Source: Candidatus Angelobacter sp. (GTDB lineage Bacteria > Acidobacteriota > Terriglobia > Terriglobales > Acidobacteriaceae). Taken from it: a stretch of 49,724 bases of DNA. Within the stretch, counting starts at the first letter, position 1. The number at the start of each line of letters is the position of its first letter. The notes under the pieces are model-generated. The model searched no databases and was not told the origin of the DNA. It was given only the letters and a program-made list of their open reading frames with translations. Positions 1-49,724 of this stretch are shown here, in pieces. The stretch is from NCBI GenBank assembly GCA_035652415.1, contig DASRDW010000014.1, positions 1 to 49,724 of the forward strand, in the 5' to 3' direction. The position numbers and the translations under genes were made by a program.

Positions 1-1747
<1,747 letters not shown>

Positions 1748-2652
1748 GAACTGCACTCCTGAATACTTCTGCGGACTCAACGAGCCCGCGGCTATTGCTG
1801 ATCCCCGGATCCGTCGTCCGTAGTTTCAGCACTTGATAAGGTCGGCTTGTTGTTGCGCTTGACTCAAATCGCCAGCCCAAATTCTCCGGCGCCGGGCATC
1901 TGACAAACTCGTGTGAGTTCATCTGGGTCATATTCGTGAACCCACATTGTGAAGGAAGCAGTTTTTGTTCCATTCCGGTTTTTGCGAGTGAAATCTGAAA
2001 ATTTTTGCTCCGCATTGCTCGGGAGAAGCGAGTGCGCAGTCGCGCGCTGTGGCGAAGCTCAAAAGCTGAGAAGATTTGCAGCAGTGGGTGGCGCCGATGT
2101 GCTTTCGTAATACCAAAGCCTTACTACGCCGATTCCATCAGGAGCTCACAGCAGAGATGGTTATTGTTTGTTCGGAAGAATTCCAAGCTCCTGAAACTTG
2201 TACACCAGCGCAAGATAGCCGGTCTTCAGTTTGCCCAGTAGTAGTTCATTTCTACAGTGGAACGTTCGTACCACCTTCCACGCGCATCCGGACATCCTAA
2301 TACTACGGTTTACGGGTAAGCATTCTCCGTAACGTTGTAACTTTTCACTGGGGCGTTGCGCTGCTTAGCTAGAAGTCAAAACGGTCGAAAGTGGACTTCC
2401 AGCGCGGACCAGCCACCTGTATGACTAAACTTCGTGAGTAGCACAGTAATTCGTACCCAGTGAAGAAAACAAGAAAACAAGCATGTTTCACAGGGTAATT
2501 CATGGTATTTTTGATCTAACGTTCGCTGACTGGCCCAGATTGAACAGTGTCTTACAATCCAGACGTCCCATTCTTCCCGATGGCCGTTTGCCTGGCAATT
2601 GAGGCCCAGATTTGCGAAACCACAGATGTAGCAGTTTCCCTGGGGGGCAACG

Positions 2653-3492
2653 GTGTCAAATCAAGGTCCTGCGCAAACCACTTTTCCCATTGAGCCGTCA
2701 TCACGGCCTTCCGCAAAAGCCGCGGGGGAACAATTAGAGCACAAAGTTTTTCAACGGACGCTGCTGCTTGCCAGCGCAGCGCATGAGTTGAAAACGCCTC
2801 TGGCTGTTATTGCCGGGTATGCCGATTTCCTTCTCGCCGACCATGCTGGTGCTCTCAACCAGCAGCAGAGAGGCATCTTGACGGAAATGCACCAGAGCAC
2901 GCTTCATCTTCAGCGCTTGATCGAGAGCTTCCTGAAGTTCAGCGCCTTGCAATCAGGAAAGTTCGAAATCCATAAGGAGCTCAGGGACGTAAACCAGTGC
3001 GTGGCCGAAGTCATTGCGCAATGGAAGGTCCCCTTCACAGCGCGTGGTACCACAATCGAATTTTTTCCCGGCGAATCCCTGGAGCCTTTTTATTTTGACA
3101 GCCTGAAATTGCAGAACGTTCTTTCCAATCTGCTGGACAATGCACTCAAGTTCACGCCGCCATTCGGGCGGGTCACCGTAACCACGCGGCCCGATCACTG
3201 GGAGCGGCGCAAGGCGAAAAAGAGCATCCATCTCGAACGCCGTAATTCTGCTGAGCTGAAGCCCAACAGTGTGCGCATTGATGTGACGGACAACGGGCCG
3301 GGCATTCCGCCGGAGCATCACAGCGACATCTTTGAGGAATTCAAGCAAATTGAGCATGGCGGACACACTCAGGGAATCGGATTAGGCCTGGCGATCGCCC
3401 GCAAGCTGGTGGAAGCGCAAGACGGAGAAATTCTGGTGAACAGCGCAGTGGGCCAGGGCAGCACCTTTTCCGTTCTGCTGCCCAGGGAATAA
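2653..3492 (+). CDS. Sensor histidine kinase (HisKA + HATPase_c) with no transmembrane or recognisable sensor domain
   Basis: H-box AAHELKTPLAVIAGYADFL, N-box LLDNALKFTP, G1 DNGPGIPPEHHSDIFEEF and G2 GIGLGLAIARKLVEAQDGEI are present. Only about 45 aa precede the H-box. GTG start. Confidence 0.85.
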   Translation: MSNQGPAQTTFPIEPSSRPSAKAAGEQLEHKVFQRTLLLASAAHELKTPLAVIAGYADFLLADHAGALNQQQRGILTEMHQSTLHLQRLIESFLKFSALQSGKFEIHKELRDVNQCVAEVIAQWKVPFTARGTTIEFFPGESLEPFYFDSLKLQNVLSNLLDNALKFTPPFGRVTVTTRPDHWERRKAKKSIHLERRNSAELKPNSVRIDVTDNGPGIPPEHHSDIFEEFKQIEHGGHTQGIGLGLAIARKLVEAQDGEILVNSAVGQGSTFSVLLPRE

Positions 3493-3504
3493 CGGAGATA
3501 CGAA

Positions 3505-4944
3505 ATGGCAGCTCATCCCAAACTCTTACGCAGGCCGAGCATTCTTGTGGTGGATGACGAGCAGAGCATGCTCACCTATACGCGTACCTTGCTGGAGACC
3601 AGCAATTATCTGGTGGATACTGCCAATAGCGGGGAAGAAGCCGTGGCCAAAGTAAAAAGGCATCCTCCGGACCTGATGCTGATCGATATGCAGATGCCCA
3701 CCATGAACGGCCTGCAGACGATCCAGGCATGCAGAAAACTTAATCCGGACCAGCGCATCATCATGGTTTCCTGCGTCACGGAAACCAGCAACGTGGTCCA
3801 GGCAATTCGCCTCGGCGCGCTCGACTACCTGACCAAGCCGGTTTACAAAGCAGAGCTTGACGCCGTGATTGCGCGCTGTCTTTCAATCGGAGAAGATCCC
3901 GAGGCCGACGTGCCGGTGCTCCACTTTACTGCCGTCACCTCACAGGAACATATTGACGATCTTTCCGACGATCTTTTTTTCCTGGCTTCCAGCCCGGCCA
4001 TGAAGCAGTTGCGGGCGCAGAGTGCCATTATCTCCAAGGTAGACGTACCGGTGCTGATTCTGGGAGAGAGCGGCGTGGGCAAGGAGGTTTTTGCCCGGCT
4101 CATCCACAAGCTTTCTCCGCGATCACAGAAGCCATTTCTCAAGGTAAATTGCGCGGCCCTGCCGGCGGAGCTGCTGGAAAGCGAGCTTTTCGGCTATGAG
4201 GCTGGCGCCTTCACTGGCGCGGGCAAATCCAAGCCCGGCAAATTTGAGCTGGCGAATTACGGCACCATTCTGCTGGATGAGATCGGCGAGATGAGTCCGC
4301 TGCTCCAGGCAAAGCTCCTGCACGTCTTGCAGGATGGTCAATTCTCTCGCCTCGGCGGGCGCAATAACGTTACCGCGGATGTCCGGGTGTTGGCGGCGAC
4401 GAACATCGATATTGAGAAGGCCATCGCGCAAAAGACTTTTCGTGAAGACCTTTACTACCGGCTGAATACCTTTACTCTGAACGTCCCGCCATTGCGCGAG
4501 CGGCGCGAGGAGATTCCTGCGTTGCTGAAACATTCCATGGCGCGGTATGCACGCAAATACTCGCAATCGCCGCTTGAGTACTCTGACAGGCTTCTGGCAG
4601 CCTGCCTCAAGTACCACTGGCCCGGCAACCTGCGCGAGCTCGGCAATTTCGTGAAGCGCTTCCTTGTTCTGCAAAATGAAGACCTGGCCATTTCAGAGCT
4701 GGAAGAAAGGAGTAAACCGCTGGTTACGCCAAAGACCATGCGGCCCGCGCCCGTGCCCATCGACAAAGGACTGAAATCGCTGGTGCGCAACTCAAAAGGT
4801 GAAACCGAGATGAGGGCCATTGAAGAAGCATTGCAAGCCACCAACTGGAACCGAAAAATGGCCGCAGTCCGGCTCAACATCAGCTATAAAGCGCTGCTTA
4901 ATAAGGTAAAGCAATACCGGCTGTCGCCGCCTGACTCGGAGTAG
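3505..4944 (+). CDS. Sigma-54-dependent response regulator (NtrC family: receiver + AAA+ + Fis-type HTH)
   Basis: Receiver ILVVDDE...DLMLIDMQMP. Walker A GESGVGKE. GAFTGA motif (ESELFGYEAGAFTGA). Walker B ILLDEIGE. C-terminal HTH AAVRLNISYKALLNKVKQY. It lies 12 nt downstream of the kinase gene. Confidence 0.9.
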   Translation: MAAHPKLLRRPSILVVDDEQSMLTYTRTLLETSNYLVDTANSGEEAVAKVKRHPPDLMLIDMQMPTMNGLQTIQACRKLNPDQRIIMVSCVTETSNVVQAIRLGALDYLTKPVYKAELDAVIARCLSIGEDPEADVPVLHFTAVTSQEHIDDLSDDLFFLASSPAMKQLRAQSAIISKVDVPVLILGESGVGKEVFARLIHKLSPRSQKPFLKVNCAALPAELLESELFGYEAGAFTGAGKSKPGKFELANYGTILLDEIGEMSPLLQAKLLHVLQDGQFSRLGGRNNVTADVRVLAATNIDIEKAIAQKTFREDLYYRLNTFTLNVPPLRERREEIPALLKHSMARYARKYSQSPLEYSDRLLAACLKYHWPGNLRELGNFVKRFLVLQNEDLAISELEERSKPLVTPKTMRPAPVPIDKGLKSLVRNSKGETEMRAIEEALQATNWNRKMAAVRLNISYKALLNKVKQYRLSPPDSE

Positions 4945-5019
4945 GGAAGTCTGAACTACACAAACCTCAAAGCTCGAAAAAGCAACCCTTACCGCGGATA
5001 ATACGGACACCGCTGATTT

Positions 5020-5077
5020 ACACGGATCAAAAGTTCTAACATTTTTGTAAATCCGTGTTATTCGTCTTCATCCGTGG
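5020..5077 (+). promoter_or_regulatory. Candidate enhancer (UAS) elements: inverted repeat ACACGGAT-N23-ATCCGTGT plus a third ATCCGTGG copy
   Basis: ACACGGAT at 5020-5027, ATCCGTGT at 5051-5058 and ATCCGTGG at 5070-5077. They sit 35-90 bp upstream of the candidate -24/-12 promoter and immediately downstream of the NtrC-family gene. Confidence 0.35.
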
Positions 5078-5109
5078 TGAGTTGCTTTTTGTGCAAAGCA
5101 ATCCCTGAT

Positions 5110-5125
5110 TGGCCATCTATTTGCT
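5110..5125 (+). promoter_or_regulatory. Candidate sigma-54 (-24/-12) promoter TGGCCA-TCTAT-TTGCT
   Basis: It matches TGGCAC-N5-TTGCW, with the invariant GG and GC at the exact spacing. It lies about 100 nt upstream of the next CDS. Confidence 0.55.
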
Positions 5126-5227
5126 TCAAGTACTGCAGCTGTCATTGCATTCAGTTGTTCTGCCTCGAATAGCAATGCAAATTAAGAGTTGGTCCTTTTG
5201 GCGATCAACCAGTCATTGGAGCTTGAA

Positions 5228-6823
5228 GTGCCTCGCAATACCGTTGTGTCTATCCTGTCCGCGTGGATGCTGTTTTCTCTGGCTGCTGCCGCGCAGACCC
5301 GCTTTAACCCGACTACGACGCTGACCGCCGAAACGTCAAACAATACCAGCGCCGCCGATGCCTTTCCCGGACAGAGCAATGGAAACGCCGCTGCCGGCAA
5401 TGTGAGCAAGGTCCCTCTTCAATCTCTTCTTTATTCAGGCTCTACGGCCAAACTGTACGCGCACCTGGTGCAGTGGTTCGGATATAAGAACCACGTGGAT
5501 GTGGGCTACAACTCAGGCGATGCTCTGCAAGTGCAGAAGCAGGTGACTGACATGGTGAGCCGCGGACTGGATGGCGCCATCATCGACTGGTATGGGCGCG
5601 GGAATACCCAGAAAATTCTTTATGCCAATGACGAGTCGGCCCAACTGCTGATGCATGAAGCTGAGCAGCACCCCGGCTTCAACTTCGCGCTGATGCTCGA
5701 CGCGGGCTCCACCCGGGAGTGCGAGAAAGAGCGCGACTGCAACCCTGCAGAAAATCTGATCGAAGATCTGAACTACGCTTACAGGACGTATGAAGGTTCT
5801 GCGGCCTACCTGAAGCAGGATGGCCGTCCCGTGGTGCTCTTCTTCGGGTATGAAAAATACGGCATCGACTGGCGGCGCGTGCGTGCGCGCCTGGACGGCA
5901 ACCCGGTCCTCATCTTCCGCAACTCCGGAGCTTTTAACAAAAAGGAAAGCGACGGCGGTTTTTCATGGGTTGCTCCGCTCGAAGCGGACAAACGCGATCC
6001 CATGGCCCTGGATTACCTGGATTATTACTACCGCACGGCACAGCGGCATGCCGGAGACTTTTCGCTGGGCAGCGCCTATAAGGGCTTTGACGATTCAATC
6101 GCGTTATGGGGCACCAAGCGTAGCGTGGAGCAGCAATGCGGACAAACCTGGCTGCGCAGCATCGCCGAGGCGGATCAATTTTATTCCTCGCAGCAGCAAA
6201 TGATCGGCATTCAACTGGTGACCTGGAACGATTACGAAGAGGGCACGGAGTTTGAGAGCGGCATCGAAAACTGCGTGAAGATTGCGGCGGGGACCAGAGG
6301 AACATCCGTCTTCTGGAAGATCAATGGCGATGACACAACCATTGACCACTACACGGTTTTCCTGTCACAGGACGGCGAAACCCTCATGCCGGTGGCGAAT
6401 GCCGCGGCCGATACACGCGCTCTCAATCTTGCCCCTTTCTCCCTGCAGCCGGCGGAGTACACGGTCTATGTGAAAGCCGTCGGAAAATCCTCTATGACGA
6501 ACCACATGTCAGAAGGGCGGCGACTGACAATCTCTGCTTCCTCGTCCAATGTCGTGAACACAGCGTCGCACGTGAGCGCCGGGATGCAAGTCTCCGTGAG
6601 CGGAAACGGCGCGGCGCCTGCGATGGTTGCTGTTACTCTCAACGGAGCGTTTCTTCCCCAGCAGGCTCTCATCGATTTCGGCGATGGGACTATCGTCGCT
6701 GGACAAACTTCCGTGGAACACGTGTACCGGCTTTCGGGAACCTACACCATCATGGCAACCGTCGAAAACCAGGCGGGCCTGAAATCTACGAAAACGGCTG
6801 TGGTCAACGTAACCGCACCGTAA
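5228..6823 (+). CDS. Secreted glycoside-hydrolase-like protein (GH71/GH99-like signature) with an Ig/FN3-like region and a C-terminal PKD domain
   Basis: The ORF opens at 5189. The GTG at 5228 gives a clean signal peptide (VPRNTVVSILSAWMLFSLAAAAQT). Catalytic-region motifs are GLDGAIIDWYGRG and LVTWNDYEEGTEFE. The C-terminal IDFGDGT...HVYRLSGTYTIMATVENQAG is a classic PKD motif. The enzymatic family assignment is tentative. Confidence 0.6.
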   Translation: MPRNTVVSILSAWMLFSLAAAAQTRFNPTTTLTAETSNNTSAADAFPGQSNGNAAAGNVSKVPLQSLLYSGSTAKLYAHLVQWFGYKNHVDVGYNSGDALQVQKQVTDMVSRGLDGAIIDWYGRGNTQKILYANDESAQLLMHEAEQHPGFNFALMLDAGSTRECEKERDCNPAENLIEDLNYAYRTYEGSAAYLKQDGRPVVLFFGYEKYGIDWRRVRARLDGNPVLIFRNSGAFNKKESDGGFSWVAPLEADKRDPMALDYLDYYYRTAQRHAGDFSLGSAYKGFDDSIALWGTKRSVEQQCGQTWLRSIAEADQFYSSQQQMIGIQLVTWNDYEEGTEFESGIENCVKIAAGTRGTSVFWKINGDDTTIDHYTVFLSQDGETLMPVANAAADTRALNLAPFSLQPAEYTVYVKAVGKSSMTNHMSEGRRLTISASSSNVVNTASHVSAGMQVSVSGNGAAPAMVAVTLNGAFLPQQALIDFGDGTIVAGQTSVEHVYRLSGTYTIMATVENQAGLKSTKTAVVNVTAP

Positions 6824-6973
6824 GCTCAAAAAATCGCACGCTTGCAGCACTGACGGAGAGCCCTAAGCGCATAAAGCCGGTTGCACAAACCTGGATACGG
6901 TTGCAGCATCTTACCTTTAGAGCCGCACCGTATTCCATACGTTGCGCAAGCTGCAGCCGTCTCGGGGGGAAGC

Positions 6974-7351
6974 ATGGAAACAGGCTCTGAGTGTGTCCTC
7001 TGTGTGGCCGACAGCAACGTCCGCATGAATTACATTGCGCGCACGTTGAAAAAGGCTGGATACAACGTGGTTTTATCGTCATCCACGCACAATGCGGTAG
7101 CAATAGTCGCCATCAGCAAGAAGCTGGATGGCGTGGTGATCGATGAAGACTTGGTGTTCGGCAATGGCTCGGTGGCGGAATCTATCAAAGCCGTGAAGCC
7201 AATTCCCATTCTGTTGGTCTGCGACGCCGGTCCGACGGGCTCTTTCCCCACATGCGTGGACCTGGTGACGGCCAATGGATCACGCCAGCAGATCCTCGCC
7301 GGACTGGCAAAGCTGCTGCATGCGCGCACTACGCTTCAGACCAGCGCGTAG
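6974..7351 (+). CDS. Stand-alone CheY-like receiver (possibly a pseudo-receiver) protein
   Basis: The ATG at 6974 follows GGGGGGA. The beta/alpha pattern is VLCVADSN...AGYNVVLSSS...LDGVVIDEDL...PIPILLVCD. The conserved Thr/Ser and Lys positions are not obvious. Confidence 0.4.
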   Translation: METGSECVLCVADSNVRMNYIARTLKKAGYNVVLSSSTHNAVAIVAISKKLDGVVIDEDLVFGNGSVAESIKAVKPIPILLVCDAGPTGSFPTCVDLVTANGSRQQILAGLAKLLHARTTLQTSA

Positions 7352-7817
7352 GATGCCGGGCTAGCATTTCTTAGCATCAAGTGGTGATGCCTGCCGGCCA
7401 GCCCGCAAGATCAAGAATCTGGTAACTCCAGGTACTCAGAATCTAAGATCGCACGGGCTTAGCTCCGGGATCACGTCGCGATTAAACTCTTCAGCGCTAA
7501 GCAATCTCAGGCGCGCCCTCGCGTGGATACCTATCGTTGCTGCTACTCTGGTTCGTTCGTTAACCTACAGCGGAATAAGGTTTCGGAGGCAAATAAAATT
7601 TTCCATTTTTGATGAAAAAATCAAAACGGACATCGCGCCTAAATCAAAGCGACTCGCTTTTCTGCGGAAACACAGGAGGATCTTCGCTAAATTAGGTCGT
7701 CTTTACTGCTTTTGCGAAATACAATCCTTACCATTGCTTGATTTTTATCCTCCAAACGCACTATTTTGACGAATACAAGCCATCTTTAAAAAAGGAGCAG
7801 AAAACGCAACCGATCCG

Positions 7818-8777
7818 ATGACTCCAGTTTTGGAGGTGCGTAATCTGGTCAAGGAATTTCCCGGCCATCGCGCTGTGGCCGGCATTTCACTGGCGGTTCC
7901 GCAAGGGAGCTTTTTCTCATTGCTGGGGCCTTCAGGATGTGGAAAAACGACTACCCTGCGGCTGATCGCCGGTTTTGAACAGTGTACAGCGGGTGACATC
8001 TTGCTCAAAGGTGAGCGCGTAAATGAGCGCCAACCCTATGAACGCAATGTGAGCACCGTGTTTCAAAACTATGCTCTGTTTCCTCACCTCACCGCCCGAG
8101 GGAATATTGAATTTGGCCTCAAGCGCAACGGGGCTCCGAACATCAGCCGTCGCGTTGACGATGCGCTTAAGCTTGTGAACTTAACGGAAAAGGCAGCTCG
8201 AAAACCCACGCAACTCTCCGGTGGAGAACGTCAGCGGGTCGCTCTTGCGCGCTCGCTGGTGCTTGAGCCTGATGTTCTGCTGCTCGACGAACCGCTGGCC
8301 GCGCTCGATCCAAAACTGCGAAAGCAAATGCGGATCGAACTGAAGGCCATGCAGCGTCGTGTGGGGATCACCTTTCTTCTGGTAACTCACGATCAAGAGG
8401 AGGCGCTCTCCATGTCAGACCAGCTTGCCGTCATGAACCAGGGACGGATTGAACAAGTTGGCCCTCCGGAAGAGGTATATTTGCGGCCGCAGACGCGCTT
8501 TGTCGCTGGATTTCTAGGGGCCGTCAATTGGATTGGCGATGTAGGCATTCGGCCGGAAGCGACAAGGATCGGCCAATGTACGGAGGACAGGCGCCAGCGA
8601 ACTGCGGCGGCAACGGTAATTGAATCTGTGTTTCTGGGTGACCGGATCCAAGTCCTGGTCAAATTAGCGAATGGTGAACAGGCCATTGCTCAAGTGAGCC
8701 GCAATTCGACTACATTCCAGTCGGGGCAAGCCGTACAGCTTTGCTGGGACGCCGCTGATGAGATGAAGCTGCCATGA
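7818..8777 (+). CDS. potA: Spermidine/putrescine-type ABC transporter ATP-binding protein
   Basis: Walker A GPSGCGKTT, signature LSGGERQRVALARSL and Walker B LLLDEPL are present, followed by a C-terminal TOBE-like regulatory domain. Confidence 0.85.
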   Translation: MTPVLEVRNLVKEFPGHRAVAGISLAVPQGSFFSLLGPSGCGKTTTLRLIAGFEQCTAGDILLKGERVNERQPYERNVSTVFQNYALFPHLTARGNIEFGLKRNGAPNISRRVDDALKLVNLTEKAARKPTQLSGGERQRVALARSLVLEPDVLLLDEPLAALDPKLRKQMRIELKAMQRRVGITFLLVTHDQEEALSMSDQLAVMNQGRIEQVGPPEEVYLRPQTRFVAGFLGAVNWIGDVGIRPEATRIGQCTEDRRQRTAAATVIESVFLGDRIQVLVKLANGEQAIAQVSRNSTTFQSGQAVQLCWDAADEMKLP

Positions 8778-9601
8778 AACTGCGTTCCTGGCTTCTTCTA
8801 CCGACATGGCTGGCGATGGTTCTTCTTTTTGCTGCGCCGCTGGTCATCGTTCTGATCTATAGCATGCTAACGCGGGGAGTTTACGGTGGCGTTGAGCATC
8901 CCTGGACGGCTGAAAGCTATCAGCGGTTAATTGATCCGCTGTACTTGGTAATCCTGCTTCGATCTTTCATTATGGCCCTGGTCGCAACCGCGCTGTGCCT
9001 GGTGTTTGCCTTTCCTGCGGCACTGTTCATTTCACGAGCGCCCAGGCACAAGAATCTCTACTTGCAGCTGGTGATGCTGCCATTCTGGACGAGCTTTCTG
9101 GTCCGGACGTATGCCTGGATGTTCTTGCTCCGGGATACTGGTTTGATTAACACAGTGCTTCAGTCTCTTGGGATCATTCATGAGCCTCTACAAATGCTCT
9201 ACACGAATGGAGCCGTGCTGCTGGGTTTGGTCTATGGATATCTACCTTTCATGGTGCTCCCCATTTATGCAATCCTCGAGCGGCTTGATCCCTCGCTTAC
9301 AGAAGCCGCGGCAGACCTTGGCGCCCGCCCATTGAGGGCCGTGTTCAGCGTAGTCATTCCTTTATCCAGGCCAGGAATCATCGCTGGTTGCGTTCTTGTG
9401 TTTATCCCGTGCCTGGGAGCTTATCTCACTCCAGACCTGCTCGGCGGCGGGCGCACGGTCATGGTTGGAAATCTGGTGCAGAACCAGTTCACCACCGCCA
9501 GAGACTGGCCATTTGGCTCCGCTGCTTCAATCTTCCTCATGGTCCTGGTCACCGCTCTGGTTTGGATTTTTCTGCGACGGCAAAGCGAGCAACTGGCATG
9601 A
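8774..9601 (+). CDS. potB: ABC transporter permease (PotB-like)
   Basis: It overlaps potA by ATGA. It has six hydrophobic segments and an EAA-loop LTEAAADLGARPLRAVFSVVIPLSRPG. Confidence 0.8.
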   Translation: MKLRSWLLLPTWLAMVLLFAAPLVIVLIYSMLTRGVYGGVEHPWTAESYQRLIDPLYLVILLRSFIMALVATALCLVFAFPAALFISRAPRHKNLYLQLVMLPFWTSFLVRTYAWMFLLRDTGLINTVLQSLGIIHEPLQMLYTNGAVLLGLVYGYLPFMVLPIYAILERLDPSLTEAAADLGARPLRAVFSVVIPLSRPGIIAGCVLVFIPCLGAYLTPDLLGGGRTVMVGNLVQNQFTTARDWPFGSAASIFLMVLVTALVWIFLRRQSEQLA

Positions 9602-10356
9602 GACGATGGCTGGCAGTTTACGCGGTTGGCTTCTTCGCTTTTCTTCACCTGCCTTTGGTTACGCTGGCGGTCTTCAGCTTCAATTCTTCCAAATTCACCG
9701 TCTGGGAGCATTTTTCGCTGGACTGGTATCGCGCGATATTCCGGGACCCTCAGCTTATTGAAGCCACATGGCACAGCGTTGTGATTGCGCTGCTGGCTAC
9801 TGCCATCTCAACAACCATTGGGACGTTGTGCGCCTACGGACTGTGGAAACGAAATTCCCGGTTGCTTACTGGAAGTCTGTATCTATCATTGGTGACGCCC
9901 GAGATTGTGACCGGTGTATCGCTCTTGGCCTTATTCCAATGGAGCTTTCGCTGGCTGCACTGGCATCTTGGACTTTACACCGTTGTTCTTGCCCATGTGG
10001 CGTTTTGTATTGCCTACGTGGTGATTGTTGTTTCCGCTCGATTGCGCACAATATCGCCAAATCTTGAAGAAGCAGCAATGGACCTGGGAGCAAACGAATT
10101 TCAAGCATTCTTCCATGTCATGCTTCCGGCTTTGTTGCCCGGCATCATCGCTGCCGCGCTGCTCGCCCTGACGGTCTCTTTTGACGATTATGTGATCACC
10201 AGCATGGTTGCAGGCGTGGATTCTGAGACTTTGCCGATGGTCATTTATGCCATGGCGCGACGCGGAGCAAGCCCGGTGATCAATGCGATCTCGGCGCTGA
10301 TCACTGTTTTCTTCGGAGCAGTCATCCTGGTCTCGCAGCGGGTACGTGAGTCATGA
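9598..10356 (+). CDS. potC: ABC transporter permease (PotC-like)
   Basis: The ATG at 9598 overlaps the potB stop (ATGA), giving MRRWLAVYAVGFFAFLHLPL... The EAA-loop is LEEAAMDLGANEFQAFFHVMLPALLPG. The upstream part of the 9388 ORF lies inside potB and is not coding. Confidence 0.8.
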   Translation: MRRWLAVYAVGFFAFLHLPLVTLAVFSFNSSKFTVWEHFSLDWYRAIFRDPQLIEATWHSVVIALLATAISTTIGTLCAYGLWKRNSRLLTGSLYLSLVTPEIVTGVSLLALFQWSFRWLHWHLGLYTVVLAHVAFCIAYVVIVVSARLRTISPNLEEAAMDLGANEFQAFFHVMLPALLPGIIAAALLALTVSFDDYVITSMVAGVDSETLPMVIYAMARRGASPVINAISALITVFFGAVILVSQRVRES

Positions 10357-11381
10357 ATCGCCGCGCATTCCTGCTTGGGCTTGGCACCGCGGCATTGGCG
10401 GGCTGCGCGCGTGACAAGCGCCCGCGCTTAAATGTCTACAACTGGTCTGCCTATGTGGCGCCGGATACGATCTCCAATTTTGAAAACGAATTCGGCGTCA
10501 GGGTGCGTTATGCGACCTATGAGAGCAATGAGGAGATGCTGGCCAAAGTTTTCACCGGCAACTCCGGTTGGGACGTTGTTTTCCCAACTTACAATCGAGT
10601 GGAGCCGATGCGGCAATATGGGCTGCTGGAGCCGCTCAGGCACGAATGGCTCCCAGGGCTTGCCAATCTGGACCCGCGCTTCCGCACTCCCCAATGGGAC
10701 CCGGAACTGCGCTGGGCCATGCCCTACATGTGGTTTGCCACCGGCATCGTCTACAACAAGGCGTTGCAGCCGCCGCCTGCGAAATGGGCTGATCTTTGGG
10801 ATACACGACTGAAAAACCGGCTCACCATGCTGGATGATCCCGAGGACATGATTGGAGCGTGCCTGAAGAAACTTGGACTACCTTTCAGCAGCACCGATCC
10901 TGAAGAATTGCAGCGCGCCAAGCAGGCAGCAATCGCACAGAAGCCTCTTTTGCGTGCTTACCTCAATGCCGAAGTCAGGGACCAACTGGTTTCCGGTGAT
11001 GTACTTGCCGCCCAACTTTGGTCGACTACGGCACAACAGGCGATTGATGCAGCGCCTAATCTGGCTTTTGTTTATCCGGCTGAAGGATTTCCGTTCTACT
11101 GCGATTGCGCAGTCGTCCTGAAGGAAAGCTCACGAGTGCGGCTGGCACACCAATTTCTTGATTATCTATTGCGCCCTAAGGTCTCAGCCGCGATTGCCGA
11201 TTACACCAGGACAGCCACTGCGAACGGAGCGGCTCGGGACTTGCTTCCGCCGGCAACACGAGACAATCCCACTCTCTACCCAACCGAAGCAATTTACAAA
11301 ATGGGTGAATGGCCCCGTACGCTGACGCCGGCCGCGCAGAAATTACGGGACCGCATTTGGACAGAAATTAAATCCTCTTGA
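10353..11381 (+). CDS. potD: Periplasmic polyamine-binding lipoprotein (PotD/PotF family)
   Basis: It overlaps potC by ATGA. The signal MNRRAFLLGLGTAALAGC carries a lipobox. Typical PotD-like stretches are LNVYNWSAYVAPDTISNFENEFGVRV and YMWFATGIVYN. Confidence 0.8.
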   Translation: MNRRAFLLGLGTAALAGCARDKRPRLNVYNWSAYVAPDTISNFENEFGVRVRYATYESNEEMLAKVFTGNSGWDVVFPTYNRVEPMRQYGLLEPLRHEWLPGLANLDPRFRTPQWDPELRWAMPYMWFATGIVYNKALQPPPAKWADLWDTRLKNRLTMLDDPEDMIGACLKKLGLPFSSTDPEELQRAKQAAIAQKPLLRAYLNAEVRDQLVSGDVLAAQLWSTTAQQAIDAAPNLAFVYPAEGFPFYCDCAVVLKESSRVRLAHQFLDYLLRPKVSAAIADYTRTATANGAARDLLPPATRDNPTLYPTEAIYKMGEWPRTLTPAAQKLRDRIWTEIKSS

Positions 11382-11408
11382 GAAGCGCTTTAGCGTTCGC
11401 TAACACCG

Positions 11409-12098
11409 TCATGCCGCTTCAATGCCAGGAGTCGTTGACTTCGCTTTGAATTCCTTGGGGCGTTCTTTGCTGGCTTCTGAAAGTGCTCGCCGGACTCCTT
11501 CAGCGTCATGGTCCGTTGTATAAACGGGGCTGCCAGGTTGCTGGCGCCATGATTCGTCCAAGCCACCGTTGTCGATGGGATCAAATCCAAGCTCATCGAC
11601 AAGCTTGAAAACGATCTCTTTTGCTCGCGCATTGTCGCCGGAGATGGGTAAGGCTATGCGGCCTTTGTTTGCAGCGGGACGCCCCAATTTCAGCAGGTGT
11701 TCTGCGTAAATGTTGTTGAATACCTTGACCACTGGCCGGCCCAGATGCTGTTCCACCCAGCGGCTCTCGGGCATTCCATTCTCGATCGCATCAATGCGGC
11801 CATCCCGCTGCTGCGGGTAGTAATTGCAGGTATCGATCACAACAACGTTTTCAGGAACTCCTTTAAATAAATCGCGCGGCAGTTTGGGAATACTCTTCAT
11901 GGGAATGGTCACAACCACCACTTCGCCGCTTCGTGCTGCCTGTTCGACTGTGACTGGGGTTGCGCCAGTCTCCGTTGCCAAGTCCTTGAGGGTCTCGGGG
12001 CCTCTTGAATTCGCGACAAACACTTTATGTCCGAGCGCGCTAAAGCGCCGAGTCAATGTTCCGCCAATGTGTCCTGCGCCGATGATGCCGATTTTCAT
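11409..12098 (-). CDS. NADP-dependent oxidoreductase, F420-dependent NADP reductase / ProC-like family
   Basis: The N-terminal Rossmann motif is MKIGIIGAGHIGGTLTRRFSALGHKVFVANSRG. The ATG at 12098 is preceded by GAGGAA. The track's 12113 start is an upstream TTG. Confidence 0.75.
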   Translation of the reverse strand: MKIGIIGAGHIGGTLTRRFSALGHKVFVANSRGPETLKDLATETGATPVTVEQAARSGEVVVVTIPMKSIPKLPRDLFKGVPENVVVIDTCNYYPQQRDGRIDAIENGMPESRWVEQHLGRPVVKVFNNIYAEHLLKLGRPAANKGRIALPISGDNARAKEIVFKLVDELGFDPIDNGGLDESWRQQPGSPVYTTDHDAEGVRRALSEASKERPKEFKAKSTTPGIEAA

Positions 12099-12233
12099 AA
12101 TGGTTCCTCGCAATGAGTGGTATAGCGCATTAGATTCGATCAGCGGTATTTGTTTTGCCTCTTCAGCAAAATCAAGCAGTGTTCCACTTCTGGGTTGTGC
12201 GTCCTCAGCCAGGAACAGAAGATCGCTATACCA

Positions 12234-15065
12234 TCACACTTCTTCTTCATCTATATGGAAAGCTTCAGTATCAGGGCGGTATGGCCGGGGCAGCCACAAG
12301 GGACGTCGCAGCTTTTCACCTGCTGGGGCGGGACGAGTCAGCTTCAGCCAATGTTGATATTCGAGGTGAGCCTGGTTGGTATTGACGAAGATGTCGCCAT
12401 AACGATCGCCTTCGGCCGCGCGAGTCACCGTCACTTTCTGATGCCAGCAGTGCTGTCCGCTGATCGGGTCAGGCTGGACAGGGAAGACCAGGTTCTGATG
12501 AACCCCTGCATCCTCCCAATGAATGCGAGCAGAATCGGGATCATCGCTTGCGAACGGACGCACGCCATGCACCTGCCGCATCATCCACTCTCCCGGTCTG
12601 ATCTGCTCAAGCTTCACGACTGCGGTTGACCACCGTTCGCCACCCGAATCTTCCTGCAATCGCCACCTTCCCAGATGGTGCGAACACGCGACAATTCCCG
12701 GACGAATTCCTTCTGTTACCCAGACCCGATCGACAAAGTAGCCGATGCTGGTCTCAATCCGCACAAGATCGCGGGTGCCGACTTCCAGCCGGGCGGCATC
12801 GCTTGTGTGCAGCCACACTGGATTCTTGTGTGAAATCTCATAGAGCCACTTCGCATTGCCGGTCCGGCTGTGAACGAGCGTCGGCAAGCGGAAGGTAGGG
12901 AGAAGCAGCATCTCTCCTTTATTTATGTCGATATTGTCCTGGTGCACGTGGCTCTTGATGTATGCGGGAATGGCGTACTCGGGCCATCCCCAGCTTTTGA
13001 GCGTTCGTGAGTAGAACTCAAGCTTGCGCGACGGGGTGGGAAAACCAACGCAAACTTTGTCTTCAATCTGCACACCAACCGGCGCGCCCTTCGCGCTTAC
13101 CACATGCGTTTGCGGCTCAACCGTTGCTGTCTCGAGATCCTTTGCTGCGATGGGCTGCTCGTGGCCGGCGTAAGAGGATTCCTGAACAAGAAATGCGCCG
13201 TACTTGCGCATGTAGTCCAGCGGCGACAGACCTTCCTTCGCTGCTTCTGCCGGAAGGCCCGGCACGCTGTTCTCAAAAATCCAGCGGTAGTATTCGTCTA
13301 TGGTCAGTTTTTGGCCGGTGCAATAAGGAGATTCAAAATACTTCCTGATCCCCAGAGACCCATCTGGATCGATGCGCCAGGAAAGCTCGATCCAGAACTC
13401 ATCTTCTTCCCAAACTTCACCAAGGCCGGCTTCGCAATGCGCCTCATAGGTCGAGTTGAATTTCTTTCCTTGCTTTTCCAACGCGACGCGCATGACCGGT
13501 TGCCGAAATCCAATCCATTTCGCCGCATGCGTTTCCTGGCTCATCAGGTCGTGCCGCTCAGAGGCGTGCCCCATCGGCAGCACATAGTCAGCGAATAACG
13601 CGGTCTCGCTCCACGTGGGCGAGAGGCAGGCATGGCATTCCACCTTGCTCTCATCGCTGAGCGTTTCAATCCAGCTCATGCCGTCAGGATTAGTCCAGAC
13701 CGGGTTGTAGACGCGCGTAAAATACATCGCCAGCTTGCCGCGCTGCTCTTTGAGAAAGTGAGGAAGCAGGAAGCTCATCTCAAAAAAGGCAAGCGGAAAT
13801 TCCTTGGCCCACATCATCGGATTCCACGCCTTTGGGGCGGGCGGCATGAGCGGCGGATTGGGAATATATTTGTTGAAGGCACTCGGCGCGACGCCTCCAA
13901 CCGTTCCCACGGCACCCACCAGCACGGTGAGGAACTCCAAAGCGCGAGCAACCTGCCATCCTCCAAGATTACCGGCGGCAGCGTTGCGCCAGACATGCGT
14001 TGCCACCGCGGAACCTGCGCGCCCGACTTCGCGGGCGATCGCGACGATCTGCGCTGAAGGGACGCCCGACTCCTTCTCGGCAAACTCAGGCGTGAACTGT
14101 GCGTAGATTCGTTCCAGGATTTCGATGAAGTGATCGAAGCTCTGCGGTTCATCGGGAAATTCAGCGCGCAAATATTCTTCCCAATTCACCCAACGGCGCA
14201 CAAAGTCGCGATCAAAAAGTTTCTCTTCCAGCAGGATGCGGCCCATGGCCAGCAGCATTGCGGATTCAGTCCCCGGCCACGGTGAAAGCCAGTAGTCGGC
14301 TTTGGAGGCGCTATTGGAGAGGCGCGTGTCGACCACGCACACCTTGGCGCCCCGCGATTTGCCGTCGATGATCCTTTGCGCGTGCGGATTGAAGTAGTGA
14401 CCGGCTTCGAGATGCGAACTCAGCAACAAAATAAATCGCGCATTGGCGTAATCGGGCGAAGGCCGATCCATTCCGTGCCAGAAAGCATAGCCGGCGCGAG
14501 CTCCCGCGGAGCAAACGTTGGTATGGCTGTTGTGGCCGTCGATGCCCCAGGCGTGCAGAACTCGCTGGTTATAAATCAGCTCGTGTCCCGGCCGCCCGAC
14601 GTGATACATCAACTCATTTTTGCGGCCTTCTTGCAGAGCCTTCCGAATGCGTCCGCCAAGATCATCGAGCACTGCGTCCCAACTCACGCGCTCCCATTTG
14701 CCTTCACCGCGTTTGCCTGCACGCCGCAGCGGGTAAAGGATGCGCTCAGGATCATTGACTTGGTTGATGGTTGCAGGCCCTTTGGCGCAGTTGCGGCCGC
14801 GGCTGCCGGGATGCGCAGGATTTCCTTCAAACTTCTGGATGCGCATCTTGTCTTTGTCGACGTAAGCCAGAAGGCCGCACCCCGCTTCGCAGTTGAAGCA
14901 GATGGTCGGGATCAGCGAATAGTTTTTTTTGACGCGCCGCGGCCACTGCGCGGGATCGAATTCTGTCCAATCATCCCAGCGGCTCGATGGCGGAAAACTA
15001 ATAAGCCCGGAAGAAGGAGCTTCCAATTCCTGTGCAGCCGGATTTAGCGGGAGGTGATCCTTCAT
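12234..15065 (-). CDS. Molybdopterin (bis-MGD) oxidoreductase catalytic subunit, DMSO-reductase superfamily, with no signal peptide
   Basis: The N-terminal FeS0 cysteine motif is CFNCEAGCGLLAY...GRNCAKG. The protein is 943 aa with the molybdopterin-binding layout. No RR Tat motif is present in MKDHLPLNPAAQELEAPSS... Substrate unknown. Confidence 0.85.
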   Translation of the reverse strand: MKDHLPLNPAAQELEAPSSGLISFPPSSRWDDWTEFDPAQWPRRVKKNYSLIPTICFNCEAGCGLLAYVDKDKMRIQKFEGNPAHPGSRGRNCAKGPATINQVNDPERILYPLRRAGKRGEGKWERVSWDAVLDDLGGRIRKALQEGRKNELMYHVGRPGHELIYNQRVLHAWGIDGHNSHTNVCSAGARAGYAFWHGMDRPSPDYANARFILLLSSHLEAGHYFNPHAQRIIDGKSRGAKVCVVDTRLSNSASKADYWLSPWPGTESAMLLAMGRILLEEKLFDRDFVRRWVNWEEYLRAEFPDEPQSFDHFIEILERIYAQFTPEFAEKESGVPSAQIVAIAREVGRAGSAVATHVWRNAAAGNLGGWQVARALEFLTVLVGAVGTVGGVAPSAFNKYIPNPPLMPPAPKAWNPMMWAKEFPLAFFEMSFLLPHFLKEQRGKLAMYFTRVYNPVWTNPDGMSWIETLSDESKVECHACLSPTWSETALFADYVLPMGHASERHDLMSQETHAAKWIGFRQPVMRVALEKQGKKFNSTYEAHCEAGLGEVWEEDEFWIELSWRIDPDGSLGIRKYFESPYCTGQKLTIDEYYRWIFENSVPGLPAEAAKEGLSPLDYMRKYGAFLVQESSYAGHEQPIAAKDLETATVEPQTHVVSAKGAPVGVQIEDKVCVGFPTPSRKLEFYSRTLKSWGWPEYAIPAYIKSHVHQDNIDINKGEMLLLPTFRLPTLVHSRTGNAKWLYEISHKNPVWLHTSDAARLEVGTRDLVRIETSIGYFVDRVWVTEGIRPGIVACSHHLGRWRLQEDSGGERWSTAVVKLEQIRPGEWMMRQVHGVRPFASDDPDSARIHWEDAGVHQNLVFPVQPDPISGQHCWHQKVTVTRAAEGDRYGDIFVNTNQAHLEYQHWLKLTRPAPAGEKLRRPLWLPRPYRPDTEAFHIDEEEV

Positions 15066-15072
15066 CGTGACC

Positions 15073-16614
15073 TCAACTCAGCGGAACGGACTGCCCAGCC
15101 CGCACCCAAACGTATTCAAACCAGAACAAGCCAAACAAAGCCATGATCGCTGCCACAGTCGCAAGCGCTGCTGAATTGCCGAAGACAAAAATTCCCAGAG
15201 GGCACAGGATCCCGAGAATGACTAGCGAGAGAAAATGGCGACTTAACGGGCCGCGAACCAGAGAACGTCGTGCCATACGTTCTTCCGCCGTCCGCTGCGG
15301 CAAAATAAGTTCTATAGCCAAGTTGATCAGCCAGAGAACCAATGACATTTTTAGTGTGAATGCAAAGTAGAGAAGCTGGGCAAATACCGTCGGCTGCTGG
15401 AATATGGTTACGATCCACTGCACGGCTGATCCGGCGACCAACGCTTGCACCAGCAACTGCCAGGCATTGAACCATTTATGCCGCCAGAAATCGCGTCCCT
15501 TGGCCTGGGCAAACAGAAAAGCGGAATACGCAGCAGTGGCAATGGCCAACACCCCTGTGGACCATACGATCACTGCGGGAACACCGAATTCCTCCCACCC
15601 AAAAAAGAGCCACGCAGCCGCGAGCGCTCCATAGACCACAAGAATGTTGCCGCCAAGCACCAGCCATGAGCGAAAATTTGGCTTGATCAGCATGTAGAAG
15701 AAGCGATCAGGACGTTTGAGATCGAAGATGAGCAATGCCAAGGTTGTGGCAACCCCGACCAGCGCGATAATTGGGCTGACAATGTTCAGGCGTGTACCGG
15801 GGGTTCCAAAGAAGATCAGCAGGGCCGAGATCAGAAGCACGCCGGCCGCGATGGACTTTGTCCAGAGGTAGGCTGCAATTTTCCATCCCCACGGGACAGG
15901 ATGAGGCACATCGTACACTTCACGAGTCTGCTTTGCGTCAAAATTGCCGAGTGCCATCGGAGTATCGCGTCGGTCTGCGAACAACAGTGTGTTCTGCTTG
16001 AGAAGCCGCGTTGGCTGTAGCAGATCATCGTGAATGCCGACGTAGTGCAGCTTGGGCAGCGTTTCTTTTTCCGGCTTGCGAACAGAGGTCTTTTTATTCG
16101 CGATGACCGCACCAGGCTTGCTGCTGCTATCGTCCAAGTCCCCAGCCAGAATCGCCTGGGTTGGGCAGACGATCACACAGGCCGGCTCCAGATTTTGCTC
16201 AACGCGATGCGCGCAGAAATTACACTTAGCTGCGGTGTTGCTGTTGGGATCGATATAGAGTGCATCGTAAGGACAAGCCTGCATGCAACTTTTGCAACCG
16301 ATACAGCGGCGATTGTCGAAATCTACGATTCCATCAGAGCGGCGAAAGAGCGAGTGGGTAGGGCAAATCTCAATGCAGGGAGCGTCGTCGCAGTGGTTAC
16401 ATCGCATCACGCCGAAGTGGCGCCGCGTGTCTGGGAACTCGCCGGTCTCCACATATTTCACCCATGTTCGAAAGACCCCAATGGGGACCTGGTGTTCCTC
16501 CTTGCACGCCACCGTACAGGCGTGGCAGCCAATACATCGGTCCTGGTCGATAACGAACCCGTAGCGCATAAAAGAACCATGTATTGTACCCAAGGCGTCG
16601 ACTTCTGGCAGCAT
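15073..16614 (-). CDS. Fused 4Fe-4S ferredoxin (PsrB/DmsB-like) and NrfD/PsrC-like polytopic membrane subunit
   Basis: Four Cys clusters are present: CIGCHACTVACK, CNHCDDAPCIEICP, CIGCKSCMQACP and CNFCAHR...CVIVCP. They are followed by about 8 hydrophobic helices, including the NrfD-like DLKRPDRFFYMLIKPNFRSWLVLG. The start is ambiguous: the M at 16614 has GGAG upstream, the M at 16569 begins MRYGFVIDQ, and the ORF opens at 16686. The gene ends 7 nt before the catalytic subunit gene. Confidence 0.8.
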   Translation of the reverse strand: MLPEVDALGTIHGSFMRYGFVIDQDRCIGCHACTVACKEEHQVPIGVFRTWVKYVETGEFPDTRRHFGVMRCNHCDDAPCIEICPTHSLFRRSDGIVDFDNRRCIGCKSCMQACPYDALYIDPNSNTAAKCNFCAHRVEQNLEPACVIVCPTQAILAGDLDDSSSKPGAVIANKKTSVRKPEKETLPKLHYVGIHDDLLQPTRLLKQNTLLFADRRDTPMALGNFDAKQTREVYDVPHPVPWGWKIAAYLWTKSIAAGVLLISALLIFFGTPGTRLNIVSPIIALVGVATTLALLIFDLKRPDRFFYMLIKPNFRSWLVLGGNILVVYGALAAAWLFFGWEEFGVPAVIVWSTGVLAIATAAYSAFLFAQAKGRDFWRHKWFNAWQLLVQALVAGSAVQWIVTIFQQPTVFAQLLYFAFTLKMSLVLWLINLAIELILPQRTAEERMARRSLVRGPLSRHFLSLVILGILCPLGIFVFGNSAALATVAAIMALFGLFWFEYVWVRAGQSVPLS

Positions 16615-16946
16615 TGCCGCTCCGATACAACTCACAATCCCGCCAAGCTGAGCAGCGGTACCGCCTCGCGGATTCCGCCGTCGCAATGAAACTCGCTTTC
16701 CACGTTTCTGCCACTTTGAGCGCTGTCAAGAGTTCCCGGTAAACGCACTCATCCGGGTTGCTACACAACCAAGACCGTCACCGCATTCTGTAGGTCTGCA
16801 AACCAAAGTAACGTTACGAATTAGTACATTGTTACTAAATATCCGTGGTTCATATAGAAGCACCTCAGTTAATCTGCCTCCTATTGAGATTTCTCCGTAA
16901 AACCAGACGTTCTCAATGGATTTTTGCCCTAAAAGGAAATGGTCAG

Positions 16947-17426
16947 ATGAACAGAATTCGATCCACGAGATTCGCTGGAATCCTCGTGTTGGTGGTTGCG
17001 CTCTCGATATCATTGCTGGCGGAAGTGAAAGTTGAGCTGAAAGCCAGCAAGATCGTGGTTGTCAATGGCACGGAGCAGAAACAATCTGCAGACAAAGCGA
17101 TACCCGGCGCGATCATTGAGTACGTCGCAGAATATAGAAACACCGCCAAGACTTCAGTTTCCAATGTAGTTGCCACCCTCCCCGTCCCTTCTGGAATGGA
17201 ATATCTCCCCGATACAGCCGAGCCGGCGCAAGCAATGGCCAGCACGGATGACCACAACTATTCGCCTGTTCCCTTGAAACGAAGTGTCCGCGGAGCAGAC
17301 GGAAAGATGGTCGAGCAACTGGTTCCGTATTCGGAATACCGGTCGCTGCGCTGGAATCTGGGAAACATTCAGGGGGGAGCCAGCAAAAGCGTGAAAGCAA
17401 GAATGAGAGTTAAGTCAGCGAAGTAA
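16947..17426 (+). CDS. Small secreted single-domain DUF11/Ig-like protein (159 aa)
   Basis: The ATG at 16947 follows AGGAAA. The signal peptide is MNRIRSTRFAGILVLVVALSISLLA. The DUF11-type pattern is PGAIIEYVAEYRNTAKTSVSNVVATLPVPSGMEYL...RWNLGNIQGGASKSVKARMRV. Confidence 0.6.
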   Translation: MNRIRSTRFAGILVLVVALSISLLAEVKVELKASKIVVVNGTEQKQSADKAIPGAIIEYVAEYRNTAKTSVSNVVATLPVPSGMEYLPDTAEPAQAMASTDDHNYSPVPLKRSVRGADGKMVEQLVPYSEYRSLRWNLGNIQGGASKSVKARMRVKSAK

Positions 17427-17470
17427 ACAAATCCAAAAACGCAATACTCAGAAATAAGGAGAGAGAAAGT

Positions 17471-20137
17471 ATGCAAACACATTCAAGTGGGGGAAGAGTG
17501 TGCTTTGCCCGATTCATTCTGTTCGTCACATGCGTATGCCTCTTAACCTTGACCTTCGGGTCACAGGCGGCTTCAGCGCAAACTGCGGCGGGAACATCGA
17601 TCGGGAACCAAGCATCGGCTACATACACAGACAGTTCGTCCGTTTCCAGGACAGCCACCTCGAACGTGGTAACCACGGTCGTGCAACAGGTCGCCAGCCT
17701 TACGTTGACGGCCAATGGAGCCAAAACAGCGTCACCGGGTGCGGCAGTGTTCTATCCCCACACACTTACGAACACCGGCAACGGCAGTGACAGCTTTACG
17801 CTGACGCTGGCACCGGCGCAGTCGGGCGCGTTCACCCTGACCAATACGCACATCTATATCGATGCAAACGGTGATGGCGTGCCGGACAACTTCACTGATC
17901 TGACAGGCACACAAGTTACGGTGGCGCCGGGTGCTGCGAATGCATTCAAGTTCGTGATTACCGGCACCGTTCCTCCGAGCGCGACAGCCGGACAGACCAA
18001 CAACTTCTCCGTAACTGCGACTTCGGCGTTCGATAACACCAAGGCGGCGAGCGATACCGATACAACAACGGCGACTTCGAACGCGGTGATCAACATTACG
18101 AAGTCGATGAGTTCAAACTCGGGCGCAGCGGGAAGCGGCCCGTACACCGTTACTTTGACCTACACCAACAACGGCAACAACACGGCCACCACAGTCAACA
18201 TCAGCGATGCATTGCCTGCAGGCATGACCTACGTAGCTGGCAGCGGCCGCTGGAGCGTGACGGGCGCAACTGTGCTGACTGATGCGACAGGCGACGTGCA
18301 GCCGGCTGCTGGTTCGCCGCACATCGATTACAGCGTGACGGCGAATACCGTTACGGCAATCGTCGATCAGGTTGGCGCTGGCGTCTCCGGACAGCTGACC
18401 TTCCAGGTAAATATCGCTCCAGGAACCGCGCCCGGTGTTCTGGCGAACACGGCCACTGATTCCTATAACGATGGCTCAGGCACCACTGTGAACGGCTCCA
18501 GCAACACCTTCAATTTCACAGTGCGCCAAAGCGCATCCGTAACCATCAGCGATACCGGCGTGGCAGCGAACGATAACGACGGCACCATTAACGGCATCGA
18601 CACGATAAATTCCGCCGCGCAGGGCGCTACGGTCACCTTTACCGATGTTGTCACCAATACCGGCAACGGCACCGATTCATTCAACATCACCATTCCTTCC
18701 AATACATTCCCGGCAGGAACGGTCTTTACCCTTTATAAGAGTGATGGAGTCACGCCGCTCATCGATACGAACGGGGACAGCGTTCCTGACACTGGCCCGC
18801 TCGCTGCGGGAGCAAGCTACACTGTGATTGTGAAGGCCGCATTGCCGGCCGGCGCAACCGGCGGCCCGTTCAACGCCACTGCAACAGCAACCTCTACTGT
18901 GGTGGGTGCTCTGAATGCGGGCGCAAACGCCAGCATGATTGATCGCCTGGTTGCCATTACAACCAATACCGTTGATGTCACGAATAACGCCGCGATCGGC
19001 GGCCCCGGCGTGCTGGGCGTAGGCCCCGGACCGGAAGCTTCACCCGTGGTGACGAACGCCACCAATCCGGGCACGACCACAACCTTTACTCTGTTTGTCA
19101 ATAACACCAGCGGCGCCAGCGTAGCGGATTCCTACGACCTCTTGGCGTCTTCAACGACCACCTTCGGCAGCAGCAATTCGCTACCAGCAGGCTGGTCGGC
19201 AACATTCCGCTTCAGCAATGGAACGGATTGTACGGCCGCCAACCTTGGAACAGTCGTTACCAATACCGGCGTGGTGAATGGCGGAACCGCAAAGTTCATT
19301 TGCGCCGTCATCAGCATTCCCAACAACTTCGCCGCAGGCGCGCAAGCCGTGTTCTTCCAGGCAAAATCGCCGACGTCGGGCGCCCTGGACCAGGTTCACG
19401 ATCAAGTGACCGTGAACACGATTCACAACGTAACCCTGACGCCCAACGGATCAAACCAGATCTTCCCGGGCGGCTCGGTGGTGTACACGCACAACTTAAC
19501 CAACAACGGCAACGTTGCTGAAGCCATCACCTTTACCGCACCAATCACTTCTGACAGCCAGAGCGGCTGGAGTTCGGTGCTGTTCCAGGACACCAACACC
19601 AACGGCGTTCTTGACGCCGCTGACCAGGCGGTTTCAACATCGACTACCTTCACGCTCAACCCCGGACAGAGTGTGACCCTGTTCGTTAAAGTCACGTCTC
19701 CAGCCGGAGCGGCGGTAGGCGCTATTGACACCACGACTGCGCGCGCGGGCTACAACGCCACATTTGCTACAGCGCAGGACCAAACCACGGTAATTGCAGG
19801 CGAGTTGAGGCTGAGCAAAGCGCAGTCTCTGGATGCCACCTGCAGCGGCGTGGCGGGAGCGTTTGTACAAACCAACATCACCGCCGGAGCTGTTCCCGGC
19901 GCATGCGTGATTTACCAAATCACGGCGACCAACGCCGGTACCTCGAACATCACCAACGTAGTTGTCAGTGATGCGACACCGGCCTTCACCGTGTATCACA
20001 ACAATCCGGCAGCAAGCACCACGGTCGGCACGATCGTTGCTCCGGCAAAAGGAACCGCTGGAACTATCAGCGCGACAATCGGCACTCTGACTCCAGGACA
20101 GTCAGCTGTAGTCGTCTTCGCGGTGAAGATCCAGTAA
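17471..20137 (+). CDS. Secreted multi-DUF11 (conserved repeat domain) fibre/adhesin-like protein, 888 aa
   Basis: It has a signal peptide ending in ...SQAASAQT. It contains at least six repeats of the pattern xYxHTLTNTGNGSDSFTL (FTDVVTNTGNGTDSFNI, VVYTHNLTNNGNVAEAITF, VIYQITATNAGTSNITNVVVSDATPAFT). It is extremely Thr/Ala/Asn/Gly-rich and ends in ...VVVFAVKIQ. Confidence 0.75.
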   Translation: MQTHSSGGRVCFARFILFVTCVCLLTLTFGSQAASAQTAAGTSIGNQASATYTDSSSVSRTATSNVVTTVVQQVASLTLTANGAKTASPGAAVFYPHTLTNTGNGSDSFTLTLAPAQSGAFTLTNTHIYIDANGDGVPDNFTDLTGTQVTVAPGAANAFKFVITGTVPPSATAGQTNNFSVTATSAFDNTKAASDTDTTTATSNAVINITKSMSSNSGAAGSGPYTVTLTYTNNGNNTATTVNISDALPAGMTYVAGSGRWSVTGATVLTDATGDVQPAAGSPHIDYSVTANTVTAIVDQVGAGVSGQLTFQVNIAPGTAPGVLANTATDSYNDGSGTTVNGSSNTFNFTVRQSASVTISDTGVAANDNDGTINGIDTINSAAQGATVTFTDVVTNTGNGTDSFNITIPSNTFPAGTVFTLYKSDGVTPLIDTNGDSVPDTGPLAAGASYTVIVKAALPAGATGGPFNATATATSTVVGALNAGANASMIDRLVAITTNTVDVTNNAAIGGPGVLGVGPGPEASPVVTNATNPGTTTTFTLFVNNTSGASVADSYDLLASSTTTFGSSNSLPAGWSATFRFSNGTDCTAANLGTVVTNTGVVNGGTAKFICAVISIPNNFAAGAQAVFFQAKSPTSGALDQVHDQVTVNTIHNVTLTPNGSNQIFPGGSVVYTHNLTNNGNVAEAITFTAPITSDSQSGWSSVLFQDTNTNGVLDAADQAVSTSTTFTLNPGQSVTLFVKVTSPAGAAVGAIDTTTARAGYNATFATAQDQTTVIAGELRLSKAQSLDATCSGVAGAFVQTNITAGAVPGACVIYQITATNAGTSNITNVVVSDATPAFTVYHNNPAASTTVGTIVAPAKGTAGTISATIGTLTPGQSAVVVFAVKIQ

Positions 20138-20148
20138 CAAACGCGAGT

Positions 20149-20174
20149 GGGAGGCATGGGATGCCATGCCTCCC
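20149..20174 (+). other. Perfect 11-bp-stem hairpin (GGGAGGCATGG-gatg-CCATGCCTCCC) between the second and third genes of the DUF11 locus
   Basis: Read directly from the sequence. No U-tract follows (tcatccgtaag), so it is more likely a partial terminator, attenuator or mRNA-stabilising element than a canonical intrinsic terminator. Confidence 0.5.
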
Positions 20175-20249
20175 TCATCCGTAAGTCTCTGCCCGCCTCC
20201 TCTTCGGAGACGGGCTTGAGATTTCTTCCGCTTGTCGAGGAGTGTTGCC

Positions 20250-23200
20250 GTGAGTAGAGCTAGGTCCACATCCGTATTGTGGATGTTGCTGCTGGTGTTT
20301 CTCAGCACAGCATCGCGCGGAAGTGTCCCTGCCGGCAGCTCCATTGACAATCAGGCAAGTGCTTCCTACACAGCGTCTTCCGGGACCTCCACAACAGCCG
20401 ATTCCAACGTGGTTCACGTCATTACTCAGGCAGGAGCTGCGGCGCTGACAATTACCAAATCTTCCTCGCAAACCAGCGCAAAGCCGGGCGATCATCCCGC
20501 CTTTACTCTCAACGTTACTAATTCCGGCAGCGTAGACGCGGCTGGAGTCGCTGTCACCATTGATGGCGCTCCCGTTACGCGAGTTGTGATCAGCGATGCC
20601 ATCCCCAACAACACGCGCTTTACTGCGATCGTGAATGCCGGCGGAGCAACACCTCTCTATCACATTCTTGGAACTGGTGCGCAGGCTTATGTGAGCACAG
20701 CGCCCACAGATCTCTCGACGGTTGACTCCGTGGCTTTTGTTTTGACGTCCCTTGCAGCGGGCAACAGCGCCTCGTTCAGCTTCAGCGTCGCCGTCGATAG
20801 CAATGCCAGCGGAACCATCCATAACGTGAGCCAGGTTGCTTTCAATAACGGAGTGGACACAATTGCTCAGTCCAACGCAGTCGATATTCCCGTTTCCGGG
20901 CCGCCGCCGAGCATTGCCTACTATCTTGATTCCAACTTTGCGCGCACCATTCAGGCCACGGCCATGGGCTCGCCCCTGTGGATACAGATTGACGCCGCAG
21001 CCTGCAACCTCGATCCGAGCACGGTTGAGACCAAGCCTATTATTCTCAAGTCACTGCTCACCGGCGACACGGAAACTTTTCTTGCGACCGAGACCGGAGC
21101 CAACACGGGCCTGTTCCGAGTGTTGCCTTCGGTTCCAACGCGCGATGGCGCCAGCAACCCTGTCGCTTCCGGCAACAAGATCATGGAAGTTCTCAGGAAT
21201 GACCAGGTGATTGCGTCGCTCACCGGCTGCGGCGCCAGCACTGTGACCGTTGCCATTTTGATCGATCCGGCGGGCACAATTTTTGACAGCCATACCAATG
21301 CCACCATCGCGGCGGCTTCGGTCACGCTCATTGATGTCAGCGGCAACGGCAATGGCGGCCATCCCAACCAGCCCGCCACCGTGTTGCAGTTCGATGGAGT
21401 TACACCCGCGCCCAGCACCGTTGTGACCAGCGGAAATGGTCAGTTCCAGTTTCCTCAGGTGGCGCCCAGCACTTACCGCATTTCGGTTACGCCGCCGCCA
21501 AGTTTTAGCTTTCCATCCACGGTGCCGCCCGCGCAATTGCCTCCGGGACGCAACATTGATCCCTCAGCTTCCTACAACGGGACATTCACGGTGTCTGCCA
21601 GCAGCGCAACAGCAATCTTTGACGTGCCGCTCGATGCCGCGGCAACGACGCCACTGTTCGTGCAAAAAACCGCGGCACAGCCCCAGGCTGAGGTCGGTAC
21701 CTTTGTTGATTACACCGTGGAAATAAAGAACCTGCTCACCACGCCGGTCACGAACGTACAGGTGACGGATAATTTGCCGCCTGGATTTGTCTATCAGTCG
21801 CGCAGCGCCAGACTGAATGCCGCGCCCATCGCCGATCCGCCCAGCAAAGGCCCGGTGCTGATCTTTAATATCGGCACTCTGGTTCCCAATGCTGATGTAA
21901 ATCTCACGTACCGGGTGCTGATCGGGCCAGGTGCGAACATCGGCGTTGCCGTGAACCATGCCTCTGCAGCCAGCGGCACGCTGCGGTCTAACACGTCAAG
22001 CGCCGCAGTTGTGGTCACTGGAGGCGCATTCAGCGATCAAGGTTTTATCGTGGGCAAAGTTTTCCAGGATTGCAACGGCAATCACATGCAGGATGCGGGC
22101 GAACCCGGTGTCCCCGGCGTGCGGATCTATCTTGAAGACGGGACCTTTGCGATCACCGATGGACAGGGAAAATACAGCATTTATGGCGTGGCGTCTCGCA
22201 CACACATCGTAAAGGTCGATACTCAGAGCCTGCCGCAGGGCGCCAGTCTGCTCGCGATTTCCAGCCGGAACGCCGGCGACGGCGGCAGCCGCTTTGTCGA
22301 TCTGCGCTTTGGAGAAATGCAGAAGGCGGATTTTGCCATCGGCAGCTGTACGCCGGAGATGGCCCAGGAAATCGCGGCGCGGCAGAAGAACGCCGGTGAA
22401 GACAACGAGGTAGGGAAGGCTGTCAAAGCGACATTCAACGTTCAGGAGATTCAAAAAGACCCGACACAACTGAAAGCAATGCCCGCAAGCGGGATGGTGG
22501 ATCCAGCTATAGTTTCACAGGGCAGCGCGAACGCGATTGCTGTGAACTCCCTGAAGAAAGAAGTGGGTTCGCCTGCTCCGGCTTCCATCGCAGCGACCGT
22601 GCCTGCACCGGCCACAGCTCCGGCCACAGCATCGGCAGCGGAGTTGGCCAATCTCAGCAACGATCTGGGTTTTGTGGACCTTCATGACAATGATGTGCTG
22701 CCCTTTACTCAGACCAATGTGCGCATTAAGGGCACGGCCGGGAATACATTCCATCTGCTGGTGAATGGCAAGGAGGCATCAACAAAGCAGGTTGGCACAA
22801 AGACCGTGGTCAAAGATAAACAGTTGGAAGTATGGGAATTCATCGGCATCAACCTTGAACCCGGACGAAACACGGTCCAGGCGCTGCAGTTCGATCCATG
22901 GGGCAACAACCGTGGCGCTGAGTTGATTACGATCATTGCGCCAAGCAAACTGGGAAAGTTAAAGATTACGGGACGCGCCAAAACGTATCCTGCCGACGGA
23001 AAGACGCTGGTCAAGATCGCGATCAACTTGACCGATGCGGCCAATGTTCCCGTCACCGTCCGCACACCCATCACGCTGGAAACCACCGCTGGCTCGTGGA
23101 TAGTCAAAGACCTGAATCCCAACGAGCCAGGAACGCAAGTTTTCATTGAGGGCGGCAAAGCGGAATTCGATCTGCAGCCGCCGATCCAGCCGGGCCCAGC

Positions 23201-25751
23201 AGTCGTGCGCGTCAGCAGTGGCGGAGTCAGCAGTGAAGCCAAACTCGAATTTGTACCAGAGCTGCGCCCGATGGTGGCAGCCGGAGTGGTTGAATATCAG
23301 CTCAATTTTGGCGGCTTGGCGCGGAGCGCGGTGCAACCCTCATTCAATGATGGTTTCGAACAACAGCTCAACCTGTTCTCCATGCAAAATGCCGACGGTT
23401 CATTCGGCTCGTCGGGCCACGCTGCCTTGTTCCTGAAGGGCAAAATACTGGGCTCAAATCTTGTGACGCTGGCCTACGATTCCGACAAGACTACGCAAAG
23501 CCAGTTGTTCCGCGATATCCAGCCGGACCAGTTCTATCCGATCTATGGCGACTCATCTGTGCGTGGCTTTGATGCTCAATCCACCAGCAAGGCTTACCTC
23601 CGCATCGATCACGGAACCAGCTACGTTGTTTATGGCGACTTCCTGACTTCAGACCCTTCCACGGCCAACAGCTTGAGCAACTACAGCCGCAGCATGACCG
23701 GCGTACAGGAACACTACAGCAACAACCGTGTGAACTTGACCGGCTTCGCGAGCTACGATTCGCTGACCCAAGTAGTTGACGAGCTGCCAGCCAACGGAAC
23801 TTCCGGGCCATTTATCCTCTCGAATCCCAACGGGGTAGAGAACAGTGAGAAGGTTGAGGTTCTCACTCGTGACCGGAACCAGCCCTCCGTGATTCTGGAC
23901 ATCCGTGAGCTCACTCGATTTGCCGACTATGAATTTGAGCCGCTGTCAGGCGAGTTGCTCCTGAAAGCGCCTCTGCCGTCGCTCGATTCGAGTCTCAATC
24001 TTCTTTCACTGCGGATTACCTATGAAGTCAATCAAGGTGGTGACCGCTTCTGGGTTGGTGGGGGCACCGGCACCTTTAAGCTGAATAACTTCTTGCAGCT
24101 TGGTGGAACCATGGTTGATGATTCCAATCCCGCGGATCCTAACAAGCTGTTTGGAGTAAATAGCAAGCTGACTCTGCCAGGCAAGACCATGTTCAATGCG
24201 GAGTTTGCCGGCACAGACCATGAAATAACTGAAGGGCTGGGTTTCGGGTATCGCCTGGAAATGCAGCATGACGGTGAAAAGTTGAAGACCAAGGCCTACG
24301 TCAGCCGCACCGACCAGGATTTCGACAATCCGACTTCCATCGTGAATAAGGGTAGAGGCGAGGATGGACTGAAGACCAGCTACACTCTGGGGCAAGGAAT
24401 GCGCTTGCTGGGCGAATATATAAGGACTGAAGACGTAACCTTGGGAGGCGTTCAGCAGGGTGGTTATGCAGGCATTGAAAAGAGTTTCCCCGGCAACATA
24501 CAGTCTCAATTTGGTTTTCGTCACGCAGAGACGACTGCGATCCCGGCAACTCCGGACCAGACCGGCACCACTCCGAACTCCATGAATACACTGGAGGCCA
24601 AACTGAGTTTCCCGGTCCCGCATTTCAATCGCCTCACCGCAACTTCCGACTATGAGCAGGATGTTTCCGATAGCAGCCAACGGGTCCTTGCCTTTGGGGC
24701 GAACTACAGGTTTTGGGAAAAGGGCAGGGTCTATTTCCGGCAGGAAGTGATCTCATCGCTGGGCGACATCTACGCGTTGAATCCGCTACAGCGCCGCAAT
24801 ACTACCCAAATTGGAGTTGAGAGTGCCTACTTCAAAGATGCCCGTGTCTTCAGCGAGTACCGCATTCATGACGACATTGACGGTCGCGATGCCGAAGCCG
24901 CCATTGGCCTGCGCAACAACTGGCACATTGCCAAAGGACTCACCGGCAACACCACAGTCGAGAGCGTGCGCACGCTGAACAACGTTATAGATGGAGTCAG
25001 TATCAATTCTCTGGCTCTTACGGGAGCGTTGGAGTACACAGCTCATGAGAATTGGAAAGCATCTGCCCGGTCGGAGTGGCGTGGCTCAACTAATGGTGAC
25101 AGCATTCTCGGAACGATCGGTTTTGCTGCCCGCTTGTCTGATGCCTGGTCATTCCTGGGCCGCAACATTATTTCAGATACCACCACGAAAGGTACAACAG
25201 AGACCAGAAACATCCAGGACCGCTTGCAGGCCGGCTTCGCATTGCGCGACTTTGAGCGCAACCGCTGGAACGCCCTGGCCATGATGGAATTGAAGAATGA
25301 CAATGACAATTCGCAGCCGACAAACCTGATAAACACTCGCGTCGCCATTTTCTCAACTACTGCCAACTATCAGGTGGCTGCGCCGTTCACACTTTCGGCC
25401 CGTTATGCGGCGGAGTGGAACCTCGATAACACCAGCGGACTTTCAACCTCGGCGACAACGCAGCTGGTCGGTATTCGCGAAACCTGGGATGTGGGCAAGC
25501 GCTGGGATGTGGGCGCAACCTTCAGCACCATGTTCAGCGGCGCTGCCAACTCGCGCCAGTATGAAATGGGGCCGGAGTTCGGATATCGCGTGATATCCAA
25601 CATGTGGGTTTCCACCGGCTACAACTTCACCGGCTTCCGTAATGATGATCTCGCTGGCGAGAACGTGACACGCCGCGGAGCGTTTGTGCGCATGCGCTTC
25701 AAGTTCGATGAAAACATCTTTAGCCCGCGCAAGGAGGCCCAGCAGCAATGA
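20250..25751 (+). CDS. Giant outer-membrane protein: N-terminal DUF11/SdrD-B/Big-like domains fused to a C-terminal ~830-aa beta-barrel-like region
   Basis: The GTG at 20250 is preceded by GAGGAG; the track's TTG start is at 20232. The signal is SRARSTSVLWMLLLVFLSTASRG. DUF11 motifs include FTLNVTNSGSVDAAGVAV and VDYTVEIKNLLTTPVTNVQVTDNLPPGF. An SdrD-B-like motif is VFQDCNGNHMQDAGEPGVPGVRIYLEDG. From about 23240 onward there are at least 20 alternating amphipathic strand pairs (LSLRITYEV, GFGYRLEMQH, VLAFGANYRFW, LALTGALEYTA...). The region ends in the OMP-type terminus GAFVRMRFKF. Confidence 0.75.
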   Translation: MSRARSTSVLWMLLLVFLSTASRGSVPAGSSIDNQASASYTASSGTSTTADSNVVHVITQAGAAALTITKSSSQTSAKPGDHPAFTLNVTNSGSVDAAGVAVTIDGAPVTRVVISDAIPNNTRFTAIVNAGGATPLYHILGTGAQAYVSTAPTDLSTVDSVAFVLTSLAAGNSASFSFSVAVDSNASGTIHNVSQVAFNNGVDTIAQSNAVDIPVSGPPPSIAYYLDSNFARTIQATAMGSPLWIQIDAAACNLDPSTVETKPIILKSLLTGDTETFLATETGANTGLFRVLPSVPTRDGASNPVASGNKIMEVLRNDQVIASLTGCGASTVTVAILIDPAGTIFDSHTNATIAAASVTLIDVSGNGNGGHPNQPATVLQFDGVTPAPSTVVTSGNGQFQFPQVAPSTYRISVTPPPSFSFPSTVPPAQLPPGRNIDPSASYNGTFTVSASSATAIFDVPLDAAATTPLFVQKTAAQPQAEVGTFVDYTVEIKNLLTTPVTNVQVTDNLPPGFVYQSRSARLNAAPIADPPSKGPVLIFNIGTLVPNADVNLTYRVLIGPGANIGVAVNHASAASGTLRSNTSSAAVVVTGGAFSDQGFIVGKVFQDCNGNHMQDAGEPGVPGVRIYLEDGTFAITDGQGKYSIYGVASRTHIVKVDTQSLPQGASLLAISSRNAGDGGSRFVDLRFGEMQKADFAIGSCTPEMAQEIAARQKNAGEDNEVGKAVKATFNVQEIQKDPTQLKAMPASGMVDPAIVSQGSANAIAVNSLKKEVGSPAPASIAATVPAPATAPATASAAELANLSNDLGFVDLHDNDVLPFTQTNVRIKGTAGNTFHLLVNGKEASTKQVGTKTVVKDKQLEVWEFIGINLEPGRNTVQALQFDPWGNNRGAELITIIAPSKLGKLKITGRAKTYPADGKTLVKIAINLTDAANVPVTVRTPITLETTAGSWIVKDLNPNEPGTQVFIEGGKAEFDLQPPIQPGPAVVRVSSGGVSSEAKLEFVPELRPMVAAGVVEYQLNFGGLARSAVQPSFNDGFEQQLNLFSMQNADGSFGSSGHAALFLKGKILGSNLVTLAYDSDKTTQSQLFRDIQPDQFYPIYGDSSVRGFDAQSTSKAYLRIDHGTSYVVYGDFLTSDPSTANSLSNYSRSMTGVQEHYSNNRVNLTGFASYDSLTQVVDELPANGTSGPFILSNPNGVENSEKVEVLTRDRNQPSVILDIRELTRFADYEFEPLSGELLLKAPLPSLDSSLNLLSLRITYEVNQGGDRFWVGGGTGTFKLNNFLQLGGTMVDDSNPADPNKLFGVNSKLTLPGKTMFNAEFAGTDHEITEGLGFGYRLEMQHDGEKLKTKAYVSRTDQDFDNPTSIVNKGRGEDGLKTSYTLGQGMRLLGEYIRTEDVTLGGVQQGGYAGIEKSFPGNIQSQFGFRHAETTAIPATPDQTGTTPNSMNTLEAKLSFPVPHFNRLTATSDYEQDVSDSSQRVLAFGANYRFWEKGRVYFRQEVISSLGDIYALNPLQRRNTTQIGVESAYFKDARVFSEYRIHDDIDGRDAEAAIGLRNNWHIAKGLTGNTTVESVRTLNNVIDGVSINSLALTGALEYTAHENWKASARSEWRGSTNGDSILGTIGFAARLSDAWSFLGRNIISDTTTKGTTETRNIQDRLQAGFALRDFERNRWNALAMMELKNDNDNSQPTNLINTRVAIFSTTANYQVAAPFTLSARYAAEWNLDNTSGLSTSATTQLVGIRETWDVGKRWDVGATFSTMFSGAANSRQYEMGPEFGYRVISNMWVSTGYNFTGFRNDDLAGENVTRRGAFVRMRFKFDENIFSPRKEAQQQ

Positions 25752-28700
25752 GCCTCATGCAACAAAAGAGGGTCTGCCGCGCGGCGTGGAAGACGCTCTG
25801 TCTTCTGCGGACGGCGGTGTTGTCTCCTCGATTTGTGTGGGGATGCGCAGTCTTCTTGCTTCTGCTGGCCAGCATCGTTGACGCCAGGGCGGCGGATGTG
25901 CGCGACCAGGTCTACGCTGTAGGTGTCGACGTTCGAAATATCTACTTGGTGAATGCGAACGGGACGGTCACCAGCCAATTCAGCAACTACTCGGCCACTG
26001 CATCGGCAGCTGCAGCACAGCGAGCCAGCGATGGCGTGATCTACTTCATCACTCAGGTCGCAAACGGTACGGTCTTTACTTGGAACCCTGCAACACCCGC
26101 GACAGCGCCCGTGCAGCTCGGCACCACCGGAGCCTCAGTTCCATATATTCCTCGCCTGGCATTCTCGGCGAGCGGCGTGCTATACGGCGTGGACACGAAC
26201 ACCGCCAACCTTTACATCATTGATCAATCTACGGGCGCGGCAACCGTGGTAGGAGCGCTTTCAGGTGTGCCGGTGAACCTGGGAGGCGACATTGGGTTTG
26301 GACCGGATGGGACCTTATATATGGTCGCCGGCGTTACGATTTATACCGTCCCGCTGACCGGCGGAGCCGTTACCAGTCTGGGGACGATCAGCGGAATTTC
26401 CAGAAATGCGACTGCGATTGTCGGCATAACCTTCAATGCCAGTGGTCAGATGCTCGTTGCGGATGACCAAACGCCCGCGAAGCTCTATACAGTCGCTCTA
26501 CCTTCACGTGTTGCCACGGCGCTTTCCGGAACCATGGCCACATCGCAGGGCGATCTGGCCAGCGCCCCCCGCGTGCAGATCAGCGGTACTGTTTTTGAAG
26601 ACGTCAATTACGGAGGCGGCGCCGGGCGAAGTCTCGCTTCTTCTGCGGGTGTGGGTGTTGCCAACGCACGCGTGGAGCTTTATGACGCCTCCGGGAATTT
26701 TGTCGCTTTCACGACCACGAATGCGTCCGGAAGTTACACCCTGACCGGTGCGCCGGGACTGACTTATACCATCCGTGTGGTCAATTCATCCGTTGACTCA
26801 ACCCGTCCCGGATCGGTTGCAGCGCTCATTGGCGTGCAGACTTTTCGCACGAGTGGGTTGACAGGTACGGTCGGCACAGCGGACACAAACCGTGTCGGCG
26901 GCGAGGATCCCACCAAGATAGATGCAGGTAATGGCAGCACAACTTTGGCTGCTCTGACCACATCGACTACTACCGCTGAATCAATCACCAGCGTTTCGCT
27001 CGGTGCAAGCAGTGTTACCGGAATCGATTTTGGATTCAACTTCGACACTATTGTAAGCACGCGCGATTCTGGGCAAGGGACTCTGCGTCAATTCATTACC
27101 AACAGCAACACGCTGACGAATGCGGGACTCAGCCAATCAGGCCAAACCGCCGGCGTGGAAACCAGCATCTTTATGATCTCCAATGGCGCTGCGGTGCCCG
27201 GGTTGCGCGCTGGGCTCACGAATCAGTTGACCGGCAGCGTGGCGCAAATCATTCCCGCGACCCAGTTGCCCGCAATCACTGATAGCAACACATCAATCGA
27301 CGGAACCACGCAAACGAGCAACCTGAACGATACAAACTCAGGGACTCTGGGCGCCGGCGGCACGGTTGGAGTGGATTCGCTGACCTTGTCAACAGTGAAC
27401 AGGCCGGACGTACAGATCAGTACGGCCCAGGGAACGATTGGGCTGGGAATCCAGATTCAGGGCAGCAATACCCGGCTGCGCGGCCTTGCTATTTTTGGTT
27501 TCGGGACCGCAGCCAATACCAACGGCAGCGCCAACATTGAAATTGAGACCGGCGGCAGCAACGCCAGCCTCAAGCAATTAATCGTGGGAACCAGCGCTAC
27601 CGCTTTCAGCGATCCCGGAGCGACCGTGCGCTCACGCGGTGACAATATTCGCTCCAACGGCGGCGATAGCGGAACGGTGCAAAACAGCCTGATCGGATTC
27701 TCACAAGGGAAAGGCATTGCTCTGGAAGCGACATCGACCGGCTGGACCATCCAAAATAATGAGGTGCGCGGCAACGGGATTAACAATCCAGGATTCGGCG
27801 GGATGAACATCGGTACCGGTTCCACTGCCACCGTCAGTGGCAATTTGTTTATTGCTTCGCAGGGGCCGGGAATCGATACGTCGCAAAGTTCCGGCGGCTA
27901 TACGCTCACTGACAACACGGTCACCGGCAACGGTACGGGCAGCGGCGCGACACTCGTGGATGCCGGAATTCGCATCTTTGGCAGCGGGAACACGGTGAGT
28001 AAGAACGTGATCTCCAGCAACGTGGGCGCTGGAATACTGGTGACGTTGGGCTCGCCGACTACCACCATCACGCGAAACTCTATTTCCCTGAACGGGACCG
28101 CAGGCGGCACGCCGACCCATGAAGTCGGCATCGACTTGCTCTCCGCGAGCGACAATCAATTGTTAGGCACTTCTCCGTTTGTTACGCTGAATTCTGCTGG
28201 AACACATACGGGCGGCAATGGCTTGTTGAATTATCCGATTCTACAAACCGCAACCATCAGCTCAGGCATACTCACGCTTACTGGATTCGCTCGACCGGGC
28301 TCAGTCATCGAACTTTTCATCGCCAATCCCGATCCTTCAGGTTTTGGACAGGGTCAGACCTTCGTGACGACCCTGACTGAAGGCTCAGCGTCTGACCTGG
28401 ACAACACGACTGGAACTTACGGCCCAGCTGCGATCAACGGAATCAGCCAGGGAACCGATACCACGAACCGTTTCAAATTCGTCATCACAGTGCCGTCAGG
28501 CGTGGGAACAGGCACCGTGCTGACGGCAACGGCTACGCTGGGCGGCGCAACATCAGAGTTCAGCGGCAATGTCACCGTGTCAGTCTCAACCGTCGTCAAC
28601 GGAACCGTCTACCTCGATACCAATCATAATGGCGCATTGGATAGCGGTGAGACGTGGACCAGCGGCGCTCCCGTTTTCGTGAACCTGGTCTCGAGTGGGG

Positions 28701-29971
28701 CCGTCGTTCAATCGGTTACAGTACCTGCCGGCGCAGGCACATTTTCATTTACCAATGTGGCGGCCGGAACGTACACAATCGTGCTGACGAACTCAGCTGC
28801 GTCAACTGTGGCGGCTGCGCCCACTGGATTTGCTTTTGTCACGCCCGGCACCGGGCAGTTGCAACTCACAGTTTCCAATGGCGTTCTCAACAATGAGAAT
28901 TTCGGGCTCTTTAAAGGCAGTATGGTGACCGGAAGGATTTTTAAAGACAACGGCGCAGGTGGCGGCACGGCCAACAACGGAATCCTTGATGGCGCCGAGG
29001 CAGGGCTCTCCGGCGTATCCATAAAAGCCACTGACGGCGGCAGCACCGTGTTTGATACAGAGGTGTCCGGCAGCGACGGTTCTTACTCGCTTTTCATCAC
29101 AGCCGGCGCGACTACTGTGGCGATCGTCAAAACCAATCCAGCAAACTACATTGCGACCGGCGCGTCGGTTGGCACCACGGTAGGCGGCTACAATCGCGCC
29201 ACAGACACTGTTACCTTCACCAAGGCGACTGAAGGCTTTTTTACCGGCGTGAATTTCGGCGTGGTTCCTGTGAACACTTTCCAGGCTGACGGCGCGCAGC
29301 AGGCGCTTCCAAACACTACGCTCTTCTACGCGCATATTTTCAGTCCAGGAACAGCAGGGCAGGTCACCTTTACCATTGCGTCAACAACATCCCCGAGCAA
29401 TGTTCTGTTCAGCCACATTCTTTATCAGGACACCGCTTGCAGCGGCGTTATCACTGCCAGTGATCCAGTGATTTCTGGTCCGGTTACCACCGTTGCGGGA
29501 ACGAATCTATGTATCCTGATGAAGGTTACCGTGCCGAGCGGTGCACCCTTGAATTCGAGCGATGCAGCCGTGTTGACCGCCAGCTTCTCTTATACCAATG
29601 CCAACCCGGCACTCAATGCCACATATACAGTGAAAGACCTGACCACAGTGGGTACGCCAACTACTGCAGGTTTGCGTCTGGAGAAGGCTGTTGATAAGGC
29701 AACTGCCCTGCCGGGCGCGAACCTCACTTACACGCTGACATTCACCAATGACAGCAGCGGCGCCATCTCCAACATCGTCATCAATGATGCGACACCTGCA
29801 TACACAAATTTTGTCAGCGCCGCCTGCGGTGCTCCGTTGCCAGCCAGCCTGACAGCGTGCTCCGTTACTGCGCCCGCAGCTGGCCAGACGGGAAACATTC
29901 AGTGGACATTCACGGGTACCCTCAATCCCAGCCAGACCGGGACGGTCTCGTTTGTCGTCAAAATCCAGTAA
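25748..29971 (+). CDS. Secreted 1407-aa multidomain protein: propeller-like N-terminus, SdrD-B/CnaB-like domains, parallel beta-helix repeats, C-terminal DUF11
   Basis: Its ATG overlaps the upstream stop (ATGA). The N-terminus has Val/Gly/Thr-rich repeated blades (VIYFIT, VLYGVD, LYMVAG, QMLVAD). SdrD-B-like motifs are ISGTVFEDVNYGGGAG, VNGTVYLDTNHNGALDSGE and VTGRIFKDNGAGGGTANNGILDG. Beta-helix repeats include NNEVRGNGINNPG, NTVTGNGTGSG, NVISSNVGAGI and NSISLNGTAGG. The terminal DUF11 is LTYTLTFTNDSSGAISNIVINDATPAYT...VSFVVKIQ. Confidence 0.75.
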   Translation: MSLMQQKRVCRAAWKTLCLLRTAVLSPRFVWGCAVFLLLLASIVDARAADVRDQVYAVGVDVRNIYLVNANGTVTSQFSNYSATASAAAAQRASDGVIYFITQVANGTVFTWNPATPATAPVQLGTTGASVPYIPRLAFSASGVLYGVDTNTANLYIIDQSTGAATVVGALSGVPVNLGGDIGFGPDGTLYMVAGVTIYTVPLTGGAVTSLGTISGISRNATAIVGITFNASGQMLVADDQTPAKLYTVALPSRVATALSGTMATSQGDLASAPRVQISGTVFEDVNYGGGAGRSLASSAGVGVANARVELYDASGNFVAFTTTNASGSYTLTGAPGLTYTIRVVNSSVDSTRPGSVAALIGVQTFRTSGLTGTVGTADTNRVGGEDPTKIDAGNGSTTLAALTTSTTTAESITSVSLGASSVTGIDFGFNFDTIVSTRDSGQGTLRQFITNSNTLTNAGLSQSGQTAGVETSIFMISNGAAVPGLRAGLTNQLTGSVAQIIPATQLPAITDSNTSIDGTTQTSNLNDTNSGTLGAGGTVGVDSLTLSTVNRPDVQISTAQGTIGLGIQIQGSNTRLRGLAIFGFGTAANTNGSANIEIETGGSNASLKQLIVGTSATAFSDPGATVRSRGDNIRSNGGDSGTVQNSLIGFSQGKGIALEATSTGWTIQNNEVRGNGINNPGFGGMNIGTGSTATVSGNLFIASQGPGIDTSQSSGGYTLTDNTVTGNGTGSGATLVDAGIRIFGSGNTVSKNVISSNVGAGILVTLGSPTTTITRNSISLNGTAGGTPTHEVGIDLLSASDNQLLGTSPFVTLNSAGTHTGGNGLLNYPILQTATISSGILTLTGFARPGSVIELFIANPDPSGFGQGQTFVTTLTEGSASDLDNTTGTYGPAAINGISQGTDTTNRFKFVITVPSGVGTGTVLTATATLGGATSEFSGNVTVSVSTVVNGTVYLDTNHNGALDSGETWTSGAPVFVNLVSSGAVVQSVTVPAGAGTFSFTNVAAGTYTIVLTNSAASTVAAAPTGFAFVTPGTGQLQLTVSNGVLNNENFGLFKGSMVTGRIFKDNGAGGGTANNGILDGAEAGLSGVSIKATDGGSTVFDTEVSGSDGSYSLFITAGATTVAIVKTNPANYIATGASVGTTVGGYNRATDTVTFTKATEGFFTGVNFGVVPVNTFQADGAQQALPNTTLFYAHIFSPGTAGQVTFTIASTTSPSNVLFSHILYQDTACSGVITASDPVISGPVTTVAGTNLCILMKVTVPSGAPLNSSDAAVLTASFSYTNANPALNATYTVKDLTTVGTPTTAGLRLEKAVDKATALPGANLTYTLTFTNDSSGAISNIVINDATPAYTNFVSAACGAPLPASLTACSVTAPAAGQTGNIQWTFTGTLNPSQTGTVSFVVKIQ

Positions 29972-30676
29972 GGTGACCAACCTTTTATTTTAGAACGCTG
30001 TTGATTAAACAGCTCTGTGCGCTTGCGCTTTCATAGCTGAAGCCAGCGGTTTTGATTGGCGCAGAGAGTCAGTTGCCTTGCGATGAACTTACGCATGGAG
30101 TACAGGTTGACAAGGACTGTTTCATTTCCGCAGCGCTAGTCTTCAGTCAGCTTTGCGCGTGCATTTCAAACGTATCTATCCTGATGCTTTTTGATAAGAC
30201 GAATGCCTCTTCCAGTTTGGATCTTGTTCTCGCGCAATTGAACCTGATTTCAAAATAGGGAAAACTTTCGGCCTACCGTCGAGGGAATAGAGGTACAAGT
30301 TATAACAGCTTATTTTTTGTGAAGTTTTTGGAGCCATAATCCTTGACTGGCCAAAGGACTTCGGCTAATTTTTATCCCCGAGTGAGATCCGTTTCGTTCT
30401 CATTTCGGGAAGACTCCTTCCACGGACTTGTGATGTTGTAGGCAGTGGAGAGTAGTGGGAACCACCACAACTTTCAACTTGCCATAACGCCGGTGGACAG
30501 CTGCTTTGTCCATTGAGCTGAAAATCATCCACAACACTGTTTGCATCTACCGCAATCAGTTCGTAGCTCTTTTTATATTTATCCAGTGATTTGGGTGAAA
30601 GAGATTGATGTGAAAAAAAGGCGCTTTTCCGCCAGCTTTTCCGCCATTCATCTTGAACGCCGCGTTTCTGATCACT

Positions 30677-30692
30677 CGGACATGCAATTGCT
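30677..30692 (+). promoter_or_regulatory. Weak candidate sigma-54 promoter CGGACA-TGCAA-TTGCT
   Basis: GG and GC are at the correct spacing and the -12 TTGCT is perfect, but the -24 half is poor apart from GG. It lies about 48 nt upstream of the peptide gene ATG. Confidence 0.3.
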
Positions 30693-30739
30693 GCTTTCGT
30701 TGTACACACGTACAGCGATTGCTGAAAGAGAGAACTGCA

Positions 30740-30994
30740 ATGAAGAAGAATAAGATGTTGATGCTGGGAAGCGTGGGCGCTATGCTCCTGAGCGGTGCAT
30801 TGTTGATTACGCCCGCCAGCGCCACCACAAGCTCCTTTTGCACTACTTGTTCCAAACTAATCAATGGAACAGCTCTTGAGGTGTCGAACTGCAAAACATC
30901 CACCACGAATGTGTGCTTTTGTCCGCTGACGCCTCCTCTGTTCTCTAATAACTGCGTTCCGCCTGCTGGAACTGCAGACAAAGCGTTGAAATAG
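30740..30994 (+). CDS. Small secreted six-cysteine peptide precursor (84 aa; about 56-aa mature part)
   Basis: The signal is MKKNKMLMLGSVGAMLLSGALLITPASA. The mature part is TTSSFCTTCSKLINGTALEVSNCKTSTTNVCFCPLTPPLFSNNCVPPAGTADKALK. The longer 30653 ORF start lacks a signal peptide and looks less plausible. Confidence 0.5.
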   Translation: MKKNKMLMLGSVGAMLLSGALLITPASATTSSFCTTCSKLINGTALEVSNCKTSTTNVCFCPLTPPLFSNNCVPPAGTADKALK

Positions 30995-31006
30995 AGCAAC
31001 CCATTT

Positions 31007-31546
31007 ATGCGCAGCCCACTTTTGTTTGCGATCCTGGGACTTCTCGCGGTGGAGGCATTTTTACTTCCACGCACCAGTAAGGACTTCCAGATCCTGCAAA
31101 AAGCACGCATGGAGATGATGCCGGAGAGTGGCCGTCCTTTGTTGCTTGGCCCTTTTGTCGCATACGACAGGGATGGCCATCCTCTGGCGCTTACTACCGA
31201 CGAAACCAGGTGGATTCTGCCGATCGTCATACATTCCAACCGGGCGAATTCTGATCTTAATTATCTGGAAAGACTGCGAAAAGCGTTCCCCAGCCGCGCC
31301 CTTGCGCTTATAGGAGTATGTGACCAGAGCCCATGCAGCGCCAATGACCAAAACGTCCGAAGCGCCAGCAGTGATTTCCCAATTCTTGTTTATGGCTCGT
31401 ATGCTCCGCTGAAAGACATTCTGCGCTTTGACGATCACAATGAAGTTTTGCTGACAAACCAGTTCTGGGGAGTGGAAAAATCGCTGCCTCGTGCTTCTTC
31501 TGCGGAAGAGATGGCTGAGAGCTTAAAGAAAGTGACAAGGCCATGA
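31007..31546 (+). CDS. Membrane-anchored or secreted TlpA-like thioredoxin-fold protein lacking the CxxC motif
   Basis: The N-terminal hydrophobic segment is MRSPLLFAILGLLAVEAFLL. The TlpA-like layout is FVAYDRDGHPLALTTDETRWILPIVIHSNRANSDLNYLERLRKAF...ALIGVCD...EVLLTNQFWGV, with SNRANS where WCxxC is expected. Assignment is by pattern only. Confidence 0.45.
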   Translation: MRSPLLFAILGLLAVEAFLLPRTSKDFQILQKARMEMMPESGRPLLLGPFVAYDRDGHPLALTTDETRWILPIVIHSNRANSDLNYLERLRKAFPSRALALIGVCDQSPCSANDQNVRSASSDFPILVYGSYAPLKDILRFDDHNEVLLTNQFWGVEKSLPRASSAEEMAESLKKVTRP

Positions 31547-32046
31547 ATCGGCTCAAGGGCCTCGAATTCTGGTGTCTCTTCTTGCTTATGGTGAATATGG
31601 CCACGGCTGGCACGGATTTCTATTTTCGGCATTTGACCGCCGCGTTGGATCCTTATCCTCAGGGGCACAAAGTTGCCGACGTGCCTGGCATCACAGTCAG
31701 CGACAGCCCTGAGGAATCCGGAAAGGCCTGCCATTTGGTGCGATACGCCAGCACCAATTGCGGCTACTGCGCGCCAAAGTATTCACAGCCCTGGAATGAA
31801 CTGGAAAAGGAACTCACGGACAAAGGTTGTGATTCGATCATCGTGAGCCCATATTCAAGCGATCTGCCGCAAGAAAATGGAACCCCGGAGCAAAAAATGG
31901 CCGGCGTCTCCGCACAATTCATCAGAAGCACCGGTTTCAACTCTACGCCCACCACCTTGTTGCTTGATCGCGATTGGAAAGTTGTGTGGGCCCACAAAGG
32001 CGTAGTAGAGCCCCGCGATTCGCAGCAAGCAAAAAATAGCTTTTAG
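31543..32046 (+). CDS. TlpA/ResA-like thiol-disulfide oxidoreductase (CGYC active site)
   Basis: It overlaps the upstream gene by ATGA. It has an N-terminal hydrophobic segment. The thioredoxin-fold layout is CHLVRYASTNCGYCAPKYSQPWNELEKEL...IIVSPY...TPTTLLLDRDWKVVWAHKG. Confidence 0.65.
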   Translation: MNRLKGLEFWCLFLLMVNMATAGTDFYFRHLTAALDPYPQGHKVADVPGITVSDSPEESGKACHLVRYASTNCGYCAPKYSQPWNELEKELTDKGCDSIIVSPYSSDLPQENGTPEQKMAGVSAQFIRSTGFNSTPTTLLLDRDWKVVWAHKGVVEPRDSQQAKNSF

Positions 32047-32070
32047 CATCGATTCGTGCTGTCAGGCTGC

Positions 32071-32433
32071 TTATGCCAGCGGCGTTGTAGAGCAGCAATG
32101 GAGCAGCTTGCTCTCCAGCGGCACCCAAAAGCTTTCGTACTCGCGGCTTCTTTGCGTGGCCACCAGCAGCATCATGGTGCCTTCATCTTCCGGCACATCA
32201 TCAATGCGGTAAACCACAGGAAACGCAAATTGATCAATCAGGCCAGTGGGACCGTAGTGGATCACGGTGACAGTGTCATCGTGCGCAACAAGGGAGTAGT
32301 AGGTGTCAGATTCTGCCTGTGACTGCAGGACCTGTTGCAAAATGCTTATGCTGACCAAATAACAGAGTTCCATAGTGGCGGAAATTTCCTTCCTGGCTAA
32401 AAGCCCCCGAAAGTCCACATCTAAACTGGGCAC
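32071..32433 (-). CDS. Hypothetical protein (no recognisable domain; start uncertain, alternative ATG at 32373)
   Basis: Open frame only. It is convergent with the thioredoxin-like gene. I recognise no motifs. Confidence 0.3.
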   Translation of the reverse strand: MPSLDVDFRGLLARKEISATMELCYLVSISILQQVLQSQAESDTYYSLVAHDDTVTVIHYGPTGLIDQFAFPVVYRIDDVPEDEGTMMLLVATQRSREYESFWVPLESKLLHCCSTTPLA

Positions 32434-33015
32434 CTCTTGAGATAGTGCTCCGTATAACTCATCCGTTTCGGAGCCTACTCACTTCTCTTTACTAAGGGTT
32501 TTACGGCCAGGATATTACGCTTTCATTGGAGTTTGATTAAAAGAATTAATTTTTAGGTAATAAGGTGGCATCTTTGCTTGCTTTTAGAAATCAATGATTT
32601 AAAGGTCTATGGGCCAAGACGGATTAAGACGCTTTAGGCTCTAAAATCTGTAGGACGACTAGAAAGGGGAGGGTCTTTCCGACCCTTATACGGTCTTCAC
32701 AGAATTCTATTGCGATATTGCGGCTATTCCGTTCTTAAAAATCCCAATCAATGCGCGGCTTGCGGAATGCGATTGCTCTCTCTCCAAAACTGGTGACAAA
32801 CCAGATCACGTGGGATGTGCTTATTCAGGGATGAGGTGCAGAGTGTACTGAAAGAGATGTTCATTTTCGAACGCAGCATTTCGTTTCTGCACACTATTGT
32901 GCTGGTTCTGTAAAACATAAGTAAAACACGGTGTCAGCAGGCAGAAGATGCTAACTCGCACATTTTTTTAGCGTCTAACAGAGTATAGAGCAATAAAACA
33001 GCAGAGCTTTTTTGC

Positions 33016-33031
33016 TGGCAACGTATTTGCA
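33016..33031 (+). promoter_or_regulatory. Candidate sigma-54 (-24/-12) promoter TGGCAA-CGTAT-TTGCA
   Basis: It is a near-consensus match to TGGCAC-N5-TTGCW with exact GG/GC spacing. It lies in an AT-rich non-coding region about 245 nt upstream of the next CDS. Confidence 0.55.
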
Positions 33032-33279
33032 TTTAATCGCTGCTGACGATGCTGTATAGCGGCAGGAGAGTTCAAAGGGGTTAGAGGGAGTGTCCGCGCC
33101 TATGGTTTGGCGGCCCAGGCGAGAACAGTCCCTGGAAAGCGGTGCGTTTACGCGCATTAGCTCTATAACCCCCAGCGCTGAATTGTAGGCCATCGGCGAA
33201 AAAAAGCAATTGCTGATTGGCTTAATGTGGGCCGCCCCAGCTGGTCCCGACGCTAATCGGGAAGACAAGAGGAGCGGTG

Positions 33280-33681
33280 ATGAAGTTTGCGCTATTTTCC
33301 AAGATCATAATTGCATCGCTGGCATTAATGCTCGCCGGCAGCGCGTTCGCAATCAATGATTCCCATAAGGTTAATTTTAAAATCTCAGAACCCACGCAGG
33401 TGAATGGCACGCAGTTGCCTGCAGGCCAATATCAAGCGCGTTGGGAAGGCTCTGGCCCTGCGGTCCAGGTAAGCATCATTCAAAACATGAAAGTGGTGGC
33501 CACAGTGCCGGGCCAACTGGTTGACAGAGACCATGCAGCACTATACAACGCAGTTGAAACCAAAAATAATTCCAACGGTCAACCTGAGCTAACGGCGCTG
33601 CTTTTTTCTGGCAAGAAATATACGTTGCAATTGGGCTCAGAATCAGCCAATGCGCAAGGTAAGACGGAGTCAACCGACTAA
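33280..33681 (+). CDS. Small secreted protein of unknown function (133 aa)
   Basis: The ATG at 33280 follows GAGGAG. The signal peptide is MKFALFSKIIIASLALMLAGSAFA. The mature part is beta-rich (QLPAGQYQARWEGSGPAVQVSII...). Confidence 0.7.
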   Translation: MKFALFSKIIIASLALMLAGSAFAINDSHKVNFKISEPTQVNGTQLPAGQYQARWEGSGPAVQVSIIQNMKVVATVPGQLVDRDHAALYNAVETKNNSNGQPELTALLFSGKKYTLQLGSESANAQGKTESTD

Positions 33682-33713
33682 AGAGCAGAGTGAAAATACT
33701 TGAGCTTACAAGA

Positions 33714-33741
33714 GGGAGCAGGCAACTGCTCCCTTTTTTTT
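33714..33741 (+). terminator. Rho-independent terminator
   Basis: GGGAGCAG-gcaa-CTGCTCCC is followed by TTTTTTTT, 33 nt after the stop codon at 33681. Confidence 0.8.
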
Positions 33742-33914
33742 CCGTTCCAAGTATGCAAGAACTTTCACGGCCAGAGGAGACTGAGTTTTTGCATGGGATG
33801 CCGGACTCTCTACAGGTCACTGGTAGTGCAATATTCATGCAGGACTGCAGTAGCGACTTACCATTCATGTATACTTTTTGAGAACTGGCCGGAACATTAG
33901 TGGAGGAGCTTGAT

Positions 33915-34319
33915 ATGCAATTTGATTTGCGGCAATCCCTTCGTATGGCGATTGCCACTGCGTTGGTTGCACTCTTCATTGTTCCCACGGAGGCGCTCGC
34001 GCAGAGCCACGTGGTCAGCCCCGCCGACCTGCAACAAAAAGCAGTAGCAGCGTCGCAGGCGAGACAGCACAACCTGGAAACGGTACAGCAGTTTCTCTCT
34101 ACCCCAACTGCGGAAAAAGCCATGCAATCGGCCAAGATGGACCCGCAGCAGGTAAAGACGGCTGTTTCCACGCTTAATGACCAAGAATTGGCCCAACTTG
34201 CCGCGCGTGCTGATAAGGCGCAGGCCGACTTTGCCGCCGGTAATCTCAGTGAACGTGATTTGGTTCTGATCATTCTGGGTGTTGCGGTGCTGATCCTGAT
34301 TATTGTGGCAGTCCGCTGA
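33915..34319 (+). CDS. Small exported protein with an N-terminal signal and a C-terminal TM anchor (reminiscent of the PA2779 family)
   Basis: The ATG at 33915 follows GGAGGAG. The signal is MQFDLRQSLRMAIATALVALFIVPTEALA. The middle is Gln/Ala-rich and helical. The C-terminal anchor is LVLIILGVAVLILIIVAVR. The family name comes from memory of gene neighbourhoods and is unverified. Confidence 0.55.
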   Translation: MQFDLRQSLRMAIATALVALFIVPTEALAQSHVVSPADLQQKAVAASQARQHNLETVQQFLSTPTAEKAMQSAKMDPQQVKTAVSTLNDQELAQLAARADKAQADFAAGNLSERDLVLIILGVAVLILIIVAVR

Positions 34320-34328
34320 CGAAATTTC

Positions 34329-34901
34329 ATGGTTCGAAACATGCCGCAGAGACTTAAAGCATTACCGCGTCTCTGCGGCTTTGCTTTGGCAGCAACTCTT
34401 CTTGCTGTAAGCGTTTTTGCTGCGCCCCCCGGAGTCTGGCTTGACGTGCCATTTATCAAGCAAGAGAAAGATGGCTGCGGTCCGGCCAGCATTGCCATGG
34501 TGATGCAGTACTGGCTTAAGCAGAAAGCGCGTCCTGTTGACGCAAGCGCTGACGTATCTGTGATCCAGCACGCTCTTGTTTCCGGGAAAGAACACGGAAC
34601 CCGCGCTTCTGCCATGGAGCAATACTTCCAACAGCACGGCTTTCAGACTTTCGCCTTCGCAGGCAAATGGGATGACCTGAAACAACATCTGGATAAAGGA
34701 CGTCCGCTGATCGTGGCGCTCAAACCGTCTGCACTGGAAAAATCTTTGCATTATGTGGTGGTGGTTGGTCTGGATCCTGAACAAGATGTTGTGCTCGTGA
34801 ATGATGCTGCCCAGCGTAAACTGCTTAAAGAAGAACGAACAAGTTTTGAAAGCCAGTGGAACGCCGTGGGGCGATGGACATTGCTGGCGCTGCCAAAGTA
34901 A
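34329..34901 (+). CDS. Secreted C39-like (papain-fold) cysteine peptidase
   Basis: It has a signal peptide (LAATLLAVSVFAAPPG). The catalytic Gln/Cys context is VPFIKQEKDGCGPASIAMVMQYW. The His/Asp context is LHYVVVVGLDPEQDVVLVNDAAQ. Confidence 0.7.
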   Translation: MVRNMPQRLKALPRLCGFALAATLLAVSVFAAPPGVWLDVPFIKQEKDGCGPASIAMVMQYWLKQKARPVDASADVSVIQHALVSGKEHGTRASAMEQYFQQHGFQTFAFAGKWDDLKQHLDKGRPLIVALKPSALEKSLHYVVVVGLDPEQDVVLVNDAAQRKLLKEERTSFESQWNAVGRWTLLALPK

Positions 34902-34934
34902 TCCAATTGAGAGGCCTTAATTAAGTCGCGACGA

Positions 34935-36611
34935 TTGATTCTCAATCTAGTGGTCATCTCTTTAGCAACTCTCTGTTGCTTGCTCGTTTACGCACAGACA
35001 GACGAATCTGCTACAGCTAAACAACTCTTTGAGCAGGAGCGCTGGCAGGAACTTGCACATCTGCTTGCGTCCACACCGCGCACATCCGCCGATCTAAATT
35101 ATTACTACGGCGTAGCCCTTGGCCATCTGGAGCGTTGGCAGGAAGCCGAAAATGCTCTGCAGGCAGGCGCCAAACTGGTCCCACGCGATAAACGATTTCC
35201 TATCGAGCTGGCAGGAGTGGCTTTTAAACAGAGTCATTTCAGTCAAGCCACGCACGACTTGCACCGTGCGCTTCGCCTCGATCCGAAAGATTCTTATTCT
35301 AATGACTTTCTGGCCACAATTTACTTTCTTCAAGGAAATGTTGAAGCCGCGTTGAAGTATTGGAACCGGGTAGGCAAACCAAAGATAGCCAGCGTGCGCA
35401 ATGATCCGCCGTTGCACGTGCGTCCTGCATTGCTGGACCACGCCTTTGCTTTTGCGCCGGAAAGCGTTCTTACTCTCGATCAGTTTTTGGCCAGTCAAAA
35501 GCGAGTGGACATGCTGGAGATTTTTCCCAGCTATCGCGTTGAGCTTGATGCGCGGGGTGACGGCAATTTCGATACTGTTTTCCGCGCACGGGAGCTCAAC
35601 GGCTTCGGCAACACAAAGATCGAAGCTCTCGTGCGATTGTTTGGCGGCATTCTCTTTCAGGAGATTACGCCCGAGTTTTACAACGTGCATGGCTCAGCCG
35701 TGAATATTCGCACTTTCTTGCGTCTCGATGTGGACAAGCGTCGGGCTTATGCATGGTTTTCCTCGCCACTGGAAGGGAATCCAAAATGGCGGGTTCGCTT
35801 TGGCACAGACCTGCGAAATGAGAACTGGACGGTGCAGAGTTCCTTTGCCGGCCCAAGCATTTTTCTGGGAGCGCTGAATTTGCGTCGTGAATCAATTGCG
35901 GTAGAGATCAAGCGTCTAGTGGGCGCCCGCTGGAACTGGTCAACTGGAGTAGAAGTTTCGCATCGCGATTTTCGCAACGTAAATCCAGGCACGGCATTGA
36001 CAGCGCAATTATTGGCGCATGGCTACCAGATCAAAGAGACATCTGCGCTCAACTATGAGCTTTGGCGGTCGCCAGAACGGCGCGTTACCGTAACCGGCGG
36101 CGTCAACTCACAGACAGGACGCCTCTGGTCGGCACCGGGACAATCTTTTGAAAAACTTCAAGCATCGCTTGATGGTCGATGGTTTCCAAAGCCCGCCGGT
36201 GATGATTTAGAGACCATTGTGCGCCTGCGCGGTGGAAAAACATTTGGAGAACTTCCATTTGATGAACTCTTTATGCTTGCCGTGCAGGAGGACAACGATC
36301 TCTGGATGCACGGGCATGAAGGAACTCGCCACGGGCAAAAGGGCAGCGCGCCGCTGGGCCGTGATTACTCTCTCGCTAACTGGGAAACCGATAAAAATGT
36401 TTTTTCCAATGGCTATTTAACAGTGCGGCTGGGGCCTCTACTTGACGTTGGCAAGTCTTGGGACACGTCAGAGGCCTTGGGATCACATAAGTGGCTGTTC
36501 GATACCGGCGGTCAAGCCAAGCTGCGCGTTTTGGGCGTAGGCGTGGTGCTTTCCTACGGTAAGGACTTAAGATCTGGCAACAATGCATTTTTTGCAACCG
36601 TGAAACCCTAA
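34935..36611 (+). CDS. TPR + POTRA-like + beta-barrel outer-membrane protein (distantly Omp85/surface-antigen-like)
   Basis: TTG start with signal-like ILNLVVISLATLCCLLVYAQT. TPR-type repeats include YYYGVALGHLERWQEAENALQAG and FLATIYFLQGNVEAALKYWNRVGKP. A POTRA-like segment is LTLDQFLASQKRVDMLEIFPSYRVELDARGDGNFDTVFRARE. The C-terminal half has alternating-hydrophobic strands. The assignment is structural inference only. Confidence 0.5.
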   Translation: MILNLVVISLATLCCLLVYAQTDESATAKQLFEQERWQELAHLLASTPRTSADLNYYYGVALGHLERWQEAENALQAGAKLVPRDKRFPIELAGVAFKQSHFSQATHDLHRALRLDPKDSYSNDFLATIYFLQGNVEAALKYWNRVGKPKIASVRNDPPLHVRPALLDHAFAFAPESVLTLDQFLASQKRVDMLEIFPSYRVELDARGDGNFDTVFRARELNGFGNTKIEALVRLFGGILFQEITPEFYNVHGSAVNIRTFLRLDVDKRRAYAWFSSPLEGNPKWRVRFGTDLRNENWTVQSSFAGPSIFLGALNLRRESIAVEIKRLVGARWNWSTGVEVSHRDFRNVNPGTALTAQLLAHGYQIKETSALNYELWRSPERRVTVTGGVNSQTGRLWSAPGQSFEKLQASLDGRWFPKPAGDDLETIVRLRGGKTFGELPFDELFMLAVQEDNDLWMHGHEGTRHGQKGSAPLGRDYSLANWETDKNVFSNGYLTVRLGPLLDVGKSWDTSEALGSHKWLFDTGGQAKLRVLGVGVVLSYGKDLRSGNNAFFATVKP

Positions 36612-36659
36612 AATCGTCCCTTGCGGTTTCAAAGTGTAAGGCCCGCTAGAATACTTGAC

Positions 36660-37667
36660 ATGCGCTCTCTCATCATCGGCGGTACGCGAAATCTTGGCCC
36701 TGCGATAGTTCAGGCGTTGTTGCAACACGGACATGAAGTTGCCGTTTTCAATCGTGGTGTAACGCCCGATGACTTGCCGGAAGAGGTCGGGCGGCTGCGG
36801 GGTGACCGCACTGACCCCCAACAACTGAAGCGAGCTTTTGCCGGCAAAGATTTTGATTTTGTCCTCGATACCACGCTATATACAGGTGCAGAGGCTGAAG
36901 CTGTGGTTGAAATGGCCGCGGGCCGCATTGGCAGGTACATATTCCTGAGCACCGGGCAAGTTTATTTGGTGCGGATCGGCGCACAAAGACCATATAAAGA
37001 AGAAGATTACGCTGGGCCGATGATGCCGGAGCCGTCAAAATCAGACGAATCGGCGCATAGCAACTGGCTCTATGGTTTTGATAAGCGTGCTGCGGAAGAC
37101 GTTTTTTCTCGAGCCTGGGCCGAAAAGAAATTTCCATTCACCAGCTTGCGCCTCCCCATGGTGAACAGTGAGCGAGATCACCATGATCGCATTTACGGAT
37201 ACTTTCTGCGCTTGCAGGATGGTGGCCCAATCGTGATACCTGAAGGCGACGGGCTGCCTGTCCGTCACGTCTATGGTGAAGATGTAGTACAGGCGATCAT
37301 GAAACTGGCCGGAAGCGATGTGGGCAAGGGAAGGGCCTACAACATTTGCCAGGATGAAACGCTCACGCTGGAGCAATTTCTGGCGATGCTGGCGGAGCTG
37401 ATGCATCGGCAGTTAAAAATTGTTCAAGTGCCGCGAGTGGAACTTGAACGTCAGGGTCTGCTGCCCGATTGTTCCCCGTTCAGTGGGAAATGGATGTCAT
37501 CGTTAGACAATGCCCGCAGCAAAGCAGAGTTGGGAATCACCTACACGCCGATGCGCGATTATCTGAAGAAGTTGGTCAGCTACTATCAAACTGCCTCTGC
37601 GCGTGAGATCGCGGGTTACATCCAGAGAGCAAAAGAGCTGGAACTGGCGCAGGGCAAGATAAGCTGA
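36660..37667 (+). CDS. NAD-dependent epimerase/dehydratase family protein
   Basis: The Rossmann N-terminus is MRSLIIGGTRNLGPAIVQALLQHGHEVAVFNRG. The length and layout are typical of the extended SDR family. Confidence 0.8.
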   Translation: MRSLIIGGTRNLGPAIVQALLQHGHEVAVFNRGVTPDDLPEEVGRLRGDRTDPQQLKRAFAGKDFDFVLDTTLYTGAEAEAVVEMAAGRIGRYIFLSTGQVYLVRIGAQRPYKEEDYAGPMMPEPSKSDESAHSNWLYGFDKRAAEDVFSRAWAEKKFPFTSLRLPMVNSERDHHDRIYGYFLRLQDGGPIVIPEGDGLPVRHVYGEDVVQAIMKLAGSDVGKGRAYNICQDETLTLEQFLAMLAELMHRQLKIVQVPRVELERQGLLPDCSPFSGKWMSSLDNARSKAELGITYTPMRDYLKKLVSYYQTASAREIAGYIQRAKELELAQGKIS

Positions 37668-37877
37668 ACAGCTTTTCCAGCCAGCTACTACCAACATCGT
37701 AATTCGTCACGCCCGGAAATTCCATTGAGTGCATTCTGCCCAATTGTTCTTACCACTAGATAACAGAACTTTACCGAGTTGGAGAGTGTTTTGGCTGCGA
37801 GATGTGTTTGTTTCCAGTAACAGAAGACATTTGAACGTTAACGCCAGGATGAGGAGAGGGTCTTAACCGGAGGGAAT

Positions 37878-38420
37878 ATGAAGCACATGCGAGCAATGCT
37901 GATAGGAGCAGCGTTACTTACTGGGACGGCAACATTTGGAGCTGCGCAGGCGGTTGTGCCGATACAGTGGGGACATCAACGGGATTACGATGATCGGCAG
38001 GCATTCAGAGACGGCTACAACCAGGGGCAATGGGATGCACAGCACAACCGGCGCTTTGATTCAGACAGCAATCGCTGGCGTGAGTATGACGACCGGCAAG
38101 CTTACCGCTCCGGCTATGAACGTGGATTCCGTGAATTCGATGGACGTGGCGTTGTAGGGCGTGGTTCTTATGGCGGTTACGGTGGCTACGGCTTGAATGC
38201 GGCGCGGCAGAACGGCTATCAGGACGGGATCAATGATGGTGCATATGACCGGCGTACAGGCCACAGCTTCCGCCCGAACCACAACAGCAACTACAAACAT
38301 GGCGACCGTGGATATATCCCGAATTACGGCAACAAGGATTATTACAAGCAAGCATATCGGGAAGCGTATTCAAACGGCTATCAACAGGGTTACAACTCAA
38401 ACGTTTACTATCGCCGGTAA
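37878..38420 (+). CDS. Secreted Tyr/Gly/Arg/Asp/Asn-rich repeat protein
   Basis: The signal is MKHMRAMLIGAALLTGTATFGAAQA. Repeats are DDRQAFRDGYNQG, DDRQAYRSGYERG, ARQNGYQDGINDG and YKQAYREAYSNGYQQGY. Confidence 0.6.
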   Translation: MKHMRAMLIGAALLTGTATFGAAQAVVPIQWGHQRDYDDRQAFRDGYNQGQWDAQHNRRFDSDSNRWREYDDRQAYRSGYERGFREFDGRGVVGRGSYGGYGGYGLNAARQNGYQDGINDGAYDRRTGHSFRPNHNSNYKHGDRGYIPNYGNKDYYKQAYREAYSNGYQQGYNSNVYYRR

Positions 38421-38482
38421 GTCTGTCATTTACACGCACAGGCAGGGTGTGTGAATGGCACTCGATAGAGACGGCGCAAATA

Positions 38483-38513
38483 AAGCCATGCGACAAACCG
38501 CATGGCTTTTTTG
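38483..38513 (+). terminator. Rho-independent terminator
   Basis: AAGCCATGCG-acaaac-CGCATGGCTT is followed by TTTTG, downstream of the 38420 stop. Confidence 0.75.
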
Positions 38514-38600
38514 TTACAAAATCCTGACAAAGACTGCGCTTTTGAATAAGACTCTTTAGATCACCGGCGATAGAAATGGTTTGTGCGGCCTGACCGAGTC

Positions 38601-39476
38601 CTAGTCAGAAAGTTTTTCCAGTGAAACTGATCCTCTTTCTGTGCGCAGGCGCAGTTTTGTTCCGCCCTGGTTAACCGTCCCGCGAACACTGTGATCAACG
38701 CTGCCAGATTGCATATTCAAAGGAAAATCGCTATGAAAATCTGAGCGGCGTCCGCCTTCATAGTCCACATCAAGCCCGGTATTCTGAGGCACGCGCAGCA
38801 CGATTGTGCCTCTTTCGTTCTCCAGGGTTGCTGTTTCGCCCAAGACCCTGGCATTGACTTCTGCATCTGCCTTGTAAGACTTGATCTCCAGCGGGCCATG
38901 CAGCGTGACGTTGTTCAGCTTTACCGTGTCTTTATAAGTGTCAACATGGATAGAGCCAGTGGTGGAATCAATGGTGATTGGGGATTTATAGCTTTTAATG
39001 CGGATATCGCCCTGAACGGAAGCTACCTTGATATCGGGCTTATAGCTCTCCAGCGTTACGTTAATCTGGCGCGGCACGCGGATTTCCAACTCAACCGCAG
39101 CGGTATAGTCATGACCTGGCCAACAGAAGACGCAATTCTGTTGCGGGTATTTCACTTCAAGCGCAACTTGATTACTGTCATTGTGGAAATTGGTTTGTAC
39201 GTTTTCCATCCACCATTTGCGGTCAGCATCATTGCCTTCAAACCGCTTGATTACGTCAACCACTACCTGATTACTGTCTGAACCCGTGACGTGGATGGTG
39301 CCTTTGTAATTGTTAACCTGAAGTGTTCCGCCGGAAGCAATGTTGAAGGTGCGTTGAAAACTTTCAGGCTGTTGGTTTGAACCGGAAGATTGGCTCTTGA
39401 GGCTAGGTGCGACCAGAGCGATCAGACCGGCGATTGCAATGAGCCATCCGGCCAGGCGTTGCGTTTGCTGATTCAT
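38601..39476 (-). CDS. DUF4097-like beta-strand repeat protein (putative adhesin fold) with an N-terminal anchor or signal
   Basis: The N-terminus is MNQQTQRLAGWLIAIAGLIALVAPS. There are repeated short segments of the G.I.V....G.V.V type (GGTLQVNNYKGTIHVTGSD, QGDIRIKSYKSPITIDSTTGSIHVDTYKDTVKL). Confidence 0.65.
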   Translation of the reverse strand: MNQQTQRLAGWLIAIAGLIALVAPSLKSQSSGSNQQPESFQRTFNIASGGTLQVNNYKGTIHVTGSDSNQVVVDVIKRFEGNDADRKWWMENVQTNFHNDSNQVALEVKYPQQNCVFCWPGHDYTAAVELEIRVPRQINVTLESYKPDIKVASVQGDIRIKSYKSPITIDSTTGSIHVDTYKDTVKLNNVTLHGPLEIKSYKADAEVNARVLGETATLENERGTIVLRVPQNTGLDVDYEGGRRSDFHSDFPLNMQSGSVDHSVRGTVNQGGTKLRLRTERGSVSLEKLSD

Positions 39477-39676
39477 ATCGGCTCCTCCATGCGAAAGGCA
39501 ATTGCACCGGGACGCAAAAATGCGTTTTCCTGCCTGTATATACGGAATGACTGGCGATCAGGTTCCCGCGGTTTTCAAAAAAGACGTGCAGAAAAGCAAC
39601 GTTATAGCCCGATGGGATCAGTTGCAGGTGGCTGTTGCTGTTCAGCCCTGGATGTAAAGTTTCCAAAGCGAAACCA

Positions 39677-39698
39677 GGACGCTCTAAGATGAGCGTCC
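39677..39698 (-). terminator. Probable intrinsic terminator after the dienelactone hydrolase gene
   Basis: The inverted repeat is GGACGCTC-taagat-GAGCGTCC. On the minus strand it is followed by TGGTTTCGCTTTGG. Confidence 0.45.
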
Positions 39699-39708
39699 CG
39701 GCAGGAGT

Positions 39709-40554
39709 TTACATTTTCTTCAAAAGTGTAAGCCAACGGGCCCAGGCTTCAGTCCGGGCTTTTTTGTTCGCGACAGCCATATCGTGCTTCTTGGGATCGC
39801 TGCTAGTATCGTTGATTGCTGCTTCAGTAGCAGGGTTTTCTCCGGCCCGCATAAAGCCGTGGCCTGCGCCCTGGTAGGTGACCGGATCATATTTTTTATG
39901 CGCGGCTTGCATGGCAGCTTTGGTGTCGGGGATTGTTGCTCCGATTCTGGAATCTTCGCCAGCATAAAAACCATAAACAGGTGCAGTGATGGAGGAAACG
40001 TCCTCAGGTCCCTGGCCATAGAAGACAAAAGCCGCTTTCAGGTCTTTGCGGTTCGTCGCAAAACGGAAGGACTGCGTGCCGCCCCAACAGAATCCTGCAA
40101 CGGCGATCTTGCCATTGCCGGCAGGAATGGTTTTGGCATAATCCGCGGCGGCGTTCAGATCAGCAGTCACCTGGTCTGGATCGAGGGCTGAAACCGCTTT
40201 CACGGCATCCTGAGTGCTGGCAAATTCGCTGGAACCACCACCCTTTGGCCCCATCCCAGAAAGAAGATCGGGAGCAACGGCGATGTAGCCTTTGGCGGCA
40301 AGCTGGTCAGCCATGCTGCGTGCCCAGTCCGTTAGCCCAAAAATTTCATGAATCACGATGATTACCGGAGCTTTATGTTTGACCTCTGGATAAACAACAA
40401 AAGCCTGCACCGTGCGATTGCCATGCTTGAGGGGCACCCACTCGCTGTGGCGCGGTGACTTTTCCAAATTCTGTTTTGCCCACTCCTGCGAAAATCCGAA
40501 AGAGAGGCAGAATAACAACACCAGTGCGATTGCGAAGGTTCTTCTCATGCGCAA
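39709..40554 (-). CDS. Dienelactone hydrolase family protein (secreted)
   Basis: Signal peptide present. Motifs are PVIIVIHEIFGLTDW, the nucleophile motif VAGFCWGG, and the C-terminal GAGHGF. Confidence 0.85.
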   Translation of the reverse strand: MRMRRTFAIALVLLFCLSFGFSQEWAKQNLEKSPRHSEWVPLKHGNRTVQAFVVYPEVKHKAPVIIVIHEIFGLTDWARSMADQLAAKGYIAVAPDLLSGMGPKGGGSSEFASTQDAVKAVSALDPDQVTADLNAAADYAKTIPAGNGKIAVAGFCWGGTQSFRFATNRKDLKAAFVFYGQGPEDVSSITAPVYGFYAGEDSRIGATIPDTKAAMQAAHKKYDPVTYQGAGHGFMRAGENPATEAAINDTSSDPKKHDMAVANKKARTEAWARWLTLLKKM

Positions 40555-40773
40555 AAGTTTACTCCGCCAATAGATGTGTCGCCAAATCCTTTTACAAAAC
40601 TTCTTATTGTCGAAAATGGAAATACAGACCAGCTATCTCATTACCAGTCCTTTTATGCTGGTTACTTCTACTTGACGGCTCCTATTGCATCCTCGAAAAT
40701 CAGTTGCATCTGACTGCCCGGCAACGTGGGCCAAATTAATGAGTACGCGAAAAAAGTCTGGAGGAAGATTTAT

Positions 40774-43296
40774 ATGGGCACTCTATTGCAGGACTTGCGT
40801 TACAGCATTCGCGTACTGCGCAGAAGTCCGGGCTTCAGCCTGATTGCAATCTTTACCCTTGCTTTAGGAATCAGCGCAACCACAGCAATTTTCAGCGTTG
40901 TTTACGGCGTGCTTCTGCGGCCGCTGCCCTATGACCATCCAGATCAACTGGTTCAGGTGTGGGAAAAGACCAGCAAAGGTGAGCAGATATCTCTGGCCGA
41001 TGGAAACTTCCAGGACCTCCGGGCGCAAAACCGTTCCTTGCAGGGACTCGCTGAATTTAGCTCCTGGCAGGAATCAGTAGCAGGCGGATCGGAACCAAAA
41101 CGGCTGATGGTGGCGAGGGTCTCCAATGACTTCTTTCCGATTCTACGAATCAAGCCGGTAATTGGCAGACTGTTTGCTCCGGAAGAGCAGAAGACGGGCG
41201 CAGGCCCGGCAGTTCTCATCAGTTATAGCTATTGGAGACAATTCCTGAACAGCACACAGGATCTTTCCGCAATAAAATTACGCGTCGGAAACCAGTCAGC
41301 GTCAGTCATTGGTGTACTGCCCCCTGGTTTCAGATTTCCTGAGGATTCTGATGTATGGATTCCTCGAGAGCTGGAAGCGCCTCTGCCTTCACGCACTGCC
41401 CACAACTGGAAAGGAATAGCCCGATTGCGTGATAGCGTCACCCGGGAACAGGCGACGCAGGATCTTTCCTCCATTGCCTCTGTAATTAAAAAACAATATG
41501 GCGATGAAGTGGACATGTCCGCCGTTACTCTGATGTCTCTGCAAGACTCTCTCAGCAGTACAGTACGGCCTTCCTTGATGATCCTTCTTGGGGCTGTAGC
41601 GTTTCTTTTATTGGTAGCTTGTGCCAATGTCATGAATCTTCTGCTGGCGCAGGCTGCGGCGCGTGAATCAGAGCTTGCGATCCGGAGCGCACTGGGAGCG
41701 TCGCGCAGCCGAATGTTGCGGCAATTTATCGCCGAGACCCTGCTGCTTTCACTGAGTGGCGGGGTTGTGGGAGTGGTTCTTGCATATTGGGGCGTGCAGT
41801 GGCTGCTGAGACTGGCGCCTTCTGATATCCCGGGGCTATCCGCGGTCTCAGTAAACCTGCCGGTTTTGTTTTTTGCGCTCGGACTCTGCATTGCTGTCGC
41901 TTTGGCGCTCGGGGTATTCACCGCGCTGCGCTCCGGCTCGGAAGATCTGCGCACGACGCTGGCGGAAGGCGGGAGGGGGAGCGCCGGCAGCTTCAGGACC
42001 CAATTCATTGGCCGTTGCATTGTGGCACTGCAACTTGCCACCACCATGACGCTCTTGATCGGCGCGGGACTCCTTGGCCGCAGCCTGATGCATGTGCTCT
42101 CGGTGGATCCCGGGTTCCGTACAGATCATATTGTCACCATGGATTTGGCTCTTCCATCCGTGGATTCAACGCTGCAGAAGCAGCAACGCGTTAATTTCCT
42201 GAATCAGCTTTTTGCACGTACGCGCGAGTTACCCGGCGTCTCTGAGGTGGGCGGCACCAACTCGCTGCCGTTGGGAACTGGAGTTTCCGGCGATGGCGGA
42301 TTTGCCGAGGTTAATCCACAGCAAATCTCGCCGCATACTCAGGAACTCATCAATCGCGCTTCACAAGAGAACATTTCCGATGACAGCTCTCTAGCCAAAG
42401 AACTCTCCGATTTTTTTACGCAGCTCTTCCGCGATCCCCGCCAAGCCGGATATGCAGACTATATTTGCGCCAGTGAAGGATATTTTCACACCATGGGAAT
42501 ACCTCTGGTTCGCGGCCGCCTGTTTGATGATCGAGATTCTCCCGATGCTCCTCATGTCGCTGTCATCAGTGAATCGCTGGCGCGGAAAAAATGGCCAGGC
42601 CAGGACCCGCTTGGGCGCATGATCGAATTCGGCAATATGGATGGTGATCTGCGCCTCATGACCATTGTTGGCGTGGTTGGAGATGTCCGTGAGGAAAGCC
42701 TGGAAAAGCCGCCGCAGCCGACCATCTACGTCAACTATCGCCAGCGGCCACAACGCACCGGCAGTTTTAGCATGGTGGTGCGCACCACAGCAGATCCAGC
42801 AGCGGTGATCTCCTCCGTACGCAAGATCGTGCGCAAACTTGATCCAAACGTGCCGCCCAGCACCAATAGCTTTTCAACCATATTAATAGCCTCAACAAAA
42901 CAACGCCGGTTCAATCTGATACTGCTGATTATCTTTGCTGGAACAGCCCTTCTGTTGGCTGGCGCAGGAATTTACGGGGTGCTCTCCTACGCGGTGGCGC
43001 GACGTACGCGCGAGATGGGCGTGCGCATGGCCCTGGGAGCAAGCGGAGGAAACGTGCTGCGGCTGGTGCTGCGCCAGGCGATGACTACTGCGATTATCGG
43101 CGTGGTCTTGGGTCTGATCGGCGCATTTATTCTCATGCGCTTCATTCAATCAATGCTGTTTGAAGTGGGTACTACCGATCCCTTGACCTTTGCTGGAGTA
43201 GCATTGCTGCTGCTTGCAATAGGACTGATGGCATCCTATCTGCCTGCCCGCCGTGCCACACGCGTTGATCCGATTGTGGCGCTGAGATATGAGTAA
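40774..43296 (+). CDS. ADOP-family duplicated orphan permease (MacB/FtsX-like, two FtsX modules)
   Basis: The ATG at 40774 follows GGAGGA. The hallmark N-terminus is [53 protein letters not shown]. There are two MacB-periplasmic + FtsX halves. The end is ...[15 protein letters not shown]. No ATPase gene is adjacent. Confidence 0.85.
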
Positions 43297-43669
43297 GAAA
43301 ATTCGCGGTGTAAAGCGGAACCTGCTATGAGGTTTTTATCTCGCTCGGCGAGTTAGTCCGCACTTCTACCGACTCACAGCAAGAGCTCTATGGACACGCC
43401 AACATAGATGCTATCAGGATGATTATTCGGCGAAAGCAATAGCGAAATCCGGCGATGATCTGAAACCAATCTAATGATGACATGACAGCACCTCGTGCGA
43501 CTTTTGCGCTACAAGGAGAGCGTAAGAGAGCAGGGGGATGGCCATCAAATGGCAAGGAACGGCAAAGGAGAATTGCCGCGAAATGTCGTTGCTGCTCGCA
43601 ACAGCGCGAGCAGCAAATTTAATAAAGAAGGCATTTTGGAGATCGAGATCCGCCGGTTATCACAGCCGA

Positions 43670-44102
43670 TCATTTTGGCTGGGTCATGCTGAACCAGTTG
43701 CCAAATGGGTCTTTGAAGACTGCTTCTACGCCATAAAACTGTTCTTTGGGCGGCGATACAAACTCAACGCCCTTGGCCTTCATCTCTTCATAGGTCTTGC
43801 GGCAATCAGCAGTTTGGAAGACTCCTGCGCCGAATGCGCCTTTCTTCATCAGTTCACGGATAGTATCCACATCTTTAGTCTGGATTCTCTGCACGCCAGC
43901 GCCGTCAAATGGTGAAAGGCGCAACTTTCATCAAAATGATTTCCAGGTCAGGCTGGCCTTTCGGCGAGACCGTAAGCCAGCGAAAGCCGTTGGGCATTGA
44001 TTCGTCCATCTTTACTTCAAAGCCCAGCTTGTTAACGTAAAAATCTTTGGCTACGTCCTGGTCGATCACAAAAATCGCAGAATGTGACATGCGTTGGATC
44101 AT
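43670..44102 (-). pseudogene. VOC (glyoxalase/bleomycin-resistance) family gene interrupted by a frameshift
   Basis: Two overlapping ORFs (43905-44123 and 43670-43924) together give one VOC protein. The parts are MIQRMSHSAIFVIDQDVAKDFYVNKLGFEV...DLEIILMKVAPF and DVDTIRELMKKGAFGAGVFQTADCRKTYEEMKAKGVEFVSPPKEQFYGVEAVFKDPFGNWFSMTQ. Confidence 0.6.
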
Positions 44103-44189
44103 AGAAATCTCCTTCAGCAACACGTTAGCTGGTCAGAGGGATGTTAGCTGACGAAAGCAAAACTATGCTTCTTAGTTCTTGCTTTTCTT

Positions 44190-44632
44190 TTAGACTGCTC
44201 CGCCATACGCGGAAAAATAACAGACGGGAACCAGAATAATATTCCACGGTTTTTGGAAACCAAAAACGCGGCGCACTTCGCGCTGGTACTCGCTGGGCGC
44301 GCGCCCAACCAGAGATTGAAACTTTGTAGAAAAAGATCCCAGGCTGGAGTATCCACGTCAAAACAGACCTCGGTCACGGTCATTTCACCTGAAGCCAGCA
44401 GACGGCGTGCGCGGTCCATGCGCTGGCCTGTAAGAAAGTCATGCGGTGTTTCTCCAAAGGTCGCACGAAACAGGCGATGGAAATGGAATGGCGAAAGACA
44501 GGCTACACAGGCTGCCTGGTGAAGCGAGACTGGAGATTGGTATTCCGCAGCCAGAAGATCGCGTGCCCGGCAGAGACGGCGAAAAGTGTCATCATGCAGC
44601 AGTCGCGGAGCTGGATTCTGGCGAGGCATCAA
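44190..44632 (-). pseudogene. AraC-family HTH regulator with a 1-nt deletion frameshift in the second HTH
   Basis: The ORF frame reads ...LLASGEMTVTEVCFDV and then nonsense. Shifting one base at about 44353-44355 (GTGGA where GTGGGA is expected) restores GYSSLGSFSTKFQSLVGRAPSEYQREVRRVFG..., the canonical AraC C-terminus, ending at TAA 44190-44192. Confidence 0.65.
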
Positions 44633-44757
44633 AGCATTTTAAGCGTAGAGTGGGAGCATTTGGCAACTTGCTGCCATCTAAAATAATCTTCAAAAAATAT
44701 TCCGCGTGATGAAACTGAATCTGTCACGGTTGGGCGGCTTTCATTTAATATTCCATC

Positions 44758-45906
44758 GTGGCTATACGTGAAATTCATGTCAGCGGATACCGGTCAGTAC
44801 GAGACCTTAGGCTGCATTTGAGCCAGATCAACGTAATCACCGGCGCGAATGCAACCGGCAAAACCAATCTGTATAACTCCGTTTTTCTGCTGGCGAAGGC
44901 GGCGGTTGGCGGCTTTGCCCAGGTGATTGCCGAAGAGGGCGGTATGCCGTCTGTGCTTTGGGCCGGGACCCGGAAGAGCAGATCTGTGGGCTCCATTCGC
45001 ATGGAACCGGTGCGAATGAGCCTGGGCATAAAAACAGATCCATTTTCCTATGAATTGGTTTGTGGGCTGCCTAAGCTGGGCGGCCCGGTTGATCGCTCTG
45101 CCTTCTCTCTTGATCCTGAGGTCAAAGAAGAAAGAGTATGGATGGACGCTCCCCATGGATTAAAAGTCACCTTTTTTGAGCGTTCACCCAAAGGCGCATG
45201 GATACTTGATAACGACGAACGCCTTGCCGACTACACTGGTGAGCTCCTGCCCACAGAGTCTGTGCTTTCACAGTTGCGCGAGCCGCATTTGTATCCAGAG
45301 CTTTCATCTTTGCGCACAGAGATGAATCGCTGGCGTTTCTATCACCATTTCCGCACCGATGCTGATTCTCCGCTTCGCCATCCGCAGGTAGGCGTGCGAA
45401 CGCCGGTCTTGGCCCATGATGGTCGAGATCTTGCCGCGGCCCTGCAGACCATCAATGAAGTTGGCCAGTCACAAGACCTGCATGAAGCCGTGCGCCAGGC
45501 ATTTCCGGGTGCCTCCCTTGAGATCGAGCATGACGAAGATAACGGCATGTTTGCCGTTCTGCTACGCATGCCGGGACTTCGTCGTCCGCTGCGCGCTCGT
45601 GAGCTTTCCGATGGAACTCTGCGCTATCTCTGCATGTTGGCCGCGCTACTCAGCCCCCAACCACCGTCACTGCTGGCCTTCAACGAACCGGAGAGCAGCC
45701 TGCATCCCGATCTGCTTGAGCCCCTCGCGCGGCAACTTGTGAATGCCGGCAAATTTTCACAACTTTGGGTGGTCACCCATTCCCACCGTTTGGCTGAGCT
45801 GATAGAAAAATTTTCCGGGGAAGCGCCGATTACATTAGAACTTGTTGGCGGTGAAACCCGCGTCAAAGGCCAGCGGATGATCGAAGAGAGCGAAGAGGCA
45901 GGATAG
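44758..45906 (+). CDS. Stand-alone ABC/SMC-like AAA ATPase (AAA_21/AAA_15-type)
   Basis: GTG start. Walker A is ITGANATGKTN. The signature-like segment is RELSDGTLRYLCMLAALL. Walker B is LLAFNEPESSLHP. The H-loop is VVTHSHRL. Confidence 0.7.
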   Translation: MAIREIHVSGYRSVRDLRLHLSQINVITGANATGKTNLYNSVFLLAKAAVGGFAQVIAEEGGMPSVLWAGTRKSRSVGSIRMEPVRMSLGIKTDPFSYELVCGLPKLGGPVDRSAFSLDPEVKEERVWMDAPHGLKVTFFERSPKGAWILDNDERLADYTGELLPTESVLSQLREPHLYPELSSLRTEMNRWRFYHHFRTDADSPLRHPQVGVRTPVLAHDGRDLAAALQTINEVGQSQDLHEAVRQAFPGASLEIEHDEDNGMFAVLLRMPGLRRPLRARELSDGTLRYLCMLAALLSPQPPSLLAFNEPESSLHPDLLEPLARQLVNAGKFSQLWVVTHSHRLAELIEKFSGEAPITLELVGGETRVKGQRMIEESEEAG

Positions 45907-46008
45907 CGATTGTGAGCAACGGATGTGCTCAGGGTGAGAATATTCATTTTCTGATGTGTTAGCTGTTAAGAGTTGAAGGCTAAGAGCTAACGGCTAAAAG
46001 CTGATGTT

Positions 46009-46602
46009 CTACTTTAAGTGTTTCAACATCTCTTTAAACGCTGGCGTCCCTGACTTGCCCAGCAATTCATAGATCATCATTTCAGTTGATGAGATCACTG
46101 CTCCAGCCGCCTGCATGCGGTTCAAGCCAATCTTCCAATTCATTTCGGTGCGGGAACTCACTGCATCTGCTGCCACATGAACGTTCAAGCCCTGGTTTAA
46201 GGCGCCCAGCGTAGTCTGCGTTACGCAGATATGGCTCTCCATGCCGCAGAGCAGAAGCGTGTTTCGGTTTTCCAGTTTGCCTACCGCTGAACAGTAATCA
46301 CTGTTGCCAAAGCAGCCGAACTCCAGCTTGTCCACTGGTTTCATCGTTGGCAGCATCATGCTGATCTCGTCAATTGTCTTGCCCAGGCCTTTTTCATATT
46401 GCGTGCTGACGATAATTGGTAGGGAAAGAATATCTGCCAGGCGCACCAGAAGTCGTGCATTGCGCACCAGCCGTTCTTTTTCAAAGATCGCGGATAGAAG
46501 CTTCTCTTGAATGTCGATAACGGCCAGCGCGCAGTCTTCCGGCCGCAATATCCGCCGCGCAGCTTCTGTATGAGTGCTGGTGTCCAAGGATACGGTAGCC
46601 AT
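46009..46602 (-). CDS. Isochorismatase-family cysteine hydrolase
   Basis: Motifs are CALAVIDIQEKLL and the catalytic Cys context LLLCGMESHICVTQT. Confidence 0.85.
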   Translation of the reverse strand: MATVSLDTSTHTEAARRILRPEDCALAVIDIQEKLLSAIFEKERLVRNARLLVRLADILSLPIIVSTQYEKGLGKTIDEISMMLPTMKPVDKLEFGCFGNSDYCSAVGKLENRNTLLLCGMESHICVTQTTLGALNQGLNVHVAADAVSSRTEMNWKIGLNRMQAAGAVISSTEMMIYELLGKSGTPAFKEMLKHLK

Positions 46603-46633
46603 AAGAAAATTTTACATCGGCCTGAGCGATCTC

Positions 46634-47776
46634 TCATCCATGCTCGTCATGCGCTGGTACTTTCATGGGATCTTTTGCCTGGCTTAGCTGCCATGCGGTG
46701 GTTTGCCAATTGTCTTTGGCGGTTCCACCTTTAATCCACGGAGGCAAGTTCAGCCGCAAATATTCAGCCAGGGAAAGCGCATACGGCTCATACAATCCGC
46801 GCAGACGGTATAGTTCAGTGGTGGCGGCGTCGCCTTCAGCGAGTACAAACCCTGAAGCCGCGATCGCTTTGCGCAGCTCAGCAAAAACTTCCTCCGGCAG
46901 ACGATTGAGTTGATCATCTTTTGTTGGCGGTGCGGCAAAAACCTGGCTCAGGTCAACCAGAGCATGTCGCGCGATGGCAAACGTCATCCTCGCCTGATAC
47001 TGGCACATGCCTTCCAATCCCACCATCGCAAGCGAACAGACGTCCAGGATTGCCGTTAACGAAGCGATCCATGATTGGTTATCGTGCTGCGAGCGAAAGT
47101 ACGCCAGCGCCGGGTAAGAAAGATGGCTCTCCATCAGTTCCGCCGACCATTCCTCCCAGTCTGCCAACAGTTCAGTCAACGCTTCCATGCCATGCACGCC
47201 GTTTTGGCGGCGCAGCAGCTCTGCTGCGGTTGGCGGCGAACCTGCTCGCGCATCAAGCAGGGAAATGGTCACTTCTCGTCGTGAAAATGCCTGATAAAGC
47301 ACCGGTAAATAGCCAATCACCAGAGCCAGAAATCCGAAACCGATGCCTGCTTCCAACACGGTAACAAAGCGGCCTAGCGGCGAAGCTGGCAATATGTCTC
47401 CCAGGCCGAGCGTAAACAACGTGGTGCCGCTCAAATACAATGCATTGCCAAAATCGCTGGCACCAAGCGAGCCTGCCAGCTTGTCATGCAGGCCATAGTG
47501 CAGCAATCCAAAGCCCAGGACCAGCGCCAGCGCCCAGAGAGCCAGCAAAAGGAGCAATGACAGTGGCCCGTAATAGCTGAGCAGGGAATCGCGTTTCTTG
47601 CGAGTTTTGCGCTGTTCCGCCAGTACGACCCATGGCCGCCAAGTGACCCGATAAAAAAGCCGGGTAAGACGGAACATCCGCGTGACGCGACGCGGAAGTA
47701 CAATGGTTTCAAACGTCTCCCATAGCACCGTCAGGATGAGCAGAACACCGCCGATTACGGCAAAAATTTTTAGCAC
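46634..47776 (-). CDS. Two-TM potassium-channel-like protein (Ion_trans_2) with a large uncharacterised cytoplasmic C-terminal domain
   Basis: The pore helix and filter TTLFTLGLGDILP (filter codons 47396-47413) are flanked by hydrophobic helices. No RCK/TrkA motif is recognised in the C-terminal roughly 220 aa. Confidence 0.65.
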   Translation of the reverse strand: MLKIFAVIGGVLLILTVLWETFETIVLPRRVTRMFRLTRLFYRVTWRPWVVLAEQRKTRKKRDSLLSYYGPLSLLLLLALWALALVLGFGLLHYGLHDKLAGSLGASDFGNALYLSGTTLFTLGLGDILPASPLGRFVTVLEAGIGFGFLALVIGYLPVLYQAFSRREVTISLLDARAGSPPTAAELLRRQNGVHGMEALTELLADWEEWSAELMESHLSYPALAYFRSQHDNQSWIASLTAILDVCSLAMVGLEGMCQYQARMTFAIARHALVDLSQVFAAPPTKDDQLNRLPEEVFAELRKAIAASGFVLAEGDAATTELYRLRGLYEPYALSLAEYLRLNLPPWIKGGTAKDNWQTTAWQLSQAKDPMKVPAHDEHG

Positions 47777-47859
47777 CAGGGAATCTCCGCAACCATTAGA
47801 TTATCTAACATGCGGGGAGAACTGGAGCTAATTACGGTTCAGACCAGCCAAGGGGATAT

Positions 47860-48816
47860 GTGAAAGCCACATTGCATCTGTTGGTAAGCCATCCTTATTT
47901 TGTATTGTTGATCTCCGGTATGTTAGAGCGGGTTGGCGCGCCGCTGTTGTTTTCGCCGGTTTTGGTAGCTGCTGGGGCCCTGGCCGCTGCTGGACAGCTA
48001 CGCTTCGATATTGCGCTCTGGATCGCTCTTTTCACTTGTATAGTCGGTGATGCCTTGTGGTTTGAGCTGGGCAGAAAGAAAGGGAACTCTGTGCTTTCCA
48101 CGCTCTGCCGCATCTCTTTTGAGCCTGATAGCTGCGTGCGCCGTTCCAAGATCTTTTTTGAAAAGGGCTCCAATCGCACTCTGTTTTTTTCCAAATGGCT
48201 CCCTGGTGTGTCTCATGTAGTGCCGGCTGTGGCTGGTCTTTCCGGTGTTGATCGCCAGCATTTCTTTCTTACAAACCTTGGCGGTTCGGCGGTATGGGTT
48301 GTACTGCTAATGCTTGCCGGTTATCTACCGGTAGAGCGAATTCATGTGGCATCGGCTGTGGCTCCGGTGATTTTTGAAGCCAGCCTGGCTGTGTTGGCTG
48401 GAAACGTTGGCATCAAGTACTGGCAGCGGCATCGCTTCCTTAAAGAGCTCTACAAATCACGCATCACTCCAGAAGAGGTCAAGCAGATGTTGGATTCCGG
48501 TGAGAACCTCGTGATCCTCGATCTGCGCCATCCTCTGGATTCCGTCAACGATCCTCGTACTCTGCCGGGCGCAATCCGCGTTTTGCCGGAAGAGGTGACC
48601 AGTCGCGCCAGCACCTTACCCAAGGACGAGGAGATCATCCTCTACTGCACTTGACCTAATGAAGCTACGAGTGCCCGGGTGGCACAACAATTGCAAAAAT
48701 TAGGGATCAAGCGCGTGCGTCCTCTGCAGGGCGGCTTTCACCATTGGAAAGAGCTGGGCTATCCGCTTGTTGATCCCACTGAGGTTGCCTGGGTCACAGC
48801 CCATCACAAAGCTTGA
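47860..48816 (+). CDS. DedA/VTT-domain membrane protein fused to a rhodanese domain; an in-frame TGA at 48652-48654 marks a candidate selenocysteine (otherwise a truncated gene ending at 48654)
   Basis: The DedA motifs are IVGDALWFELGRKKG and FFSKWLPGVSHVVPAVAG. The rhodanese domain is LVILDLRHPLD...EEIILYCT-TGA-PNEATSARVAQQLQKLGIKRVRPLQGGFHHWKELGYPLV. The same frame stays open for 53 more codons, to TGA 48814-48816. Confidence 0.55.
48655..48704 (+). promoter_or_regulatory. SECIS-like stem-loop immediately 3' of the in-frame UGA
   Basis: The outer helix is CCUAAU (48655-60) paired with AUUAGG (48699-704). The apical hairpin is GUGCC-CGGGU-GGCAC (48671-85). The loop starts 21 nt after the UGA and has G at its second position. 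Confidence 0.4.
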
Positions 48817-49559
48817 TCGATCTTGAAAGCGTGGTCCTTTAAATCTTGCACAGCGGCCTTGATATTTTCTGCCTTGCCCAAATCGCGCCAGTAAGCGCCT
48901 TCTGCGTGATAGCCAAGGATTTTTTCGCCCTGTCCAGCTAGCCGAAGATAAGACTCAATGATAGAAAAAACGCCGTCTTCACTCATCATTTCGAGCAGCC
49001 GCGGCGAGATGATGTGAATACCCGTGAACGCCAGTTCTTTGGGCTGTTCTACAGGTTTCACCATCTCGGTTTTCTGCTCTTTAATTATCCGTCGTCCGCA
49101 AAGTTGCATTTGCTCGTCGAATAGCAGATATCGTGAGGTTTCGCGCTGCTGCACTGCCAATGTTGCCATGGCTTTGTTTTGTTGATGAGATTCCAACATC
49201 AGTCCAAGATCTATCGTGCTTATTACATCAACGTTATGAAGGATGAAGGATGCAGGACGACTGTCCTCAAGAAAAAACCAGGATGCTTTCTTGAGCCCGC
49301 CGCCCGTATCAAGTAATGCATCTTCCCGTGAAATCTCCACCCGGATGTTGAAGTTGTTCTTTAACTTCAGGTAATCCATGATGAGGCCGGAGAAATGATG
49401 CGCATTGATGATGACTTCGCGCACGCCGAACTGGCGCAAGCGGGCAATGGTGATCTCAAGCAGCGTGTGTCCCGCCACTTCTACCAACGCCTTAGGCCGG
49501 TCATTGGTCAGCGGACGCAGGCGCGTACCCAGCCCGGCAGCCAGAATCATGGCTTTCAT
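48804..49559 (-). CDS. Sugar-1-phosphate nucleotidyltransferase (NTP_transferase family; MurU/mannose-1-P guanylyltransferase-like)
   Basis: The N-terminus is [35 protein letters not shown]. Its ATG overlaps the rapZ stop (ATGA). Confidence 0.85.
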
Positions 49560-49724
49560 TGGGCGAGCTTCTCCAGTTCCAAATGCCGCAACCTGACCTC
49601 AACGCCTGCCCAGCTTTGGAAATGCTTTGCCAGTGCCTCCGCCAGATACACAGAGCGATGTTGTCCGCCTGTGCACCCAAAGGAAACCGTCAGGCTCTTA
49701 AAGCCGCGTTGCAGATAATTCTTG
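49556..49724 (-). CDS. rapZ: RNase adapter protein RapZ (YhbJ), C-terminal fragment; the N-terminus lies beyond the window's right edge
   Basis: My reverse translation gives [65 protein letters not shown] is the RapZ C-terminal hallmark. Confidence 0.8.

Follow-up and report, generated by a model that had tools for sequence, protein, structure and literature searches.

DUF11, now renamed CLIPPER, is a CnaA-like isopeptide domain documented in Gram-negative adhesins (PMC12617251), and so is no longer cryptic; an earlier note on the DNA studied here had it as best known from Gram-positive and archaeal surface proteins and from chlamydial OmcB. The isopeptide bond is formed by some but not all DUF11 domains (PMC12617251) and is treated there as intramolecular; that work describes no barrel partner, operon or split terminal domains, its text contains neither 'barrel' nor 'outer membrane', and as a survey it is silent on export and outer-membrane partners. 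In SpyTag/SpyCatcher, an engineered split of the CnaB2 domain of FbaB with Lys-Asp chemistry (PMC6539128), a domain without its terminal strand takes that strand in trans and is locked by a spontaneous isopeptide bond, and archaeal threads (Saci_0406) carry an apparently spontaneous intermolecular isopeptide bond in which Asn57 of one subunit is linked with the N-terminal amine two subunits on, at n+2 (PMC9715654). Sortase pili (SpaA, RrgB, Spy0128) are covalent polymers whose shaft, tip and base consist of CnaA/CnaB-type isopeptide domains, and in chaperone-usher pili, whose subunits are Sec-exported, a subunit with an incomplete fold is completed by an N-terminal extension of the next. The locus described here offers a concrete and testable answer to how Gram-negatives export and anchor isopeptide-domain fibres, its parts being a dedicated barrel family, a fixed four- or five-gene operon and a half-domain rule that predicts subunit order. 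If true, outer-membrane assembly and secretion would gain a new route, diderm bacteria their first covalent pilus made without sortase, the known single-chain barrels one of their largest members, and protein engineering a source of natural Tag/Catcher pairs. A literature search found no publication describing the barrel family or the operon, and a Shewanella fitness paper taken up as a lead to this system proved to be a false one.

The locus lies in a 49,724-nucleotide stretch of DNA from Candidatus Angelobacter sp. (the window), where four co-directional genes at 16947-29971 (+) each code for a signal-peptide protein, the signal-peptide-like N-termini of all four (g1-g4) being recognised by eye in the translations:

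16947..17426, + strand: g1, open reading frame of 159 aa; secreted single CLIPPER-like beta-sandwich
17471..20137, + strand: g2, open reading frame of 888 aa; about six CLIPPER-like domains, N-terminal donor and C-terminal acceptor
20232..25751, + strand: g3, open reading frame of 1839 aa from TTG; putative base subunit fused to a predicted barrel
25748..29971, + strand: g4, open reading frame of 1407 aa; tip adhesin candidate with an acceptor at its C-terminus and without donor peptide

These are real genes rather than chance reading frames, with homologues that reach E=0. The start of g4 overlaps the end of g3 by ATGA and, as start codon of g3, the GTG at 20250, which has GAGGAG ahead of it and gives 1833 aa, appears likelier than the TTG at 20232. 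Domains were called by Pfam and NCBIfam profile searches, with a gathering cut-off of 24.6 bits for PF01345 (DUF11) that g2, g3 and g4 exceed at 33.8-63.3 bits. Together with the reading frames and translations, these searches bear out four co-directional signal-peptide genes with the domains named by the earlier note. For g1, no Pfam family was matched in the Pfam search, yet a weak NCBIfam match to TIGR01451 (DUF11; E 2e-5) and an AlphaFold2 (AF2) model of a 10-strand sandwich (pLDDT 87), whose Foldseek matches are weak (RrgB pilin, CBMs), agree with the single Ig/DUF11-like domain proposed for it. The description of g2 as DUF11 repeats likewise holds, with DUF11 found by Pfam and about six CLIPPER-like domains by a custom profile, the first full one without the isopeptide Lys. 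g3 runs from signal peptide and donor peptide through a CLIPPER/DUF7925/CarboxypepD_reg/SdrD_B stalk (DUF11 twice, DUF7925, CarboxypepD_reg and SdrD_B by Pfam/NCBIfam), a Pro/Ala-rich linker and an Ig-like domain to the barrel of about 830 aa; here the DUF11 and SdrD_B domains expected of it were matched, whereas the Big-like part is a weak, sub-threshold Invasin_D3/Big_1 match N-terminal of the barrel. All features ascribed to g4 were found, namely a propeller-like head (DUF6923), two SdrD_B domains, a right-handed Beta_helix and a terminal DUF11/DUF7927 domain, and it has a CarboxypepD_reg domain as well.

That the four genes be conserved neighbours had been set as a test beforehand, and the order g1-g2-g3-(OmpA-like)-g4 is indeed kept in about 50 of 86 loci and at least six phyla (Acidobacteriota, Beta- and Gammaproteobacteria, Verrucomicrobiota, Nitrospirota, Geobacteraceae and Gemmatimonadota among the taxa), g1 homologues being the first operon gene, and g2 homologues sitting at a conserved operon position, in about 50 loci each. 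The OmpA-like, peptidoglycan-binding gene is present in many of the operons. Cultured carriers make experiments feasible and comprise Massilia oculi, M. brevitalea, Oleiharenicola lentus, Alkanindiges illinoisensis and Acinetobacter dispersus ANC 4105, ANC 3929 and ANC 4470. In split-type (Hydrogenophaga-type) loci, a CLIPPER/SdrD_B stalk protein of 2,700-2,800 aa is ATGA-coupled to a separate barrel protein of about 1,050 aa and accompanied by an OmpA gene; judged by this gene arrangement, the barrel is a partner of CLIPPER proteins even as a separate polypeptide.

Two features of g3 concern its C-terminal region:

23232..25751, + strand: barrel domain, g3 aa 1001-1839 (839 aa), predicted by AF2; no sequence-family match
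23790..23999, + strand: most conserved barrel segment in the family alignment, g3 aa ~1187-1256, ...GTSGPF.LS..NG..NSEKVEVLTRDRNQPSVIL...

The C-terminal 839 aa gave no Pfam match even at E<=10 and none in NCBIfam, and a PDB sequence search of the barrel region gave none either. AF2 models this region as almost all-beta, with about 40 long antiparallel strands (pLDDT 78, pTM 0.68); short and long loops alternate as in outer-membrane proteins, dyad hydrophobicity is partly barrel-like, and the protein ends in ...FVRMRFKF followed by a 14-aa tail. These four traits fit generic outer-membrane barrels, closure and strand count being predicted, and we propose that the region forms a large beta-barrel of some 32-40 predicted strands that belongs to an unclassified family. 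A barrel at this place was the other test set beforehand, and the all-beta, barrel-type model came without a match to usher, TonB-dependent receptor, Omp85, autotransporter or porin models. The barrel, called usher-sized before, is predicted to be larger than that, with about 32-40 strands against 24 in an usher. The family counts 3,129 clusters at 50% identity, with matches in at least 571 species. AF2 secondary structure places short strands of the most conserved segment between early long strands, and the segment is possibly a plug-like insertion.

With the barrel model as query, all Foldseek matches were large outer-membrane barrels (LptD, SlpA, MtrB, FimD) of a generic kind at TM 0.15-0.3, headed by SlpA and LptD (TM 0.15-0.26); FimD (TM 0.19-0.29) was no better than LptD or OprC, and OprC, Cir and BtuB lay at TM ~0.18-0.20. 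SlpA and LptD at the head of the matches, the OmpA-like peptidoglycan-binding gene of many operons and the CarboxypepD_reg-like domain of g3 would suit a barrel acting chiefly as structural tether or porin, comparable to SlpA/OmpM or to a SusC/Oar-type nutrient channel with a CarboxypepD_reg extension, with the CLIPPER proteins forming an S-layer-like coat. We consider this very improbable, as the TM-scores are just 0.15-0.26, no SLH, TonB-plug or TonB_dep_Rec match was found, and the tip/shaft/base polarity together with the adhesin-like head of g4 fits a polar fibre better.

The proposed polarity is read from the termini of g2, g3 and g4, which carry the following features:

17579..17695, + strand: g2 donor peptide, aa 37-75, QTAAGTSIGNQASATYTDSSSVSRTATSNVVTTVVQQVA; corresponds to the last two CLIPPER strands including the isopeptide-type Asn
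20322..20429, + strand: g3 donor peptide, SVPAGSSIDNQASASYTASSGTSTTADSNVVHVITQ; N-terminal motif conserved in homologues
19790..20134, + strand: g2 acceptor, C-terminal CLIPPER domain without its last two strands; PF01345 match ends at 84 of 114
29663..29968, + strand: g4 acceptor, shortened C-terminal CLIPPER domain; PF01345 positions 2-85 of 114

The C-terminal domains of g1, g2 and g4 all end at PF01345 position 84-85 of 114. On the custom profile, 144 C-terminal-most domains end at position 90-100 of 125 and internal domains at 110-125, and the subunit chains stop 1-5 residues past the last acceptor strand. The g2 acceptor, which hhalign aligns to columns 3-100 of 146 of a complete-domain profile (E 4e-16), keeps Lys (LRLSK) and Asp (VVSDATPA) ahead of its terminus ...FAVKIQ*, and the g4 acceptor does so too (LRLEK, VINDATPA, ...FVVKIQ*); both motifs recur in homologues (47/56 for g2, 44/46 for g4), and the acceptor Lys aligns to K715 of PDB 9IFR. 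These domains retain Lys and Asp though they have no Asn partner in cis.

The missing strands appear at the other chain end, where the donor motif directly follows the signal peptide in 50 of 61 g2 homologues and, in a loose form ([ILV]xNx[AGTI]), falls within the first 170 aa of 52 of the 55 g3 homologues with intact N-termini. It was found in none of 45 g4 and none of 53 g1 homologues, and is absent from all five split-type stalk proteins, whose loci are without g2 and g4. By hhalign, N-terminal donor peptides align to columns 104-136 of the complete-domain profile (P 0.0013, with a probability of only 18% for so short a profile), and the donor Asn aligns to the isopeptide Asn806 (N806) of 9IFR. 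Inside g2 proteins, the donor-peptide HMM also matches 6-7 aa past acceptor-HMM matches (E 2.7e-6, 6e-5, 8.5e-4), so that acceptor and donor, read together, amount to a whole domain in cis. Aligned as single sequences by Smith-Waterman, donor and internal complete domain gave no significant score on this low-complexity Ser/Thr/Ala/Val sequence (75-108 of 2,000 shuffles reached it too), and in a chimeric hmmscan a shuffled peptide lengthened the PF01345 alignment on the acceptor equally well; for donor-acceptor complementarity we therefore give weight to profile-level comparisons only. On these, a CLIPPER domain appears to be split between subunit termini as donor and acceptor, with its Lys-Asp-Asn triad divided over two chain ends, and it looks like a natural split isopeptide domain that serves polymerisation.

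Type V secretion invites another interpretation, as there, too, an Ig-repeat passenger and its barrel are covalently linked: g3 might be a self-sufficient autotransporter-like adhesin, with g1, g2 and g4 independent and merely co-regulated, no heteropolymer formed and the N-terminal motif a targeting or secretion signal read by the barrel. The passenger-then-barrel order of g3 matches type Va logic, split-type loci, where g1, g2 and g4 are missing, make do with one stalk protein, and the donor-alignment statistics are moderate. A targeting signal, however, would be expected on g4 and g1 as well, where the motif is never present, and the motif comprises exactly the strands absent from C-terminal domains while being contiguous with acceptor-like sequence in internal ones; retention of Lys and Asp in the acceptors also speaks against a mere signal. 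We hold this interpretation to be unlikely. As regards type V systems themselves, their barrels have 12-16 strands, far fewer than are predicted here, the locus has extra subunits that would polymerise, and no autotransporter, TpsB or intimin model (PF03797, PF01103, PF11924, IAT_beta, POTRA) matched g3.

Whether the subunits are joined covalently is a separate matter. As aligned, the Lys/Asp/Asn bond-forming triad of 9IFR is conserved across phyla and distributed between two partners, so that a mode of strand complementation that stays non-covalent as in chaperone-usher pili, with Lys, Asp and Asn kept for folding or other reasons, is to our minds decidedly unlikely. In its favour, isopeptide bonds are not universal among DUF11 domains (PMC12617251) and the first full g2 domain has no Lys; the shortened CLIPPER-like domain in which g1 ends, on the other hand, is specifically without the catalytic Asp (and g1 without donor motif), the equivalent residue being T, V, N or I and in no case D among the 49 homologues, of 52 examined, that allowed it to be placed, which suggests that Asp matters where it is retained.

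On balance, we lean modestly towards reading the locus as a Sec-dependent surface fibre (a pilus or fibrillar adhesin), for which a very large outer-membrane beta-barrel would be both assembly site and anchor, in the order g4-g2-g3 and with probably covalent joins. The genes, domains, synteny, split-domain complementarity and hairpin (see below) are observed; covalent joining, a route through the barrel and the function of g1 are our inferences. In this fibre, g4 would be the distal tip adhesin with an acceptor only, g2 the repeating shaft subunit with N-terminal donor and C-terminal acceptor, and g3 the base, whose N-terminal donor would enter the last g2 and whose C-terminal ~830 aa would hold the fibre in the outer membrane as a barrel. 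Each join would complete a split CLIPPER (CnaA-like) domain, with the first ~7 strands, Lys and catalytic Asp coming from the acceptor and the last two strands with Asn from the N-terminus of the next subunit. Since Lys and Asp would thereby meet Asn, the join would probably be a spontaneous intermolecular Lys-Asn isopeptide bond, i.e. a natural and sortase-free counterpart of SpyTag/SpyCatcher. The barrel (~32-40 strands) should in principle be wide enough for folded, cross-linked Ig-type domains and probably doubles as export conduit. SprA, the T9SS translocon, is a very large single-chain barrel of 36 strands that passes folded cargo. The lumen would also hold g3's own linker, a point that counts against its use by g2 and g4.

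As for g1, co-expressed with g2 ahead of the conserved hairpin, its most likely role would be that of a reversible periplasmic cap for donor strands. The confident AF2 model, however, shows g1 as a sandwich complete in itself, which may therefore neither need nor accept a donor strand. A PapD-like chaperone was considered for it and rejected: the model is a single generic sandwich, with no PapD/FimC among the listed Foldseek matches and no Pfam match to the two-domain chaperone (PF00345/PF02753). In its widest form, our proposal of an unrecognised diderm pilus pathway, with tip-first polymerisation, autocatalytic isopeptide locks, extrusion through and anchoring by the barrel and g1 as 'reverse chaperone', is a tentative one, somewhat short of probable. 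The idea of an undescribed outer-membrane assembly system, raised before on the DNA alone, gains support, as barrel prediction and synteny are both favourable.

Compared with chaperone-usher pili, the likenesses are subunits exported by Sec, a small Ig-fold protein whose gene accompanies that of the major subunit, a large outer-membrane barrel (here a predicted one) at the fibre base, a hairpin after the major-subunit gene, completion of the previous subunit by an N-terminal extension and a tip adhesin without donor, the last two holding here by analogy, in another fold, and judged from profile complementarity and from how donors and acceptors are distributed over the subunits. Unlike in these pili, the barrel (~830 aa, 32-40 predicted strands rather than 24) is fused to the base subunit, the rod subunits are multidomain proteins of 900-1,800 aa, two CnaA-like strands are donated instead of one Ig strand, and the link between subunits is predicted to be covalent. 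Usher models (PF00577, N-, plug- and C-domains) found no match in g3 or its C-terminal 839 aa at E<=10, nor did TonB-dependent receptor models (plug PF07715, 22-strand barrel PF00593) in g3. More generally, Pfam/NCBIfam scans of the locus and flanking reading frames agree with the earlier note that PapD/FimC, PapC/FimD, autotransporter, TpsB, T1SS, T9SS and sortase signatures are absent: T9SS CTD and RTX/T1SS signals were not matched (NCBIfam gave TIGR01451 only), and instead of ABC/MFP/TolC genes the locus is flanked by those for a molybdopterin oxidoreductase/NrfD pair, for a redoxin and for a TPR protein. With sortase pili the locus shares the shaft/tip/base layout of isopeptide domains and, by prediction, a covalent polymer; it differs in its diderm host, in a bond that, by prediction, a split domain would form autocatalytically between subunits, and in an anchor that would be an outer-membrane barrel rather than peptidoglycan, and the Pfam scan of flanking reading frames showed no sortase, nor is there an LPXTG, g2 and g4 ending in ...VKIQ*. 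Its predicted trans lock resembles SpyTag/SpyCatcher, with a natural-looking CnaA-like CLIPPER domain and a Lys-Asn pair in place of the engineered CnaB2. Archaeal threads (PMC9715654), tafi (PMC11821415) and TasA-type fibres resemble it in Sec/Tat-exported subunits, N-terminal donor strands and lack of an usher homologue, whereas their hosts have no outer membrane or barrel and their subunit folds are unrelated. CLIPPER/DUF11 fibrillar adhesins (PDB 9IFR, PMC12617251), finally, share the PF01345 family and the same Lys/Asp/Asn triad positions.

Between g2 and g3 lies one further feature:

20141..20224, + strand: two strong RNA hairpins directly 3' of the g2 stop; MFE -52.1 kcal/mol, z -5.8

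The first is built on a perfect 11-bp stem (GGGAGGCAUGG/CCAUGCCUCCC). Sigma-70 promoter and intrinsic-terminator scans of the locus gave no more matches than chance, the post-g2 hairpin being missed by the latter because it has no U-tract. Of 56 loci, 75% have a hairpin of <= -20 kcal/mol after g2, as against 15% for g1, 40% for g3 and 24% for g4. The post-g2 hairpins are likely an intra-operon attenuator or mRNA stabiliser. Fimbrial major-subunit genes, e.g. papA, have a similar element downstream, and a strong conserved hairpin behind g2 fits g2 as major subunit. The chaperone-usher-like gene logic proposed at the outset is thus strengthened on two counts, by the donor/acceptor split of CLIPPER domains and by this conserved hairpin after the presumed major-subunit gene.

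Four adjacent genes (g1-g4), reading in the same direction with small gaps or overlaps between their ORFs, make up the locus, and all four translations start in a signal-peptide-like manner; ORF calls and translations thus agree with the earlier note, which had proposed four co-directional genes with signal peptides.

g1, 16947-17426, + strand: ORF of 159 aa
g2, 17471-20137, + strand: ORF of 888 aa
g3, 20232-25751, + strand: ORF of 1839 aa from a TTG start
g4, 25748-29971, + strand: ORF of 1407 aa, with an ATGA overlap with g3

For g3, a GTG at 20250 behind GAGGAG, giving 1833 aa, seems a likelier start than the TTG at 20232 of the longest ORF. Pfam and NCBIfam profile searches bear out the domains previously read from the sequence, with a weak TIGR01451/DUF11 match in g1, DUF11 (Pfam) and some six CLIPPER-like domains (by a profile built in this analysis) in g2, DUF11, DUF7925, CarboxypepD_reg and SdrD_B in g3, and a DUF6923 propeller-type repeat, Beta_helix, two SdrD_B and a terminal DUF11/DUF7927 in g4. 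Of the Big-like domain also suspected, nothing scores above threshold and what stands is a sub-threshold Invasin_D3/Big_1 match ahead of the barrel. The neighbours are unrelated to the locus, both upstream on the opposite strand (a molybdopterin oxidoreductase and an Fe-S/NrfD pair) and downstream (a redoxin and a TPR protein). The view that no known export or anchoring signature lies in or beside the locus holds for the window ORFs scanned with Pfam, among which we found no sortase, T1SS, T2SS, T9SS, usher or Omp85 gene.

Counted as representatives of 50%-identity clusters, the barrel family numbers 3,129 at E<=1e-3 and 1,311 at E<=1e-30, and most of its members are 1,900-2,300 aa long with the barrel at the C-terminus. 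Scanning one genome per species confirmed at least 571 barrel loci, the closest among the matches listed being that of a Candidatus Angelobacter (Acidobacteriota) MAG at 93% identity; homologues are annotated at source as 'hypothetical protein', 'DUF11 domain-containing protein' or 'large repetitive protein'. The earlier note had held that genes not conserved as neighbours would speak against an assembly system. Against this, ORF calls for 86 loci, compared with the proteins of the window, show the order g1, g2, g3, in many cases an OmpA-like gene, and g4 again across phyla, namely in Acidobacteriota, Betaproteobacteria (Polaromonas, Massilia, Methylibium, Gallionella, Rhodoferax), Gammaproteobacteria (Acinetobacter, Alkanindiges, Agitococcus, Fluviicoccus, Steroidobacteraceae), Verrucomicrobiota (Opitutaceae, Oleiharenicola, Chthoniobacteraceae), Nitrospirota, Geobacteraceae, Gemmatimonadota and Entotheonella. 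The OmpA gene is missing from acidobacterial operons, the window included. Among carriers available in culture are Massilia, Alkanindiges, Acinetobacter ANC 4105 and Oleiharenicola. On a contig binned as Synechococcus sp. UW140 (L083) lies a full g1-g4 operon with about 40% identity to that of the window; either Cyanobacteria do carry the system or the contig was misbinned. Extra CLIPPER/DUF7933 genes lie 3' of the barrel gene in L018:18957-20855 (a Polaromonas MAG, with a second g1-like gene) and in L005:14344-24344 (proteins of 949 aa, 1,229 aa and >4,400 aa), which suggests that accessory or tip subunits vary between operons.

As for the possibility that the g3 C-terminus is no barrel or belongs to a known family, its last 839 aa match nothing in Pfam even at E<=10 and find no relative by sequence in the PDB, and the AlphaFold2 model, built with a 55-sequence alignment (pLDDT 78, pTM 0.68), speaks for the barrel class: it is almost all beta, about 40 long strands run antiparallel, and turns of 2-4 residues alternate with longer loops. 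Since the Foldseek matches listed from the PDB (LptD, SlpA, MtrB, OprC/Cir/BtuB, FimD) are large outer-membrane barrels with TM-scores of only 0.15-0.3, the model supports an outer-membrane barrel fold class with no close solved relative. We estimate 32-40 predicted strands, from which standard barrel geometry would give a backbone diameter of ~60-75 A and a lumen sufficient for folded Ig-type domains. Conservation peaks at g3 aa ~1090-1290, where the motifs FYPIYGDSS and EKVEVLTRDRNQP occur; within this stretch, between early long strands, sits a short-stranded insertion (aa ~1187-1256), possibly an usher-like plug.

In five loci, L001:1584-14250 (Hydrogenophaga), L003, L035, L069 and L085, the barrel is on a polypeptide of its own. 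Here a 2,650-2,820-aa CLIPPER/DUF7933/SdrD_B stalk protein is ATGA-coupled to a barrel protein of ~1,050 aa (signal peptide, Ig-like domain, barrel), an OmpA-family gene follows the barrel gene (in L001 with a rhomboid protease gene after it), and g1, g2 and g4 are absent. The stalk ends in a module of SdrD_B plus 'F.DL.fGE..rADF..gSC' that recurs at g3 aa ~610-720, and the window g3 is therefore equivalent to stalk and barrel fused at a Pro/Ala-rich linker. As judged from the gene arrangement of these split-type loci, the barrel would work in trans, and its constant partnership with CLIPPER-type rods, on one chain or on two, speaks for an outer-membrane device dedicated to them. In some family members (P0258, P0335, P0351, P0356, P0363, P0370, P0115) the chain runs 300-500 aa past the barrel, with precomputed OmpA and TSP_3 domains in P0115; such proteins probably unite the barrel and its OmpA-like partner in one chain.

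DUF11 has been renamed CLIPPER, a CnaA-like fold with an Asp-catalysed Lys-Asn isopeptide bond, formed in PDB 9IFR by K715 and N806 with catalytic D748 (PMC12617251). Our alignments show that, at subunit ends, this domain comes in complementary halves, among which the catalytic triad is divided. On the Pfam DUF11 model (114 positions), g1, g2 and g4 each have a C-terminal domain that ends at 84-85, and the internal g3 domain covers positions 3-110. In g2 the truncated domain occupies aa 774-888, in g4 aa 1306-1407. Likewise, on our own 125-position profile, iterated from the internal g3 domain, 144 C-terminal-most domains across loci end at 90-100 and internal domains at 110-125; in g2 and g4 homologues the chain itself ends 1-5 residues past the conserved '...F.VKI' strand. 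These truncated domains (acceptors) lack the last two strands, which are met in the N-terminal peptides of g2 and g3 (donors): 'P.AGT.IGNQASATYTD.S....TSN.V.T.VQQVAS' directly follows the signal-peptide cleavage site in 50 of 61 g2 homologues by strict pattern, is looser in g3 homologues, and is absent from all 45 g4 and all 53 g1 homologues. With hhalign, acceptors align to columns 3-100 of the complete-domain profile (E 4e-16) and the donor peptide to columns 104-136, beginning where acceptors stop (P 0.0013, with the low probability, 18%, of a short profile). Moreover, the donor HMM matches internal g2 sites 6-7 residues after acceptor-HMM matches (E 2.7e-6, 6e-5, 8.5e-4), so acceptor plus donor make one intact domain when in cis. 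Below the profile level, hmmscan of acceptor-donor chimeras and single-sequence alignments of donor with internal domain did not separate the donor from shuffled peptides. Aligned with 9IFR, the invariant donor Asn ('I.N.A') falls on Asn806, and K715 is matched by the Lys of the acceptor 'L.L.K'. Of the acceptors, 47 of 56 in g2 and 44 of 46 in g4 retain both the Lys and the Asp motif; at the Asp position g1 has Thr, Val, Asn or Ile and in no case Asp (locatable in 49 of 52 homologues). The base protein has the donor motif by strict pattern in 38 of 52 fused loci, with visible variants in most others, and the stalk proteins of all five split-type loci lack it; the motif in the base protein thus co-occurs with g2 and g4.

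Two strong hairpins separate g2 from g3:

20141-20224, + strand: two strong hairpins directly 3' of the g2 stop codon

They are very stable (MFE -52.1 kcal/mol vs -31.2 +/- 3.6 in shuffles, z -5.8) and escaped a consensus terminator scan, as no U-tract follows. Among 56 loci, a strong hairpin is found 3' of g2 in 75%, compared with 15% after g1, 40% after g3 and 24% after g4; it is present in most phyla, with similar strength and unrelated sequences in different loci. In fimbrial operons a stem-loop follows papA. By this analogy, the hairpin would mark a major subunit produced in larger amounts than assembly and minor components and, as g1 shares with g2 the stretch before the hairpin, g1 amounts are probably comparable to those of g2.

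That the locus specifies a surface fibre with a dedicated, novel outer-membrane barrel is, in our judgement, very probable. In the assembly we propose, g4 (acceptor only, with a propeller/beta-helix head) would be the tip, g2 (donor and acceptor) would polymerise head-to-tail into the shaft and g3 (donor only) would end the fibre and anchor it via its own barrel; we consider such strand complementation in trans rather likely. Each join would form a spontaneous intermolecular Lys-Asn isopeptide bond, and folded, cross-linked domains would leave tip-first through the wide barrel, the g3 stalk exiting last and its linker staying across the lumen as in autotransporters, a covalent bond and a transit for which we see the chances as evenly balanced. 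More doubtfully, g1, an Asp-less acceptor-like sandwich, might cap donor strands reversibly in the periplasm; its AlphaFold2 model (pLDDT 87; only weak Foldseek matches, e.g. RrgB pilin) looks like a self-sufficient fold.

Functionally, chaperone-usher pili come closest, sharing donor-strand logic, tip/shaft/base order and an outer-membrane barrel, and are ruled out as there is neither usher nor PapD. Chemically, sortase pili and SpyTag/SpyCatcher come nearest, and sortase pili are dismissed for want of an LPXTG and of a sortase among the ORFs scanned. Autotransporters are topologically reminiscent in their barrel-plus-passenger fusion; no autotransporter, TpsB or intimin barrel is found, which discards type V, and a TonB-dependent receptor or T9SS is rejected since there is no TonB plug and no T9SS CTD. 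In archaeal threads, donor strands go together with isopeptide bonds that seem to form spontaneously but, unlike in the window system, there is no outer membrane and the fold is unrelated (PMC9715654). In the open-access papers searched we found no account of this barrel family, of its operon or of terminal CLIPPER domains that are split, and the words 'barrel' and 'outer membrane' do not occur in the CLIPPER survey (PMC12617251).

Elsewhere in the window, a sigma-54-dependent response regulator (Response_reg, Sigma54_activat, HTH_8) adjoins a secreted GH71-like protein with PKD domains (3505-4944 and 5189-6823), a pair ~10 kb upstream of the operon with no link to it seen. ORFs of 179-379 aa without Pfam match lie 3' of the operon at 30556-31239 (-), 31007-31546 (+), 33476-34615 (-) and 38601-39476 (-), two of which overlap on opposite strands, so that one of these at least is unlikely to be a real gene. 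Finally, 44758-45906 encodes an AAA_21/AAA_15 (AbiEii-like/OLD-type) ATPase, of a family common in defence islands.

Follow-up and report, generated by a model that had tools for sequence, protein, structure and literature searches.

A conserved three-gene unit in a soil acidobacterium pairs a predicted six-cysteine exported peptide with two candidate thioredoxin-like membrane proteins

Why would a bacterium encode a small, cysteine-rich secretory precursor directly beside two membrane-anchored proteins of thioredoxin-like appearance, and do the three genes belong together? To our knowledge, almost no peptides of the Acidobacteriota have been characterized. Acidobacteria of the Candidatus Angelobacter type are abundant in soil and have been noted for their biosynthetic gene clusters (PMC9723581); their small gene-encoded products are unexplored. 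We analyzed a stretch of 49,724 nucleotides of Candidatus Angelobacter sp. DNA (assembly GCA_035652415.1, contig DASRDW010000014.1; hereafter the window), which carries a peptide gene followed by two longer open reading frames, ORF2 and ORF3 (Table 1). The unit has not been described before and is conserved, here in a soil Acidobacteria genome. Its peptide and ORF2 represent two undescribed families, neither of which matches a curated family.

The ORF coordinates reproduce the gene spacing given in the initial annotation, with 12 nt between the peptide stop codon and the ORF2 start and a 4-nt ATGA overlap between ORF2 and ORF3; this overlap is maintained at all loci in which both genes were called. 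The region had also been described as AT-rich, which is true mostly of its flanks: the GC fraction is 0.453 in the upstream spacer and 0.480 in the downstream 1.2 kb, whereas the operon, at 0.517, differs less from the whole window (0.541). We agree with the earlier reading that no transporter or modification enzyme lies adjacent to the operon.

Table 1. Features of the three-gene unit and its upstream pseudogene, in whole-window coordinates
Feature	Position	Strand	Basis
Six-cysteine peptide precursor, type C, 84 aa	30740..30994	+	ORF; 22 relatives; dN/dS 0.17-0.41
Predicted Sec / signal peptidase I signal: MKKNK, hydrophobic core, TPASA (A at -3, -1)	30740..30823	+	Sequence reading
Mature 56-aa region, framework C-T-x-C ... 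C ... C-x-C-P-L ... N-x-C	30824..30991	+	Alignments
Decayed second peptide gene, type-A paralogue pseudogene	30346..30555 (approximate)	+	tblastn, translation, DNA alignment
ORF2, 179 aa: N-terminal membrane helix and putative degenerate thioredoxin-like domain, undescribed family	31007..31546	+	AlphaFold, Foldseek
ORF2 S77-S82 (SNRANS), predicted site of the missing CxxC loop	31235..31252	+	Model, hhalign
ORF2 C105-D-x-x-x-C110, near-invariant pair, end of second parallel strand	31319..31336	+	Alignments
ORF3, 167 aa: membrane-anchored Redoxin/CcmG/TlpA-like thiol:disulfide oxidoreductase	31543..32046	+	Pfam, Foldseek
ORF3 active site CGYC (C73-C76)	31759..31770	+	Alignment of 28 relatives
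ORF3 T135-P136, predicted Thr-cisPro loop	31945..31950	+	Alignment and model

The peptide is a real gene under constraint, and this conclusion draws on its cysteines, its signal and its substitution pattern. Specifically, the predicted signal peptide consists of the MKKNK n-region, a 19-aa hydrophobic core and the terminal TPASA, and predicted cleavage after A28 leaves a 56-aa mature part with exactly six cysteines (C34, C37, C51, C59, C61 and C72). The Sec signal and the 56-aa mature region with six cysteines had been proposed from the sequence at the outset, and they are confirmed by the ORF itself and by the AxA cleavage site, which is kept across all peptide paralogue types in the alignment. 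The six cysteines are invariant among 22 relatives, bearing out the pattern first noticed in the single sequence, as are T35, P62, L63 and N70 and the CxCPL and NxC motifs. Type C genes have a median dN/dS of 0.27, and type A genes one of 0.16. In addition, the family averages 2.8 lysines and arginines ahead of the hydrophobic core but 0.9 beyond it, a distribution that indicates an N-in orientation of the signal; together, these features suggest that the peptide is exported and its signal cleaved. No curated family accounts for the peptide, which reaches no Pfam or NCBIfam cut-off. Pfam DUF3551, a family of small secreted cysteine proteins, was rejected with 14.4 bits for the window peptide against a cut-off of 26.5 bits; sub-threshold matches to it occur in 8 of the 22 relatives (best E 0.005). 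A zinc-ribbon match is faint and likewise below threshold, and the peptide profile has no significant match among solved structures.

The peptide is one member of a multi-paralogue family (types A, B and C) found in one to three tandem copies per locus. The CxC motif is the only fixed cysteine spacing, and the first two cysteines are separated by 2, 4 or 5 residues depending on lineage. Between paralogue types, identity is 60–63% in the signal region and 31–34% in the mature region. The window also holds the remains of a second copy: type A and type B peptide queries match 30442-30552 by tblastn, and the translation there reads ...AVESSGNHHNFQLAITPVDSCFVH*AENHPQHCLHLP, as compared with AVDSNGNTVTSTCHIAPVDSCFCPLSGRIIQNNCLHLP in the intact form. 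This pseudogene has in-frame stops, several 1-nt deletions, lost cysteine codons and a degraded 5′ half, and its frameshifts are visible in DNA alignments against intact type-A genes. Gene loss and pseudogenes occur elsewhere in the family as well, and peptide loci lie in variable AT-rich regions.

In animal and plant superfamilies such as the conotoxins and defensins, the signal and the cysteine framework are conserved while the loops diverge among paralogues. The peptides described here resemble them in all of these respects and in their tandem gene turnover, but they have no homology to them, their cysteine order (Cx2-5C, C, CxC, C) does not match the CSalpha-beta or knottin pattern, and within each type their mature region is under purifying rather than diversifying selection. 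Judged by inspection, the peptides are neither strongly cationic nor amphipathic and are thus unlike classic antimicrobials.

Comparison of related loci supports reading the three genes as one conserved unit. Among close loci of the Candidatus Angelobacter type, counting only those with enough upstream sequence, the peptide lies upstream of ORF2 and ORF3 in 12 of 13, and the distant loci L018/L019 and L021 also carry the peptide and the pair, with the same cysteine framework and an ORF2 about 16–20% identical to that of the window; the neighborhood noted in the initial annotation is therefore not peculiar to this contig. The neighboring genes vary by locus and the three-gene order recurs on independent contigs. 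Because the flanking genes differ each time, the three genes appear to travel as a unit, and because the unit recurs at such low ORF2 identity, the linkage is likely both old and functional. The pair also occurs without the peptide, an arrangement named in advance as evidence against the linkage, in a minority of loci, namely L010 and L014 (the latter judged from its 262 upstream nt); most loci keep the peptide. Conversely, peptides are found without the pair at L001 (three genes) and L015 (two genes). Locus searches with narrower alignments recovered 3 genomes, each of them Candidatus Angelobacter, along with 3 JGI metagenome contigs. Every locus is metagenomic in origin, with the remainder of its genome unseen.

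ORF3 scores above the gathering threshold of Pfam Redoxin PF08534 (28.5 bits versus 26.6, E 1.5e-6). Its structural model, of moderate confidence (pLDDT 66.6), matches DsbE-like, ResA and Etrx structures at E 5e-6 to 1e-3 in Foldseek, led by the DsbE-like 3gl3 (E 5e-6); the ORF3 sequence profile has no significant match among solved structures. All 28 aligned relatives retain C73 and C76, with the motif reading CGYC, CGFC or CRYC; elsewhere it is CPSC (L014) or CEYC (L021). S134, T135 and P136 are also invariant and lie directly before model strand 137–142. The assignment of a CGYC-bearing thioredoxin-fold protein to the third gene thus holds. The CGYC/Thr-cisPro combination is that of DsbC and ScsC, an isomerase-type site (PMC5909903), and by alignment ORF3 bears an active site of this isomerase-like type.

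A precedent for such a site on this scaffold is HP0377 of Helicobacter pylori, a CcmG-family reductase and isomerase whose CSYC/Thr-cisPro site resembles DsbC rather than typical CcmGs (PMC5909903). Both HP0377 and ORF3 present their sites on a membrane-anchored CcmG/TlpA fold, and as a CcmG-fold isomerase HP0377 supports the isomerase-like reading of ORF3. However, HP0377 works in the maturation of cytochrome c and depends on CcdA for its recycling, whereas ORF3 is found beside a six-cysteine peptide and ORF2, and its vicinity has no gene for cytochrome biogenesis or CcdA. The CcmG fingerprint GVxGxPETF is missing from the ORF3 alignment and no ccm/ccs or ccdA genes are present in any locus examined; ORF3 is therefore CcmG-like in fold, not a CcmG. 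With DsbC and ScsC it shares an identical CGYC dipeptide and the Thr before the cis-Pro, but those enzymes are soluble, oligomerize through an N-terminal domain and use a DsbA-type domain with a helical insert, in contrast to the TlpA/CcmG-type domain of about 110 residues and the N-terminal membrane helix of ORF3. DsbC is reported to be the preferred enzyme for folding small multi-disulfide proteins (PMC3668227). The charges flanking the ORF3 helix (2.0 versus 1.9 lysines and arginines) indicate no orientation. C63 and C96 co-vary, being both present or both missing (L013, L021); this fits a structural disulfide in an oxidizing compartment and favors a periplasmic location for the ORF3 domain.

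The nature of ORF2 is less readily read from its sequence. ORF2 has no match in Pfam or NCBIfam, 41 diverse relatives likewise have none in Pfam, and the ORF2 profile has no significant match among solved structures. The family comprises 73 representatives in a library of 1.84 billion proteins; a cluster look-up placed one distant relative in Candidatus Angelobacter. A thioredoxin fold is suggested by one AlphaFold model of moderate confidence (mean pLDDT 70.8; the other four models, 48–54), which matches StoA, ResA and TlpA at E about 1e-5 and TM 0.43–0.59 in Foldseek. In this model SNRANS follows strand 69–75 and lies at the start of helix 77–93, and an hhalign alignment that is not significant places a 5-residue ORF2 gap opposite TNCGY of ORF3. 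The segment (HSNRANS) therefore stands where the initial annotation had put it, at the place equivalent to CxxC. By the same non-significant register with ORF3 and the strand order of the model, N145 occupies the cis-Pro position, and ORF2 would have neither CxxC nor cis-Pro.

Three other claims about ORF2 fared less well. It had been called a paralogue of ORF3, which sequence comparison does not bear out (BLASTP E=10; hhalign probability 0.15% and 0.8%). It had also been called redox-inactive, which is not established given a near-invariant C-x4-C pair: as GVCDxxxC the pair is invariant in 21 close relatives, it is kept in at least 90% of the 41 relatives at about 16–26% identity, and it recurs at L021 (AYCDGTAC) and L014 (GICDDAAC). 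The C105-x4-C110 pair was overlooked in that earlier reading. Finally, a periplasmic holdase role is doubtful, because lysines and arginines across the family number 1.1–1.3 before the membrane helix and 3.3–4.9 after it, with the C-flank more highly charged than the N-flank in 85–95% of members; by the positive-inside rule, the domain is predicted to be cytoplasmic. The N-termini of ResA and CcmG, used as controls, have the opposite pattern.

Does a known system explain this arrangement? The comparison with the sublancin locus drawn at the outset is fair as an analogy, in that glycocin clusters encode their own oxidoreductases, two in each (sunA-sunT-bdbA-sunS-bdbB; pallidocin palA-palS-palT-paldbA-paldbB; PMC6405829), and in both cases a small disulfide-bonded (here, putatively so) secreted peptide adjoins them. 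We rejected a glycocin cluster as such: glycocins rely on a SunT-type ABC transporter for leader removal and export and on SunS for glycosylation, whereas the precursor here is of Sec type and a SunT-type exporter, SunS and the DsbB-like BdbB are absent around the operon and in related loci. In addition, glycocin clusters have as their second redox protein a quinone-linked oxidase that is polytopic and DsbB-like, unlike the single-helix, CxxC-less ORF2; the glycocin hosts are one-membrane Firmicutes rather than Acidobacteriota; and there is no sequence relationship. A SCIFF/ranthipeptide system was also rejected, on the presence of a signal peptide, the lack of an adjacent radical SAM gene in the window or 12 related loci, and the lack of an NCBIfam match. 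A radical SAM gene at L001 has separate precursor-like ORFs of its own. In the TlpA-ScoI-CoxB and ScsB-ScsD systems, a membrane-anchored TlpA-like thioredoxin is said to target cysteines in one particular envelope client, and TlpA reportedly reduces ScoI and CoxB before these are loaded with copper. The clients in those systems are copper proteins and the sites are of reductase type, with neither a degenerate thioredoxin-like partner nor a tandem peptide family.

We consider the chances about even that the three genes are a self-contained unit for producing a small exported protein with disulfide bonds. In this model, the peptide would be synthesized with a Sec signal that is presumably cleaved on export, and its mature part (45–56 aa) would fold through three disulfides among the six invariant cysteines. 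ORF3 would exchange thiol-disulfides on the peptide, most likely by shuffling or proofreading, although both its substrate and its redox direction are read from context. ORF2, whose translation is coupled to that of ORF3 by the ATGA overlap, probably partners it in the membrane, and conserved polar residues are present in the membrane helices of both. As a thioredoxin-like protein that would have lost the CxxC loop and cis-Pro and kept C-x4-C, ORF2 might relay redox equivalents, hold the substrate or be an immunity-like partner. Several points run against the folding model. The flanking charges predict a cytoplasmic ORF2 domain, and if the ORF3 domain faced the cytoplasm too, an exported peptide would be out of reach of both. 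No redox partner gene (CcdA/DsbD or DsbB-like) is found in any locus examined, the linkage has the exceptions given above, and the structure models of ORF2 and ORF3 are of moderate confidence. The Sec route ends in the periplasm when the cell has two membranes, and no outward release route is encoded near the peptide, which moreover does not resemble a classic antimicrobial.

The topology of the pair therefore matters. If ORF2, and possibly ORF3, faced the cytoplasm, the two might keep the cysteine-rich precursor reduced and export-competent, or serve as an immunity pair, with no part in folding the exported peptide. The flanking charges of ORF2, opposite to those of the ResA and CcmG controls, would fit this, as would Arg-rich segments after the helix in distant ORF3 relatives and the location of ORF2 directly 3′ of the structural gene or genes; in bacteriocin loci, immunity genes usually stand directly after the structural gene. 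We nevertheless judge a cytoplasmic pair improbable. The charge count is a crude rule that is ambiguous for ORF3, the putative structural disulfide between C63 and C96 would be unexpected in the cytoplasm, and the characterized membrane-anchored TlpA/CcmG/ResA-type proteins are all extracytoplasmic (PMC5909903).

A periplasmic pair could also serve a different chemistry, in which the peptides are thiol metal binders (of Cu, Zn or similar) or redox buffers, ORF3 is their reductant and the C-x4-C of ORF2 takes part in metal or electron hand-over. Known TlpA/CcmG-fold membrane proteins are indeed mostly reductants fed by CcdA/DsbD (PMC5909903), and six invariant cysteines within about 50 residues, some of them arranged as CxxC and CxC, could coordinate metal, with which the faint zinc-ribbon match would agree. 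However, a first cysteine pair that is CxxC, Cx4C or Cx5C by lineage would be uncommon in a metal knuckle but is ordinary in a disulfide framework, the peptides have no conserved His or Met, genes for copper or metal resistance are absent from all six of the larger genomic contexts, and CGYC/TcP belongs to the more oxidizing isomerase class, not to the CcmG/TlpA class, whose dipeptide contains Pro. We regard this chemistry, too, as unlikely. That the adjacency has no functional meaning, with ORF2 and ORF3 a general envelope redox pair that peptide genes merely tend to adjoin, would surprise us far more: the loci with only the pair or only peptides, and the metagenomic origin of all loci, leave some room for it, but the same order, short gaps and single strand persist at about 16–20% ORF2 identity while all other neighbors differ, and synteny without function would not outlast such divergence.

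Returning to the folding model, its weakest step concerns what the product does. The peptides appear to be a diversifying family, and the paralogue types, the signal better conserved than the mature region, the gene loss and the variable AT-rich sites may point to a function in interaction or competition, for example as a bacteriocin-like effector. More speculatively, and somewhat against our own expectation, the loci could represent a new class of Sec-exported three-disulfide mini-proteins of soil Acidobacteriota acting as antimicrobial or signaling effectors, each locus with its own two-subunit membrane folding machine composed of a CcmG-fold isomerase and a thioredoxin-like protein in which a C-x4-C loop has replaced CxxC as the active site. 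If the peptides are active effectors, they would provide easily expressed, gene-encoded, disulfide-stabilized scaffolds. ORF2, beside a DsbC-like partner, offers a compact system for understanding how thioredoxin folds gain new redox or non-redox roles, and the three genes, which total 1.3 kb, are directly testable in a heterologous host.

The surroundings of the unit yielded several candidates that were set aside. A link between the unit and the C39-like peptidase downstream was considered, but the PA2778/PA2779-family genes at 33900-34901 occur in no related locus and were therefore treated as a separate system. The minus-strand ORFs 30365-30709 and 32071-32433 have no relatives in any related locus; the former runs across the pseudogene and is unlikely to be a gene. 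Within 29900-32600 there are no promoter-like sigma-70 sites, and terminator-like hairpins occur only at the end of the giant gene upstream; from 29900 to 33300, the only RNA element is one chance-level microRNA match. A candidate sigma-54 promoter of the form GG-N10-GC (CGGACATGCAATTGCT, 30677-30692, 47 nt 5′ of the peptide gene) was dropped because the peptide genes of the other loci have no comparable site upstream. A sigma-54 activator gene adjoins the L009 and L010 loci.

The locus comprises three same-strand genes, encoding the precursor of a six-cysteine peptide predicted to be exported, a probable thioredoxin-like protein that lacks a CxxC (ORF2), and a CGYC Redoxin-like oxidoreductase (ORF3). 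ORF listing and direct reading both bear out the arrangement described in the initial annotation, with a 12-nt gap after the peptide stop and then an ATGA overlap. The precursor reads MKKNKMLMLGSVGAMLLSGALLITPASA up to the predicted cleavage site after A28 and TTSSFCTTCSKLINGTALEVSNCKTSTTNVCFCPLTPPLFSNNCVPPAGTADKALK beyond it, the latter being the mature part of 56 aa, which contains six Cys. A search of 5.8 billion proteins returned only six relatives, 69-82% identical and with all six Cys invariant; by reading the relatives' contigs we found further copies that the gene caller had overlooked. Loci carry one to three tandem paralogues of types A, B and C, the window's intact copy being type C, and a type D paralogue occurs in the related locus L009. 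Aligning 22 distinct sequences shows invariant C-T-x-C, C, C-x-C-P-L and N-x-C positions, together with invariant signal residues L17, S18, L21 and P25; the AxA site is kept. Median dN/dS (Nei-Gojobori) is 0.27 among type C orthologues and 0.16 among those of type A; the peptide genes are therefore under purifying selection. On this comparative evidence the peptide gene is genuine, conserved and one of a family, in keeping with the initial reading of a six-Cys peptide gene. The family is undescribed: the peptide has no match at curated or significant level in Pfam, NCBIfam or the PDB, and matches to DUF3551 were sub-threshold only. In L009, a more divergent extra paralogue (CTSKGC..., Cx4C spacing) is found downstream of ORF3, at a distance of 0.7 kb.

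The three-gene neighbourhood recurs in close and distant relatives, although with exceptions. All close relatives derive from Candidatus Angelobacter or Terriglobales metagenome bins or from soil metagenomes. Thirteen close loci extend far enough upstream to be scored (the window, L002-L010, L012, L013 and L017), and in 12 of them one to three peptide genes lie directly upstream of ORF2-ORF3. The remaining one, L010, has the pair without a peptide, just an 85-nt gap behind a sigma-54 response regulator; its syntenic relative L009 has an upstream peptide gene and, on this comparison, L010 has lost its own. Among distant relatives, L018/L019 (ORF2 about 20% identical) encodes an upstream signal-peptide protein with mature part DAGTCTRQGTCQGIVGPGVVVSSGCAWDQIDGVCYCPLPNSFNNYCPNYSN. 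In L021 (about 16-18%), the peptide ...NTYRGCYSGTACSQHGQGGVCNFINDGDTGYCACTVNGSNIGTNDCKAPPAP precedes an ORF2-like gene carrying AYCDGTAC, and then comes an ORF3-like gene in which CEYC and T-P are present. The full neighbourhood was not seen in L014, where the pair (CPSC) is present and no peptide lies within its 262 upstream nt, or in L001 and L015, whose three and two peptide genes, respectively, have a DUF1801 gene after them instead of the pair; L020 was too short to score. The 4-nt ORF2/ORF3 overlap is retained in all loci where both genes were called, and neighbouring genes differ wholly from locus to locus. The recurring order, retained overlap and differing neighbours indicate that the three genes are an old, self-contained unit, one part of which is occasionally lost.

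ORF3 matches Pfam Redoxin above cut-off, and its AlphaFold model (pLDDT 66.6) has DsbE/CcmG-like, ResA and Etrx structures as its best Foldseek matches. Both CxxC cysteines are conserved without exception in 28 relatives (mostly CGYC, some CGFC or CRYC), as is the S-T-P preceding the next strand. The isomerases DsbC and ScsC have CGYC with Thr before cis-Pro, and both this Thr and a dipeptide Tyr are given as isomerase hallmarks; in typical CcmGs the dipeptide includes Pro, and the residue before cis-Pro is small and hydrophobic (PMC5909903). HP0377, a membrane-anchored CcmG-fold protein with a similar site, is both reductase and isomerase (PMC5909903). The ORF3 active site is like those of HP0377 and DsbC, but ORF3 is not a CcmG, lacking the fingerprint motif and cytochrome context, nor a DsbC, its scaffold being different. 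C63 and C96 are jointly present in most sequences and jointly replaced in L013 and L021, which suggests a structural disulfide. Another cysteine, C11 (FWC), near the N-terminal end of the membrane helix, is shared by all close relatives and by two of four distant ones.

ORF2 has no match in Pfam or NCBIfam. Searching 1.84 billion representative proteins with a profile yielded 73 relatives. A diverse alignment combined ORF2 with 40 of these; none of its 41 sequences has a relevant Pfam match, and the family is undescribed. In one AlphaFold model (pLDDT 70.8), strands and helices follow each other as in a thioredoxin fold, and this model matches StoA, ResA, TlpA-like proteins, Sco and GPx (Foldseek E 1e-5 to 1e-3). 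In registers with ORF3 that are not significant, HSNRANS replaces the CxxC loop, agreeing with the CxxC-less protein first described, and Asn occupies the cis-Pro position. The proposal that ORF2 and ORF3 are paralogues found no backing, as they share no significant sequence or profile similarity. A different motif, C105-D-x-x-x-C110, does not vary among close relatives and is kept by at least 90% of the 41 aligned sequences, the distant ones being about 16-26% identical. Because this pair ends the strand parallel to the first strand in the model, it should adjoin the old active-site position. In L017, the ORF2 homologue matches until about residue 65 and then diverges; this gene appears disrupted or rearranged.

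To assess topology, we located the most hydrophobic stretch of 19 residues close to each N-terminus and compared the K+R counts of the 15 residues that flank it on either side. The peptides average 2.8 before the helix and 0.9 after (read as N-in, exported), and the N-termini of ResA and CcmG, used as controls, 4.5 and 1.0 (N-in, domain outside). ORF2 has 1.1-1.3 before and 3.3-4.9 after, and in 85-95% of members the flank that follows the helix is the richer, so that by the positive-inside rule, a crude test, its domain would face the cytoplasm. This counts against the simple periplasmic holdase suggested initially. ORF3 is ambiguous in close relatives (2.0 and 1.9), with a larger count after the helix in four distant ones (1.75 and 3.25). 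Conserved polar residues in the membrane helices (E16 in ORF2; N18, T21 and D25 in ORF3), together with translational coupling, suggest that ORF2 and ORF3 pair in the membrane.

The best-supported mechanism, to which we give roughly even odds, is one in which the peptides would be exported by Sec and form three disulfides. ORF3 would be the thiol-disulfide exchange enzyme dedicated to them, an isomerase type judged by its active site, and ORF2 a non-canonical partner subunit. A metal site built from the six Cys fits less well: the first Cys pair is spaced by 2, 4 or 5 residues beside a fixed CxC, which better suits a disulfide framework, and none of the larger genomic contexts contains metal-resistance genes. 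For the mature, putatively disulfide-bonded peptides, several features point towards a role in interaction or competition. These are the occurrence of paralogues in tandem, the divergence of the mature region behind a conserved signal (60-63% identity between types in the signal, 31-34% in the mature region, 20-24% without Cys), pseudogene turnover, variable AT-rich surroundings, and the kind of genes nearby, for example a RES-Xre toxin-antitoxin pair in L007 and a radical SAM peptide cluster in L001. Against such a role, the peptides have no strongly cationic character and the loci encode no means of crossing the outer membrane.

The initial annotation invoked sublancin. Glycocin clusters (sublancin, pallidocin), which encode thioredoxin-like BdbA and DsbB-like BdbB beside the precursor (PMC6405829), are the closest analogues in logic, but the unit here has none of that family's defining features except a dedicated thioredoxin-fold enzyme. 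A peptide with its own disulfide enzymes is therefore known in kind; the components, from undescribed peptide and ORF2 families, are new.

Coordinates of features in the window and related loci
Contig	Feature	Position	Strand	Length
Window	Peptide gene	30740-30994	+	84 aa
Window	ORF2	31007-31546	+	179 aa
Window	ORF3	31543-32046	+	167 aa
Window	ORF3 C11	31573-31575		
Window	Decayed type-A peptide copy	about 30346-30555	+	
Window	Overlapping ORF	30365-30709	-	114 aa
Window	Sigma-54-like element	30677-30692	+	
Window	Three giant predicted surface proteins	17471-29971	+	888, 1839, 1407 aa
Window	PA2779-family protein	33900-34319	+	
Window	PA2778-family peptidase	34329-34901	+	
Window	TPR protein	34935-36611	+	
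L001	B12-binding radical SAM gene	4177-6084	-	
L001	Short Cys-rich ORFs	2081-2239; 2604-2780	-	
L007	RES-Xre pair	9132-10078	-	
L008	RES-Xre pair	1480-2387	-	
L009/L010	Kinase and regulator	3829-7398		
L009	Extra peptide paralogue	9201-9443	+	
L013	ORF3 homologue, C63/C96 replaced	about 5700-5800		
L017	ORF2 homologue	96-818	+	
L018	ORF3 C11	2436-2438		
L021	ORF3 homologue, C63/C96 replaced	5543-6112		
L021	ORF3 C11	5567-5569		

The AT-richness noted by eye is real, but comes mostly from non-coding flanks: GC is 0.517 in the operon, 0.453 in the 768-nt spacer upstream and 0.480 in the 1.2 kb downstream, against 0.541 for the whole window. The latter (54%) agrees with the 55% published for genomes of Candidatus Angelobacter at a single study site (PMC9723581). 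Within the spacer, upstream of the intact peptide gene, lies a decayed type-A copy, its reading frame broken by stop codons and 1-nt deletions and its 5' half degraded; the minus-strand ORF overlapping it has no relatives. A sigma-54-like GG-N10-GC element, CGGACATGCAATTGCT, 47 nt upstream of the peptide start, was rejected as a promoter, as it is not conserved before the peptide genes of other loci. Three successive giant predicted surface proteins stop directly upstream of the spacer; the two scanned (888 and 1407 aa) contain DUF11, SdrD B-like, beta-helix and CarboxypepD_reg domains. An apparent operon starting 1.9 kb downstream of the unit (33900-36611) encodes PA2779-family, C39-like PA2778-family cysteine peptidase and TPR proteins; it was found in no related locus and is thus probably unrelated to the peptide unit. 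Elsewhere, a hybrid histidine kinase and sigma-54 response regulator precede the unit in L009/L010, and a RES toxin with an Xre-family antitoxin lies immediately downstream of it in one Candidatus Angelobacter lineage (L007, L008). Beside the peptide array of L001, a B12-binding radical SAM gene and two short Cys-rich ORFs, both with a leader-like KLxLxQETLRNLT motif, look like a separate modified-peptide (RiPP) cluster.

Follow-up and report, generated by a model that had tools for sequence, protein, structure and literature searches.

A conserved in-frame UGA codon in a DedA–rhodanese gene of soil Acidobacteriota is probably read as selenocysteine

The DedA–rhodanese locus

The window analysed here is a 49,724-nucleotide stretch of DNA from Candidatus Angelobacter sp. 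On its plus strand, an ORF (47860-48654) begins with a GTG start codon at 47860 and ends with codons for L261-Y262-C263-T264, followed by TGA (48652-48654). Every gene caller, and both NCBI and JGI, annotate a 264-aa 'VTT domain-containing protein' and a 45-aa ORF at this place. The frame remains open beyond this TGA for 53 further codons (PNEATSARVAQQLQKLGIKRVRPLQGGFHHWKELGYPLV...) up to a second TGA (48814-48816), and the read-through product of 47860-48816 is 318 aa in translation. A preliminary description of this DNA had reported the LYCT-TGA ending and the 53 open codons behind it, and all of these sequence statements were reproduced. Orthologues can be aligned across the first TGA over residues 1-314 of the 318. 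We propose that 47860-48816 (plus strand) is a complete DedA–rhodanese selenoprotein gene, which very probably encodes one 318-aa inner-membrane protein with the motif C263-T-U265. The second TGA would then be the true stop codon; it lies in a 13-nt overlap with the end of a convergent NTP-transferase gene (48804-49559, minus strand).

The features of the gene, all on the plus strand, begin with a DedA/VTT membrane domain (residues 32-156; 47953-48327), which matches PF09335 at 50.8 bits (cutoff 33.9) and is modelled by AlphaFold2 as all-helical with high confidence. The rhodanese domain (residues 203-298; 48466-48753) spans the UGA codon. It is recognised by PF00581 (46.8 bits), by NF041203 (95.6 bits) and by Foldseek, and is predicted by the positive-inside rule to be cytoplasmic. 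Elsewhere in the window, a glyoxalase gene (43670-44123) is frameshifted, so that at least one gene of the stretch is disrupted.

A rhodanese domain of the CxU kind

The preliminary description named rhodanese-related sulfurtransferases as a reported prokaryotic selenoprotein family, and homology places the gene there. NF041203 (rhodanese_LYCAU, 'rhodanese-related (seleno)protein') is the top NCBIfam match for this protein and for all 23 of the tested family members. The score of 95.6 bits is under the curated cutoff of 115, and the highest-ranked by E-value of 23 related domains scores 91.6 bits. Because of this shortfall, the NCBI pipeline leaves the protein unnamed and cuts it at the TGA. 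An alignment of the rhodanese domain with the reference selenoprotein TKB26178.1 (...LYCAUPNEYTSARLAQ...) covers 102 aa at 41% identity and places the two U residues opposite each other. Members of NF041203, which was earlier named COG0607 form 2, share the fold and the motif LYC-x-U-PNE-x-TSAR-x-AQ, where LYCTU in the present protein corresponds to LYCAU in TKB26178.1. The reference also carries the conserved S-A-R-[VL]-A peptide, whose codons here contain the hairpin described below. However, TKB26178.1 is a stand-alone protein of 150 aa with a signal-peptide-like N-terminus, and the NF041203 model spans 126 positions. In contrast, the rhodanese domain described here forms the C-terminal third of a polytopic DedA protein, the DedA part of which is about 200 aa. 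The gene thus appears to belong to the known CxU kind of rhodanese selenoprotein, with a new domain architecture.

Another rhodanese selenoprotein fused to a membrane module is TsoB (NF045694, 'rhodanese form 5'), which is rhodanese/DsbD fusion-like. It is set apart by its description, since its partner is DsbD-like rather than DedA and it has two Sec residues in a UxxxxU motif.

The AlphaFold2 model of the protein has a pLDDT of 89.9 and a rhodanese fold, and Foldseek matches only rhodanese structures (e.g. 3tp9 and 6mxv). In the model, a central strand (258-262) ends at Y262 and is followed by coil at 263-265. Cys263 (codon TGC, 48646-48648), the first residue of the C-x-U motif, directly follows this strand and is invariant in 52 of 52 diverse family members. 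The loop C263-T-U-P-N-E-A-T-S271 differs from the canonical C-X4-R-[ST] loop of the GlpE/PspE type in being two residues longer and acidic and in having no Arg. The UGA had been said to fall precisely on the catalytic Cys. This stands for profile alignments to the six-residue-loop rhodaneses 6mxv, 1yt8 and 3iwh, which place U265 there, but with 3tp9 or the long-loop BH2092 as partner it is C263 that falls on the catalytic Cys. The canonical catalytic position is therefore ambiguous by two residues, being either U265 or C263 as judged from these alignments, and the motif is best written C-x-U. Loci retrieved in a genome scan by matches to 'KDEEIILY' (L019-L033) were set aside as relatives, since they encode ordinary CRSGNRS rhodaneses or MoeB-type proteins.

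A hairpin downstream of the UGA codon

The putative SECIS apical hairpin (48671-48685) consists of a G+C-rich five base-pair stem formed by GUGCC (48671-48675) and GGCAC (48681-48685), closed by the loop CGGGU (48676-48680), which begins 21 nt after the UGA and has G at its second position. Published limits for bacterial SECIS elements (bSECIS) are a loop of 3-9 nt, an upper stem of 4-16 bp, a spacing of 16-37 nt and a minimum free energy of -7.5 kcal/mol or lower; the first or second base of the loop should be a G that precedes G or U. With a 5-nt loop, a 5-bp stem, 21 nt of spacing and -7.6 kcal/mol, the window hairpin falls within these limits, as had been stated before for the spacing, the stem and the loop G, although it is a minimal hairpin whose energy is at the edge of the threshold.

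Comparison with relatives shows that this structure is retained specifically with the UGA codon. Of 78 Sec forms, 76 can form all five stem pairs, versus 5 of 15 Cys forms, and the loop reads CGKGY in all 78 Sec forms versus one of the 15 Cys forms. Two stem pairs carry compensatory changes at synonymous third positions (U-A/C-G and C-G/G-C): at pair 21-33, 54 sequences have CG and 17 have UA; at pair 18-36, the numbers are 32 with CG and 12 with GC. In addition, dS is 0.25 in the hairpin codons versus about 1.3-1.5 in the flanks.

An outer helix between CCUAAU (48655-48660) and AUUAGG (48699-48704), which the preliminary description had drawn around the hairpin, can indeed pair in the window sequence. 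However, it is not a conserved structure: across the alignment, pairing holds in 73% of cells, and 18 of 19 sequences lack pairing at one of the positions. A GC/GC middle helix, with 71-73% paired, was likewise rejected.

In E. coli fdhF, insertion of selenocysteine relies on SelB and on a SECIS hairpin that lies within the reading frame directly after the UGA. The candidate element resembles that of fdhF in lying inside the coding region, in having an apical loop with G and then G or U, and in its spacing within 16-37 nt. As in fdhF, the hairpin constrains the encoded peptide, which here is S-A-R-V-A. In contrast to the canonical fdhF element, the upper stem is much shorter, with five base pairs (six to eight in the Acidoferrales-type clade).

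Decoding of the UGA codon

On the window sequence alone, both the open frame and the hairpin are within chance expectation. The probability of 53 open codons after the TGA is about 0.08, and the folding energy of the hairpin has a z-score of -0.21 and was equalled in 80 of 200 shuffles. Rfam yielded nothing at gathering threshold across the window, and a permissive search of 48560-48830 returned only a meaningless snoRNA match. The significance of the putative selenoprotein signal comes entirely from comparison with relatives, where it is overwhelming.

Among 18 species-level Angelobacter/Terriglobia genomes, 17 have TGA at exactly this codon, the remaining one (L006) having TGT, and in a more distant clade (40-50% identical; Acidoferrales and others) TGA is present in 63 of 77 metagenome loci, with TGC or TGT in the other 14; counts across genomes and loci are not phylogenetically independent. 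This is the pattern of TGA with Cys codons elsewhere that the preliminary description had named as a check on its reading. Among the 120 protein clusters closest to this protein, 117 end in ...LYCT, and more than 100 clusters at 70-95% identity share the TGA end point. Of the best 150 representatives of 50%-identity clusters, 47 end in ...C[TSDA] and at least 61 read C-x-C-P-x-E. Judged from these sequences, codons for Sec and Cys have been interconverted at least four times within the sampled clade. Taken with the alignment of U265 to the U of TKB26178.1, the exchange of TGA and Cys codons indicates that the UGA (48652-48654) is almost certainly read as selenocysteine (U265). The earlier proposal of a UGA in place of Cys in a rhodanese active-site loop, with a SECIS-like hairpin downstream, is thus supported by conservation, selection, covariation and family homology.

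The UGA might be translated in another way, either by an opal-suppressor tRNA that inserts Ser or Cys (the allo-tRNAs of Acidobacteria or a tRNA-Sec-like tRNA-Cys are candidates) or by a near-cognate tRNA-Trp that reads a leaky UGA-C. Allo-tRNAs, which are possible nonsense suppressors, are frequent on acidobacterial contigs, and tRNA-Sec-like tRNA-Cys(UCA) exist in other phyla. Moreover, UGA-C is a weak termination context, and the context is UGA-C-C at 78 of 78 sites. However, strict exchange of UGA and Cys codons at a single active-site position is the classic signature of Sec, the SelB-type bSECIS hairpin is kept specifically with the UGA, and the family of the domain is already recognised for its selenoproteins, which have U at this position. 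In addition, tRNA-Cys of the selC* type has not been reported in Acidobacteria. General suppression would also be costly, since UGA is the commonest stop codon in the window and is the ordinary stop in 11 of its 23 Pfam-supported ORFs. We consider decoding as an amino acid other than selenocysteine to be very unlikely.

Still less likely is a genuine stop, which would leave a 264-aa DedA protein with a rhodanese stub and a downstream frame that is either separate (beginning, for example, at GTG 48679) or untranslated. This is what the annotations by all gene callers and by NCBI and JGI imply, and since termination competes with Sec insertion, some truncated product is to be expected in any case. 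However, the frame is unbroken across the TGA in 80 of 80 TGA loci, and these have no conserved downstream start codon. The Cys-form orthologues P0001 (317 aa) and P0002 (316 aa) are each a single protein without interruption. The codons after the TGA (+1 to +47) have a dN/dS of 0.067 in the same frame, versus 0.087 before the TGA, and by this measure are under strong purifying selection. Finally, a rhodanese fold cut after the central strand would, according to the model, lose three helices and the last strand.

The idea that this strain simply carries a nonsense mutation or pseudogene, or that its assembly contains an error, for which the disrupted glyoxalase gene of the window might be cited, is refuted by the purifying selection on the downstream sequence and by the recurrence of the same TGA in independent assemblies of the 17 species-level genomes, in the 63 metagenome loci and in the more than 100 protein clusters. 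The outcome that the preliminary description had named as refuting, a TGA confined to this strain with decayed sequence behind it, is therefore the opposite of what the relatives display.

The DedA domain and the fusion architecture

With PF09335 above its gathering score followed by PF00581, the selenoprotein candidate has the architecture of rhodanese-fused DedA proteins of the COG0586 type. Models for characterised flippases score below cutoff (NF008102, 53.9 bits with a cutoff of 236; UptA NF052604, 28.5 bits with a cutoff of 250). A pair of cysteines, C83...C92, lies in a cytoplasmic loop of the DedA domain within the conserved motif LCRISxEPDxCVRR (48106-48135). In a set of 52 diverse family members, each of them is conserved to 90% or more, and 12 Sec forms show no variation at either position. 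The pair is specific to the fused subfamily and may be a functional partner of the C-x-U site.

The preliminary description knew of no account of a rhodanese domain fused to a DedA protein. However, such fusions within the COG0586 DedA subfamily have already been described as Cys proteins, for example Pseudomonas aeruginosa PA1209 (311 aa). Their function was called unclear in that work, which does not mention a selenocysteine form. Fusions of the PA1209 type have the same two domains, PF09335 and PF00581, and are of the same length class. The many Cys-form relatives in the present comparison have C-x-C-P-N-E at the corresponding site, and their annotation reads 'DedA family protein/thiosulfate sulfurtransferase GlpE'.

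Proposed mechanism and role

From the sequence signature, we infer that the mRNA hairpin (48671-48685) would bring to the ribosome a complex of SelB, GTP and Sec-tRNA(Sec), so that residue 265 would be selenocysteine within the motif L-Y-C263-T-U265-P-N-E. The Sec residue would sit where the helix after the central strand starts, and there it is most likely the nucleophile accepting sulfane sulfur or selenium. Alternatively, the invariant C263, which precedes it by two residues, may join it in a selenylsulfide. The protein as a whole could be a membrane-tethered chalcogen-transfer or redox module on a DedA domain of the transporter or flippase type, and orthologues with Cys in place of Sec would perform the same job with a C-x-C motif.

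A more specific, and in our estimate improbable, possibility is a membrane chalcogen relay, in which C83/C92 and C263-x-U265 together take up and reduce, or hand on, selenite or sulfane sulfur, while the UGA acts as a selenium-sensing switch between truncated and complete protein. Genetic evidence from Ralstonia connects DedA with the uptake of selenite. Were such a relay to exist, full-length synthesis would depend on selenium supply, and the relay would provide the first functional handle on the reason for the DedA–rhodanese fusion.

Significance of the family

These genes constitute a large and widespread branch of a known selenoprotein family that is routinely shortened by annotation pipelines. 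Hundreds of soil Acidobacteriota clusters deposited as 264-268-aa 'VTT domain-containing proteins' would be selenoproteins with both the DedA and the rhodanese domain and a full length of about 318 aa. No NCBIfam model scores above cutoff for the Sec-form DedA–rhodanese proteins, and the family is absent from a 2026 catalogue of prokaryotic selenoprotein families. It would represent a polytopic-membrane selenoprotein of the DedA superfamily, whose rhodanese fusions the literature calls functionally unexplained. The presence of Sec at the C-x-C site would mark this site as chemically critical and offers a concrete residue to mutate in tractable Cys homologues such as PA1209. The hairpin, as a very small and well-sampled natural SECIS candidate with clear covariation, should be useful for SECIS models. 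Finally, to judge from this family, selenium use by abundant soil Terriglobia may exceed what their annotated selenoproteomes indicate.

Selenocysteine machinery and genomic surroundings

Use of Sec is documented in Acidobacteria and Terriglobia, at the level of phylum and class. ARAGORN found no tRNA-Sec in the window and the 18 orthologous loci, Pfam identified no sel genes among roughly 30 ORFs from the window, and tblastn with E. coli SelA, SelB and SelD gave no matches in the window and all loci (630 kb). A scan of all fetched DNA for further TGA codons with bSECIS-like hairpins in open frames yielded 13 sites outside the family, which look like off-frame noise and were discarded. The Redoxin ORF of the window has an ordinary CGYC motif.

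Neither in the Angelobacter clade nor in the clade of 77 loci were sulfur or selenium genes found in the neighbourhoods of the DedA–rhodanese loci. The Angelobacter loci have a divergent Ion_trans_2 channel gene on one side and the convergent NTP-transferase gene on the other. Among the 77 loci of the distant clade, 30 have a nitroreductase-like gene upstream and 20 have dcd downstream.

Conservation of an in-frame UGA in a DedA–rhodanese gene

The mechanically called open reading frame at 47860-48654 on the forward strand encodes 264 amino acids and closes at TGA 48652-54, directly after ...KDEEIILYCT. Beyond this codon the reading frame stays open for 53 sense codons up to a second TGA at 48814-16. 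When the first TGA is read through, Pfam recognizes two domains: VTT/DedA at residues 32-156 (50.8 bits) and rhodanese at residues 203-298 (46.8 bits), with the TGA inside the latter; the frame runs on as the rest of a rhodanese domain, as the preliminary description had reported. The chance probability of 53 open codons is about 0.08, and the window sequence alone is not beyond chance.

A search over about 5.8 billion proteins gave the closest 120 clusters, at 70-95% identity, and ...LYCT forms the C-terminal end in 117 of them. Clusters P0001 and P0002 are full length (317 and 316 aa) and read LYCTCPNEATSARVAQQLQKLGI, with Cys replacing the window's TGA. Among GTDB species-representative genomes (Candidatus Angelobacter and other Terriglobia) we found 18 orthologous loci, in which the codon is TGA in 17 and TGT in one (L006). 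Codon-by-codon comparison of these orthologues shows that amino acids are kept across the 50 codons after TGA while third positions vary freely, and dN/dS (Nei-Gojobori) is 0.067 downstream of TGA versus 0.087 upstream. These values dispose of the alternative that TGA is confined to this strain and followed by degraded sequence. For a clade that shares about 40-50% identity with the window protein, and whose NCBI names include Acidoferrales, Acidoferrum and 'Acidobacteriia', DNA fetched from metagenomes has TGA in 63 of 77 loci and TGC or TGT in the other 14; the downstream frame is conserved there too.

More distant relatives came from a profile-free search of 1.84 billion cluster representatives. 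Of the best 150, at 30-60% identity, 47 terminate in ...C[TSDA] near residues 261-275; the motif C-x-C-P-x-E occurs in at least 61 full-length representatives, and close variants of it in about 17 others. This search shows the architecture to be large and old. On a neighbour-joining tree of 84 sequences, Fitch parsimony requires at least four switches between Sec and Cys, and the Cys forms L006 and L036 are nested within Sec clades.

A hairpin associated with the UGA

The hairpin noticed earlier (GUGCC at 48671-75, loop CGGGU, GGCAC at 48681-85, forward strand) is present. Its 5-nt loop, 5-bp stem, distance of 21 nt from UGA to loop and folding energy of -7.6 kcal/mol lie within the published limits for bacterial SECIS elements: a loop of 3-9 nt with G among its first two positions and G or U next, a stem of 4-16 bp, a spacing of 16-37 nt and an MFE no higher than -7.5 kcal/mol. 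The single-sequence fold is not beyond chance (z = -0.21), and Rfam has no match.

Across the 19 close sequences every stem cell is paired (100%), and a single compensatory change, from U-A to C-G, is present. Among 78 aligned TGA forms, columns 21-33 of the stem pair as C-G in 54 sequences and as U-A in 17. For the next-but-one pair outwards (columns 18-36) the counts are 32 C-G and 12 G-C. In each of these covarying pairs, both nucleotides fall on synonymous third positions. Covariation in the hairpin exceeds that of all 500 shuffles and all slid registers, and synonymous divergence is 0.25 in its five codons versus about 1.3-1.5 in the flanks. A perfect stem occurs in 76 of 78 Sec forms versus 5 of 15 Cys forms, and the loop C-G-[G/U]-G-[U/C] in 78 of 78 versus 1 of 15, although these counts are not phylogenetically independent. 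Because the Cys forms encode the same S-A-R peptide by other codons, amino-acid constraint does not account for this pattern. We conclude that the hairpin is a genuine RNA element tied to the UGA. The only Cys-form (TGT) orthologue in the Angelobacter clade, L006, keeps the hairpin and CGGGU loop intact (6793-6833) and suggests a very recent Sec-to-Cys conversion. The outer helix previously proposed can form in the window (CCUAAU 48655-60 with AUUAGG 48699-704); however, it is not conserved, being 73% paired with one position unpaired in 18 of 19 sequences.

The central proposal of the preliminary description, that UGA is a Sec codon in this gene, is borne out by the conserved UGA, purifying selection downstream and the UGA-linked hairpin. 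Judged from sequence comparison, the UGA is recoded by the standard bacterial Sec mechanism. A minor alternative is that an unusual suppressor tRNA decodes it: allo-tRNAs are frequent on acidobacterial contigs according to the literature, but a UGA-specific SECIS speaks against it. Genome-wide UGA reassignment is excluded, since 11 of the window's 23 Pfam-supported ORFs end in TGA, making it the most frequent ordinary stop there.

No tRNA-Sec or sel genes occur in the window, the orthologous loci or any of the 630 kb of fetched DNA. Support for probable Sec decoding in the lineage is twofold, comprising the evolutionary signature and the literature on selenoproteins of Acidobacteria/Terriglobia. 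A 2006 survey lists three selenoprotein families in this group, Occallatibacter riparius uses Sec, in selenoproteins of the FDH-alpha, AhpD-like and deiodinase-like types, and acidobacterial [NiFeSe] hydrogenases have been reported.

Relationship to known rhodanese selenoproteins

The best NCBIfam match is NF041203 ('rhodanese_LYCAU, rhodanese-related (seleno)protein'), at 95.6 bits, below the curated cutoff of 115; it is also the top match for 23 of 23 tested rhodanese domains of the DedA–rhodanese family. A 2026 review of prokaryotic selenoproteomes describes five rhodanese selenoprotein forms; NF041203 corresponds to form 3, which has a CxU motif and TKB26178.1 as its reference. The reference protein (...KDTTIVLYCAUPNEYTSARLAQKL...) is 41% identical to the window's rhodanese domain over 102 residues, with U aligned on U, and the Sec-bearing domain belongs to this recognized CxU lineage. 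TKB26178.1 is, however, a stand-alone protein of 150 aa with a signal-like N-terminus, whereas the window's domain is fused to DedA. The words DedA, 'membrane protein' and 'transmembrane' are absent from the text of the review.

The earlier impression that DedA–rhodanese fusions were undescribed was mistaken, as such fusions are in the literature, in Cys forms only; NCBI names these 'DedA family protein/thiosulfate sulfurtransferase GlpE'. The new points are that a selenoprotein has this DedA-fused, membrane-embedded architecture, that it is abundant in soil Acidobacteriota and that it is systematically mis-annotated. The Sec forms (P0003-P0120, P0272-P0278; 10001-10957 in L034) are cut to 264-268 aa by NCBI, JGI and other gene callers, and are named 'VTT domain-containing protein' or 'membrane protein DedA', accompanied by a stray ORF of about 45 aa.

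The active-site loop

The Cys orthologue P0001 was modelled with AlphaFold2 from an alignment of 52 sequences (pLDDT 89.9). The model has a central strand at 258-262, a coil at C263-T264-C265 and a helix starting at P266; its only Foldseek matches are rhodanese domains. The TGA had been placed exactly on the catalytic Cys. Sequence and profile alignments to 6mxv, 1yt8 and 3iwh agree, but those to 3tp9 and the long-loop BH2092 (3nhv) place C263 there, a disagreement of two residues. Compared with canonical C-X4-R-S, the loop C263-S271 is two residues longer, contains Glu and lacks Arg. All 52 of 52 sequences have C263, and nearly all have C or U at position 265. The loop can safely be said to carry a C-x-U motif. 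Sec in selenoproteins normally occupies the reactive position, which leads us to infer a nucleophilic U265 with C263 as its resolving partner.

A second Cys pair, C83 and C92 (LCRISxEPDxCVRR, 48106-48135), lies in a cytoplasmic loop of the DedA domain and is at least 90% conserved in the rhodanese-fused family. Such a pair is not known from the YqjA-type DedA proteins of E. coli. It may serve the C-x-U site as a redox or metal partner.

Genomic context and other features

Neighbouring genes are uninformative on the function of the DedA–rhodanese protein. A DedA protein of Ralstonia has been genetically linked to selenite uptake, as cited in reviews, which is a lead rather than evidence. In the distant, Acidoferrales-type clade (L036-L115), sequence motifs point to a nitroreductase-like gene as the immediate upstream neighbour, in the same orientation, at 30 of 77 loci and to a dCTP deaminase downstream on the opposite strand at 20; this neighbourhood may reflect an operon partner or merely shared ancestry.

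Elsewhere in the window, at 12234-16686 on the minus strand, a 943-aa molybdopterin oxidoreductase that includes an Fe4S4 domain lies beside a single 537-aa ORF in which a 4Fe-4S dicluster subunit is fused to an NrfD-type membrane subunit. The arrangement is like that of a polysulfide or tetrathionate reductase, and we saw no in-frame UGA there. Three giant ORFs in succession (888, 1839 and 1407 aa) at 17471-29971 on the forward strand, with DUF11, SdrD_B, CarboxypepD_reg and beta-helix repeats, look like a cluster of surface adhesin-like proteins. A glyoxalase/VOC-family gene at 43670-44123 (minus strand) occurs as two overlapping ORFs, 43905-44123 and 43670-43924, that lie in different frames, and is also called as two fragments in the ENA contig; the split is a frameshift and marks either a pseudogene or a sequencing indel. 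Two ABC-permease ORFs (BPD_transp_1) at 8774-10356 on the forward strand are listed with an overlap of about 210 nt, which likely stems from a mechanical start, TTG 9388, upstream of the real one rather than from a gene defect.
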